NCBI GenBank assembly: GCA_029953675.1
Contig: JAMWBK010000002.1
Span: forward strand, 1,488,001 to 1,552,000
Direction: 5' to 3'
DNA: 64,000 nucleotides
DNA from: Rhodosorus marinus CCMP1338
Lineage: Eukaryota; Plantae; Rhodophyta
In this document: piece after piece, positions 1-64,000 of the stretch
Position numbering within the stretch: the stretch's first letter is position 1
Layout: each line of letters starts with the position of its first letter
Position numbers and translations under genes: made by a program
The notes under the pieces: model-generated
What the model was told of the DNA's origin: nothing
The model's input: the letters and a program-made list of their open reading frames with translations, nothing else
Database searches by the model: none

Positions 1-36
1 CATAGCAAACCCCCGTTTCCAGCAAGATCCAAAGAA

Positions 37-552
37 TTAGATTCCGTGAACCTTGATGTTCTTCTTGCTTGCAAGCTTCTCGTTCACGATGAACTTCCTA
101 ACGTTTTCACGTTGGTCGCCTTGCAGCTGAATAACTCTTCCCAATTCCTGGTCGTCAACTACACAACCGTTGCAGCAGAATTCCTTCTTGAATGCCTTGG
201 TAAGCTTTTCCAGTTTAATCTTCTCGTCCAGTCTACAAAAAGCAACGAACGAACGGAAAAAGTTAGAAAAGAACAACGTTCGCACAGCTCCCCCCAATTC
301 AAAACATATAACATTCAGAAGATCTCGGCACTCAAACACTACACCAGAGTGGCCCTCCCCCCCTCCAATCCCCCCCGCACAAAGAAGGCAAAAGGCTTGG
401 TCCACTTACCCTTGTACGGTGGTCAAAGACTTGCGTCCGTTCCGCTGCTGCAAGCGGATATGCACGAGTCCTTTAGTTAAAACGTCGTCCCCACGCTCAG
501 CCTCCGCAAAAGGGTCATTAGCTCCGGGCAAATTTAATTCAAGATCGTTCAT
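37..552 (-). CDS. SUI1: Translation initiation factor eIF1/SUI1, 2 exons (552-410, 232-37), 112 aa
   Basis: Spliced product MNDLELNLPGANDPFAEAE...VHIRLQQRNGRKSLTTVQG|LDEKIKLEKLTKAFKKEFCCNGCVVDDQELGRVIQLQGDQRENVRKF...IKVHGI carries the SUI1 hallmarks QQRNGRK, KKEFCCNG and IQLQGDQR. GTAAGT...TGTAG intron at 409-233 keeps the frame. Confidence 0.97.
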
Positions 553-2799
553 GAAGTTCTCAAAGGGCCGCTCTCTACTCGACTCCAAAAATACGTTTCT
601 CAACTCTCCCTCAGCACGCAGCAAAAAAATCCCAAACTCTCCCCCACAAACTAAAGCAAATCGGAAAAACTTGTAATACGCAAAGTTCTCACACGTTACA
701 CCTTCCTCGTCTCTCTCAAACGGCTCCGCGAAGTACTATCCACTTCGCCCGCGCTTTTATACGCATTCAGGCGTCATCACGTCATCAAGGACATATAACG
801 CTGTTTTCATGAATTTCGACACATGAGCTCACCCCTCCAAAAACAATGAATAAATAAATTAAGGAGGAAACCAGGCCTTCCCTACTTGTCCAAGAATAAT
901 CAACCCCTTAGACTAAACAGAAAAAAAAAATACTGAGATAAGAAGAACTTCGAACAAGAAGCAACCCCTGTAGAACATTCTGAGATGATGGATTCTGGTG
1001 ACAAAATTCTTCTTCAGGAATTTGATTCGGTGTTGTTTACCCCTAATCTACTCTTAACAATTCTTGTCGTCGAATTGTTTGAAAGGGGTCTGATGCAATC
1101 ATGGCCCATCGAGAACATTCCAAAGCTTGCTTACCCAGGGGATCGATCGATACCGGTGGTGTCTCATATTTCTTTTTTAGTGTAATAAAAAAGCTCGTAT
1201 GCGCATTGGATAGTTAATTGAATAGGGGTAAGAAAGTTCCACGAGAAAAACCTTGCCTAGCGCCTAGTGGGTAAGAGGGGTTTTGTGCATTTATGGTTTA
1301 TCAGGAGGCCTTTCTCGCGTTGAGTTCAGAGTGGGTCTCCTTTATTTTGATCATTCTATTTCTATTTTTTGGAGTTCACAACTTATTTGAATATTATCGA
1401 AGAATAATAGACAACTCCGTACACGAGGTGTTCTTCATTAACGATTTGGATGCCTAAAACTGTTCACACAAAGTTCAGAAAAACGTTAAAGGACTCCTAT
1501 CTAGGTGCGGGGTCCCGCTAAAACCCTATATGTAGTTGCAGAATAGTGTGCGTAGTACATGTACTATTGTACCAGATGTTTTCCAACCGAAGGTAGACGC
1601 ACACTAGGGACAATCGAACTTGCCAAATTTCTCCAAGCACGTAACGAATGGAAATCTACAGCTCTGCAGAAAGTTTTCCAATAGGTTAGGTTAATGAGCA
1701 AGACGAAATCGGACTCCGAATCGAAACTTGATCTTTGAAGGCCTTTTTTTAGAGTCTTCCTCGAAGCAAATCGACGGCTTTTAGCTTTACAACGCCGGTA
1801 CCACAATGGATATGTTCTAAATTTGAGCCTTTTTTGCAAATTTCTCCCCGCGATTCTGTCCGTCCGGGCTGTCCCCATGAACAGACCAGACCCCAGTGCC
1901 AAACACAAACATCCCCACTCGTTTCCAAAACGTATGGCTTAGGTTGCTGGATACTCGTTTCTCACTCTATCCGAAATGCTCAACGACTCGATATGCACGA
2001 TATGCACATGTGGTGCCTCAGTAAACACTAGAGGTGTCCGCAGTCACAGAGGACAGTACAGTCAGGGTAGGGTCGGTAAGCTCGCGCTTGTAGAATTCTT
2101 GTAGAACTTTCCGAGAACTTCATCAACTGATCAATAGACCTCAAACAAAACAAAACAAAAGAGCAAACGAGAGGTAATACGACAAATTTACTAGATACAA
2201 ACAAAGTTACCGTTTACGGTAGAGTTATCTTCGTAGTCGGTATATTGCCAATCCAGGTCTCCAGATTTGAACCTCGAGAACACAAAAAAATCTAAAGAAG
2301 GCCAAATATAGTTTTTATGAAAATATTTAGGCCATATATATTCTTATTTTGCTAAATATTTCTATTTAGGAGCTGAAGTGTTGCTGCATTGATAAATTAG
2401 TTCCAGTGTCAGTTCACATCGGACGTGGAGGGGCTTAAGTATAGAGATATGGGTGACGGAAAAGGAGATTGAATACGTATAATAATTTCTGAATTCACGT
2501 AACGTGCAGTCAATTTGTTTTTTCAGTATCTACTACATGATGACACCTGAGGTGGCTTTTGGCGAAGCTTTAGAGCAAGTTGTTGAAGGGCTGGGCGATA
2601 GCTAGTGCCCACTTTTGGACTAACAGGTTGGGGGTCCGTTGAGGATGTTACTTGGAGGATAACTGAAGACGATAGCATCTTGAAAAAGTACTTACATCGC
2701 GTTGTAATTGGAGAAGGAGTGTGTGAAGCAGTTTTCTTCTTTTTTTTGGGGGGGGGGGGCGCTGCGCACAATCTTAGAGTGGGTTGGGGATGTACTTGG

Positions 2800-3560
2800 A
2801 AGGTGGGTGAAACATGTCTTTGCTTTCACCGTTGTCTTCGGCTTGCTGAGCCAGAATTCGGAGAAGACTATTAAGGACAAGCTGTTGGACTCTGAGGTGG
2901 TTAATCTGCTGCTTGAGAGGCCTTGCTGCCGTTCCATGGACGTGGATTTATCGATTGCGCAATTCTGCAGGAATTGCAACAACGACGATTCTAGAACATT
3001 TACGCACCTCAAAGAAATTTACTCGAGACCCAAGGACGGAACAACCAGGACGAAACTGGGGCGCTTGCTGCTGAACATTTCAAGAGTCGGTTCCCACTAG
3101 TTTTGGCACAGCAGGACTGGATGGCGGAGGCAGCTCGAAGTGATATTGAGCCTGGTCGACTCACCCTTTACGTGCTCAACCTTCAATTCACGTAGGGGTT
3201 AAGGCTGGGCGAAAGCCTTTGGCACTAACACAATATCCGATGGGTGAAACCGTAGGTTTCGTCCTTTGCCAGAGTGTTCAAGAGGTTGACGTGCTCCGAC
3301 ATGAAATCCTACTATCTGCCTTTCACTTTTCAGTCGGGACACCTCCGGAAGAGCGCCGTTCTGTCCAGTCGATATGCACTATCCAGACGTGCGTTTGAGC
3401 ACATACGAACTTGCTTACAAGAACGTTGTCAGGGCGCACCTGGAGAAGCACGAGGAATATCCTTTTTTGGCAGGTGTATGAGTCAAAACTGCACACCAAT
3501 AGTGGCTTCCGTACTGTCCTATCATGTACAACGCTAACATCAGAAAAATGTGTTTCCGAT
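2800..3560 (+). mobile_element. Possible highly decayed Ty3/Gypsy integrase relic
   Basis: SMDVDLSIAQFCRNC resembles the end of the integrase zinc finger. About 540 nt later, *WLPYCPIMYNANIRK resembles W-x-x-LP-x-x-x-x-AYN. Many stops; weak similarity only. Confidence 0.3.
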
Positions 3561-4631
3561 CCTCAGATTGCACACGGTCTTCGTTACCGTTGGATAAAGA
3601 GAAAGCTCATGCTCGTGTCCGAGTAGATCAGCGGATAGATGTGAGGGCATCGCTCGAACTAGGAGAGAGTTGGATCAGTTGGGACTCGAAGAAGCGCCGC
3701 CGAAGCTTGCCAAGCGCGAGCCCCGAGTGGAGCTCTTTGCGAGGTGGCGACGGTCCCGGTAAGGAGTCGGTCTGCGGACGATATCGTGAAACGATGTATC
3801 TGACCGGGATAATTCGAATATCTTGAATCCAGGTCGCAAGTAATGAATCGCTGCTCATCTTATAGAATAACCACAAGCCGATTTTGCGGAGGCGCTTGGG
3901 CTACCTGGAAAAGAGGCGCACGCCCGTCGGCGCGATCGGGGAAGTCTTTCTGGATGTGTGGTTTACAGCACGTCGAGCGCACGGCTGCAGAGGTACCATC
4001 CACTGGTCCTAGGGGTATTATGGGCCTCTTTACACGTTCGCCAACGCCCGAAACTTTGGTTGATTTTCCTTGGATTGGTAGGAGATAGCCAAAGGACAAG
4101 CTCCGCTCCCGTACAATGAACAGAAAGCGGTCGCAGATGCAGAGCAAGTGGTCGAGAAGCGCCCCGCTTGTCTCGAGGGTTCTACGGATTTCCCGCGCTG
4201 ATGCTCAGTCCGTTTGCTGGCACGTTTCTACGCAGTTTTTGCAGCCGGCTGAAGCTCGCTTGCAGTGATCGTCTACAACCCTATTGACCGTTTGTTACTC
4301 GGTGCGAGGACTTGTACATGCCGTGAACAGATTCCAGGACTCCGGTCTACACTTGGGTTTCTCCACGATTTTCTCGTACAGTTTCTATGTAATTGTCTCT
4401 CGGAACATCAAGGTGGCAAGCGACTTCGCCGTTGTCCCTCATGGGCTGAAATGTTCTGAAAATATATTCGAAGCTACGAGCTTCGAAGATATTCGCTGAA
4501 TGCGGGCGCGTCGGAACAACCAGTTGTGAAAAAAATACAGCAGGGTCCTTGGAGCAACCAACAGACGTAATGCTCAGGCTCTTGGTTTACAACCGGAAAG
4601 GTCCCACATCGCACCTCCCTGCAGGAATTAG

Positions 4632-6597
<1,966 letters not shown>

Positions 6598-8589
6598 CTA
6601 GTAAAAATATGCAAACCTTTCAACTCCACTGCCCTTCACTCACACTCCAGCCCAGACCATTGCCACTCCAGTCCCACGGCAAGCAAACGTATCCCACTTT
6701 CGAAATGGGACGCGAATTGCCTGTGGAATCCGGATTTGCTTGATGGAGGCTCTGTTGGGTATCGGGCGGATACTCTACATAGCTCCCTATGGAATAGCTA
6801 TGGAAGGGGACAGACTATCCCTGGAACTTGGCGTCCTTAGATTCTGTGTGCAGTGGGACATGAAGTATTTCTGTTCAGGGCTAGAGCTCTGGAAGTGGAC
6901 CCGGCACCTTCCTACTTGGCTAGAGTACCTTGATATCATTTTTGGGTGGTTTTGGAGGGTCCAGGTTCTGGAAGGGACGGAGGGAACTTGGGTGTGGATC
7001 AACGCTCTGGATTTGAAGCGTTTTGAGGAAGGTTGGGGGACAGAGAGTGGAGTACTGTATGTTTGATTCTTTGTGCTTCTGACCATGAGCCATGGTCTTC
7101 CGACTTGGAGCTCCAGAAGCGCGGAGCTTGTTAGATTTTGGGGTTTGTTCTGGATTGCACCCTATCTTGTGGACTTGTGCCACATTACTTCGGCCAGACT
7201 TCCCTGGTCACACGCTTGCGTGTGCTTGACATGTATATGGAGGGCCAGTGTCCGGTAAGAAACAATCAACCATTAACGCATCAGCGTAATCTTTATGGAC
7301 CACAGCGGTTCTTTTATTTTGTTTTTAAATAGAAATCCCCATCACTTCTCCCTAAATTGAGAGTCGACCAAAACCTGAAATGACCGGATTTGGATTCCGT
7401 TTGGGGCTTTTCATTGTGCAAATAGTACATGAGTCTAGCTTACGAACGTGATATTGTTTATGGTAATGCTCCCTATTATTTTCTACATTTTCTCAATGAT
7501 TTAGACAAATCGGTTGGTTATTTTTTAGAAGTAGGCTCTGGAGGATTCTAAGTAGAGAAAAATTGCCTAGATGGGAGATTAGTAATTAATAGTAAAATAG
7601 ATATAGTTCTTTGAATATTCCCTCTTCAGAGGTTGGAACGAACTTTGTGGTTGGCAGTGTGGCGTCGTCTCAAGTTTTTAGTGCTCAACAGCTTTTTTTA
7701 ATACTGTTTTGTTTGGTCAAGCATGAATGAGTGGATAAATTAGATTGCTGCCTTTTTTGTGGTCGGAGTGAGTTTCCGTGTTTTCTTCCAGTGTTTTTCC
7801 TATTTCTTGGGCTGGAAAGGGTGGCGGCTATTGACAGTGGGTTTTTGGGAGTGGACTGATCCTGATTCTATATATCACATTAGCAATGCTTGTATTTAAT
7901 TAATTTTTTTAGAACAGCTAATCAACTCCGATTCCGACCGCGTTTTTCCCTGCAACCGTTGCCGAAATGTGAATTCAACAATGGTCCGGACGATACTGCT
8001 GAGTGCTGAGTGTGGTCGTTAAAGTCTACCGACTTCTGGGACACAGAGCAAGCCAACTGCTTCTGAGACACGGACTTTTGGTGGGGGAAACTTGATTCCA
8101 TTGTACTTGTCACTGTCTTCGTATTCGTTGGTGAGAGTTATGTCCTGCTCTGTATTTCCTTTTGACTACCCTTCTCAACCCGCACGCTGCCAGAGGCTAT
8201 CGGAGTTGCCAGGATATCGTTACGACGACGACTAGCTCTCAAGACATCGGTGGTCAAACTGTAGGCATACGCCCTGCCGCGGACAGCGCCTTTGCCTACG
8301 CGACGTGGTGGTGGATGCATATGTGGATGCATAGTCCATCCTCTTAGAGAGAGAAATTCAGTGCGAATTAGTAACTTTTATTTAGTTCTTCATTTCATAC
8401 TCTCTGTTGAACTCCAGTCCAAGTTAGCATAGTAGTTGGCGCCCAAGCTTCGTTGGCTACTCTTCTTTCCATACATAATCAAACCGCCATACAAATTGAC
8501 CGTGGGGGGCACATCACTTATCCAACTACGAGTCCCATTTGTCACGAGCGGAAATCCCATAATACACTACCCGCTCTATAAATATTAAG

Positions 8590-9055
8590 TTAGACAACGA
8601 TCACCACAGGCTGCACATCAGCTATCTCAGATGAGCAGCACACCGGACATGTTGGACTCTTTGCCTTGATCTTCCAAGCTTCAGAACATACATAGTGAAA
8701 CTCGTGGTCACACGGGAGCCTCGAAACTTTCTGCGCAGGCTCGATGCCCTCCATACACAGGTGACACAGCCTTTCTTCCATCATCTGCTCTTCATCAACT
8801 AGAATGGGACGAACAAGAAAGTCAGGTGACCGAAAACTAACGCTGGACGAGCAAGAGACATTGACGCTAATGCTTACCATAATAATTCGCAAACGCTTCC
8901 TCGAGACAGCTCTCAAGGGTCATCAACGGATCAGGTTCAATAATCGCCTCGTACTTATCACTCATATTCTCATACGTCGTGGTTCTTGCCTTTATCCAGT
9001 ACTTGCGAGCAAACCCCGCGAGCATGCAAAACAAAGCAATCGATACAAATATCAT
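8590..9055 (-). CDS. TM + RING-H2 E3 ubiquitin ligase (ATL-like), copy 1; exons 9055-8878 and 8798-8590, 128 aa
   Basis: N-terminal hydrophobic helix MIFVSIALFCMLAGF followed by RKYWIK. GTAAGC...TTCTAG phase-1 intron. RING CHLC...CDHEFHYVC...CPVC fits the C3H2C3 pattern. Confidence 0.85.
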
Positions 9056-11132
9056 CTTTCCTCGCCACCCGGCCCAAAAATTCGAAATCCCCGCTCTATA
9101 CCCGCCTCGCTCCCCTTCAACCCGAACAAAGGTCAGTATAAATAAATTGCTCCACGACTTATATGACAATACTAACGTTGACAGCTATGTATGTATCCAC
9201 AACCTTGACGCAAGGTCTTTATATTTCCGTTCCTTCCGGAAACGTCTCCACCATCATTGGCCAGTCTCATTTTGTTTCTGTTTTTAGTAATATTCATCTT
9301 TCAGAACTTTTATCCTATGTCATTCACGATCAGGACTACCATTCGCCAGCCGCGGACTGTAATTCGAACTGCAGGTGGCGACCCGACCCGTTCCTTGTAC
9401 TGAAACCAATACGACATGTTTCTTTCCCTCTTCCTCCCCCTTTCGAGAAGGGACTTTATCAGTCAGTTTTTACATAGGGGTGTGTGATCAAAGATGTCAA
9501 AAAAACAGCATAGATATTTTCGTCAAATATATTCATAGTCTTCAATATCTTGCCCCGTACTTGTGTACAAAGCATCTTAGGGGTAGTTAAATTCGTTCAT
9601 GAGTACGTTTCTCTCTGTGCAAAAGTAGAACCCCCGGCCAAGCAGACACTGTAAAATCACGAAATATATATTTGGTAATTTCTAGGAGGTGGTATCTGTT
9701 TGAAGAAGGGATCAGCCACTTGTTTCTTGAAAAAAGATTATTTGTTGTGTAAGGTAGTCCGGGCTGAGCAAACACGAAAACTCCTTGAAAATTTACTCCG
9801 CCTGTAGGTCTCGTCCTACCCCCCAAGCCGCTTTGATGTGACTATCCAGTGGAAAAGGCCCAAAAATTCATTCAAAACATTTTTCTATCTAATTACAATA
9901 TACTAATAGCACGTGCTATTTGTCTATTGGTGTATGATTTCAACTCTTTGATTCTGAGGGGTTGGAACCCAAGCCTCCTCAGGTTCTAGGTTGCCCTATG
10001 CCTTTTTTAGCCGTGGGGCCGCCGAGATTATATTTTTTATTCTTAAAGTCATTTTCTAGTAGTCATCTTTTCGAGTCTGCGTAGAAAAAGGAATTTATTT
10101 TCTGAAAAATATTTGAGAACGATTTCGACCCTGCCCCAAAAACAAAGAAATAGTCCCCAGCGCCAAAATTTCTCAACGAAATATTGAATGGAAGCCACTA
10201 TAATGCTAAAACACGGACTTAAAATGAACACAACCAGAATCCACAATATGCGATTTAATTCTCTGAATCTCGATCCCATTTTATTCAGTTTGGTCTCAGG
10301 AGGACGGTAGTAGAGGAGGGGTAGATACGGCTTTCACCTTGCATAAACATTTCTACTGGTGTTTGATCGAGAATCCTGTAAATAAATGATAGAATCGATA
10401 ATGGCTTTTGCCACCGTAGGTTGCGCCATGCAAGATTGGTACTTATGTCTTGCGTTTAATATTTGGACGTATCCTTTTGGTTTTTTCAATTGAGATGGAG
10501 TCCCATGGGTTTCTACACGTGATTGGTTCGTAGGATGTCTAAATGTTTTTAATTTCTCTTCGGTGTTTTTACATTCGAGGAGAGTGAAAGAGATGTCCAA
10601 TGAGATGCCGCACGAAAAGAGAGATGCAAGGGGGAGTTCGTGAATGCTGTTTAGAAAGACTCGGGGAATTATATACCCGAGAATATAATATAGAGGGCAG
10701 ATTGTAGTTTTTGAAACCGTTTTACAGACTTTTACACACCAGAATCCGCTGAGCTCCAGCAACCCTTCTCGGTTCTAGTTGCCCGCGTAACTACCTTTCT
10801 TGTAGATCGGCAATATGTTGATTGCTGTTATACTTGCGTCTATGGGTCGTATATATCCCTAATGGAACCTCAGGGATGACGTTGACGTTTTCAAGTCTCC
10901 TTAAAAGCTAGCGTCATTTCCTTCTGGCTTGACACATGAAGTACTTCCCTCTACCGTATCCTAGTGCTCAATCCGGCCTTCGCTGAGCCAACCTTACTCA
11001 ACCCCTCCTTCGGGATAGCAACCGCCAGTCTGATCGCCTTTGGCTGCATGAATCGGAGGACAACTGGGAGGGACACAACTCATTGAAGAGGAAAGGGAAC
11101 CACAATGCCAGGTATGTAGGACTTGAGTCCGC

Positions 11133-11353
11133 ACCTGGCCGGGTGGATTAGTGTGGTGAGTTTTTATTGGTTATTGACCAGCTCGGTTTAATAGACGTTT
11201 AATAGGTGACTTCTGCTATACTCTGACCTGGCCGGGTGGATTTGGTGTTCAACTGCGGCTACACAGGTTTTCTAGATCAAAAATACGGTTGGAATTTTTT
11301 ATTGGTTATTATTGACCAGCTCAGTTTAATATACCTTTAATAGGCTGACTTCT
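11133..11353. repeat. Imperfect local duplication
   Basis: ACCTGGCCGGGTGGATT at 11133 and 11226. TTTTATTGGTTATT(ATT)GACCAGCTC.GTTTAATA...TTAATAGG(C)TGACTTCT at about 11161 and 11296. Confidence 0.85.
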
Positions 11354-13082
11354 TTTCTCTTCTGTTCCATATTTTTGAGACGAAAACCTTTTTAAGGGTG
11401 TTTCCTTTATCGCTCGCTACCTACCGCTCGATAATTAGGGGTCTCCTTGGCCTATCTTGTTTTTTTTTTCGCTTTTCTTGCAAATCCTTAGCGCCACAGT
11501 CGGTACCTAAGGTAAACGATCTATCACTTCTCCAGGGCTAAGTGCAGAACTGGACACTATAGGAACGATCCCGGACTAGCACAACCTGCTGATTGAACAT
11601 GAAGGGAAATTCCTCAACCTTTCAATTAGGGTTGGGATCTTTGCAGGGTCTCGTCTCCACGCGCTCCGTTTCTACGGTAGTGCGATGGCGATGGTTGCCG
11701 TCTACTAACGCTCGTGGTGAGGGGGATTTCTGCTCCACACAGAAGAATAATCAACTGCGTTGAGCAACTTCTCCCTTGAAGGAGTGATGTGAGCCGTGTA
11801 AGGATCTGAAGAAGTCATCGGCAGGTGCACGTGGTCAAGCCGAGGAGATTAGAAGTAGAAGGCCAGAGTTGGCATTTGTGTAGATTTGTCATTCAAACGT
11901 GGGACTTCAAAATTGATGCCTCAGATGACCTCGTTTCGCGCCAGGCACAAGAATGAAGTATTGCAAGCGAAATCAGCACTGTGCTCTTCAGGAGCTTTGC
12001 TTTCTTCAAGCGTTTCGACTCGCAGCTCCCCCAATCCCGTTCGCTCCCAATTTAACTGTGTAGAGTATCGTGCAAATGTCCATGCCGCGATGCTAAACCA
12101 GTACAGATGGTTCTCGATGATTGAAAAAAGTTCCTGAAGAACTCGATGGGCACAAATCCTTCAGAATCTAGAATTCGATGGATGCTAAGGTCAAGAGAGG
12201 CGCAATATTTTGTTCGTAGGGGGAGCACCTCCTGCGCTTCCTCTCAATCGTTGCTTCTGGAGTTTTCAGGTTAATGGTCATGGAAAGGCTGCTTTCTGTA
12301 AATACGGGTAGAGATCGTCTTTCGAGCAGGCCTGCAGTCGCCGGCCTGAACGCATGTCTCGGTCCCGTTTGTGGTTTCACGAGGGCGTGGCGGACAAGCC
12401 CTCTCCTGGACCCGCAGTCAGCGCTTTTGACCTCCGCGCCTGCTTAGCACCTCTGAACTCCCGGAGAAGTATTCCCTTCTAAGTATGGACACGGGAAAAC
12501 CCGGAGCAACCCTTTCAGGCTCTTTCCCGGCGTAAGGCATCGCACATCCTTCAACCGAATCCCTAGGCAGCCGGTTCTCATTGCCCCGAGCAATGCAAAT
12601 TGATGACGAGCGCCCGCTCCCTTCATTGGAACGGGTTGCTTACCAGATTTCACCCCCCACCACCAGATTTGATCTACATGAGCCGAATCGATGGAATCTT
12701 GGCGATGGATGAGCCCGTTCGTACCCTCGCAAGGTGCAAGCCATCAGGCAACGTACTGCTCGCGGAAATCCAGGTGGTAGCGTTAGGATCAGATTCGACC
12801 AATCGATTCTTCTCGTCCCTTTTCCAGTGACGACAAGAAGTGCTCAGTTGCACGCTCATCGATAAAGTTCCCTTTGGTAGATGATGGTGGACAGAAGGTG
12901 CGGCGGATTCGAAAGCTCTTCTCTTTTTTCCCATCCTCGAAAGTATCACTACGTCTATAAATATACTTACTATTCTAGTAGTTTGGTACACTTCTATACT
13001 TCTATGCTTTGAGAACTTCACAACACCATCGTAGTCCACCTATGTACGCATCTCCCGATGCCAAATTAACAAAATAGACTTT

Positions 13083-13644
13083 TCAAGGCTCTTCCATTCC
13101 ACGAAGTTTCGGAGCCTCCGCTTCCACGTCAGGATAGAAAGGTTTTCTGCATATTGGGCATGTATCTGCTCTGGAGGCCCAGCTCCTCGCACAGGCGGTA
13201 TGGAACTCATGTCCACAATCTAGCCGCGTGAAAAGCGTGCCAGGCTTTGCATCCTCCAAGCAGACTGCACACTGCTCTACATCATCTATTTCGCAAAGAA
13301 ACGAGCAACGAAAAAACCAAGCGGTTAGCGGTGCATCCATCACGGCCTATGTTCAACAACGCCAATAATCTCAGAGGACAGCAAGCTCAAGCGGGAGCAC
13401 TCGAACGAATCAACTTACCTAGCTCAATCTCTAACCCAATCGGCTTCGCGGCTACCTCCCCTAGATACGCAGTTTCTGGCTGGCTTTCGGAGCCAATATC
13501 TTCAGTTCGCAGACTTCGGATATCTCGAGGAAGGACACGAGCACGTCTTCTTCTGCGATATGTCCTTAGCGCAGGCCAAACAAAGCAAAAGAACACCACC
13601 ACTGCCACCACTAACACATATCGCCAGATCACAAAACCAACCAT
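13083..13644 (-). CDS. TM + RING-H2 E3 ubiquitin ligase, copy 2; exons 13644-13419 and 13285-13083, 142 aa
   Basis: MVGFVIWRYVLVVAVVVFFCFVWPAL (TM), then RRRRRAR. GTAAGT...AATAG phase-1 intron. CAVCLED...CGHEFHTAC...W...CPICR is a canonical RING-H2. Confidence 0.9.
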
Positions 13645-15009
13645 ATCTCCTCACACCCAAAAGGTCAAGCACCCTCCCTACGCGCACAACCCGGCCCCCC
13701 AAACCCAAACCCCCCCTCTCCGGAATCCCTGGCTCCTTATACGCAACAAAACAACTAGTGACTCTTACAACCCAAAAAGTACCTAAAGGCAGCGCTCAGC
13801 ACGAATTGCAAAAAAAATCACAAAGACGCTTCCACCACACAAACCAAACTCCTTATACTCCTCAACCGTCAGGCTCCTCCTGTTTCGTACAACAATTGAC
13901 ACGATAAGGTCCCTTCCTCACCGTGCGCTCTGAGCACACTCAACCTCCGCTCCCCCCCCCCCTTCTCCCCGCATAACTCCTAAGAGATACTTGTCAGCTT
14001 TTCAACATGCTGATTTTTCGCTCCCTGAAGTCAATCCCTCCCCCTCCCGCGGCCCCACGTCCATGTTGAAAGTTTTTCCCCCCATTATGACATGACCAAA
14101 TGTTCTAAGATTTCCGAACCATCCCCCGGGATCCAACGAAACTAACGCGTCATAATAATTTTTAACAAATTAATGAAAAAGTTCCTTGATCATTTGTTTA
14201 CATTTCGGTTACCCCTTTGGATATGTACTTTTTTTCCTGCTCTCGTCGGACTCATCGATACCCCTACGACTCAATAAGTAGTCAGGGATCTAGAAATGTC
14301 TTAGTCTTTCAGTCTTTCAAGTGCCATATGACGTCCAGCTGAGCCGGACTTTAAAACTTATTTAAAAAACGAGGGAGATTAGGACACGGATTGACCCCTT
14401 CCTTTTTGCTTTTTTGTTCGTGCATCTGTATTCCCTATATTAGTATCGTATTTTTGCGTCCTTCCTCCTATTCTGTTTGATATTTCCTGACAGTCATCGT
14501 ATGGGGCAAAATCTTCTTTGTCCATCTAACCTCTGCCCATTGGTTGTAAGTTAGTCAAGAAAAATTTATGGAATCTATCTAGAATCAAGTACAGAATTCA
14601 AGAAAATTTAATTGACAAGAGCGAGCCGCATGAGAGAAAAATTGAGTTTTCGACAGACCAAGAGGGACAAGAGAAAGCGCGCGTCTCGATTGTTATTTCC
14701 TACTTTTCTGTACTGAGCTGAGTCGCACCAGTGAACAAAAATCGTGCTAAAATCCTATTTTCCTCCAGCGAAAGTAATAAATATGAACTGTACATCTCTC
14801 GCGAAATATCCTATCTCTCCCGCGTTGTGGTTGGCTGGGTGGGGTGGGACTGAGTGCTCTAAATGAATGTTTTTTATCTCACTTGTTTTAGTGACTGACG
14901 CTGCTAGATACCGTTTTTTTCTTACGAGTAAGGTTTTACGTGTAGATCGTGCGAGATTCTAGATTCCGGTAGGATCCAGTTCGAACTGGAGCCCACGCTG
15001 CACTGTTGA

Positions 15010-15330
15010 ATCATAGAGGCGACGATGTGCCCACGATTTGGGATTGGGTTATTGGCGGCGAACTGCGAAGGCCGGCCAGGAGGATCGGCTTTTCACAATC
15101 ACCTCGGCGGAAAGGAAATTTCCAACGTCCGTTGTGAGCGTATAATACGACTTTCGTTTGCTCTCAGTTAGCCTTTTGGTTGTTCGTTCAACTACATTCG
15201 GAAGACTTATTTACCAAACTAGCTCCGGGGAAAGATATCTTCAAGCTTTTGATTTGGAATTGCCATGGCGATGCGGGGGTGGGATGCAAACACCAACACT
15301 AGCGTCGCTGACGCAGCGTTTATCCGCACT
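15010..15330 (+). mobile_element. Decayed Ty3/Gypsy RNase H relic
   Basis: Across frameshifts: IIEATMCPRFGIGLLAANCEGRPGGSAF (cf. TDASxxGIGAVL...GRPxAF), TSAERKFPTS (cf. AERNY), RYLQAFDLELPWRCG (cf. LQxFDFEIxYRPG) and NTSVADAAF (cf. NxVADALSR), in the correct order. Confidence 0.55.
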
Positions 15331-18300
15331 GAAGGGACCCTCCGAACGGGAAACATTTCTCCACTCTCGAATTTCCACAAGTGCGCATGTATGAAATGAA
15401 GACAGCACCTGAATTCAAACTCGGAAAGTCGCCAGGGAGGACATGTCTTCCTGCTTACAGTTATTCACAAGACGGATCTGTCTACTTCACCAAAGTCAAA
15501 AAAGCGAAAGAAAAAACACCCAAACAGGGTCTTCAGGAAGGTTCTTGTGCCCAACCTCAAGCATTAATATGGAGGGTTGCAGTAAGGATATCAATTTTTT
15601 TTTAATCCTAGCGTTAGTACGCCTGTAGTCTATTAAGACATATTTCCTTATTTTCGGAATTATTGTTTTTGTGCGTCGTGGAGGTGGTCTACATACTTCC
15701 CTATTCATATTTTCGGAATTATTCTTCTTGTATTTAATCCAATTCAATTCAGCAAAGGCTGGTTCTACTAAAAACCTACCGATTTAGTCCAGAATCCGTA
15801 GATTCCGCTTTTCCTTTGTTTTGAGAGTATTTTTGCGTGTTTCACATTGACTATAGAGCATATTAAAAATACTCTCAACACAAAGGAAAAGCGAGTACGT
15901 GTGCGGTTCTGGACGAAACGCCATCTAGGCTTCCCCGAACAATGGCCTGTCGGGCATTATATTCCCAGATCGCGCTCTGCGACTGGATCAGCAAAGCGAA
16001 TTGATTCATCATACTCTGTTAGATACTGTATTCGGTGCTAGGCTATTGGCCCTTTTACGCGAATTTTGGCGTGAAAGGGCCAATAAGCAGTGTTGATCCC
16101 AAAACTTAGACTATTTATTTTATTATTATTATTATTCCGAAAGTCTTCTTCAAAAGTACTCTGAACGCTTTGAGTGAAGGAAGGAATTCTTGGAGGACTG
16201 ATTAAGTGAGGAGGTTCAGCCCCGACGCCGTGTCAGCTCGGATCGCGATTCTCTTTTGCCACCTGAAAAGGAATCATACGAGAGGTAATGTGCTGGGAGC
16301 ACTATCAAACAGGATCCTAGCGAAGGATACCATTCTATGCGTCAGTTGAGCGTCGATGGGTGATTCGTACTTTCATCGACTACCCCCGCTGCCAGCTCAT
16401 CCACCGGCAAGAAGCTCACCCTCATCCTCGTGAAGTTAGCGTTGGTTCATTGGTTCGGAAGAAGCCTTATTATCTTGTCTGCATTCAGTAGATTGACACG
16501 TATGAATACGTAGAAAACCTCGAACTCTCCTTTGTTACAGAGACTATAGAACCTAGCCCCACTATCTCAATCTCTGAATCAGGGCAGACATCTTTCACGA
16601 TTTCAATGGGCTGTTCAAGTAGATCTTGCAGGAGATCATCGTTGCCCCATACACATCTAGTTGTGTACCCATGTACCCATCGTTGGTCTGTCTGTACAAG
16701 AGCTTTCTTAGACTTTCATGGCCCAGCGTATTCCACAGCTAGGACGAACGCGTTGGACGAGACACTTTGGTTCTGAATCCGCGGGAGAGTTTTCTGAGGT
16801 AGTACAATGACAACCTCGAGCGAGTTTGGAAGCATTTTGTTGAGGTTTGCCGTAGTTGTGATTGATCGTAGGCTTCGTTCAGCCTGACTCTGTAGCGCTG
16901 TAACGCTGCCTTAGTCAACTCAGCGTTCTTAAGGAACCGCTCCCTTTCGTCCCTGCGGTTTCTCCCACAGTTGATCAATTTCGGGTTCGACACTCTTCCT
17001 GCTCATATTGTGGGACAATTTGAACATGAAACTGGCAGAAGGAGGTGACACAGGTCCGGTCTCAACACAAGGGATGTTCCGAGATTGTACTTTTCACGTG
17101 CGTTTGCATCCTATCAACCCTAGAATGTGCATTCTCCGAACGCCCCTTCGTTGAGACTAGATCTCGATCACAACATCGAACACAAACAAAGAACATTGAT
17201 TGACTCTAAGCGAGCAGCGCGATATTGACTACTCGTGTTGCAATCCTCGCAAGTCTTGCAGATTCGGCCCTTCACAAGGACCTTCAATTCCATCCCCGAA
17301 TCGAGCAATTGTTGACCGAATGAGAACCCGTCTTGAGGTAGCAAAACAGCAGTTTTTGTTCGGGTCCGACCCTCGATTCCAGCCGCATAACACGGGTATA
17401 CAGTTTCAGAATAACACTCATTTCTTGATAGAAAAGTAGCCTTTTTTTGCCAAATAGGTTTTTGCTTTTTCCTAAATATCGCGATTCCACATGGAATGGG
17501 AGGTATTTATCTTCGGCACAAAACACGCGATAAGTTAATTGAAATCGTGTCACCAGAGCGGTCTTGCTTTTCTTAGGGACAAACAGCCTATTATTTGCTT
17601 CCTGGTCGACGCTGGGAGAAATTTTATCCTATTCTACGCCTTTTTAATTGCAATCTATCCGCAGAGATATTGAGTCCCCAATACATACTATCGAAATTGA
17701 CATTAAGTGATTGGAAGATTAAATTTATTCTGAAATATTACACAGTGATGATAATCTTGTAAAAGAAAAATAGTATATGATTGTATTTTTAGCATATTCA
17801 TCATCTTTTTGATGTATAGGAATATAATACCGAATCTTTTTTCCATACTGGTTTGGTAATAGAATTGGGTTTTTGTACTCTTTGTGTCTCCTTTAAAATT
17901 TTCTGGAGCAAGTGAAAAAAGTCTGTTAGAAAGTCGTTACCTTATATTGTGCATAAGGGAGCCCTTTTTTGTTTGTGGGAAGACAGGTGTTCAATATGGT
18001 ATTTTATACTGTTTGAGTGTCCATAAGCCTGACGATGGGAATGCATGTTGAATATTGCTAAAGGGTCTGACTGTTGGCTGAACATCTTGTCTTCTATCTA
18101 TCTTGTTGCTTGCAATGCGCTTGTGTATTAGTCGTGCTCCGAGCTAGGGAGTCCAGGATATTCAAGGGTCCGGGTTGTTGGGAAGTGTAACGACTTCGGT
18201 TAGGCAAACGTAGTGTTGCAAACGAACTAGAAAGCTTCTCTGATTTCTCACGGGGTGCTGAGGCTTTGATTTTGAGCTTGTGCGTGAGATAGAGAGAAAA

Positions 18301-18729
18301 ACCACAACCGGATTCAAGTTCGTCATGATCCCGGTATTGAAATTATCTACTACGTGGTCCCTTAGTTTCGAACAGCAGGGCGTGAGTTTGGCGCAACATC
18401 GTCGTTTTACTAGTACAAATATATCTGCTGCGCGCGCCTTGAACAGAAACAGGAGAGCTCATGCAGTTGATCGAGAACGTAGGAACTGTTGAAAGTGGAA
18501 ACCACCATCTTTGAACACAGCCGTGGGCACTAGGGCGGAGACCATACTCGGTCCGAATAATCATCATATTTACACTCCTTACAAGTCTATTCCGAGCTTA
18601 GATCGCCCAGTCCAATTTTCTCGAATTGCCTGACGACTTGTCGTTTCCGTATCCCATCTGCTTTCATGTGGAACACAGCAATTGGACCAAAAGCCCAAAC
18701 AACGAGGGAATTGTTCTCGGAAAGAGCTC

Positions 18730-18999
18730 TCAAAGAAGTTTCCTACATATAGGGCAAGTTGGAGAGAGCTCCACCCACTCTGACATACATTCTTGGTGAT
18801 ACATGTGGCCGCAGTCCGTTTTCAACCCCCGATCTCCATCATGCAAACAAATCGAACATGTGAAACTCATTCCATGAACATTGTTTAGAAAGGTCTCCTT
18901 CCGCTTCAGTAGCTCAGCCCCTTCTTTCCTTTGCTTGGCCTTCCGCAAAACCCAGGGAAGCACCTCGTACACGACAATAAAAATCGTGACTCCAAGCAT
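18730..18999 (-). CDS. TM + RING-H2 E3 ubiquitin ligase, copy 3; intronless, 89 aa
   Basis: MLGVTIFIVVYEVLPWVL (TM), RKAKQRK, then CSICLHD...CGHMYHQECMSEW...CPICR. Confidence 0.85.
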   Translation of the reverse strand: MLGVTIFIVVYEVLPWVLRKAKQRKEGAELLKRKETFLNNVHGMSFTCSICLHDGDRGLKTDCGHMYHQECMSEWVELSPTCPICRKLL

Positions 19000-20691
19000 C
19001 TCTCATCTGGATCGCGACGAGCAAGAGCGGAATTCTCTCAGTCTTCCCCACAAGAACCTGGAATAAATCAGGTTTCCAAATAGCTAGCCTTGTATAAACA
19101 TATCACAGGAAGAAAACCATCCAAAAAACAACTCTCAGCTACCTTTCACCTCCAAGACTCCTTGCTTCAACCCCCCAACACCATTGCTCCGCCCCATCTT
19201 GCACCATCTTCTCCAACTGAAAATGGGATGAAATGTCATTTCAAGCCGAACCCTCAAATTCCAAGAGAGAAAAGCAGAAAATCCATAAATTCCCAGAAAA
19301 CAGAAAAGAACTTGCAATCCGAACACATACACCTCCAAAAGCATTAATCCTCCAAAAGGAGTCTGGAAACCACACTTTCGATTTCTATGGCGGACAAGAG
19401 ACATTAGCCCCTTTCACATATTACCTCGGCCTAAGTGTCACCTCTATTGTGGTTCAATCCATAGATTAGAATATTGTTGAATATTATCGATGATTCAATC
19501 ATTTAAGCATGTAATTGATTTATTATGGATAACGAGGGCAGGCATCGCCCGTATTTAACCGTGTAATTATTTAGTTTTACAAAGAATGGGAATATTGCAT
19601 AGTAGTAGATAGTACATTATCGTTATTACTTGTATGTTGTGTTTCTACGTCCCGACTGTTGGAATTCTGCTCCAAAAGCGTGAACACAATTAGTATTTCA
19701 GTAGGTTTTAGTATTGTAGGAATTGTAGTAGTTTCTTGGGTTGGACTGGTGTCGACGATGCGATTGGTGTAGGAGGTTCTCACAATTTGATTGACACGTT
19801 CCCATATGCCCCCCAGGATGTTGACTCAATTATTCCAGAATTCAAGGTTTGTTTCCCTCTTAATTACCCCTAATTAGGCAATATATCCCAAATCCAATTT
19901 CCCTTTTCTGCGGGTTCTCCTCCGTGAGATTTCATCGGATTTATACCCTTAGTCCATCGGAATATGCAATACAGCCTCAAGTCCCGAATATGTGTTGGTT
20001 GCACCTCCAGAGATTCTGGCATAGCCCGAGCATAATTTGGCTCAGCGGACATTGCTGGAAGACTGAGACGTCACACAGATCTCGACGAGGACTGTAGTTT
20101 TCCCGTTATGGCGGGTTGACCGGTTTGGTTGATGTAGAGGATGGTGCTGATGTGGGAGGCAAGGAAGTGAGAGATGACGTGTGGGGGAAGGGGGAGTCCC
20201 CTTGATGTTGGAGGCGCGTGAACTTCGCCCTCAGGAGTGTCTCTTTTTCCGTCGTTTCTTTTTTCAGCTCCGAATAAACACGTTTGTTCAGGATTCATCC
20301 CCAGTGGGAATCGAAGGCTGTTGAGGATTCATACTCAGATGAAATCGGAGGCAACCTAATTGAGCAGCTGGTGCCAAACCCCGGGGTCGACCGGTCCTCA
20401 GCGGGAAGCGAACGCATTGGAATTGAACACAGAACGCTCATCTAGAGTTTTGAGACCTGATGTAGGATCATCAGAGGTAGCAAGTATTCCTGTTTGACTT
20501 CAATAGGTAGATTAGTTTGGAACCGTATCCGATACTGCTGATGCTATTTTTGGATGCGTTTCTAGATGGGACACGGAAGGGTGCGGAATTGATGCTTAGA
20601 TTTAGGCTTAGGGGTTGAGGACTACTTACCGGTCCTTAAAAGTCAGAGTTGAACTTACGTAGTGGAAACGTAGCTGGAAATAGAAGAGCGG

Positions 20692-21810
20692 GTGGCCCTG
20701 ATAAGCGGGGAAAAGAGCTACGAGACGGCAGGGTTTTTTTGGGTTTTTTTTGGCCTATCGGCGAATCACTGGTATTTTTGCTTGAACGTGATATCTACTG
20801 ACGGGCCTACGGGGCGGTGGGAGACTGAACCCTCCCTGCCGTTTAAGGACAGCTCGACGGCGAGTACGGACGTATTCGATATGGCGTAGGAGCTCTCAAC
20901 GAGTCAGCACGTGATCCCGAGTTGCTTGGGGTCTCTCAAGCCAGAAAGCTATATCGCGGTGAGCTGGAGAAAGTTCTGGTGCGCTTCCCGGGGGATGGTC
21001 GTTTACTGCTTCTTCGCACTACTTGGAGGAGGATGGTGCAGGACTTCCCTGTGTGGGCGCTGGACGAACTGAGAATCCTCTCCGTAGGTTTGACTGCCGG
21101 AGCGTTGACTGTTTACAACGAGGTGGCTATGCGATACCCATATGACACGGCAGATACGCTGTAGGAACACCTGGGGGAGCATCTATTCAACGATGCTCAT
21201 GTGGACCGAAAACGGGACTTGCTCGAGCAATCCAGCTGGAACGAGAAGAAAGAATTGATCAAACTTTTAGCAGAACGGCTACTACAGCTATCTCACACTC
21301 TACGGGAAGAAGTGTCAGAGGAGGCTCTGATCTACAGGTTCTTCCAGGTTTGCCGAAAGAGTTCCATCCGCACTCGGCTGACTGGAGTGGGACGTTCAAC
21401 GGAGCATCCGAGGGGACACTGCTAGCGAAACCGCTTCTGAAGCTGGAAGAGGATTCACCCGGTAGGTGAGCGAAATGCCCACGATCGTGTACCTGGGAAA
21501 GGATACCCGAGCTTTAGACCTCAAGGTGTTTTACCTGCCACCAGGCGGGACTTGTCACGGTTGAGTGGCCCCCCCAAAAATGGAATTGGCGGGGTCGGTG
21601 ATGGATTCCGTCGACAAGAAGCAGCAGGTTATGAGACTGCGGATTGCGGTGGAAGTGGAAGGCAAAGGAGCCTTGACTGCCATGGTGGACACCGGAGCAT
21701 CCTCAAACTGGATAGATTTTCTGTACTCCGGAAATCTGGGCGTTGGTTGGCACATACCAAGGTCCAGGTCGCAAAGCTTTGTTGGAAGCTTGTGCGACGT
21801 GACTAGGTTT
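20692..21810 (+). mobile_element. Decayed Ty3/Gypsy gag-protease
   Basis: Stop-interrupted gag-like frame (20922-21425), then LTAMVDTGASSNWID with the retropepsin D-T-G motif at about 21688. Confidence 0.65.
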
Positions 21811-21820
21811 ACCGATGCAT

Positions 21821-21838
21821 ACACACACACACACACAC
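21821..21838. repeat. (AC)9 microsatellite
   Basis: Read directly; it lies where the protease-like frame loses its coding character. Confidence 0.95.
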
Positions 21839-22200
21839 TTCAAAACTGCAGCGTCAAGCGGGAGGTCAAGCTCCAAAGTCGGGGTTTGGCAGTCGCCGTC
21901 GATTCTAGTTCATTTTTGATCTCAGGCCCGACTGCTGGCCTTTGGTGGTTTAGTGATGTACTATACTTACTACCACGGTACTAGTGTTTCTCCGGGGTCA
22001 ATCCCCCTCATGGCGAGCATGCCTCAACATCGAATAAAATAAAAAATCTCCACGGCCTTTCATGGCCATATAGAAAAACTATAATTCAAGTCAAGGCGGC
22101 TGAGCATCTGCGAGTGAAAACTTTCCAAGGACACTTTTTTTGCTGAGCTTTTTGCACTTGGTTTCAATATCTATTTTTCCGACCAAGCCGGAGACTCCAT

Positions 22201-22311
22201 CCCAAAGTGACGCGTCCAGCAGAGACCCCACCCCAAAGTGACGCGTCCAGCAAGAGACCCCACCCCAAAGTGACGCGTCCACATAGACTCCACCCCAAAG
22301 TGACGCGTCCA
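22201..22311. repeat. 4-copy tandem repeat, 30-32 bp period
   Basis: Invariant core CCCAAAGTGACGCGTCCA at 22201, 22232, 22264 and 22294, with related linkers (..AGAC[CT]CCAC). Confidence 0.95.
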
Positions 22312-23589
22312 GCGGCGTGCCCCCAACTTGATCGTTACGTAACCCATAAAAAAAAGTATTCAAAAGGTACATAAATATTTTAAATATTAAAAATTATATA
22401 AAGAAATATTTAGATTTTATCCATAAAAGTATAAAATTCCACGAGGGTACCTGTTAGGACTCTAGTGGTAAGCCTAACAGGGCCCCACCAAGAATTGGAC
22501 TCCCAGCACCAAACCAACCCTACCCCCGTTTTGTGACGCCAATCTATATTTACTACAATAATCCTCACGCGATATAGTACAAATCTAAAGGGGGTGTTGA
22601 TGTTCCAAAAAACCACAACAATCGAGCCAGCTGACGGGAGGAACGGACAGGCTGACAGTTATAGAAGCTGAATTGAATTTGTTTAAGCTACTGGTATTTC
22701 AGTAGATTTTAGTAGTTTCTTGGATTTACAGCTGTCCGAGTACACTCCCATTGATAGATGTAGACGAAGACGTTTATGGTTCCTTAGAGTCCTTGGGGAA
22801 GTAGTGGTGGAAGAAAAGGAGAGATATGGCATATAGATGAAATAGATTTCGTCATGCCAAGGTGTTAGGTACGAGAATTGAAGGGTTGACAAGGTGGCGA
22901 GTGGATATCAGCGGGTACCCTTGGGACTCGAATACACCGACTGCGGTATTCGCCAGTGCTAGCAATAGGGGTCGGATCGGGTGATTCCTCGGCTCCCCTA
23001 AGGACCTATTGGAGAAAGCATCGTAGGTACGCTTCTTTTCTGTGCCCTCGTCAGCAGCCTAGACTCTAGTTCCAAATAGTGGTTGACAAAGTACTGGAAT
23101 TGACTTTCACTGGAGGTTCTTCGGCAAATTATCGTCCAGAAGTATTTCCAGAAAGGACACCTTCCATGGGACAGAATATCTTGGCGAGGTCACTGACGAG
23201 CTGAGTGGACTTTCGTAGCCACCAGCCACAGCCAGTGGTGTTGAAAAGGTGGATAACGAGTACCAAAGAAAATCATATGGGCGCAGGCGTAAAAGCCGTG
23301 CAACAAACAGGTTTCGCAGCTAAAAATAGTATACAAGAAAATCCTTATGATCGCTGGTATAACCGTGCAACCAACACGTTTCCTAGATTTCGGAGCTTCT
23401 TTGTGATTGGCAGACACTATGCAGCAATTTCCCTGCTGTAAATTGCTTTGGAGGCTGAGCTCAGAAGGAATTGTGTTTCCAACAACGCGGACAATCAATT
23501 GGTAAAATAGCCAGTGGTAACTCCGTCCTTTGAAGCACCAGAGGACAGACTTTGTTTCAAAAAGGTATTCAATTGTTCACTTAGTTTCA

Positions 23590-23930
23590 GCTCGTGCGTA
23601 TCGGTGCGCTCTAAGACCACTCCATGACACGGAATAGCAGGGCTCACTAGGATCAGCCGGTAACAGACCGTGTTTCGAAAAAGTTTTTAATCGTCCAGTT
23701 AGTTCCAGTTCGTGCGTATCTTGTGCGCGCTACCACGCCTCGCGCAATGGCAAGGCTTCACTAGGATCAGCAGCTGAGAGACTGTGCTTCGAAAACGTTT
23801 CTAATCGTCCAGTTTGTTCCAGGTATTCCGTCTAATGGGGCGCTCTTCCGCGCCTCGCGCAATGGCTTGGCCTCGCTAGAATCAGCAGGCGCGATACTGC
23901 GCTTCGAAAAGTTTTTAACGTGCAGGTAGA
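23590..23930. repeat. About 3 imperfect tandem copies of a 114-115 bp unit (decayed 38-aa protein repeat on the minus strand)
   Basis: CTAG[GA]ATCAG at 23647, 23761 and 23876, each followed by [TC]TTCGAAAA...TAA. Minus strand reads TGRLETFSKHSLSAADPSEALPLREAW*RAQDTHELEL / TGRLKTFSKHGLLPADPSE. Confidence 0.85.
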
Positions 23931-24399
23931 TCCAGCATCAAAGCAAAGTTCGTACGCCACAGCAGGAATCTCAAACGAGTATACAGCGAGGAGAACAACC
24001 CGTCGGGGCGCCCACTGAACACTTCGTGGAGTCAACGGAAAACAACTGAATCCATGAAACGTCAGTTTGTTGGGAACGACAGACTGTGGCGCTAAAGAAC
24101 GCTAAAACAAGTAGAGAAGGTAAGGAGCACCCTCAACGGGTGTTAGTAAACTAGACCTTAAGTGAAAATAAAAAAAGAAATGCGTACAGACGAATCGCGT
24201 GCCATCGCTTTAGACCGCCAACTGTACATTCCCATGCCAGAGCTTGCGATCGATTCCTGACCTCACGACCCTAAGCCTACCGTTGATTCTTGGCACTCGG
24301 CTACTCGCACAACCAGAAGAACTAGACGAAACCAAGGGTACCAGATGATGGGCCCGTACTTTATTTGCAACCACAGACTGTAGCGCGAAGACGCAAAAG

Positions 24400-24660
24400 A
24401 CCAGAAGAGTGCGGTGTGAGGGGCCCCCTCAACGGGGTAGCAATCTCGATTCCAAGCGTAGAATGGGCCAAAGCCGAACCCTGGATCGTCACAGCTGTAC
24501 GACGCTGTTCTTATGGATAACGGTAGATGGAGCTCGGCGTTCCAGGTCAATTTCGGTCGCATCCCAACACCTTAGCGATACATTTTGTTCATGGGATATG
24601 TAGCTCACCGCTCCTAGTTCGTTCAGCCTTCGCTATGGGGGAGGAGCATAGGAGCACTCT
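24400..24660 (-). mobile_element. Decayed Ty3/Gypsy integrase core relic
   Basis: LPHSEG*TN*ER*...MYR*GVG...WNAELHLPLSIRT...GFGPFYAWNRDCYP parallels HPQxxGxxERxN...LR...WxxxLP...AYRT...GFSPF. Confidence 0.45.
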
Positions 24661-24819
24661 ATCACTGTCACGTGCAAGTCGAAAGTTAGTGAATTTATTA
24701 AAGCATTTTCTATACAACCCTTGAATACAAATCATCCGCTATGTCCAAGTTCCCCAAGTTGCCACGTTTCTAGATACTCTGGAGGCATTCCATGCTATTC
24801 TACCTCTTCAGCATCAAGT

Positions 24820-25338
24820 TCATTCACGCGAAAATTTCTGCAGCGGTCCTAAATCTCGGCGGTGAATGTTGTTCCAATGGAGCCCAAGATGCGATTTCCT
24901 CGCGAAACTTTTGACGCATGCAGAGCATTTGAACGGTTTGAGCTGCAGGTGAGTTGCCTTATGATGCCTCGTCATCTCGTACTTTCGAAAGAATTGTTTC
25001 ATGCACACGGGACATGTCGCGCCTTTATAAGCCCGCTTGCCCTTGGCGCTATCATCTAGCAACGCTTTGGTCACCAATTCGAGCTCAAGCATTTGATTGA
25101 AATCATTCTGTTCCTTCTCACGAGCAGTCGGAGTGGCTCCCAGCGAGCTATAGAGGTGGATATCGAGGTCACTCCAGTTATTAACAGCCGTCCTTGGGGC
25201 TTGTCGTCCGTCTGCGGTCGGGTGCATGGGTGAGCCCAGGTCCAGCATCATCATTCCAACGTCGACTAGCGTATCCGGATTCGCAGAGGCGGTCGATTGC
25301 CCCAGCCCAAAATTCAAAACGTCTTTGTAAAACTCCAT
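24820..25338 (-). CDS. C2H2 zinc-finger transcription factor with two fingers, 172 aa, intronless
   Basis: CPVCMKQFFRKYEMTRHHKATH, linker LQLKPFK, then CSACVKSFARKSHLGLHWNNIH. True ATG at 25338. Confidence 0.9.
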   Translation of the reverse strand: MEFYKDVLNFGLGQSTASANPDTLVDVGMMMLDLGSPMHPTADGRQAPRTAVNNWSDLDIHLYSSLGATPTAREKEQNDFNQMLELELVTKALLDDSAKGKRAYKGATCPVCMKQFFRKYEMTRHHKATHLQLKPFKCSACVKSFARKSHLGLHWNNIHRRDLGPLQKFSRE

Positions 25339-26266
25339 TCTTCAAACTCCCTAGCGCAACCCTGTATATGTTCCTTCTTCTCCTCCCTTTACCCTCATCC
25401 TTCTCTCCAGAACTCCTATCACCGTCCCGCAGACCCTGAAGATTGCCTCCCTTATATCGTATTTCACTTCCCTCAATGAGGAGCGCGCTCTGCCTCAACA
25501 ATCCAACTTCCTGATTGATCCCTTTCTATAAAGGGAAGAAGATAATCAGCTTCACCAAAAACGAAGCAAAAACAAAAAGGAAAACAGATCTAAGACAAAC
25601 CTGAAAAATGCTTCTAAAAACCACGCTTCATAAAAAAAAAGGGAACCTCTGTCAACAGTCCAATTTCTTCAGCAAGACTAATTTCTCCATCGTACATAAA
25701 ATCCCTTTAGTTCTACGGGGAAGCTCACCTAGAATTTCCCATCATATTCATATTTGAGAAAAAATTAGATTCGGAACCCGGTGAAGAGGCAGAGCGAAGG
25801 GGGGGAGGGTTGAAGGCGGGTGCAGAAAATCCACCTTACCGCGCTGCTGGACACGCCAGCAAGCGGGCAAATCACCCCGGTTTTCTTTTTCATTTCTAAT
25901 CAATATTTTTACCAGACGTTTCATCGGCTTTGCTATGCTCCATTGTTTTTATTAACGGGAAAGCTATTTTAGAGGGAGAGCGGACGAATCTTATATCGAA
26001 CGAATTTACTTAGTCCTATAGAGCGCACATCATTTAGTATCATCGAATATTCTATGATTTTTTAAAAAGGAGATCGCTGGGGGGGGTGTGGTGTAAGGCG
26101 TACCGGGTAACGCATTTTTTAAAGCGTTTGTTTTTGGAAGGATGGTAAATGTAAATGAGGTTGAGTGTTCGAGGGGGCGGCGCGGATATGTGAAAGAAAA
26201 AAATTAAGCTGAGCTGTTTGCTATTAAAAAACTCTATGGTGAGGGTGATGATGCAAAAAGCCAACC

Positions 26267-26326
26267 CACCACCAGTTGAAACACCACCAGTTGAAACACC
26301 ACCAGTTGAAACACCACCCGTTGGAC
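26267..26326. repeat. 15-bp tandem repeat, 3 perfect copies + 1 diverged
   Basis: CACCACCAGTTGAAA x3, then CACCACCCGTTGGAC, in AT-rich non-coding context. Confidence 0.95.
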
Positions 26327-27329
26327 ACAGCTGGGTAAAAAGGAAAACATCCCACCCCCGACATTCTTTTTTATTTCTAATCGATATTTTTATCACGAAT
26401 AGGGAGTTTTTGGTTGAAAACTAAAGATACGGACAGAGGAAAAACGAAAAAAAAAGTATTTTGACGGGATTTACGGCGATGGTTTTATGGGCCGGGGTAG
26501 CGTTGTGAATTTTTTAAGAAACGTGCAGGGGAAAAAAGGAAATAGCTTTTGGTCGCCATTATGGATTTCGGATTACCTTTTTTTTTAATAGGTTCACAAC
26601 AAATTTATTAAAGTTTTAAACAAATTGAAGTCACCGATCTGTCCGCTCCATTTTTTCTTCATGCTTGAGCGGGTGGAGTGGCCCTGAAAGCTTAGGTTCC
26701 TGGTCGGTTTCGAGCTTTTCTATTATTAGTGATGTGGCACTTTGCGCTCAGCTTTTTTGCGGGATTTCTGAGGATGAATTTTTCTTCTTATTTGGTCATT
26801 TTGTGTTGTCAGGACAGGCAGAGCAGTTGTTGCCGATCCTGGTTTCTTTCTTGTACAACGAGAACGAAGTCAATCCATCCATAAGTTTTTTAGCATCCTC
26901 TCGTTTGTTGGCAGTGCTGGCCTCCCGCTTCTTTTGATTGGGATTTTCAATCTGGGGGTGGCAAGTGTGATAATGGACTTCATGTGCTGGCAGAATTGGC
27001 CTTTTCTCGCCTCCTCCGTATCTACGGTCTGCATAAACGTACCCTTTCCGTTCCGAATTTAGAACGCCGCGAGGTTTTTTTGTCTTCCCAACTGCTTATC
27101 CTCTACAGTACGCCATGTTTACTCTACCCACTTCGCTATCCAATGGTGAGGGGCTGATCCTGCAACTTCCTATAACACTCGACACTCACTCCCACTCGGG
27201 TGGAGCGCTAACCCCGAAGCTAACCCAGTACCACATCGATATGCGGAATCAAACTTGGAAATGACTCCTTAGCCAATGGCAGTGTCTGTAAACAGGTCCA
27301 CCCACAGTGCTTCGGTCCGGAAATATCTC

Positions 27330-27900
27330 AAGGGCATCTCCTATGTGATACCTCGATCTCTGGCATCGTAGTACTTCACGTTGCATGTCTCGATTTTTTT
27401 GCGTCGTCTGCGTCGTGCGTTTGATCCGGGAACTGCTGCTCTAAAACTGCTGCACGGTTTTTGGTACTTCACGCTGCCCCATATCCAGTCAATCTTGCTC
27501 TCACCTCCTGGGCCCCTTCTTGTAGGATAACTTTTCTTGGAAGCAGCCCGCGTATGCTTTTCGCCATCACGTCCTCGCTCCTCTAGGGATTTGCTCTAGC
27601 CAGCGTTCAAGCACCATCATGTCTAAATAAACAAAGGTCCCATCTCCTAAGCCCCTAGGGGTACTCGGCCTCCGCCCGGCGGAGCAGGAAGAAGTTGCTT
27701 CCAAGAGATTGCGATGATTGTGGCATCATTCAATCCAATGGTGACGCCCGTCGTACTTCCTTTCCATATCCGACGCCCCGCAATCGGAACCAGCAGATCC
27801 TGTTGTTCTGTACACCCCGGCTGGAACCGTCCGGTCCTCTCGGTGGATAGGCCCTGAATGCACTGATCATCAACTGCCCGTCCTAGATGTTGGCCCAGAT
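27330..27900 (-). mobile_element. Decayed Ty3/Gypsy reverse transcriptase relic
   Basis: In order on the minus strand: PIHREDRT (cf. EDRxKTAF), VTIGLNDAT (cf. MPFGLxNAP), TFVYLDMMVL (cf. VYLDDILI) and LSYKKG...*LDMG (cf. KC...YLGH). Confidence 0.55.
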
Positions 27901-28619
27901 GCCTGGTTCCCGTGAGCTAGTGCAGCACCCTCTTCCACAGAGCTAATGCTTTGCTTTTTTTTGGTCGCGCATGTGCCCTACGCTCTGACCAACAGCGTGC
28001 GCAATATCTGGCCTGCTACTCGTACTCGGATACAATAGATATACCACTAGGTCTTGAAACGTCTGGTCATTTCCCCCGACATCGTGATGCTATTCCTCCT
28101 GCTTCTTCTGTTTCGCCATATGCTCAACCGAATGATTTTTACCCTTTCCCTGTCTCCCCCTCGTCGCTCTCATCCCAAGAAAAAAATCCCGACACGTCCT
28201 GCCTCTGTTAACACGTATTTGCCGTTCCAACGCGCCCAATTTTTCTGGTCCCCCACTACACCTGCCCTACCGGCTCCTCCGTAAATGCTTCTTCTTCATC
28301 ATGCATTTATTCAGAGCAACCTATCCCGAGGAGCAAAGGGAAACGCCGACGACCCGCATCCAACAACAACGCAGTGTTGGAGAGCGCGGGTGTCAAAGAC
28401 ATCGCGATGGGAAGGTTTTACGGATGCCCGGGGGAATTACGAAAGACACGAAGAAACCAAAGAGAAGAACACTTTCTAGAGAGCAAAGCACTTCATATGC
28501 CCAGGGCCTTAATTCGAAGGTGGAACCCCACCCGACGCAAGCAGGATAATGCGGTACAAACCGAGGAGACAGTGTCTACTCACGAAAGGTAGAATGAATC
28601 ATCGCCTAGCGTACGGAGA

Positions 28620-29040
28620 TCCCTTCTCTCGTCTAGTTGAACCAGCGGCAGCACCACGACGTCGCGCGGACGTTGGAAGATATCATGGAGCGTGAGGACA
28701 TGGAATAGACAAGCCAAGACCCTCCCTTGGGCGAGCAGATAGATCGGTGACTACCATATCCGCCACCCGCTGGAAAACAACAAGGGGCGGGCACTAACAT
28801 AGCCTTAAGTGCTAGGCAGGGTGTAATGGGAACTAGTACGAGGAACTAAAGCCGTTCAAGCCAAGGCGGCGGGAGTGAGACACGGCTACGACGGTGCTCG
28901 AATATCGCAGTAAAGCAACAACGAACCTCTTGTAGGACTACTAACCTACACGACAGGATGGTCAGTAAAACATTTGCGATTCCACTCCAAGCTTGAATTT
29001 TCAGGGTGGCCATAGCCTTCCACAATGATAGTTTTTTCCC
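28620..29040 (+). mobile_element. Decayed Ty3/Gypsy integrase C-terminal relic; homologous to 36255-36490
   Basis: KTLPWASR resembles the post-core WxxxLPW helix. Shares the exact 16-mer CAAGCCAAGGCGGCGG and ATGGTCAG..AAACATTTGCGA..CCACTCCAA with the 36.3-kb copy. Confidence 0.45.
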
Positions 29041-30029
29041 CCCTGCCCTCAGCGAGGGGGGAGCTGACCAAGCTCTCGGTCAGGCCGCCTTCGTCCCCGC
29101 TGTTGGCGAGCATAGCAGCTGCATAACCCGGGTGTAGGGCAGCGGATGGGAGATAGACACTTGATTCTGGGCAAGTAAGCGCGAGGCCCACATATTCTGA
29201 GCGTCTCATCATCTACACGCAGCTCGCAGTCCGTTGAGACCAGCTGGAGGTCGGCGGGAATCGCCATGAAGAACTTAAAAGAGCCCAAACTACCACCGAA
29301 GCCCAGAACCGTGCCAAGCCAGGGCAAAAAAGAGGCTCGACCCAGTGGCATGCTAGTCCCGACGTATATATATCCCAAGCACTTCGATTTTAGTAGTTTT
29401 CCGTTAAGATACGTCGCATGGTGCTCTTTGAGTCTGGCGCTCCGGCACTGTCACGCTGCGTTAGTTCTGAGTCTTCACGCACGCTGATGCTTAAGAAGGC
29501 ACCGAAAGAAAACGAGCGGAAGCCACGTATTTCAAAGCTGGTCGATGGTCTCATCGCCTTGTGAGATTTAGAAGCGCTTGTGTCTCTCAAAACTTGGGTG
29601 CCTTCTTTCGTGTTGATTATTTACTGTTTCCCTAACAGTAAATAATCAACATCAAACTACGTACCGGATGAAACCGATCTGTCCGTCACGTCCTCTACTT
29701 TTGCGTGACGACCATTGTGATTTACTGGAAAACTACCAACCCGAGATGGGTGTCCCAGCACATCGAAAGGCGAGCCGCAAGTGCATGACTTCTAGCACAT
29801 CAGTAAACGTTATCTCCTAAAAACTCCTACCATTGTATTATGATTGTCCCATCGGCGGGTAAGAAAAGGGTGGATTCCTCACTCCGTGATTCATCCTGCT
29901 CCGTACACATCGACCCACGCCTTGGTGATACAATCCCTCGGTGACGTCTCCTACACTGTAACGTTCAAATTTAGCTTGTAGATGTTTCCTTCATGCTGTG
30001 AGTATTCTCTTCGCTCTCCTTACTGAAAG

Positions 30030-30800
30030 CTAGCTTTTGGTGATTTCCGAACAATCTGCTGTCATTCCGTAAGACTTTTCGAATAGAAATTGAGGTTCAA
30101 CTCCGAGGGATTCAGATAGTAATTTTCTCTGAAACTTATCTCGTTCCCATCCGGTGCCAGCGCCGCCACTGCCGCCACCTTCCCCCTCTGCGTCGCGACT
30201 GCCGAGTTCCTGTTCGCAATGCGAAGCGTAGTGGTTCCTCCAGCGTCTCAAAGCACTTAATGTCGTTAGCCATATACCCATGATGCCCCCGAGTTCATGA
30301 AGAGTGTGGCATCCACCGCTGAACCCCTCACTGCTGCGCTGTATTTCGTCCCGGCTGCTCCAGCGCTTCTCTACCCCTTTGACCAAGTGCCCTCGCTTCT
30401 TTGAATTCAGGCAGGTCCTCTCCTTTATTTGATTGAAAAACATTTATAGGGTTGAACCATGCAGCAGCATTTCGCACTCTGAACTGGAATGCTGGGGCAC
30501 GCTCTCTTCGTCCGCTTCCAGGACTTCAACGATCTCTTCATCTTCTTCTGAGCTTGCTGTCTCCTGTGCGGGATCTGACTTCTTGGATTGCTTCCTCCGG
30601 TCCGTCAAAAGTTATCGGTGTTGATCGGTGGTTCATCTGTGTCTGTACTCAAAATCGTTACTAACGTCCCCAAAAAGAGGGTATTCACGGACCACCCCAA
30701 AACCGAACCTGAAGGCCACTCGCTGCACGGGAGCCAAAGGGCCCTCGATATGGTGTTGTGCATTTCTGTTAGCCGTTCCAGTAATCCACTCCGTTTGCTT
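30030..30800 (-). mobile_element. Decayed Ty3/Gypsy RNase H to integrase zinc-finger relic
   Basis: TANRNAQHHIEGPLAPV (cf. AERNYxxxEKELLAV), followed by LHELGGIMGIWLTTLSALRRW (cf. HxxxGHxGxxxTxxxLRRxxW). Confidence 0.4.
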
Positions 30801-30989
30801 TAGAATTGCCCGTTATCATTTTTCATTTGGATATTACTTTAGCAACGACTGTTTTGAAGAAAGGCGATATTTTGATTAGTGAAGTAATTTCGAGGACCGC
30901 AGATTGTGAACATTATTAAAGATTACACTATGGGTAACAGATAACAATTGGTTGAAACGCTACGAGAAAGGATATGATTCGTCTAATGA

Positions 30990-31210
30990 ACTTATATTAA
31001 AGTTATTTTCAGGCGCGTGGATCCCGAATTGGCCCCCCGGGAAGCCACACCTTCAATTCGACACGGGGGCGTGTTCACAAAGCAGGTCAAAAATCATGAA
31101 TTTGTTTGCTAGTCTGCAAAAAGGATATAGCTACCTTCCCACCTGGATGGGCAAGGGCAAAGCGGTCAAGGGGGTTCCCAGGTCAGAAGCGTGGCATATT
31201 GTTTCTTGAA
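30990..31210 (+). mobile_element. Possible retropepsin relic
   Basis: LQFDTGACSQS resembles the retroviral-type aspartic protease motif; little other support. Confidence 0.3.
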
Positions 31211-32104
31211 GGGACCAAAAGAAGTCGTGAACGTTTGGAGGGAACAAAAAGAGTTGTGAATGATTGGCGAAGTCAAGACAAGCGCCTCGAACAGCTGAAC
31301 AGGTCAGGAAGGGCCCAAAGCAGTAGTAACTAGTCGTATTTTCCCACATTACTGACCTCTCGAATGTGCGTGCTTACACAAACAGCAGCAAACAGCAGTA
31401 AAACCCTGGCTGGCAGGCTGGGCTGTTTGGGCTAAGTTGAAGTAAGGGTGGACCGAATTTCCGAGTGGAAACTTGTAGTGCGCAAAAAAAGCAATTGCGT
31501 TGATTGGTGGTTTCCCACAAATGGACTAACGGTTTTTTCATGCGTGGTTTCCCATCCAAAAACAGGGATCTCCAGCAGATCACCACATCCGCAGAATCCG
31601 AAATCCTCCGAAGAAATCGCTTCCAAAGAATGCCTAATCAACCCACATTTCAGCATGTTTCGGCACGAACGTTTTCCTAGGTAAGAGTGAGGTAAGAGGG
31701 GGAAGAGGGGCGGAACGAATGAGGGTTGGGAATGCAAAGGAATAAATGTACATGCAACCATAATTTGTTAACAGATTCCGCCGCGGAAGACCCCTTTTTG
31801 TGCTCCAAGGGAGTAGTACCCTTCATTAGAAAGCAGGAACGTGGTTTTTCCCCCGGCAGTCTTCGTTATCAACATGTTATCCAATATTTTAGAAAAAACC
31901 GTCCTTTAGTATTGTTGTCCATATCCCAGTCAAAAATGCTCATTATCCGTTGTTATTGGACAACAGATTTGTTACTGATAGCCAGACCAAGAATGCTCGA
32001 TGCCAACACAACCCAAACTGAATCCCCGATTTACTTAAAAGTCTTCACCTCAAAACCTCTGTGCAGATTTAGATTATGAGCTTTGTTGAACCTTCTAAAA
32101 CGAA

Positions 32105-33001
32105 GGATCGATGAACATTCGAGGTCCAATCCCGTCGGAAAGGAAGGTATCGTCCACTGATCGGCGGTTCGTTGATTCCCTTTCGCTAAGACCTCTACCG
32201 CGCCACGATGTTCACCCTACCTTTCTGGCTCTGACGTCGTTGCCGCGGCCCGCGCACCGTTCCAACTGCCATTGGTACTGGTGCATCCAGGTGAGGTGGT
32301 GGTTGGGAGACGATCTCGTGCTGGTCATGACTTGGCCGGGCCGTTCGTTCGTTTTTACCCGGCGCCTTCATCATCTTCCGCCTCGACCCAGATGTCTCTT
32401 CGGGTATCGACACCGCCAATTCGATCGTTCGCTGTAACGATGCCGGGCGTAGAGCTCTTACGTACGTTTGTTGGTACGTCCGTAAACCCATTATGAAGAG
32501 TTGGGGCCACATAAACTCGCTGAGGCACACAGGGTCATAACTTCGGAGATGGTCCAGCGTGAATTCAAACTCCGTGGCGTACTCGTTGACTGTTGACCCT
32601 TCACGTTGGAGTATCCTCGTCAGTTTCACCGCCAATTCTACATCCTGATTGTGACTGGCGAATCGCGTTCGCAGGGCATTTTGTAACGCTGCCCACATTG
32701 CCCGTTGTGTCACGGGGAGGGTGCGGTACCATTCGGTAACGGTCTTTGCAAGCCCTCGAACCGCGGTGAAGAGTAAGTCACTGTCCTCCTCGAGGACATA
32801 AACGGCCTTCAAGTGCTCGAGCTCGCTTATGAAGGTCTCGACATCTGAAGTACCGTCGAAAGTCGGGGACTCAGATTTCTTTGGTAGTCGTCCCGATCGA
32901 GCTCCTTGTTGTTGTTGTAGCTGTTGCTGCTCCTGCAACGCTCGCACAAGCTGCTCCGTCATCCGCTGTTGTCGCTCTAGTAGTTGAGCAACCGCGGGCA
33001 T
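32105..33001 (-). mobile_element. Intact Ty3/Gypsy gag ORF (32195-33001, 268 aa), followed by a truncated start of pol in another frame
   Basis: SPTFDGTSDVETFI, AKTVTEWYRTL, WAALQNALRTRF, LQREGSTVNEYATEF, FIMGLR and the PVPMAVG (PxPMxxx) tail are typical retrotransposon Gag motifs. No internal stops. Confidence 0.88.
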
Positions 33002-33239
33002 CCACGGAGGAGGTTAGGGTTCCGTTTTTCTTCGAACACCAGGTTCCAGAGGCTTCAGCCCCGGAAATCCTCCAAATATTGGATCTTTTCGTCTAAGTAA
33101 CCCCCTCACTAAGAGTTGCTTGACAAGTCCAAAGAATGCTTCCCCCTGGCTCCCCTTTACTAAGCCCTATCATATTCTACTCCGTCCTAGTCTATTTATC
33201 CCCTCAGACCAGGCCTCTACATATCTCTCATCTAGACAC

Positions 33240-33660
33240 GGTGCTATTTTTACAGACACTGAGCGACTGTACCCAGTTCACGAGCGGGAAATGTACGCGA
33301 TTGTGTATTGTCTGTTCAAATGGCGACACTTCCTGAAGGGAGCCCGGACTACGGTGTTCACGGACAACGCCGTGCTCACCTATATGAACACGAAGGTACC
33401 GCCCTCGCGGCGGATGACCCGTTACCTGGAAAAACTATCTCGGTTCGATTACGAGATAAAACACCTGCGAGGCAGGTCGAACGTCGTGGCGGATGCGTTG
33501 TCACGATTGGATCGAGTAAATCTGTTGACTACGGCGCAGCTTACGACGTATGTGCGAGAGGGAAGTGAGACAAGCCTGACCGCCGACGAGCAATCCGTGA
33601 TGCGCAAGGAGATGGAAGGCGTCGTATTTGACGCTGTGACGAGGTGGGACCGCTCCGTTC
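33240..33660 (+). mobile_element. Intact fragment of Ty3/Gypsy RNase H and linker
   Basis: ERLYPVHEREMYAIVYCLFKWRHFLKG...VFTDNAVL...SRRMTRYLEKLSRFDYEIKHLRGRSNVVADALSR. Confidence 0.92.
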
Positions 33661-33845
33661 GTTAAATTTACGAGCACCTCCTGGAACGTCCGGTTCCACT
33701 GTTCCGCTGTCGAATTCGTCCGAGGATGGTAACTGCTGGTAAATCGCTGGGCAGTAGGCAACAGTCGCAGGTACTCCTCCACCACTATTGACCGGAAATT
33801 AGCCCCTCGGTCGGTTAATATCTGTACTGGAGCTCGGTATGGACA
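33660..33845 (-). mobile_element. Intact short fragment of Ty3/Gypsy integrase core, inverted relative to the adjacent RNase H
   Basis: APVQILTDRGANFRS...FTSSYHPRTNSTAEQWNRTFQEVL contains the second D and the E of the DDE triad. Confidence 0.88.
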
Positions 33846-33849
33846 CACG

Positions 33850-34990
33850 CTTCCGGCATCGCGGAAGCTGCTGCGTCGCTTCGTCGATGCCCCAGGCAAA
33901 TGTACTCTACTATAATGTGAAGACGATCGATATCTTGTACTGTTCAAACTGTTTCCTCCATTTGAAACAGTAACGGCAGCACCGTGTGTTGGAAATAGTG
34001 TAGAAACTGCCCAGGATATTGACGCCGTGGCTGTGCCGTCGAGACTGCCAGAGGAGGGCGTTTCCCGGTCGGGTCCGGCCCCTTCGAGGACCGATGTAAT
34101 CCAAAAAACCCTTTCGTGGGACATACATCGGGACTCGTATGCCACCCTTCTGAGTTTACCTTCGTGCTCGGCGTCGACTTTGGCTCGCCTGCGCGGTTTG
34201 GGGGGGAGTCTCAGCTCCCGTTTCTTCACGGTCATACCTGCGTATCCGCGGTTGGCGCGTACCGATCTCGAACTTCGTGTAAGCTTACGACTTTACCTGG
34301 GCTTGCCGCAACCCCCTTGGCCTGTTGAGCGGGATTCTAGATGCGCATTGTGCGGGGCCAATGTGCCGTGGGGTGATTATGGTGCGCATCTGTTGGCGTC
34401 TTGTGCGGAGGTTCAAGGGGCCCGGACCAGACGCCATACGCGGCTCAACCGCTTGCTTTTCCGCTACCTTCGTCCTCAATCGCTCGGTACGGACCGAGAA
34501 GTGGAGTATGAGGTCCCTCTGGCGGTGGCATCGGAAATTGCTGATGAGAGTGACGCCCCAGCGGTACAGCGGGTGGCGGATCTCGTTGTGACTGACCTCA
34601 ATGCGCGTCGCAGTGAGTACATTGACCTCTCCATCCCTTGTCCTCAGGCGACCAGCTACCTGCCTGCGTCGGCTCGGCGTCGAGGAGCTGCAGCTCGGTC
34701 CATGCGGCAAGTGAAAGATTCGCAGTACGCGGCAGCGATATCAAACCCTACCTTTCGCGATTCGGCGGTGACATACCGGTTCGTCCCCCTCATTATTGAG
34801 TGCTTTGGCTTGATAGATAGTGTAGGTTCTCGCTGGCTGCGAGCTCTGTTTCGCAACGACCCAGGGCGTCTAGATAGTCTGCTCAAGGAGCTTTCTTTGA
34901 CCCTGTGGCGCTCCAATTCTGCTTTGTTTGTGGACGCCCGTCATCAGCGTCTTGTCTCTCGCTTCTCAGGGTAGTTAGCCTCTGAATAAA
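33850..34990 (+). mobile_element. 5'-truncated RLE-type non-LTR retrotransposon (CRE/MoTeR-like C-terminus: CCHC knuckle + PD-(D/E)xK restriction-like endonuclease)
   Basis: Frame open from about 33916 to the stop at 34974: LRVSLRLYLGLP, CALCG...GAHLLASC, RTRRHTRL, EVEYE, VADLVV...IDLSIP, AA...KDSQY, FVPLIIECFG. AATAAA 10 nt after the stop. No RT motifs present. Confidence 0.82.
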
Positions 34991-35492
34991 CGGATCATCA
35001 ACGGTCTGATTCCGCATCCACCCATCGTATGCCATGTGCGTATCGGCCTTACCGTATGTATGACGATGTGTGAATGCCCTTCTACGTGTTGAGAGCGCAT
35101 GGTCACGATTGACCGTTTCAACAATTATTAGCGGAATATCGGTAATTGGCTTTAATTGTTTGCAAAATCGGCTCTAACGATCCCAAAAGCGGGGAAAGTA
35201 AAGAAAGTATGAACGCCGAGAATTCCCGCCAATTACCGACCGTTCAAATGGTATCAAAAATCCACTTTTTCATACCGGCCCAAACGGTAGCGAGAGTCCA
35301 CCATTTTTGTTTTCTTAGAAGTTTGGAAGCGTTTTGCGGTATGTGTGTTGGGCTCAATCTACCCTGAAACCGTACTCATTTAATTGAGGTTGTTAGTCTG
35401 GGTCCATCACAAACCGCGAGTAATATTAATTGATTATTTGGTGATTCCTACGGTAGTGACCGATTCTCTTCCGATTCTTGTAATAACCTCTC

Positions 35493-35586
35493 GGCTTTGC
35501 ATGCTCAATTCAAGCCGGTTGTCGCAATTCTTGCAACTTGTAGGCTTTTCACTCTCAATTCAAGGCGGTTGTCAGACCCTCAATTC
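35493..35586. repeat. Imperfect 50-bp-period direct repeat
   Basis: GGCTTTGCATGCTCAATTCAAGCCGGTTGTC at 35493 versus GGCTTTTCACTCTCAATTCAAGGCGGTTGTC at 35543, plus a partial third CTCAATTC. Confidence 0.8.
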
Positions 35587-36254
35587 CGTGCCAGAACAAC
35601 TGCTTTTCTTCGAGTCCGACCCTCGATTGAGCACACTGGTGTTGGAGTTCTGCAAATCAGACTTCAATTTTCGATTATTACGGGAGTAAACATATCATTT
35701 TTATATTGAACAATCATTTTCCGGTGTTTATCTTGCTTAGATTCCTCGATTCCAGCTCGTGTGACGCGTTTTTGTTTTCAGGTTATTACCGGGTAATTGA
35801 TAACATTACCAGTACCGGTGCAAACAACACTCCTTCTTCTTTGGGCAACCCTACAGTTAGCCAGGGAATGAGGACCACCCCTGAGCTACCAAAAAGCTAC
35901 CAGTAATGGCCGTTCCGGTCCAGCCTTCGATTCCGCGCCAGACCCTCCCTAAATAGTTTCCAAAAAAACACTCTTTTTGACCTAAAAACATTGTTTTCCG
36001 TTCGGTATATATATTTCAAGAATACCGGGATTCCAGCTCGTATGCTGGTTCAGGGTAAACGGTGAATTAACATTACGGGTGTGGTGTTTATTTTCTTCGG
36101 GACAACCCTGATGGTAGATGGTCCTCATTGATTCAATTCCGAGTCTACAGCACGTCATCTCAACAGCTATCCCAGCTACAAAATCTACCTGTTCTGCCCC
36201 TTCCGAGCTGGTGGTGATTTTCTAACGTAGCCTCGAGCTGTCGCAGGCGCAATA

Positions 36255-36490
36255 CAAACTAGGAACGAGGAACGAAAGCGTGCAAGCCAAGGCGGCGGTA
36301 GCGAACCTTAGCTCGCATGCTGGTAGAATATCGCCATAAAGCGCCATAATGCGGCACTGAACAGGGGAAGGAGGACAAGAGAATTGGCTGAATGGTCAGC
36401 GAAACATTTGCGAAACCACTCCAAACCTGACTTTTGGTCAAGGTGACCAAAGCACTCCACATCGAAAGGCTAAAACCTTCGTGCTCTGTC
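36255..36490 (+). mobile_element. Decayed integrase C-terminal relic; homologous to 28830-29040
   Basis: Shared blocks with the 28.9-kb copy. VTKALHIERLKP resembles the VFHVSRLKP end of Gypsy integrases. Confidence 0.45.
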
Positions 36491-36596
36491 CTCAGCGCAG
36501 AGGAGACTGGCGACAATGCTTAGGCCATTGAGTCGGAGTGCAAATCACAAAGTCATAATCCTATGGACGCGATTTTGTCCGCTAATTCCGTTTCAA

Positions 36597-37310
36597 TCAC
36601 CAAATCAACCAATATTTTGGATTGAAACGAATAACGATTTCGACTGAAATCAATCCAAACGATCGACATTCTTTTTGTAGTTTGAACCGCTCTTGCAATT
36701 GAAGTTGCTCGGTCACAAGCGACGTAACGATGTGGACGGAGCGGGATGAACCACGGGATGAGGAAGCCTTAGAAAGCGTGAACCGCAGTGCGATACATTT
36801 GATCACTTCCATGAAACCAGATACCAGCTGAGGCTTCTTGTTGTCTAGATCGCTTTTTGATCGTTCCCACACCTGCGTTCCCACGCTCTCTTGGGTTGTC
36901 CCATTGCTCACCACCCGCATTTCGAACTTCGCTTCAATCCCCGGGGCAACTCGGGAACCCTCGCCCCGCGAAAGCGAGGACCCTACATAAGCACGCACAG
37001 CTATCGTACTTAACGCGATTTCTACCCTATCCCAGGCACATCTTCGAAATTGGCTCGAAATGGAGCTCATAAGTACTTGACGCAGAACATGTGCTGCATC
37101 AAACTTTCCGAGCCCTCGCCGGCAAACATGACGGATCACATCCTCTCTGGGCAGCGCTGTCCTTGTTTTTCCAACACGCACGTGCTCGTCTTAAGAAAAC
37201 GGAATCCCCCTTCCAAGCAAGAACTGTCAACCACAGCAAGCCGTATCCACAAAGCTCAACAACCTCTCCAGATACGTTCGCGTTTCACGGAAATCAAATC
37301 CCAGTCATGA
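36597..37310 (-). pseudogene. Unidentified 194-codon ORF whose frame extends upstream through in-frame stops; possible pseudogene
   Basis: Long open frame without an ATG start; the same frame continues as LGFDFRETRTYLERLLSFVDTACCG*QFLLGRGIPFS*DEH. No recognised motif. Confidence 0.25.
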
Positions 37311-38598
37311 GCTTTCTGCTGAAGACAGCCCTCCCCCATCCACCACCTCGCGTCAAGTGCTTCGAGCTACGTTTGTGCCCGGAAACTTCTTTCCTAATTT
37401 CATCAAATGTCTATTAATTTTGATCCTCTGCCCAAGCGTCAAACCTGAAAACCGTGAAAAAAAAGTATATCAACGTTCCCGGCACAAAGCGGATCCTCGC
37501 CTGGGAAGCAATTTTCCTCACAGCCCCCAGCCATAGGACCCAGCTCTATAGAGTTCTATAGAGCATTGCTAGTTCTCCAAAAATATTTCTTAAAACATTA
37601 CATTTCTGACAGCTTGTCTTTTGAATACTCTACCCATTTCCTACACCCCGTCAGTGTGACCTCGTTAGGACTCTAGAGGTGGCCTAACACAACTTCGAAT
37701 ACTGCTTCAACGAATCAATATCATCATTTGTGAGTACCTTTTTGTAGCCCAAGGGGTTCGTTCAGAGTTCGTGGCTGTGCGACTGAACAGCACTTATGAT
37801 CCATTTATTTTTGCTATATGAACTTTCGGGATCTGTACATTTACGTAAACAGTGCTAGGAGAAGGTGACTCATAAAAGCATCTGCTCATTATTGAAATTC
37901 GTCCTAGACCAATCTGTCACTGAATAGGATAATAAATTCATCGTCAGCTGATGATTCTGCTTCAGGATGACGGGAGATTCCTATTTGCGGATAGAATATC
38001 CTTTTTTATTTCGCAAATGTACGCCCAGCCAGAAATTTTCTCACTAGCAATTGGACCAACACGACTTTTTTTTATATATTGTTCTCGCATATCTCAGATG
38101 GCGTGTTTTTGGATGTGTTGGTTGCTTTTCCGAAGACAGACCCCGGTGTGCTCGGCTTTCGGATTTCTGACAATATGCATGGAAAATGGGTGTGCTGAAG
38201 TTAATGATGCAAATTTGTTGGATGCTGGTTAATGGTCGTGGTGCAACGTCTGTGGAAACCCGTGGAATGGAGAACCTGCTCTCCACAGCAGCGGGCGGAA
38301 TAGGGTTTTCCAGCTCTATTGTTGGCATAGGCTTGCTTGGGTATGTGTCCATAGCTCGAAGAAGGCGGCTGTTCTGAAAACGTGCTCAACGTGAAGAACA
38401 GGGCTAGTTGGGCGGTAGGAGACACGGGCATCATCCTGTGGCATCTTCTAGATTGCATACAATCTACCAGCGGCTTTTAGCCCGTTTTATTTCGAGCGGC
38501 TTCTAGCTGGTTCGTCTTTGTATATACAGATATCTACACAGCAGTACATCATTCCTTTGACGTGTTGGGGTTGTTTCTAATAAAAATTGGTACACGAA

Positions 38599-39240
38599 TT
38601 AGCAGCTTTGCTTATTCAGTCGCTCCAGCATCCTTCGGCGCTCCCTGGACCTTCTCGCAGATTCACGGTTTCTCAGCTTGCGCTTGAACAAGACAAGTTC
38701 TCGCTCTTCTGGCGACATGGCCTTGACTTTCGAGGAGGTGGTTCCGCTGATATCTCCGAGCAGGTCGGCAGGGAATTTCTGTGCTTCCAGCGCCCTCTTC
38801 TCCCACAGTGGGAGACCCCTCTTCGTGATCGTCTTCTGGGAGACGTCAGAAAAGCTGTACTTCTTGTGCTCACTTTCGCGAATTCCCTCAGTTGTGTCCC
38901 TTGAGTGATCGCTCAAATCGCTCGACTGCGACAAATCCGAGTACACGTGATCCATACCATCCTCGGGATGGACCCAATGCTTCGGTACAGAGGGATCTGG
39001 TTTCGGATAGTCACTTCGGATCCAGCTTATTCCGAAGCTCGGCACCTCTTGGAGCAAGTCAGATCCAAACTGCGCTCCGAGCACCGCATCCATAGAAGGA
39101 GTTGCAGCGACGCTCTGAATCGGGCTTTCACTGAGTTCGATTACTAACTTCTGCAAATCGGCGACATCACCAAGATCAAATCCCAGCGGTGCACAGTCGT
39201 ACGAACTTCTGTTCATTGTTGAGTTACGACCAAATTCCAT
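38599..39240 (-). CDS. bZIP transcription factor with basic region but very short zipper, 213 aa, intronless
   Basis: MSPEERELVLFKRKLRNRESARRSRERRRMLERLNKQSC*: canonical N-x7-R basic region; stop about 13 residues later. Confidence 0.88.
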   Translation of the reverse strand: MEFGRNSTMNRSSYDCAPLGFDLGDVADLQKLVIELSESPIQSVAATPSMDAVLGAQFGSDLLQEVPSFGISWIRSDYPKPDPSVPKHWVHPEDGMDHVYSDLSQSSDLSDHSRDTTEGIRESEHKKYSFSDVSQKTITKRGLPLWEKRALEAQKFPADLLGDISGTTSSKVKAMSPEERELVLFKRKLRNRESARRSRERRRMLERLNKQSC

Positions 39241-40829
39241 CTCTTCTTCCTTTCGTCACAACTCGATCATCCAACCTCAAAAAAACAAAAATACAATCCA
39301 CAGCGATCCTGCTGATTACTCCTCCTCTCTATGATACTCCGGAATTCACGTCCCTGCAACTCCTCACCCATCTACTACCATTCTGTTGCTTCCCTCGAAC
39401 GCTTATATATCCTTCGGTACATCCCAACCGGTTGGGATCACCTGTCTAAAAACGAACGCAGGTGCAGAATCCAGAATTAAAAATTACTTATGAAAATGAA
39501 TAATGCGAATCCCCGTAATTTGACAAACACAATTACATTTTAAACAAAAAAAATCCAAGCTCTACAACGGGAGTCAGGAATTCCCGGTTGTAGTGATACT
39601 ATTGTATCTTTCCGGATTAGATATTTTGGAAATTTTTTGAAGAACTTTTTGTCCGGATTGTTCAATTCCTCTGAAGAAAAAACAATAGCCTAAACCAAAA
39701 TGCTTTTGTTTATTTACTTTCAAATCGGCAATTTTGCGAATAAGGAATACTTTTTCTTAGAGTCGCGCAGCCCGCCATCGACTGATTAGAGAATGCTGAG
39801 GGCATCTTATTTTTAGAATCGGCTGGATTGCGAACAAATTCTTTCTCGAAAACATTGGAGGGGGTTCTCATTGTACAGATTTACATTGGAATGTTACGAG
39901 CTTATTTCGTAAATTCATGCAATAAGATGTTCCCCTATTGTTTCCCCAGGGTAGTAGTGGTCTCACGTGCATAATAGGGGGGGAAAGGGGCCGCGGAGAT
40001 GTGCATAAAAATAATTGGTTTTTGGACACAAAGATTTACAAGAGCGGTAGTGGAAGCGCATTTTAGAGCACAAAAATAGGACAGACACCCTTATATATAG
40101 CTAGCACCCTCGGACTCGGAGTAGCATGAACAAATATTTTGATAAATTTCCAATGCACGGCAGTTACAATCTGGCTGCTCGTTTCAATATTGATACGCCT
40201 TTAGATATTTATACAAAATGATTTCTCGACAGCGGTGATTGCATGAACCCATCCCTTGCGCAGCGATGCCCATATATATCTGAATTGTAATACTTTATTT
40301 CCCTTAACCCCCCCTTCAACACGTAAAAGCAAACCTACCAATGGAAATCTTCAATATCAACAGCTGTCCATTGTACGCATGTTGGTCCAATAAAAATTCA
40401 GAGTCGTTGCCACTGGTGGTGACTTGTGGAAGTGAAGTTGAAGAGAGTCGGGCTTAGATTTAGAGCGGAATGTGGAAAAGCCCTCAGGCCCGAAACGAGA
40501 ACCGAGATTCCTCTGCCGGCCGTGCAAGAGGGCAGAGCTCTCGGATAGAACCTTTTGCACAGACCCATAGAACGCTCCGCCATAGATTTCACAGCTCTGC
40601 CGTGATTTCTGTGTGGCAGAGCGTGATCCGGACTTTGAATTTAAGAAGAAAAAGGGGGGAACTACAACAATCACCTATTATTAAAATTTTATTGCTTCGC
40701 CCGATTCTGAGCAGGAATCGAAGGGTTTCCTAGAGAACTCGAAAACATTACTGTTTTTCATAGGGCACTGCGTAGAAAACCCTTGCCTTCGAGGGCGGTG
40801 CTGACTTTCAGAAACCATGTAAATGCACT

Positions 40830-40883
40830 CTGCCATGGCCGATTTTACGAACTGCCATGGCCGATTTTACGAACTGCCATGGC
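40830..40883. repeat. 22-bp tandem repeat, 2.5 copies
   Basis: CTGCCATGGCCGATTTTACGAA x2 plus CTGCCATGGC. Confidence 0.95.
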
Positions 40884-43429
40884 TCAGTACGCTCTCCCAG
40901 CAGGATTAGACCCTCGTCCAAAGCGCTCGGTCCCAAAATCGTTTGCGTTTCAAAAAACCAAGAATTTATTTTAACTCAATTCAATTTTTCTTGGGTTCTA
41001 TAGGGAGTGCGTGTTGAATTGTCTTGATTTCCAAATGGTTCTGCTCAGCCTGCGAAAGAGGACTTTATCTAACAATCGAGAGGGGTTGTCTTTCTTCGAA
41101 TATTTTTGGAAATGTCAGCCCTACGAACATCACCATGTCATCATTGAATTCGGCCACCCATTGGCCTCTTCGCCGAATAGAATTCCTCTAGTCTTATATT
41201 TACGAGACCAACGACCTTCCCATGCACACCATTCGCTGGAGAACGGAGTTCCGCAACTATTATTGGTTCTCTTACCCGAACGATGAATTTATTTTCATTT
41301 TAATAGGGTTCGTCGCTTCTGGCACACCCCGCATGGAGCTCGAGGGAAGCCGGTTCATCGGAAAAAAGGGGTTCACTAGTCCCAGTAACATACGTTGGAG
41401 CTGCAGATCGTGGATTACAATTCGAAAGAAAACGATCTGGTTGAGCACATTCCTTCGTTTCGCAACTTTAAGACGTGAGTGCACGGGACTATTTACTGCC
41501 GCAGTCTGAGACAGTTGTCCATCAAAGAATAGGGGTTTTGGAGCAGTTTGGTGACAATCTATTTTTGGTTTGCAACAGAGGCGGGTTGAAATGTCCGTAC
41601 TAAGTTTGTGTTTATAACGGTGCAGAAGCTAGGCGAGGGAGAGTAGTTGATGTTGGAGGTAGTGTCGAGGCCATGCATTGATCAACCCTACGATCGTCAG
41701 CAAGACAGAGGCTCGGCTCCGTTTATAGTTTGGGGTCGTATCCACTCCATCACCGCGCCTGATCTTGTACTACAGGTACAATCTACACGCTTCATGCGAA
41801 TTGGGTGCATAAGGGGAGGCGGTTCCGACGGCGACTCTTCACCTTTGATGCTTATTGCGCGGTTTTAAACTTAGCGATCTTCCCGCCGCTCGACCACCGA
41901 CTCTCATATCGTCTGCGAAGAAGAGATGTACACTCTTTGTGCTAAATTAGTTTCATGAGAGGCGATGTTTCCGAAGCCCTCTCCTTGTGTCCGATCCTTG
42001 TGATGAGTCTGCGTTCCAAACTACAAGAGCTGGAGTTTGGTAACCGTGTTTATTGGTGGTCCGTTTTCTGGTAGACTAAATACCGTGACTGACCCAATGC
42101 CTCCGTGGTTTCTCTTCAACAGCTCCTGGGTCTGAGTCCTGTTTCTACGGTTTGTAGAAAAGCTCAGCTGCCAATCACACGTCGTGACCAGTCTTCCTGA
42201 CATCCTAGAGGCCCATTACGTTCATCCGGTCAATTGGAGGAAGTTGCAAGAGGATACTTAAATACTTGGAGTTTCCTTTTTGGCTTTCAAGACTACCAAG
42301 CGCAGCAGAATTTGATATCCGCGCCGCGCGCTCGCATATTTTGCGGGTACCGCGCATTAGCGCTCCCCCCTCGATCATCTACGACTGAACCAACTATCCA
42401 AGGGTGCCCTCGAACAATCGTCGACTGAATCAGATACCCAAGGGTACCCTGAACTATTCTGAGCAAACCTGAAAGGGGGTGCTTAGCCTCATCCTCCAGC
42501 TGCTCGCATTAGAATCGGAAGATTCCTCAGCTCCCGTTAATATGGCTCCTTGGCTTCTTTTATCCCTGGTTTCAACGATCTCGTTCTTTGCGTTTGGAAG
42601 CCTAATCCTTAGAGCTGTTTCGTGCAAAGAAGGGACCCTTTTAAATACAGCTCACAGACATCTCGCAGGCGTTCTATCCGTGAGCTGTATTTCTAAAGGT
42701 TTCTAGCATGAAAGGAGGGCGTGGCCCAGCTCCCTTCCCAGGCAACCCTCATGTTTATCCCTCCGACTTGATGGGTCTTAAGTCGACATGGCGTTCTCTC
42801 GGTTTTCCTAATACGGATCTGGCCTAAAAGTACAAACCGCGCTGCGGCTTGTTTCCCATAGTAGGAGCCCTTCGTGGCTCTTAAAGTACAGAGTCTCCGC
42901 CGAATAGACCACAGTCCCCTTTTTGGAGCTCGACGCTGGTTTCTTGGATCCGGCCCTTAGTCTTAATTGAGCGCACCTTCGGTCATCCCCGTCTATTTTC
43001 TACTTCAAGAATCTACTGTGCCTGTCGATCTTCATCCTGCGCCTACTCTCGACATCATCTTTACCCAACCTATCATGCGGATCAATCTTGGAGTTGTAGC
43101 CAGGCATCCAGGTGTGAAGCTCGAAAGTATATAATTATTTTTTGCAGAGCTGCATACGCCCCCTTGGCTGCGAGCTAGAACCGTCACACGAGCAAAACGA
43201 CTAACACTGTACGTATGACGTATGAACAACATTGGGCAAACTTCAAAATAGAGTAGCCTGATACTGCCAACGCGCGATTGTGTCTCCCTCATTGCATCTT
43301 ATCAGCTCCTCCAAATCGTTCAACTTGTTCTGAGAGGGTTAAATATTTCCTTGAAAATGGCAGGCAAAAAAAGCAGTTCAGCCGTAAAGCAAAGAGCAGG
43401 CTAACCGGTAAGTTTCCACGCGGTCCACC

Positions 43430-44621
43430 TTACGAGTATATAATGGAGAGCGCACGTCTCAGTTCTCGGTTTTCGGCGGTGAGGCGCTGAATCTGCTCCT
43501 GCCGTCGCTCCTTTGAGATTCGCGCACTCCTCCTATTCCGAAGAATCTGGCGTTCTCGTCGTTGTTCCGGAGTCAATTTCTTCACCTCTTGCAGATGTCT
43601 CTGGCGAAGCTGTTTTAGTTCGGACCGTGACGCATTTCCAGGGGGGGAAAAAATTGGTGGTTGGCCAGCCAAGAGTTTGTTGCTCGCTATGTCCTCGGAG
43701 GTTGCCGTATTCGCCCTGGGAACGACGCATGTTCACAGTCTTAGCAGGGATGAAAACGTGAAAACCTTTCAATGCCACTATGCACTACTCAACTCACCTT
43801 GAGAAGTCATTGCAAAACACGCCAACACTGCTCAAATGCCAGCAGTCTGTACCTTTCGACTCCGTGCAGGACTTGTCGCAGGACTTCAAATGCTCCAATA
43901 TCCCCTGCAAATCCGAGGAGAGCGGCTCCTCGCATTTGTCATGTGGACAACTAATTTCTCCTTTGAATCCTTGGGTTCTATCCTCTGTCTTGTGCATCTC
44001 ACTACTGGGTGCTGTATGGTTGTCTTTTAAACCTACACAGCCCCACAATCATCTTCAGTCCGTGTCAGTCTGTATGCACAATCTGCTTGCAATTGAACCC
44101 ACAACCATCTACTGGCATCTTAAACACATCTGAAAGCACTGCGTCGAAGTCATTCAAATGCGTACATTGTCCGTCTTCAACACTGTCGCAGAATTCCTTT
44201 CCGATTAGAAAAAAAGCGACGAAGAAAGGAAGTTAGGAAAGCAAGTTGTTCTGTACTATAGGTAGTTGCTAGCGCCCAGTATGAGGGACCGCTCAGTAAA
44301 TTTGAACAGACAAGGTTATGCCTATATCCAATTATTCCTTACCAAGCATTCTTCTAAATGGCGCGGAACGATCTGCGGATTGTTTAGCGCTTTTGAGCAA
44401 GACTGATGCGGACACTTCTTCTTGTCCCCCCAGATTTTGGAAACGCTCTCTTCGTATTTTGCGAGATGGTCACAATTTGCTCCTTCCACAACTTCCGCCT
44501 CGCCGCTTCCTCCCTCGTGACATGTCGATGGACAGTTTTCCAGATGCGTGATTAAGTCATGAAGCGGATACATTTCCGAACTTTCCCCATGGGGACATTT
44601 CAACAGCGACGAATCCGACAT
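43430..44621 (-). CDS. Triple Cys/His-repeat (TRAF-zinc-finger-like) protein fused to a C-terminal bZIP; 4 exons (44621-44343, 44196-44106, 44032-43798, 43715-43430), 296 aa
   Basis: ATG at 44621. Introns GTAAGG..GAAAG (phase 0), GTTGTG..TGTAG (phase 1) and GTGAGT..CCCAG (phase 2) join four separate ORFs into one 891-nt frame. C-terminus LTPEQRRERQILRNRRSARISKERRQEQIQRLTAENRELRRAL is a bZIP. Confidence 0.82.
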
Positions 44622-45823
44622 CTTTCCACAAAAATAAATTCAACCACTCTCCTTCTCAACTTCAAAGAATGAAACAGGCACCTCAAACCGAAACCAGGAA
44701 GCTAGGCTCTTCAAACTTTTTTTCCCCCACTCACTTGCTTTTCATAGCCCCGCAGGAAAAAAAAAATTCAAAGCGTGCAAATTATGTTAGCAATCTTCTT
44801 TCCCATTCTATGCAAACACTCTCTACGACAGGAACCTACCAACCCACTACACACCCAACCCATCTCTCCCCCGGCCCACCCCTATCCTCGCCCTATATAA
44901 CCCGACGGTCCATAATCGTTTATGAATCAAATTCCTTACAAACCCAAAAAAAAACATCTAAAACCGGCACCTCATCGACAGGGCCTTAGCAACAGATGAA
45001 GCGCCCGCAGACTGTGCCTAAAAAACCTGCACAAGGACCATATCAATCAATATATCAATGTAATTTCGTATTTTGATTGATGATCTGTTTTTTGTTTTGT
45101 TTTTTTAGTGAAAAGGGTTCTCGACAGCGGGAATTTTGTTGGGAACAGGGCGGCGGTGTTCTTTTTTTGGCTCTTTGCGATCAATTTAGAGCATAGTAAA
45201 GTTAGTTTGGAATGGAGAGTTGTTTTGGACTCTGAAAAACTGTTTTTTAGTATTGGGTCGGTCTTAGATTGGCTTAATGTAGGTAAGCTATGTTGATCGT
45301 GTGGCTGACTTTGGCGGTTGGAGAAAGTGATCTGTCGGAAAAGGGACTTTCGCGAACATCGGCCTTTTTACCGAACGGTTGTTTGGCTACGAATAAATGA
45401 GTCAGCTGGGTTCTGCAGTAGGACCCTTGGAGTGCAGACTCTTGGTTCGGCTAACGCTGTTGATGATTCTTTCAGCGGACTGTAGAAACTATGAGGCAGA
45501 AGGGAACAATACGTGGCTGCCTAAAAAATCCACATAGTATTGTTCCGTAAAACCTGAAGCCACCCGTCCCTTGGAGTTGAGCACTCTGGATCCGTCTAAG
45601 AAGACGTCGCTGAGATGAACGCCCGAGGGAGAACCCCTTTGAACGACAAGTAGAGTCGCAGCAGCCTAGAACACAGCCAGAGTTTCCGGTCTTGATTTCG
45701 TGCTATACCGCAAAACTCCCCGGGGAGATGCTATGGGTGGGGGGGGGATCTTGGTCCAAGTTTTATGAAATTCCTCGTCTTGCGGCAAGTATGAGGAGCG
45801 AACTGGGCCAACCCGTGCTGGAG

Positions 45824-46450
45824 CTAGTTGTGGGATGTTCCCCTCCCCGGGGGCTGGCTGTACTTGTCCTTGAATCGCTTGCTTGTCGATGAGATAGTTG
45901 TTCTGCATGAATGCTTGTACTCTAGTGCACCTTGTTCATTGTCCATATTCTGGTTCGTTCGTTGAATGCAATCCATCAGCTGGGCTCTCACTGAGCTATT
46001 GATGACGCCACCAACAGCAACCGCGTTCCGCAGAACTCGGAGACACCCTTCAAAGTTTGCCTCTCTCGCGTAGAGGAGAGCCAAAGATTCTAGCTGGGTT
46101 GTCTCGGGTAGAATTCGTCTTCGGAGGGATTCCTCAAACACAAGCTCGGCGTCGTAAAGCATCCCGCGTTCTAGAAAAAGAGTCATGAGAACACCGGCAG
46201 TCCTTGAATTCCAGTCAATTCGCCATGCAGCAGTTGCGCTCAGATACGACTCGACGTGGCAAAAATTCGTTTCTGGTTTCACTCCGGATAAGATCTTGTT
46301 CGACAAATTGGCATTGGGAATGAACCCGTGCACGCGAATGTCCTGTAAGGCTTTTATGACATTTGGCATCTGTCCTCTCGCAACTAGAGCCGGAAGAACT
46401 TGATACATAAACCTGCGGCTTGAAAACATTCCAGGAGGCTTTTGGACCAT
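45824..46450 (-). CDS. Pentatricopeptide-repeat-like protein; 5' end uncertain
   Basis: Helical repeats with PPR-like periodicity: MYQVLPALVARGQMPNVIKALQDIRVHGFIPN, WNSRTAGVLMTLFLERGMLYDAELVFEESLRRRILPE, LESLALLYAREANFEGCLRVLRNA. First in-frame ATG at 46450; an upstream exon near 46530-46620 is possible. Confidence 0.6.
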   Translation of the reverse strand: MVQKPPGMFSSRRFMYQVLPALVARGQMPNVIKALQDIRVHGFIPNANLSNKILSGVKPETNFCHVESYLSATAAWRIDWNSRTAGVLMTLFLERGMLYDAELVFEESLRRRILPETTQLESLALLYAREANFEGCLRVLRNAVAVGGVINSSVRAQLMDCIQRTNQNMDNEQGALEYKHSCRTTISSTSKRFKDKYSQPPGRGTSHN

Positions 46451-46954
46451 TGCAAGCAATCACGAGGTCTTGCTCTGCTACTTTCAAAAGACCCCTGAAA
46501 ACAGGCAAACAAATATCTAGAAGGTGCACCTCGGTCCCCACGAAAACAGTTTTGTCTTACCCTGATCTTCGAACACTGAGCTCTACGCAACTTGCTACTA
46601 GTCCAACTTTCACCCAAACCTACCCCGCACCTAGCCCTCATCTGGTGTGGAATGAGGAAAAATCGTTGGGTGTTCGATGTAAAAGGGGTGAAGGTTGTCC
46701 GTAACGCCACCGACGTGGCAGGCTGACCCCAGAACCTCAGCACATGTGGGAACTGGTCCAACACATATGGGCAAAGTCAACATGGAAGCACATGATTACT
46801 GATACGTACGAAGTTGTAATATCGGAGATTCGATCCGATTTTCATTTCAAGCCTTAATTAAGAAAAAAAAATAACCTAAATGCAATTAAGAGCTTAATTG
46901 TTAAGGGGTGGTGCATGTCGAGCTCAGTCTTGTATTCTCTCCGAGATGCGGCTC

Positions 46955-48216
46955 CTAGAGGGCTGCGGCATTCAGTGCCTCTATGGCTTCTTCTGGGGAA
47001 AGTCTGTAGCAGCGTTTACAAAACTCGCAGGTGGCCTCGACATGGCCCTGCTCTGCGATGAGGTCCTCTATGTCCTTTCTCCCGAGGAGTACAACCGTTC
47101 GACGGACGCGCTCTCTGCCACAACTGCAGTAGTACTTCGGGTAGCTCTCTGCGACCTGAAGTGTTTTCAGTCCGTTCAAAGCTTCTTCTGTGAGTAAGCG
47201 CTCTCCCCAAAGAATTCTGAGAGGCCTCAGCTAATCCGAGTTTTCAAAACGCGTCGTGCCTTGGAACTAAACCCAACTCTTGCGTGCAGAAAATTTTGAG
47301 AAGAACAAACCTCAAGCGGATCCAGATCCTTCATAAGCTTTCCAATGATGTCCGTGGCGCTCATCCCGCTTCGGATCAATTCCGTTGGTGTCATTTTGAG
47401 GCTCTGCACGTTCTCCTCCACAATCCTCGTTGAATCCTCCGTCGCTCCAGGAAGCATGGACACCAGGAAGCCACCCGCTGCCATCACTTCACCTTTCTTA
47501 TCAACGAGAACACCTAATCGTAAATCTCAAAAAAATCAATTAGCTGCGTTTCCAGCGCTTTGCACTGCGCGTCCTAGCTCTAGCGCACCTGCTCCGAGCG
47601 CTGAAGGCGTCTGCTCTGAATCAGCGAGGTATGACGCAACGTCTTCGGCCACCTCCCCTGATACTATCGTAGTGAGTCCAGTGTAAGGATTTTTCCACAT
47701 GGGATGGTTTCTAACAACAGCTAGGATGCCTCTCCCGACAGCCTTGCCAACGTCCAGGTGCCCCTCGCTGTTCGGTGGCAGTACCACAGATGGATCACCC
47801 ACGTACCCTCGAACTTCTCCCCTTCCATTTGAAATTGCAACTGTTGTCTTCAGAGGGCCATCACCTCTGAGCTCCAACTGCACAGTTTCGCCTTCCTTCT
47901 TGCCAGCTGACAGTAGCAACCCGCATATCATTGCCCTTCCCAGCGCGGCGGAGGCAACCGGACTAGTCTTCTGAACACTTGCCGCAGCATTCACAAGACC
48001 AGTCGCAGTAACCACTCTACAGCTTACCTCCCCGTTCGCCGCAATCGTCCGCACAGTCAAGTCACCAGGAATATGCCGGTTCAACATTGGCCACGCGGCC
48101 GGCAACCCGTCATCCGATCCGTTACCATCTTCATCTTCCGCTCGTATGGAGCACCTCGCCAAGCGCTTTAATCTTCTATCCAAACTCAAACCATATAGTC
48201 CGACAAACCCTACCAT
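46955..48216 (-). CDS. hslO: Plastid-targeted Hsp33 redox-regulated chaperone; exons 48216-47589, 47513-47311, 47155-46955; 343 aa
   Basis: SPVASAALGR, RGDGPL, VRGYVGDP, SGEVAEDVASYLADSEQ, AAGGFLVSMLPGA and the redox-switch motifs YYCSC...TCEFC. N-terminal MVGFV...RCSIRAE looks like a transit peptide. Confidence 0.93.
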
Positions 48217-49874
48217 GTTGCCCAAGAAACACTCGGTCCCTAAGGCATCAAAATCCCAACCCTCGCTCCGGAAGACTGTTCACCGCCAAGGATAAACTCT
48301 ATCCGTCACCAAGGAACTCCAAGCCCGTTTCAGATCCTAAACTGTAACCTCAATCATAGAATTTGAAATCAGAACGGCCATTTCATAGAGACCGCCTATC
48401 TTGACCATTGGGTTCAGCAGGACAACAACCGATGTATGGCAATCTCAATCCCGTTAAACCGTACCACCGTCTCCACGCGGTCGTCTAACAACCCTAGAAA
48501 ATGGCATGACAAAACACTCTGACCTCCCCGAACTAGAATAATACAAATACATAGTTATATTTTGAATAAACTGAGTAATACTACAAATTACTATGAGACA
48601 AGTGGTATGAAAACTTGTACTAATTCGTTGTTTGGCGTATGGATTATTTTTTATTGAATTATAAATTATTTAATCAAATAATAACCTTGCGCGTGTCTTG
48701 TATTTTCGAATTGTAATATTGCACGTGTCCGATAACACGAAGGGAGGTGAAGGTATCCATTGGGTTGGGTGACCCTCCCCATCATGAAGGGTAAACTTTT
48801 GAGACTGTTTGATCAAGAAACGGTGTGAGACACAGCTGTGCACTGGTTCAATCGAACCTTCGACGTCTCATGCTCCGAGTGCGAGGATTAAGCGCGAAGC
48901 TAAAAACGAATTAGCTATCGGCTGTTGGTTTGGAGGACTGCCTTGTACTGTGGAGGAATCTTGGAGCTTGAAAAGCGTTTTCACATGGCTAAGCTAACCC
49001 ATTCCCGCACTCCGGTCAGTCTTCTTGCTCAACCAACATGATAACATCTTACCCACCCAAGTTGGACCTATCAACGCGAAATACAGTCTTCTAACCTTCA
49101 AAAAAAAGCACATCGTATCGCTGGAAACCTCCTGTCTAGACAGACTCCTGCCCCATCTTAAGGGTAACCTTAGGGCTTAAGCATGTTTCCTAACCTCCCC
49201 ACCACAACCGCGGTTAGGTATACCCTACTAGAATCCTAAGACTAAGAACACTGATCATAGGGCCTTTTGCTGTCCTTGTCAGATCCATCGCGCCTCCAAT
49301 ACGCCAAGTAGACCTGAAAACGTCCTCGCGCTCCCCCACCTCAACCCCCAAGTTTCGTTCTCAACGTGTAGCTAGCAGTGCCTCCCAAAGTCGGACACGT
49401 GTCTTCACAGTGTCCGTTAATAGAAATTCCCCTAAAACCGGATTCTCTCAATGTGGGACTGTCAAATGTACCACGCTAGCGTATGACACTGTCTGGAATT
49501 GAGTGTAAGAAGACTGGTTGGGGAGTGCGAGGGGGGGAGGGCGCAAGAGGGAAGAGATAATTGTACAATGGAATTGTCCTTTCCTTTCTGTAGTTAAGCT
49601 TCGGGGTTTTGGAGAGTCCTCATTTTGTCGTAAACAGAGGACGTGACAGTTTTATATATATGCTTTTGCGTTTATGGTTGAGCCATCCTCTGGACAGAGG
49701 TGCGGGATTCAGAAGGAGGGGAGAACCTGTGAGGACCTGAGGAAGGCGTATCTGGATATTAGAGAAGATTCTATTCTTTCAGATGTCCTGTTGCACGTGT
49801 TCAATGTGTAGAAGCCGGTAGGTGTGCATTGTCCTTTTTCGGGTTGAGAACACTGTGCCATCTTCTAGGGAGAA

Positions 49875-52628
49875 ATGGGGCGGAAGGCAAACGAAACCAG
49901 TTTGCTGAATCACTTGGACGATAGCTCCAAGAAATACGATAATCTTCGGAAGATTCAGGCAGATGTAGTTGGAGCGTTTAAGCTGAACAAGGAACAGGAT
50001 GAACATGCCCGCGGTGAGGAGTTTCAAGAAGAGCAGGACCGACAGCGCGAGATTCGTTTACAATTGTGGAATGCGAGAATATTGCTTTGGTGGAATGATA
50101 TGGCGGACACTCTGGTTACATCGTTATGGACTTGGCCCATTTTGAGCCTCTGCGTGAACTTTCTCATTGGAGCTGCGGTTGCCAGAGCGGGTGATGGAAC
50201 GGATTCCGGCATCTTGTTCTTTTTCAACTCGGACTCGACAGAAGCGGGGCAGTTCTTCAGGTTCATATGTTCTATGGTCATGGGACTTACGGGTACGGTC
50301 TTCTCGCTCTCGATCGTCGCGTTTCAAGTGGCTGGAGTGACATACTCTCCACGAATGTTGTCGGATCTGATGAGAAAGAAAGCCACGAAAGTTGTTCTTG
50401 CTATTTTCCTCGGTACCTTCTCGTACTCGTACGCTGGTCTGCTAGCCCTGCGCAACACTGACGAAACACAGTATTCCCCAACCATTGCAGTCAACGTTTG
50501 TTTGATTTACGTAGTGGCTACAATTGTAGCCCTTGTATACTACTTGGACGCCGTAGTTCGGTTTCTGTCAGTCTCAAACCTCCTCGACGATGTCTCAGCC
50601 AGTACTTGCAGAGTAGCGGAGAGACTGACGAAAGAAATCCCACTCGAGACGACTAAGGACGGTATGGAGGAGGAATTTCTTGACAAGAGGAGCAAGCCAA
50701 GAGAAGATATTGATCTGGAGGACGTCCTTCCCACGGTTCCGGCTGAATATGCACAGACCATTTACGCGTTCAAGTCAGGATACCTGTTGAAGCTGGCTGA
50801 GAAACCAATAAGTTACGTAGCCAGTGCGCATGACGTGGTGATACGGTTTCGTGCGAAGATTGGAGAGTACGTCACGGGTGATACCCTTTTGGCGTGGGTT
50901 TGGAAATATGGAGCAGGTTCAAATCGATCAGAGATCTTGGTCGTTGATGCGCGTATGCGGATTGGGCCTGAAGAACTAGACGCTATCCAGAAACAGGTCA
51001 ACTGGTGTATATCTATTGCGTCGAGAAGATCGATAGAGAATGATATTGGATTCGGGATTAAGCAGCTAACGGACGTTGGTGTAAAAGGAATGTCTCCCGG
51101 TAACCTTGATCCATCTACATCGTGTGAAGCCGTTGATAGACTGGAAAGGGTGTTTGCGTCGTTCTGTAAGAACCGATTTAGCCACATGATACTTACTGAG
51201 GATCTTATCGGGAAATATGCTGCCCGTAAGCGCAGCCGTGACGATACGAGCTTGAGCTCGGATGACGGTAGCCAGAACGGCGGTGTTGGTTTCCCTCCCA
51301 GAACGCTAGTTTGCTTGCCTCGGCGTACATTTGCGGACCACCTTGGCGCCGCGATAAACCCGATGCGGTGGTACGGAAGAACCTCGGTAGTCGTGTGTCG
51401 TCGCCTGCTGTACCTACTGGGAGCGCTTGGTGCTATGTGCGCTCCGTACGGGGAACAGATGGCAACCCGACTGGACACCATTGAAAACTTCATTGAAGAT
51501 ATCCTGAATTCTTTCGCAGAATCGATCCCGGGAGGCACACATAGCGTGGAATTTGAAGCCGTTGAGTTTGCTGCGTTGCATGCCTTTTACCTCATCCATA
51601 GTGGGAAGAGCCGGGGTACTGTGAAGCGGTTTTCAAGGAGCGAGCCAACCCCATCAGAGGAGAACGGAAGCTTCGATATGGATGGGGTGGGTGGGTTTGT
51701 GCCGACGCCTGGCGAGAGAAGGCACGAGTCACGTGACAATGCGGCTGAAGATTCGCTACATAACTTCTCGAGAAGCAGCTGGCCACGGAAGATGGAGTCC
51801 GAGGATGATGAACTGAAAGATATTGGAGAATCAGATTGCAAGGTATCGGAAGAAAGCGACGAGGCAAGAGGAGAGCGGTGTGATAGTGCGTCAAATCACA
51901 CTCCGGCTGAAAGAAAAAGTGCGGAGGTGACGCCGATTAGTACTCGCCTTCCAAGCCGTTCGCGGTCGCCTGACCCCAAGGCAATAATGGATGATGACAC
52001 CTCGCACATAAAATCGTCAGCATCTTTTGTTGAGACTCGGAGCGTTGGGCTCCTATCTGAGGGTACACGACTGCGTTCGAGAAGCCTGTTTTCTAGCGAG
52101 AAGCGTCTCTCGCTGGGCGATCTTCCAGACGAAACCGTTGATGATTTTTCTATGCTGAGCAAAGCGAAAACATTCCTAAGACTTGGAGGGGACCCAGAGG
52201 ACGCCATCCGCTATCTCAACGAGGACCGGTATTCAGACGAGTTCCTCAAAGCTTCGATTGAAAGACGGTCGGTTTCGGCTGTTGTTTTCGAGGATGTCTT
52301 TGTACAAGGGAAAAAGAAACAGGGAACAAAAACGAGAGAAGCGGAAGAGAGGAGAGCTCTGCCGCGAAAGGGCCCCTTACCAGCGTCTGGATCGAAAACC
52401 CTCGGAGCAGGCGGGAGGGGTATATCTGGAGCGTCTATTTTCGCTCGTGAACCACAATCTGTAGTAGAACACAGCGCGAACTCGTCGATCGACGAGGGCT
52501 CAACGACACAGGAGACAAAGCCCCCCCTTCCGAAAAAGGATAAGAAAGCATCGGATGGAAAGAACCCGGAACGAAAAATCACCAAGCATGACCTCCTGTC
52601 CAGATACTTTGCCGGTCAAAAGCACTAG
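49875..52628 (+). CDS. DUF2254-family membrane protein with a long low-complexity C-terminal tail, 917 aa, intronless
   Basis: SLWTWP, VFSLSIVAFQVAGVTYSPR, FLGTFSY, KSGYL, RSIENDIGFGIKQLTDVGVKGMSPGNLDPST and RWYGRTSVVVCRRLL match DUF2254 conserved blocks. Four or five hydrophobic helices. Confidence 0.82.
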   Translation: MGRKANETSLLNHLDDSSKKYDNLRKIQADVVGAFKLNKEQDEHARGEEFQEEQDRQREIRLQLWNARILLWWNDMADTLVTSLWTWPILSLCVNFLIGAAVARAGDGTDSGILFFFNSDSTEAGQFFRFICSMVMGLTGTVFSLSIVAFQVAGVTYSPRMLSDLMRKKATKVVLAIFLGTFSYSYAGLLALRNTDETQYSPTIAVNVCLIYVVATIVALVYYLDAVVRFLSVSNLLDDVSASTCRVAERLTKEIPLETTKDGMEEEFLDKRSKPREDIDLEDVLPTVPAEYAQTIYAFKSGYLLKLAEKPISYVASAHDVVIRFRAKIGEYVTGDTLLAWVWKYGAGSNRSEILVVDARMRIGPEELDAIQKQVNWCISIASRRSIENDIGFGIKQLTDVGVKGMSPGNLDPSTSCEAVDRLERVFASFCKNRFSHMILTEDLIGKYAARKRSRDDTSLSSDDGSQNGGVGFPPRTLVCLPRRTFADHLGAAINPMRWYGRTSVVVCRRLLYLLGALGAMCAPYGEQMATRLDTIENFIEDILNSFAESIPGGTHSVEFEAVEFAALHAFYLIHSGKSRGTVKRFSRSEPTPSEENGSFDMDGVGGFVPTPGERRHESRDNAAEDSLHNFSRSSWPRKMESEDDELKDIGESDCKVSEESDEARGERCDSASNHTPAERKSAEVTPISTRLPSRSRSPDPKAIMDDDTSHIKSSASFVETRSVGLLSEGTRLRSRSLFSSEKRLSLGDLPDETVDDFSMLSKAKTFLRLGGDPEDAIRYLNEDRYSDEFLKASIERRSVSAVVFEDVFVQGKKKQGTKTREAEERRALPRKGPLPASGSKTLGAGGRGISGASIFAREPQSVVEHSANSSIDEGSTTQETKPPLPKKDKKASDGKNPERKITKHDLLSRYFAGQKH

Positions 52629-53140
52629 CCGAAGACCATGGACGCCGGGACACATCGCAAGTATTGGATCAAACCCGTCCCAGCGTACACAACTACTGCT
52701 CTAGTTTATTTTCATCGGTTAACTCAGTCACCCGTTTTGGACTTGGGTTATCTCGTAACTAAAACATCAATTATTTCTTCAAGTTGACTCTACATCTTCC
52801 TCCATAGGACTTCCAAGGGCAAGTCACACAGAGGTGTAAGGACTGCCATCAAGCTGTCAGGTGAATGGAGGAGAACCCAAGAACCTCGCCCCCGAGCAAA
52901 GTCACGGGAGCCATGCGGAATCATTCCATTTATAGGCTGTTACTTTCTGGTCTCCTCTGCGAGAAATTCAGGGTTCTATTACCGGGAAGTCGGGCTCTAG
53001 GTACTGATGTCACTTTGTACATGAACCACACCTGCAAAAGCTTTACACCCCAGTCCTCAATGCTGTATAGTGCTTTGAGAGCTTATCTTAAAACTTTTTT
53101 CTACACAGGTGTTATACGCTTTTACGTCCTGAATGCTTTT

Positions 53141-53290
53141 CTATACTCTTCTATATTTTTTGAATACTTTGTTTTGTTTTATACGTTCTATACTCTTCTA
53201 TATTTTCGGATCGTACTTTCTTTAATCTCGTAATTTGGTTTTCAATACTTTTTGCTTTGTTTTATACTGTTTTATACTGTTTTATACTGT
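53141..53290. repeat. AT-rich simple repeats
   Basis: CTATACTCTTCTATATTTT twice, then (TTTATACTGT)x3 at 53261-53290. Confidence 0.85.
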
Positions 53291-54288
53291 TTTTTGTGGG
53301 AGTGCACAAGCGGGCCTAGTGGTGTCCTCGTTGATGTGACGATGCCTTTCCAGAGTCTTCAAACTGCTCCTTGAGAAGTCTGTTAAGACATGCTTGGTTG
53401 CGAAAGTTCAACGGTCACTTCTTTTTCCTCAGGGGTTTCGACAAATAGGTCTTCACCCGTGGAGAGCACAACGCTCTGGCTTTGGTCTTGTGAAAATGCT
53501 ATGCAGAGCTTCGATCCCCTTTAGGCGTTCTTCGTCGACGAGAATTTAACAATCTGGTAGTTGAGAGCCTTCACCTGAAGAGGGCAAGACTCGAAAAAGC
53601 TCTGAATACGAACAATGCGATTCTTTGCAGACGGCAATCAAAGCATTGGATATCAATCTTTACGGATTTCGGAGCAAACCCAAAAACTCTCAAGTTGGCA
53701 TCTTCTTCAAGGGTTTTAGCTCTGAGCTTGACCACAAGCTCTCCAACAAGATTTCTGAGTCTGACGTGTCACACAGTTGTTGAGCTTCACAGCGAAACTC
53801 CTCCTCTTACTGCTTTCCATGGAGAAGCTTTGGCACGATCATCGCCGGTAGTTGCTTCAAGCGGCTGGCTTCCTCAAGAGCGCTACTGGGTCCTCTCCGG
53901 GTTGACAGTTGGGCTTAGGCCGAGAAGGAACGGATGGAAGCGTCAACTTCAAGACGGGGCAACTGAATTCTTCTGTTGGGTGTGAAGATCCTGTCTGTTG
54001 GTTTCTCCTCTTCCGAGTTTCTTCCAGGTTGCCTTTGAACGGCTTTGAACTAAGCAGCCTGGGGACGGAGAATCCATTATGGCAGTGTGTTGAAGTATTC
54101 TCGAGGGTTTGTCATTGACGAGTTCGAGGACTCTGTGTGATGACGATGGATCCGTTACGTTGTTCAAGAACAGTAGTTGTTTCGTCGGACGATCTGAAAG
54201 AAATTTGCATTTGGAGAGGTGGATGAGTACCGGCTTTGGACTGTCCTGTTCTTCAACTTGAATTTGTTTCGGCAGCTTTGTAAAACAG

Positions 54289-56340
54289 ATGAAGAGCCGT
54301 AGAAGTGTCTTTCGGCATCGAAGCACTAGGGAGCGAGGTCGGAAGCGATCCACGACTTCTTTCGTATCTGGAATCGCCGTTGGTTTGGTCCTATTTTCGT
54401 TGGTAAGCTTGAGTGGACTGTTCAGAGTCGCTCATGAGGAGGCAGCATGGACCGAGAAGCAGCGCTCATCTCATGCTCTCAGCGACTCGAGAGATGATCG
54501 TGGTGTTGATGTGGGTGGAGGGATCGATGAGGAGGTGGGTCGTGAGTCACCGCGGCCGTTTACTATTGTGATTTTGGCGATGAACAGGCCATGGGCACTG
54601 AAGCGTCTGCTCGAGTCTATTAATCAGGCATACTATGGAAACGAACGCGTCAACTTGGACATTTTTGTGGACATGTTAAAGAACCAAACTCATGATTCGG
54701 AAAGCGTGAGAATCGCGGATTCATTCGTATGGAACAGGGGCTCGAAACGCGTGATTCTGAGAACCAGAAACATGGGCCTCGTACTCTCCTGGTTGACCTG
54801 TTGGAATGCAACATCGGACCAAGACCGTGCTGTTATTTTGGAAGATGATCTTGAAGTTTCCAAACTGTACTACCGGTTTCTAAAAGAGGCTAATGAAAAG
54901 TACAATGACCTTGAGGACCTGGCAGCTTATTCTCTGCAACGAGCTACTCTTATTCCTCTCAACGACGGGAACAAGCACATTCAACATGGTTCAAACCCGG
55001 CCTATCTGTACAGACTCGTCGGAACATGGGGGTTTTCTCCAAAGGCGAAGAAGTGGACGGAGTTTCAGAACTGGTTCTTTCCACGGTTTGATAATAAAGA
55101 CTTCAAACCATTTGTTGAAGGACTCTCGATCAACAAGTGGTACAACGGACGAGAATGGTCGCACTGGTTTCTCAAGTTTTGTGATGAGGAAAGGCTCTTC
55201 AACTTGTACGGAAATATGCCGAACAAAACGACGCTCTCTGCGAACTGGAGGGAGCCCGGAGAGCACTATGGATCAGGTCCTGCAAAGGGAAAGGAATTCG
55301 AAATCTTTGCTGAGCGACCGGATTACGATTTTCAGTTTCCGGGTGCAGACCATTTGATCAGAATCGACTGGAATGGACGTCTTCATCCCGATTTTCACTC
55401 CGTGCTATACCGAGAGAATGTCGACGAGATGAACAAGTTGATCGAGTATGGAAAGCGGGGCGAGTTTCTGATGCTTTCACTGTACAATGAATATTTTGTT
55501 ATCTGGTTGAGGAACTTTTTGTGTAATGTCGAGCTTCTTAAAATCAGACCGAAGCAGATTGCTCTGGTGACGAACGATAAGAAGGCACATGAGCAGATGC
55601 AAACCGTGGAAGGGGTCCACAGCATCTACCTCAAGTTTCCAGGAGGTGAAGCGAGCCGCGGAAATACGTTCTCCACTCCAGGATACATAGAATTGATGTT
55701 GAACCGGGCCCGACTTGTCCTTGAGCTATTGCGACACGGTGTGACTACGCTGCTAGTAGATCTGGATCAGACGTGGTTGGAAGATCCAATGCCATGGGTG
55801 AAGCAACTTGCCGATAGGAATGACGTGGACGTGGTTGGCACAATCACCACTCAGAATGAGCTCGCTGGCAACTTTCTGTACTTTCTCCCGACAACGGGCG
55901 CAGTGAACATGTACAAAGAGGTCGTCCGCCACTTTGAAAAGGCCTTCAAGGACAAGAACATCGGTGATGGCGGCTTGGGAAATCGGAAAGTCTCTCTGCC
56001 CAACGACCAGACGCTCATAACGTCAATTGCGCTCCGGAACAAGGAGTGTGAGCTCGAGCTCCTTGACCGCTTCCAATTCTGTGACGGTCGATGGTACAAG
56101 GGTGCTTACTCCAATGATACGGTGAGCCTCCGGCCGGTAATGATCAACAACAACTTTGTGGAGGGCAATCAGGAGAAAATTCACCGAGCAGTAGGCTTTG
56201 GCCATATGTTCTACAACAATGAAACTAATACGTGCAATCCCCCGGAGAGACTCCGAGCTTACTATCAGGGCAAATCCATCTATTATTCGTGGCAGGATGT
56301 TCTGGATAGGAAACGGGGAGCAGACGTACTCAAGCTTTGA
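54289..56340 (+). CDS. Type II membrane glycosyltransferase with two GT-A domains (GT2-like + GT77/nucleotide-diphospho-sugar transferase-like), 683 aa, intronless
   Basis: Basic N-terminus and one TM helix (IAVGLVLFSLVSLSGLF). Domain 1: ILAMNRPWALKRLLES, LDIFVD, GLVLSW, AVILEDDLEVSKLYY, GTWGF. Domain 2: NFLCN, LVDLDQTWLEDP, AGNFLYFLPT, NDQ, INNNFVEGNQEKIHR. Confidence 0.85.
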   Translation: MKSRRSVFRHRSTRERGRKRSTTSFVSGIAVGLVLFSLVSLSGLFRVAHEEAAWTEKQRSSHALSDSRDDRGVDVGGGIDEEVGRESPRPFTIVILAMNRPWALKRLLESINQAYYGNERVNLDIFVDMLKNQTHDSESVRIADSFVWNRGSKRVILRTRNMGLVLSWLTCWNATSDQDRAVILEDDLEVSKLYYRFLKEANEKYNDLEDLAAYSLQRATLIPLNDGNKHIQHGSNPAYLYRLVGTWGFSPKAKKWTEFQNWFFPRFDNKDFKPFVEGLSINKWYNGREWSHWFLKFCDEERLFNLYGNMPNKTTLSANWREPGEHYGSGPAKGKEFEIFAERPDYDFQFPGADHLIRIDWNGRLHPDFHSVLYRENVDEMNKLIEYGKRGEFLMLSLYNEYFVIWLRNFLCNVELLKIRPKQIALVTNDKKAHEQMQTVEGVHSIYLKFPGGEASRGNTFSTPGYIELMLNRARLVLELLRHGVTTLLVDLDQTWLEDPMPWVKQLADRNDVDVVGTITTQNELAGNFLYFLPTTGAVNMYKEVVRHFEKAFKDKNIGDGGLGNRKVSLPNDQTLITSIALRNKECELELLDRFQFCDGRWYKGAYSNDTVSLRPVMINNNFVEGNQEKIHRAVGFGHMFYNNETNTCNPPERLRAYYQGKSIYYSWQDVLDRKRGADVLKL

Positions 56341-56970
56341 ACGGTGTGAGGATCAAGATCGAACAAACTGTGATACTTCAGTACTTGACAGCCTGATGCA
56401 TAATGAGACTGGCACACTCCCACGAGTCCGAAAGGGCGAACCTGTTGAGGAGTTGGGGCCGCGCAGTGGGAGTGAACGGTTTGATGCTGTCCAAGCTGTT
56501 GTAGGGCTACTATAGCAAGTTCTCGATACCGATAATAACAGCTGTGCGAGTGAGACAATCTCAATGTGACTGCTGCCAACTCGGAGCGAGCATTCGAACG
56601 GTTTGGCTGTTATTGACGGTGACGGTAGGACAAGGGACGTCGATCTATCCTCTGTTCTTTCCGCGGGATGGCATACCGTACAAGCTCGATGAGAGTTGGA
56701 ACCCGTTTCAGGGACAACCTGCTTTGATAGCGTTGAAGCGTGTATCTGTCTATTTGCCCTCTGACATTGTATACGGGTGTAAGGAGGCTGATCGAAGTTG
56801 CGCGGAGAAGTCGGCGCTGTAGTTGTCTTGAAGGGTGGTTCTGGTTTCTGGTTGCCGCAAAGCGATGCGTTTTGTGAGCAATGTACAGGAGAGATCTCTT
56901 ACTTACGTCTACTCTGGCTTTCGGAGATGTAGAAAGCCTTTTGTATTTGGATGAATCTTATTTAGAAAAC

Positions 56971-58452
56971 TCAACTATACTCTGAGATGAAACGAGCGTG
57001 GAATTCTTGAAAGCTCTGTGTTAGGTAGTCAAAATCTTCTTCTTGAGCCAGGATGGTTGTCCGGAAGTGAAAAGTGCCCTCCTGTTGACCGAATCCCGAG
57101 CCAGGAACTGTACATATTCCGGTCTCATCCAGAAGCCGGAGGCAGTAGTAAGTGTCTGCCGGAACTCCTGCGGCCTTGGCTGCCACCACAGCTCTATGCG
57201 GGAGACGGATTCGGGGAAATGCATACAGCGCGCCCTCAACAGCATTACAAGTCACACCTTGCATTTTCCCCAGTGCCTCAGCGAGCATCTTGGCCCGCCG
57301 TCTCAAAGACTCGTAGATTCCGCGTACCTCGAGGTGATAGAGTTCGTAGGATGGGTCCCCGGGCCTTGGTGGGTTGGACATAAGCCCCACAAGCATCTCC
57401 CCAGTTGTATTTGAGCACAACGTCGTGGATGCCAGCTTATAGATTTCATTCCTAACAAGAGGATCTATGTTGTTGCAGTGGAAGTAGCCTCCGCGATGAC
57501 CGCATTCACCCACCATGCCCTTTGAAATCGTGTGGAATGAAAAACACTCGAGATCCGAGGCTTGTTTGGACTCCGAGATGACCTTCCTAAACGACACAAA
57601 CTGTCTCCCAGAGGAGTAGACGTTTTCTTGGTAGACTTCATCCGCGAAGAGCACAACTTTCTTCCGTTTGCACCATTCGACGATCTCCAACATGTTTTTC
57701 TCGGAAAGGCATTGTCCCGTAGGATTGCCTGGGTTGATGACCACTAGTCCACGAACTTTACCTCCTGAATCATGTGCTTTATTTCTGGCACGGTCAAGCT
57801 CGTCGAGATCCAGTCCCCATCCCTTTTGCTCGTCGAGATAGTACTCGGCACTAGTTCCATTGAACAGATTGATCGCGGCGGCGTAGATGGGATACTGCGG
57901 TGTTGGTGTTAAAACTGCATCTGCGCTACCTTGTATAAGGGCTTGAAGGCATCTGGACACACCCGCGGATGCTCCATCGGTAAGGAAGATGCTGGATATG
58001 TCGGGTTTCGTGCCGTCCCTCTCCTCAAGGCGTTTGGCAACTTCTTCGCGAATATATGCATTTCCTCTGCTGTCTTGATAGGAGCCGGTGCCTCCCTTAA
58101 AGTGGTTGAGGTACAATCGAGCGCGCTTAATAACATCCTCGGGGAAGTGTCTCCTAGTTGCTTCGTCCTCAAGCAGTCCAGGGTAGTTTACAATCGCCAC
58201 GACTTGACGAAAAAACGTAATCGGCTTTTGTCCAAGTCCATGAGGATTCCCAATATTCGTATAAACTACAGGAAGCCCAGCTTTACTCCTCTCGAGTGCA
58301 GCAGAGTACAAGCGTCCTCGAACAGCATACTGAGCCTTCCGTACGTACGGGTTCATCGTCTCCAGTCGAAGAACAGATGACATTCGTCGACTAAAAAGTC
58401 CATAGGTCCCTCCCATTCCGCGATTCATTGCTCGATTCATCGTACAGGACAT
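56971..58452 (-). CDS. AlaAT: Alanine aminotransferase / glutamate:glyoxylate aminotransferase family, probable mitochondrial isoform, 493 aa
   Basis: AQYAVRG, NIGNPH, PQYPIY, INPGNPTGQ, FADEVYQEN, SFHTISKG (PLP lysine), GECGHRGG, VPGSGFGQ, HFRTTIL. Arg-rich, acid-free N-terminal extension. Confidence 0.96.
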   Translation of the reverse strand: MSCTMNRAMNRGMGGTYGLFSRRMSSVLRLETMNPYVRKAQYAVRGRLYSAALERSKAGLPVVYTNIGNPHGLGQKPITFFRQVVAIVNYPGLLEDEATRRHFPEDVIKRARLYLNHFKGGTGSYQDSRGNAYIREEVAKRLEERDGTKPDISSIFLTDGASAGVSRCLQALIQGSADAVLTPTPQYPIYAAAINLFNGTSAEYYLDEQKGWGLDLDELDRARNKAHDSGGKVRGLVVINPGNPTGQCLSEKNMLEIVEWCKRKKVVLFADEVYQENVYSSGRQFVSFRKVISESKQASDLECFSFHTISKGMVGECGHRGGYFHCNNIDPLVRNEIYKLASTTLCSNTTGEMLVGLMSNPPRPGDPSYELYHLEVRGIYESLRRRAKMLAEALGKMQGVTCNAVEGALYAFPRIRLPHRAVVAAKAAGVPADTYYCLRLLDETGICTVPGSGFGQQEGTFHFRTTILAQEEDFDYLTQSFQEFHARFISEYS

Positions 58453-59754
58453 GTCTATGGGTACATATCTACAAATATAAAGCTATATACAGGTCAACGT
58501 GGGGTCTAATCACTGAGATTCACACTCCTTCAGTCACCCTTCCTGTGTTGATATATGCCACCACGCCGACCAAAATCATATCAACAACAACACAAGACCC
58601 GCGCCGCGCTTCATCATCGGCAGAGCGTCAGCACCCTGTCATCCGCACCGAGCTGCTAACAGAAATTCGACCGTTAAAAAATATAGACGGACTGAGCCAA
58701 AATGCTTTTTTTTTTTTTGCAATGTAGTCGACGTGGTTACAGATATCAACGCAGGAAGGGTGACTGAAGAGTGTCAGTTAGCCGGTAGTTTCTGATGTGG
58801 ATGGTCGCTTTGGATGCCAGGAAGGTATCAGCGAGACTTCTGTTGGTCTCCTCTAAACGTCACCCTGCATAGACTTTGAGAATCCCGACAGCCCCTGCGT
58901 GACGAAGATCCTTTCTCGAAGTGAGACTTGTGCGCAGGGATGGCAATTCCCTGAGGATACCGTACTATGGCATTTGCTTCTGTTGAGGAGCTTATGTGAT
59001 ATGGCCTTAGTCGAACACGGATACGGTTTTCTCAAAGATCGTCCCCTTTTAATGGATAGTTTGGATGTTGCCCGTTGAAGAAGACAAGAGCCAGTAGAAG
59101 GACGTTCATTGATTTATGGCTGAGTGACGTCTTCAATTCAGAAACCTCAGCTCTTGTCCCACTACTTTTGAAAATGAAGTTGTGCGATTCGGTCATTGGC
59201 AGTGGTAATTGCCATTCTTAACTCTGATCTCTGGTTGGCAAGGGGACAATTGCAGATACCCGCCAGGGTCCGCAAAACATAGACAATAGATGCTCGCTGG
59301 CTCCCGGTAACGTTGCGAGCAGTCAGGCCGCAGCGTCGAGGTGGATAATGCATTGCAGGCCGCTGAGGCAGGCGATTGTGTAAGTCAAGCCATTTGCCAA
59401 GACGTTGCAGCAAATGTCCGAAAAAGACTTCGGCAATGAAAAAGCTCAAATTGTTTGTTTATGTCTACCAATTATTTTCTATTCAGCATCCCATCGATCT
59501 TCAGAGTGCGCTCTGGGCGTTTATCATGCTTCGAAAGAGCAACAGCGGTGATACTCCACAATTTCTGGGCCATGCTCACTTTGTACGGGTCTAGGCCGCA
59601 TGTATGATAAACTCGCGAAGCCATAACACTCGAGATCGGCACCGAGGTCGTGTTTTTCATCGTCCCGCTCACCCACCCTGGCTTGTTGGCGCTGGGGTCT
59701 CCGCACGGCAACTCGCGTATCTATTGTGTGGTTTGCTCATACCAGAGCCATTTT

Positions 59755-61215
59755 TCAGAAGTCCTCGGCAGCATTGTATTTGCTGAGGAAGCCCTCATGA
59801 AAGTCCATGAAGTCCTTCACGATCTGTTCAAATTCATCTTCAGGGGGCAGAATCGTCGTTCGCAAATGGAAGGTTCCTTCCTTCTGATGGAAACCTGAGC
59901 CCGGGATAGTGCAGATTCCAGTGGCGTCGAGGAGCTCCAGGCAGTACAACACATCAGGAGCAATGTCCTTCTTCTTCGCTGCTTCTACAGCTTCCGCAGG
60001 GATCTTGACGTTCGGGTAGCAGTATAAAGCTCCCTCAACAGGATTGCATGATATTCCCCTCATGGACGAGAACGCGTCGTAGATCATTTTGGCCCGACGT
60101 TTCAACGACTCCAAAATTCCGTTCGTCTCCTTGAAGTAGAGCTCGTAGGATTCGTCTCCTACCTTTGGTGGATTCACCATCATTCCAACGACGAGCATTC
60201 CCTCAACGTTGGCTGAGAGGGAGGTTGACATCACCTTGTACATCTGTTCAACTACGCCCTCCGGAATATTATGGACATGGAAAAATCCTCCTCGCCTACC
60301 GCATTCTCCGACCACCCCCTTAGAAACGGTGTGGAAAGAGATGAGCTGACAGTTCTTCGCCTCCTGGCCCATGTCCTGGACAACTTTCAGGAACGACACA
60401 AACTTTGATCCCTCCGGATATACGTTAGTCTGATAAACTTCATCGGCCAAAATCGCGATCTTTTCCCTCACGCAGAACCGAACGATTGCCTCCATATTAT
60501 TCACAGTCAAGCACTGTCCTGTTGGGTTGCCTGGGTTAATAATAACGATTGCCCTGGGCAAAACCCCGTTGCTCCGCGCTTCCTTCACGCTCCTCTCAAG
60601 TTCAGCAATAGAAAGGCCCCAGCCGGACTCTTCATCCAAGTAGTAGCTGCACTTCGTTCCATTTCGAAGCTCGATGGAAGCTGAATAGAGCGGGTACTGG
60701 GGAACGGGCGTCAAGATGCCATCGCTGCGTCCACGAATAGCGAGGAACAGACATAAAGATATACCCTGACTCGCTCCGTCTGTGAGATAGATGTCTTCGA
60801 ATTTTGCTGGGTACCCGTCGCGCTCCGTCAGGAAATCTGCAACTTCCTGTCGCACGTATGCATTGCCTCTGGAGTCCTGATACGCTCCCGTCCCTCCTGG
60901 CGTGTTCGCAATGTACGTCTTCGCCCTCTCTACAACATCCTTGGGGAAGTGTGAAGCGAGCTCTGGCTGCTCCATCAACGCCGGATAATTGACGAGGGCC
61001 AATACCTGCCTCATGAACGTAATCGGCTTCTGACCCAGAGCATGAGGATTCCCGACGTTCGTATAAATCACCTTCTTTCCACTCTCCGCGCGCTCTACGG
61101 CAGCCTGGTACAGCTTCCCTCTCACCGCGTATTCCGCCTTCAAAACATTCTCGTTCAACGTACTCCGATGCAACGCCAATTCCGTGACCTCCTCAGTCTT
61201 AAGGCCCACAGTCAT
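59755..61215 (-). CDS. AlaAT: Second alanine aminotransferase paralog without an obvious presequence; first ATG at 61215
   Basis: AEYAVRG, NVGNPH, PQYPLYSA, INPGNPTGQ, LADEVYQ, SFHTVSKG, GECGRRGG, IPGSGFHQKEGTFHLRTTILP. Confidence 0.96.
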   Translation of the reverse strand: MTVGLKTEEVTELALHRSTLNENVLKAEYAVRGKLYQAAVERAESGKKVIYTNVGNPHALGQKPITFMRQVLALVNYPALMEQPELASHFPKDVVERAKTYIANTPGGTGAYQDSRGNAYVRQEVADFLTERDGYPAKFEDIYLTDGASQGISLCLFLAIRGRSDGILTPVPQYPLYSASIELRNGTKCSYYLDEESGWGLSIAELERSVKEARSNGVLPRAIVIINPGNPTGQCLTVNNMEAIVRFCVREKIAILADEVYQTNVYPEGSKFVSFLKVVQDMGQEAKNCQLISFHTVSKGVVGECGRRGGFFHVHNIPEGVVEQMYKVMSTSLSANVEGMLVVGMMVNPPKVGDESYELYFKETNGILESLKRRAKMIYDAFSSMRGISCNPVEGALYCYPNVKIPAEAVEAAKKKDIAPDVLYCLELLDATGICTIPGSGFHQKEGTFHLRTTILPPEDEFEQIVKDFMDFHEGFLSKYNAAEDF

Positions 61216-61979
61216 CCTCCCGTACCAAAATCCAGGCCAAAAAAACAACAAAAGAAACACTCGATATCAATCAACCGAATCCCACCCTTACAATCCTTGC
61301 TTCCTACTCTCACAAACCCTTGCTCTTACTCAACACCCTCCCATTTTCACTGCTTATATACCTTGCAACCGCCATATATTTTTCTCCAATCCAAAACACA
61401 CCACATCGCTGCAGTCCCCCTTCGTTACATGTAAGAGAATGTCATTTTTTGAGGGGTTCTGATCTGCGAAAAAATGGCGATTTAGTATCATTGCACAATA
61501 TTTTTATACCGAAAACTGTTCTCGCCATTTTTCGCAGTTAGCCTTTCCATAAAATCTAAAAAATATCTTAGCTATGGTAAAATTATATTTCCAAAACTAA
61601 TCTTCATCTTATCCGATGAGCCAATTATCATCTTCTTAGCAAGATATATTTTTCGAAACATTCTATTTGCCGATATGGTTGGATGAAAAAAAGAAAAAAA
61701 GAGCGGTCGTCCTCAAATTGATTCAAGAACAGCCTTTCGATTGATTCCGATTAACCAATCATGACTCTGATGGGAGTACAAGAACGCTCGTATTTTTTTT
61801 CTAGATTTTAATTGTTCAGTTGCGTTTACACGATTTTCCTGGTTCAGGTGGATTCCATTGAAAACACGTTCGTTTCCCATGGACTGCAGATCCCACGCTT
61901 AAGAATTACTATATAGAATGATACATAACAATAAATAGGAGGAAACCCTTATCTGGAGACTGATAATGCCTCATAGTCC

Positions 61980-62687
61980 TCATCCATGTCCTAGATTTGC
62001 AGATTTGATCATAATTAAAGTGTCTTTTCCTATTTCTGTGTTGAAACGGGTCCAAACGAGTTCTATCTGGAGAGTTGTTTCTTTGTAGGGAGATGTATGA
62101 AGTGCAAGAAATCGGGTTAGGGGTTTGTGGGCAATGAGTGAACATGCTTTTCCATTGTGATTGGTCGGTCGCTCGGCCAACATGATTCACAGAGACGTCC
62201 AGCTTTGCCGTTGACCGTTTTGTCCGTAAGTTTTGGCAAAAAAAGCGATTGGTGTTCCGCTCTCGCGACGGTTGCCCAAAACCCGTGTAGTGTTTACTGA
62301 GAATGTTAACCTTGCACCGTAATCTGGCAAGGGGTCACGGGCAGGTCCTGAATAATATCGTCTGGACGGAGGATCCTGCAAGTTCATCTAGGGACTACGA
62401 CAAGCTATTCTTGTCGTGGAAATGGGCATGTGATCCCCGTACTTTGTGGTCCCCTTCACATTCGTGTTCGGTGACAATTCCCCCTGCAACCTGAAGCTAT
62501 CTGTCGCCGGTTCCGTGAAGCACGTCATCGAAGACCTGATCCTCCTGGACATGAAAAGCACATCTGTACCTTGGAGAACAGGAGTTGGCTCTTCCCTTAA
62601 TGATTCAGATTCCTGTAGACGAGCTGACGCGGGTGGTCCGGCCATGCTATGTACTCCGCATGCGTTCATCCTCACGTTCCTTTGCAT
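61980..62687 (-). mobile_element. Decayed Ty3/Gypsy RT to RNase H relic
   Basis: Three ORF-track entries share one frame broken by two stops: GTDVLFMS (cf. YxDDILIxS), TKYGDHMPISTTRIACRSP (cf. VxYLGHxISxxGIxxDP), LPDYG and GTPIAFFAK (cf. PDF...PIAFxSK). Confidence 0.55.
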
Positions 62688-63677
62688 ATATGTCCTCGCT
62701 TCCTTCAGAGAAAGCTTCGAGGGCTATATCCTAGTATTCTAGTACCTCGGTACTAGTGCAATCATTTTCAATCTATTTCGGCTCATAGAAGACCATCCAA
62801 TTGGTCAGGAATCCTAAGATGGACCAATCATGTGTACCATCACCCACCGTGCCATCCAATGGGGTCTGTCTACACGGGCTCCGTCAGTGAGCAACTTCAA
62901 TCCCCCCAGCCCTACTATAGAAGATCCGTTTATACGCGCATAACCCCCATCCAGCCCCCAAACCATTCAAAAAGTCATAGATATGAAATCTTGAAGTTGA
63001 TTGAAGGGGATGGCTACCAATCACAAACACATGCTGAGTACCGACTATTCTGAAAACCTCAACGTGTAAGTTCAAGACCCAAAATTAGAGGGTGCCCATT
63101 CAGGAGGAGGAGGAGAGGAGGAGGGGAGGAGGGGAGAGGGTGGGAGGCCTCCAATGCCATTGCACAGGCAGATTGGATCAAAACTTAACAACCCATTGAG
63201 GGGTTGATGTAGATCGTTTATCACAAATTTTGAGAATTTAAGAAAAATAAAGGGGACGTTTTCGAAACCTCGATGAACGTGTTTACCTCCTACAGCTTTT
63301 GTTTTTTAGATATTGCGTCCTATTTCACTCGCCAGTCGCAGTTAAATCCAAAACGAATTTAGGTTCTGTTTCTTAATAATGATTTATAGATGCAAGATCC
63401 ATCCCTTAATTTATTTTGAAATCGAATGAGCTGCTAGATATGTGTTGGGTTGATTGTCAGATCTAGGTGATCCCGATAATCTGACTCTCGAGAACTGGTC
63501 TTGCTTCTGTCCAGTCCCTGAGGAGAGAATATAAGGGCTTTTCGTCCTATTGTCCTTCAACGGATAGGGAGGACAGCGGGAATAGTTTTAAGCTGTCTTA
63601 TCGCATGATGTTGAAGGACTTTTTATGAACGAGGGTGTGAGATTGGAGGGGTTTCAGGGTAAAAAACTTTTTGAGGC

Positions 63678-64000
63678 ATGGCCTCGCGGTCGATTGTGCC
63701 GATCTCTAGGCCGAATGTTGGGCGGAAGGGTAGACCCGTTCGGGTTATAGCCAACCATTTCCCCGTGGAGCTCGACCCAAGCATAACGGCTTATCAGTAC
63801 AGCGTTCAGTTTTATCCAACTCAACGGCCCTTGTCTGCAGAGGTATGCCTGTTCAAAGATGTAGGGCCCCAATTCTTGGGCAATCGCTGATCTTGAAGTC
63901 CTTTTCCCTTCTTCCTCCGTTGTTTTCAAAGGACATGAATGAGGGCGGAGCTTCGAAGTCTCCGGAGGCATTCAATAGGCTTGTCCTTTCCAGTTTCACA
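63678..64000 (+). CDS. AGO: Argonaute, 5' part only (exon 1 63678-63842, exon 2 from 63932); runs off the window
   Basis: RPNVGRKGRPVRVIANHFPV...AYQYSV is the conserved eukaryotic Argonaute N-terminal motif. GTATGC...TTTTCAAAG intron, then an open frame DMNEGGASKSPEAFNRLVLSSFT. PAZ and PIWI domains are not visible. Confidence 0.75.

Follow-up and report, generated by a model that had tools for sequence, protein, structure and literature searches.

A single-copy nuclear gene of Rhodosorus marinus is located on the minus strand of the analysed window, a 64,000-nucleotide stretch of eukaryotic DNA from strain CCMP1338 with a G+C content of 43-53%. The gene spans positions 44621 to 43289, is divided into five exons by four introns (146, 73, 82 and 84 nt, from 5' to 3' in the gene), all four of which have GT-AG borders, and encodes a 315-aa protein that combines three copies of a Cys/His-rich repeat with a C-terminal bZIP domain. 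No paralogues were detected within the window by tblastn and regular expression searches. The 315-aa model is identical to the NCBI hypothetical protein NDN08_007776 of R. marinus (100% identity over 100% of the length), which is named BZIP domain-containing protein in UniRef. The annotated protein is sited on a 3.48-Mb contig. Thus, the gene, which had been described as hidden in the original prediction, is annotated in GenBank, and its existence and its designation as a bZIP protein are both on public record; the nuclear genome of strain CCMP1338 was published as a chromosome-level assembly in 2023 (PMC10250338). The N-terminal half of NDN08_007776 carries no annotation, and surveys of red-algal transcription factors count bZIPs and do not describe the N-terminal Cys/His domain (PMC12567131; PMC8304369). 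Pfam and the literature searched appear to contain no description of the three-copy Cys/His module, of its conservation or of its limitation to a few red-algal classes.

All exons are read from the minus strand. Exon 1 (44343..44621) opens with the ATG at 44621 and encodes residues 1-93, which comprise the complete first repeat (R1, with candidate ligands C9-P-H11, H26, C30, C34 and C50-D-H52) and the first half of the second repeat (R2; C70-P-H72, C75, H88 and C92). Intron 1 (44197..44342; 146 nt, GTAAGG...AAAG) interrupts R2 between C92 and C96, and exon 2 (44106..44196) supplies the second half of this repeat (C96 and C104-T-H106) together with the helix that is predicted to follow it. Intron 2 (44033..44105; 73 nt, GTTGTG...GTAG) is in phase 1. 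Exon 3 (43798..44032) encodes a weakly conserved linker (about residues 121-147) and the third repeat (R3; C152-P-H154, C157, H171, C175, C179 and C187-W-H189), and is followed by intron 3 (43716..43797; 82 nt, GTGAGT...CCAG, phase 2). Exon 4 (43434..43715) contains the GQPPIF...KKLTPE segment, the basic region of the bZIP domain and the zipper heptads L280, L287 and I294. Finally, intron 4 (43350..43433; 84 nt, GTAAGG...TCAAG, phase 2) precedes exon 5 (43289..43349), which contributes the 19 C-terminal residues (KYLTLSEQVERFGGADKMQ), including two of the five zipper heptads (L301 and F308), and ends with the TGA stop codon.

The gene had been predicted as four exons (44621-44343, 44196-44106, 44032-43798 and 43715-43430) that encode 296 aa. 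Joining these exons through their GT-AG borders does reproduce the 296-aa sequence, and the start at 44621 holds, but exon 5 was missed, so that the gene has five exons and four introns and ends at 43289 rather than at 43430. The four-exon model was dropped: its TAA codon (43432-43430) lies inside a strong donor, TC/GTAAGG, at 43433, that is, within the donor of intron 4, and a protein ending there would have a very short zipper. Splicing of the donor at 43433 to the acceptor at 43350 appends 19 residues and yields the 315-aa product. The sequence encoded by exon 5 is conserved in the relatives' proteins P0002, P0003 and P0004 in the protein alignment.

The evidence for the splice junctions comes from transcripts of related Rhodosorus and not from strain CCMP1338 itself. 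The MMETSP transcript-derived proteins P0002 (314 aa, 78% identical to the 315-aa model), P0003/P0011 (85%) and P0004 (316 aa, 44%) are uninterrupted over all four junctions. In addition, a 2175-nt transcript contig of a related Rhodosorus (L001, from JGI sample 3300016967, about 84% nucleotide identity) aligns to the window in blocks that begin and end at the predicted exon edges. Introns 1, 3 and 4 are absent from this transcript, and 30+30 nt probes over the respective junctions match it without gaps, at exactly the predicted bases. Intron 2 is retained in L001, with the GT and AG conserved at the homologous positions, and cutting the homologous 74 nt out of L001 yields P0002 exactly. About 40 in-frame GT-AG combinations were considered for this intron, and only the 44105/44033 pair fits both the spliced and the unspliced forms of the relative. 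Two further sequences are relatives' ORFs that run through the donors of intron 1 (P0006) and intron 2 (P0005), each departing from the family exactly at the respective donor. The relative's protein begins at a Met homologous to that encoded by the ATG at 44621, and positions 280-369 of L001 align 5' of this ATG, indicating a 5' UTR of at least 90 nt (44622..44711, minus strand). At the other end, L001 runs beyond the stop codon and aligns to 43241-42668 at 71% identity; the longest ORF in this part is at most 74 aa, consistent with a probable long 3' UTR (42668..43288, minus strand). Transcripts in which the Cys/His exons are not connected to the bZIP exon had been named as grounds for refuting the gene; because the relatives' transcripts cross these junctions, the outcome favours the gene, in which three Cys/His repeats and a bZIP domain are fused within one spliced unit.

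The translation of the joined exons contains the three repeats exactly as they were quoted in the original prediction. They form three modules of 45-60 residues each, within about residues 6-203, and residues 1-205 hold all 15 Cys and 13 of the 14 His of the protein. R1, R2 and R3 are mutually homologous, as indicated by profile-profile comparison of the orthologue alignments (hhalign probability 95-97%, E-values from 3e-8 to 5e-10). In the six-frame translation of the window, a loosened half motif (C.H..[CS]x9-15 H...C) was found at three sites, all of them within this gene, compared with a mean of 0.03 occurrences in windows simulated under a first-order Markov model. The proposed consensus is borne out by the repeat alignment, in which seven Cys/His and a Pro (C-P-H, H, C, C and C-x-H) do not vary in any of the 16 repeats from five proteins; like all alignments of the analysis, which comprise 4-6 proteins and 16 repeats, it is shallow. 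Thirteen of the 16 repeats have the second Cys, that of CPH-x(1-3)-C; in R1 of Rhodosorus, it is replaced by Ser or Gly. The invariant His and Cys of H-L-x2-C are followed by another invariant Cys three (in one repeat, five) residues further on, and the loop that precedes C-x-H (between C6 and C7) ranges in length from 6 to about 50 residues across the 16 repeats with the ligands fixed. Comparison with a related strain reveals purifying selection on the gene, with an overall dN/dS of 0.32 and values of 0.29 for R1, 0.11 for R2, 0.56 for R3 and 0.23 for the bZIP domain; in the short linker segment 121-147, dN/dS exceeds 1.

The distribution of the family was analysed by three protein searches. 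In the first, 1.84 billion representative proteins were scanned with a profile of the N-terminal 210 residues; the second compared the full-length sequence with 5.8 billion proteins through a word index, and the third applied a five-sequence N-terminal profile to those 5.8 billion. Taken together, the searches returned solely proteins of R. marinus strains, the MMETSP protein P0004, Timspurckia oligopyrenoides (P0007, UniRef A0A7S0ZF51, 404 aa) and Compsopogon caeruleus (P0008/P0013, 367 aa). Every full-length member, in Rhodosorus, Compsopogon and Timspurckia, contains three repeats followed by a C-terminal bZIP domain. The family is present in the Stylonematophyceae, Compsopogonophyceae and Porphyridiophyceae, which are classes of early-branching mesophilic red algae. 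There was no match in sequenced red-algal genomes outside these groups or in other organisms, with the proviso that a profile search cannot prove absence. A 54-column profile of the repeat run against the 5.8-billion set produced 125 candidates and failed to recover the query's own protein, and is therefore uninformative on single repeats elsewhere. Within the limits of these searches, the module appears to be restricted to a few early-branching red algae and to occur always in one bZIP family.

The C-terminal region displays the bZIP signature N262-x7-K270-x9-L280, continued by L287, I294, L301 and F308, so that a hydrophobic residue occupies each seventh position starting nine residues past the R/K of the basic region. 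The basic region RNRRSARISKERR includes N262 and K270; Rhodosorus has Lys at the position where an Arg is usually invariant in bZIP basic regions, and Arg is found there in Compsopogon and Timspurckia. A segment located N-terminal to the basic region, GQPP[IV]F...KKL[TS]P[ED]E, is common to Rhodosorus and Compsopogon. AlphaFold2 predicts a continuous helix over residues 251-312 (pLDDT 80-91). A profile of the family C-terminal region compared with the PDB matches c-Jun, JunD, CREB, BACH1, FosB and GCN4 (E-values from 2.8e-4), with profile positions 26-82 aligned to PDB chain residues 3-59 and the basic region and zipper in register. The Pfam bZIP_1 family matches five of the six family members (best E-value 9.8e-5), with scores that do not reach the Pfam gathering threshold (9.6 bits for the full Rhodosorus protein and 15.9 bits for the isolated region, against 27.6). 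The red-algal proteins share N-x7-[KR], the Leu/Ile/Phe heptads and one long predicted helix with the bZIP proteins of PF00170/PF07716 (Jun, CREB, GCN4), but each of them scores below the gathering threshold, and their N-terminal half is a domain unseen in other bZIPs. Judging by sequence register and predicted structure, the protein is a divergent but genuine bZIP transcription factor, in which residues from about 251 to 312 would form one long helix that dimerises through the five heptads, and DNA would be contacted through the basic region.

The N-terminal repeats match none of the described domain families, in support of the original prediction. There was no significant Pfam match for the full protein or for any of the 16 repeats, and the families zf-TRAF, zf-C2H2 and SWIM were absent from the scan of the protein and the 16 repeats even at E-values up to 10. 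The sub-threshold Pfam matches were zf-TAZ in three of the 16 repeats (best E-value 0.0055; on the full protein, residues 151-197 with 10.1 bits against a cut-off of 25) and ZNF512_C2HC (E-value 0.3). When the repeat profile was compared with PDB sequences, its first 23 columns aligned to finger 1 of YY1 (CPHKGC...HL), with a whole-sequence E-value of 0.0015 that is summed over several fingers and a best single-finger E-value of 0.26; Zif268 and GLI were matched more weakly. A Foldseek search with the single-repeat model gave nothing significant, the first entry being TRAF6 (3hcu_A, a RING-finger construct; E-value 4.3, probability 0.08, 30 aligned columns, rmsd 2.7), and with the full-length model as query no PDB match had an E-value below 0.75. 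For the second half of the repeat, no counterpart was found in the Pfam, PDB sequence or Foldseek searches.

The likeness to TRAF/SIAH and SWIM fingers that had been suggested for the repeat is one of spacing only and is not accompanied by a significant profile or fold match; the spacing of the first half is C-x4-C-x12/13-H-x3-C. Of the three repeats, R2 (x4, x12 and x3) fits the TRAF pattern C-x(2-6)-C-x(11-12)-H-x(3-7)-C, R3 has x13, and R1 of Rhodosorus has Ser at the second Cys. With the TRAF-type (C2HC) and CCHC fingers (FOG-type, NEMO), the repeat shares the 'CP' at the first Cys, a predicted hairpin and helix and, most closely in R2, the spacing, whereas the invariant His after 'CP' is found in the repeat alone, and its obligatory second half, C-x3-C...C-x-H-L with the ensuing helix, has no counterpart in these fingers. 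The classical C2H2 finger (PF00096; C-x2-4-C-x12-H-x3-5-H) was rejected because the last ligand is Cys instead of His and there is no Pfam match, although the predicted hairpin and helix do fit. SWIM (PF04434) was rejected as well, given that only the C-x-H end is present, the C-x-C is missing and there is no Pfam match. So was TAZ (PF02135), for which the score is below the gathering threshold and only three of the 16 repeats match. The TAZ domain of CBP/p300 folds as one unit of four helices, between which its three HCCC sites are shared. It resembles the red-algal repeats in the C-x4-C, helix, H-x3-C pattern; by contrast, the red-algal repeats are parted by an unconstrained linker and have 7-8 ligands of their own each. 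Taken together, sequence and model point to a resemblance between the first half of the repeat and a CCHC variant of the classical/TRAF-type finger, although membership in these families is not demonstrated.

The best alignments of the first part of the repeat profile are to DNA-binding C2H2 fingers (YY1, Zif268, GLI), and GLI, ZBTB7A, TFIIIA and WT1 fingers appear, without significance, in the Foldseek list. These matches suggest the possibility that the modules are extra nucleic-acid-binding fingers that extend or alter the sequence preference of the bZIP domain for DNA or RNA, similarly to multi-finger C2H2 proteins. Such a role appears very unlikely to us, considering that the repeats are not basic but acidic, as in EECLEFCDSVEDGQ and DKCEEPLSSD, that no pattern of conserved basic or polar residues is seen at the helix positions through which C2H2 fingers contact bases, and that a long unconstrained linker parts R2 from R3. 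FOG-type fingers and other CCHC variants of the classical finger usually mediate protein contacts.

AlphaFold2 modelling based on the 16-repeat alignment (pLDDT 80) yields two successive pairs of a hairpin and a helix, the hairpin of the second pair being small. In the corresponding layout of the module, a beta-hairpin would bear C-P-H-x2-C, the helix would end with H-L-x2-C, the next Cys would follow three residues on, and, after the variable loop, C-x-H-L would start the second helix. The full-length AlphaFold2 model is weak (pLDDT 64.6, pTM 0.30), with disordered linkers at 35-48, 121-148 and 199-220 and a pLDDT below 50 in the linker between R2 and R3. It places helices after R1 (51-64), R2 (105-118) and R3 (188-204). 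An amphipathic helix had been proposed to follow each repeat; this description suits R1 and R2, where the hydrophobic moment exceeds that of 94-98% of shuffles, but the moment of the helix after R3 is unremarkable.

The eight conserved ligands, as far as their spacing goes, are compatible with two metal sites per repeat, and at least four ligand splits match this spacing: CCHC+HCCH, CHCH+CCCH, a TAZ-like HCCC+CHCH, and a Rieske-like 2Cys-2His+CHCC. Because R1 of Rhodosorus lacks the second Cys, a full CCHC site is not present in every repeat unless the His of CPH substitutes for it. The repeats are probably self-contained and do not share sites in the manner of TAZ, because an unconstrained linker parts R2 from R3, and R1 is N-terminal. 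We infer that the metal is zinc and that two ions are bound per repeat. Each module would then be a self-contained zinc binder, with the first half folded as a CCHC variant of the classical/TRAF-type beta-beta-alpha finger and the second site probably made up of C6, C7 and H8, possibly joined by the invariant His of CPH.

The two invariant C-x-H motifs of each repeat (CPH and CxHL) also bring to mind an Fe-S cluster, for instance a [2Fe-2S] cluster with 2Cys-2His ligation through both motifs, in place of zinc only. Rieske-type ligation uses C-x-H boxes, and fungal bZIP-type iron sensors bind [2Fe-2S] by Cys-rich regions. However, the predicted hairpin and helices are not a Rieske fold, no Fe-S family matches the protein or the repeats in Pfam, and the sole Fe-S protein in the Foldseek list is NsrR (E-value 5, probability 0.02), so we regard a cluster as extremely improbable.

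On balance, we favour with moderate confidence a dimeric bZIP factor in which an N-terminal array of three zinc-binding modules serves as a folded regulatory or partner-binding domain. The three-module array would be the part of the factor that regulates or binds partners, with the metal probably held structurally.

The main alternative function of the repeats, which we consider possible but clearly less likely, is that of a sensor of metal (Zn, or Fe/Cu) or of redox state. Reversible metal loading, or Cys oxidation with release of the metal, would alter the conformation of the N-terminal half and switch DNA binding by the bZIP domain, its dimerisation, stability or activation, analogously to plant F-bZIPs and to Yap1/Yap5/HapX. 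The original prediction had also raised a ubiquitin-responsive role, which is likewise conjectural. Seven or eight invariant Cys/His per repeat, in three copies, in three classes and on the same chain as the bZIP domain, are in line with such a function, and this strict invariance is equally compatible with sensing and with structural metal binding; the length variation of the C6-C7 loop between constant ligands also agrees with sensing. Conversely, no homology to known sensor motifs was detected by the profile search of the 1.84 billion representatives, and the modules resemble folded fingers, with conserved hydrophobic positions and the pLDDT given above; known bZIP sensor motifs are short and lie within disordered regions.

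Precedents for bZIP sensors with Cys motifs exist in fungi, namely Yap1, Yap5 and HapX, where the Cys-rich regions are located C-terminal to an N-terminal bZIP domain and the motifs act via disulfide or [2Fe-2S] chemistry. The presence of a bZIP domain and Cys-rich regulatory regions on one chain is common to these proteins and the red-algal family, whereas the domain order and the motifs differ. Yap1, Yap5 and HapX were absent from the results of all homology searches against the 1.84 and 5.8 billion proteins, and there were no fungal Yap proteins at all among the matches of the N-terminal profile to the 1.84 billion representatives. Another precedent for sensing is found in land plants, where the F-group factors bZIP19 and bZIP23 have an N-terminal Cys/His-rich zinc sensor motif with all Cys/His positions conserved (PMC9643250). 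The original prediction was unaware of a named bZIP family with this sensor-like N-terminus; the plant factors show that the theme is not new, without being homologous in that region, since the red-algal family alone was recovered when the N-terminal profile was searched against the 1.84 billion representatives, and the F-bZIP sensor motif was not detected. Both groups have a conserved Cys/His-rich region N-terminal to the bZIP domain, with metal binding predicted in the red-algal protein, but the plant motif consists of two short Cys/His-rich stretches and the red-algal region of three finger-like repeats of about 50 residues; furthermore, the sensor function has been demonstrated for plant bZIP19/23, whereas it would be putative in the red-algal protein. 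Thus, the general theme of a bZIP domain combined with a Cys/His region has precedent.

A more far-reaching proposal is that the unit CPH-x2-C...H-x3-C-x3-C...C-x-H-L is a new two-metal module that defines a bZIP class of early-branching red algae, in which the metal or redox state gates transcription; we consider this combination unlikely. Should the gating hold, the family would represent an independent invention of the bZIP-plus-metal-sensor design that is otherwise represented by plant F-bZIPs and fungal Yap5/HapX. If two zinc ions are bound, the repeat would be a new zinc-finger topology, and if metal or redox state is sensed, the factor would open a way into the study of how metals or oxidative stress are handled by gene regulation in a group of red algae for which a chromosome-level genome has recently become available (PMC10250338). 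If neither is the case, the protein would be another divergent transcription factor with a private accessory domain. Red-algal transcription factors are poorly characterised, and lineage-specific regulatory domains in them are seldom noticed because domain scans detect just the bZIP part. As a minor observation, a gene for Hsp33, a zinc- and Cys-dependent redox chaperone, is located 3 kb away from the bZIP gene, an adjacency that counts little in a eukaryote and is in keeping with a sensor.

The bZIP protein with three Cys/His repeats carries, directly N-terminal to its basic region, a conserved segment GQPP[IV]F.PP...KKL[TS]P[ED]E (residues 219-252; window 43560-43640, minus strand) that is common to Rhodosorus and Compsopogon and within which a helix is predicted at residues 232-247 with pLDDT >80. 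The invariant [TS]-P of this segment could be a candidate proline-directed phosphorylation site.

Several isoforms that keep intron 1 or intron 2 of this gene are present in the transcriptomes of related Rhodosorus strains (positions 737-810 of the transcript contig L001, and the predicted proteins P0005, P0006, P0010 and P0012). Retention of intron 1 or intron 2 would leave a truncated product that contains one and a half or two repeats but lacks the bZIP, and retention of intron 4 in the window would yield the 296-aa form given in the note, with a shortened zipper. The approximately 570 nt located 3' of the stop codon (window 42668-43241, minus strand) show 71% identity to the 3' part of the relative's transcript and contain no notable ORF; this region appears to be a long 3' UTR with fair conservation.

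A second bZIP-like ORF of 213 aa (window 38599-39240) is found 4 kb downstream on the same, minus strand. Its basic region is canonical (KLRNRESARRSRERRR; Pfam bZIP_2, E 0.00096), and Cys/His repeats are absent from this ORF. The ORF stops about ten residues past this region and no clear GT donor is seen there, so that the zipper is either missing or encoded on a further exon.

The minus-strand ORF at window 47536-48225, which lies about 3 kb upstream of the gene for the triple-repeat bZIP protein, strongly matches Hsp33 (Pfam E 4e-46). Hsp33 is a redox-regulated chaperone that depends on zinc and cysteines, and its location next to the bZIP gene is suggestive of a redox reading, an association that carries little weight in a eukaryote.

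Several other ORFs were identified in the window. The minus-strand ORF at 32195-33001, which resembles retrotransposon gag (E 3.8e-7) and a Ty3 capsid-like domain (E 2e-5), probably belongs to an LTR retroelement; the Pfam search gave no match for the large overlapping ORFs at 33501-34974. On the plus strand, a 917-aa ORF (49875-52628) matches DUF2254 (E 2e-68), a 'predicted membrane protein' domain whose family is known mainly from bacteria, and a 683-aa ORF (54289-56340) contains nucleotide-diphospho-sugar transferase domains. Finally, two neighbouring minus-strand genes encode class I/II aminotransferases of 493 aa (56971-58452) and 501 aa (59755-61260) that share 54% identity across 480 residues and look like an old tandem duplication.
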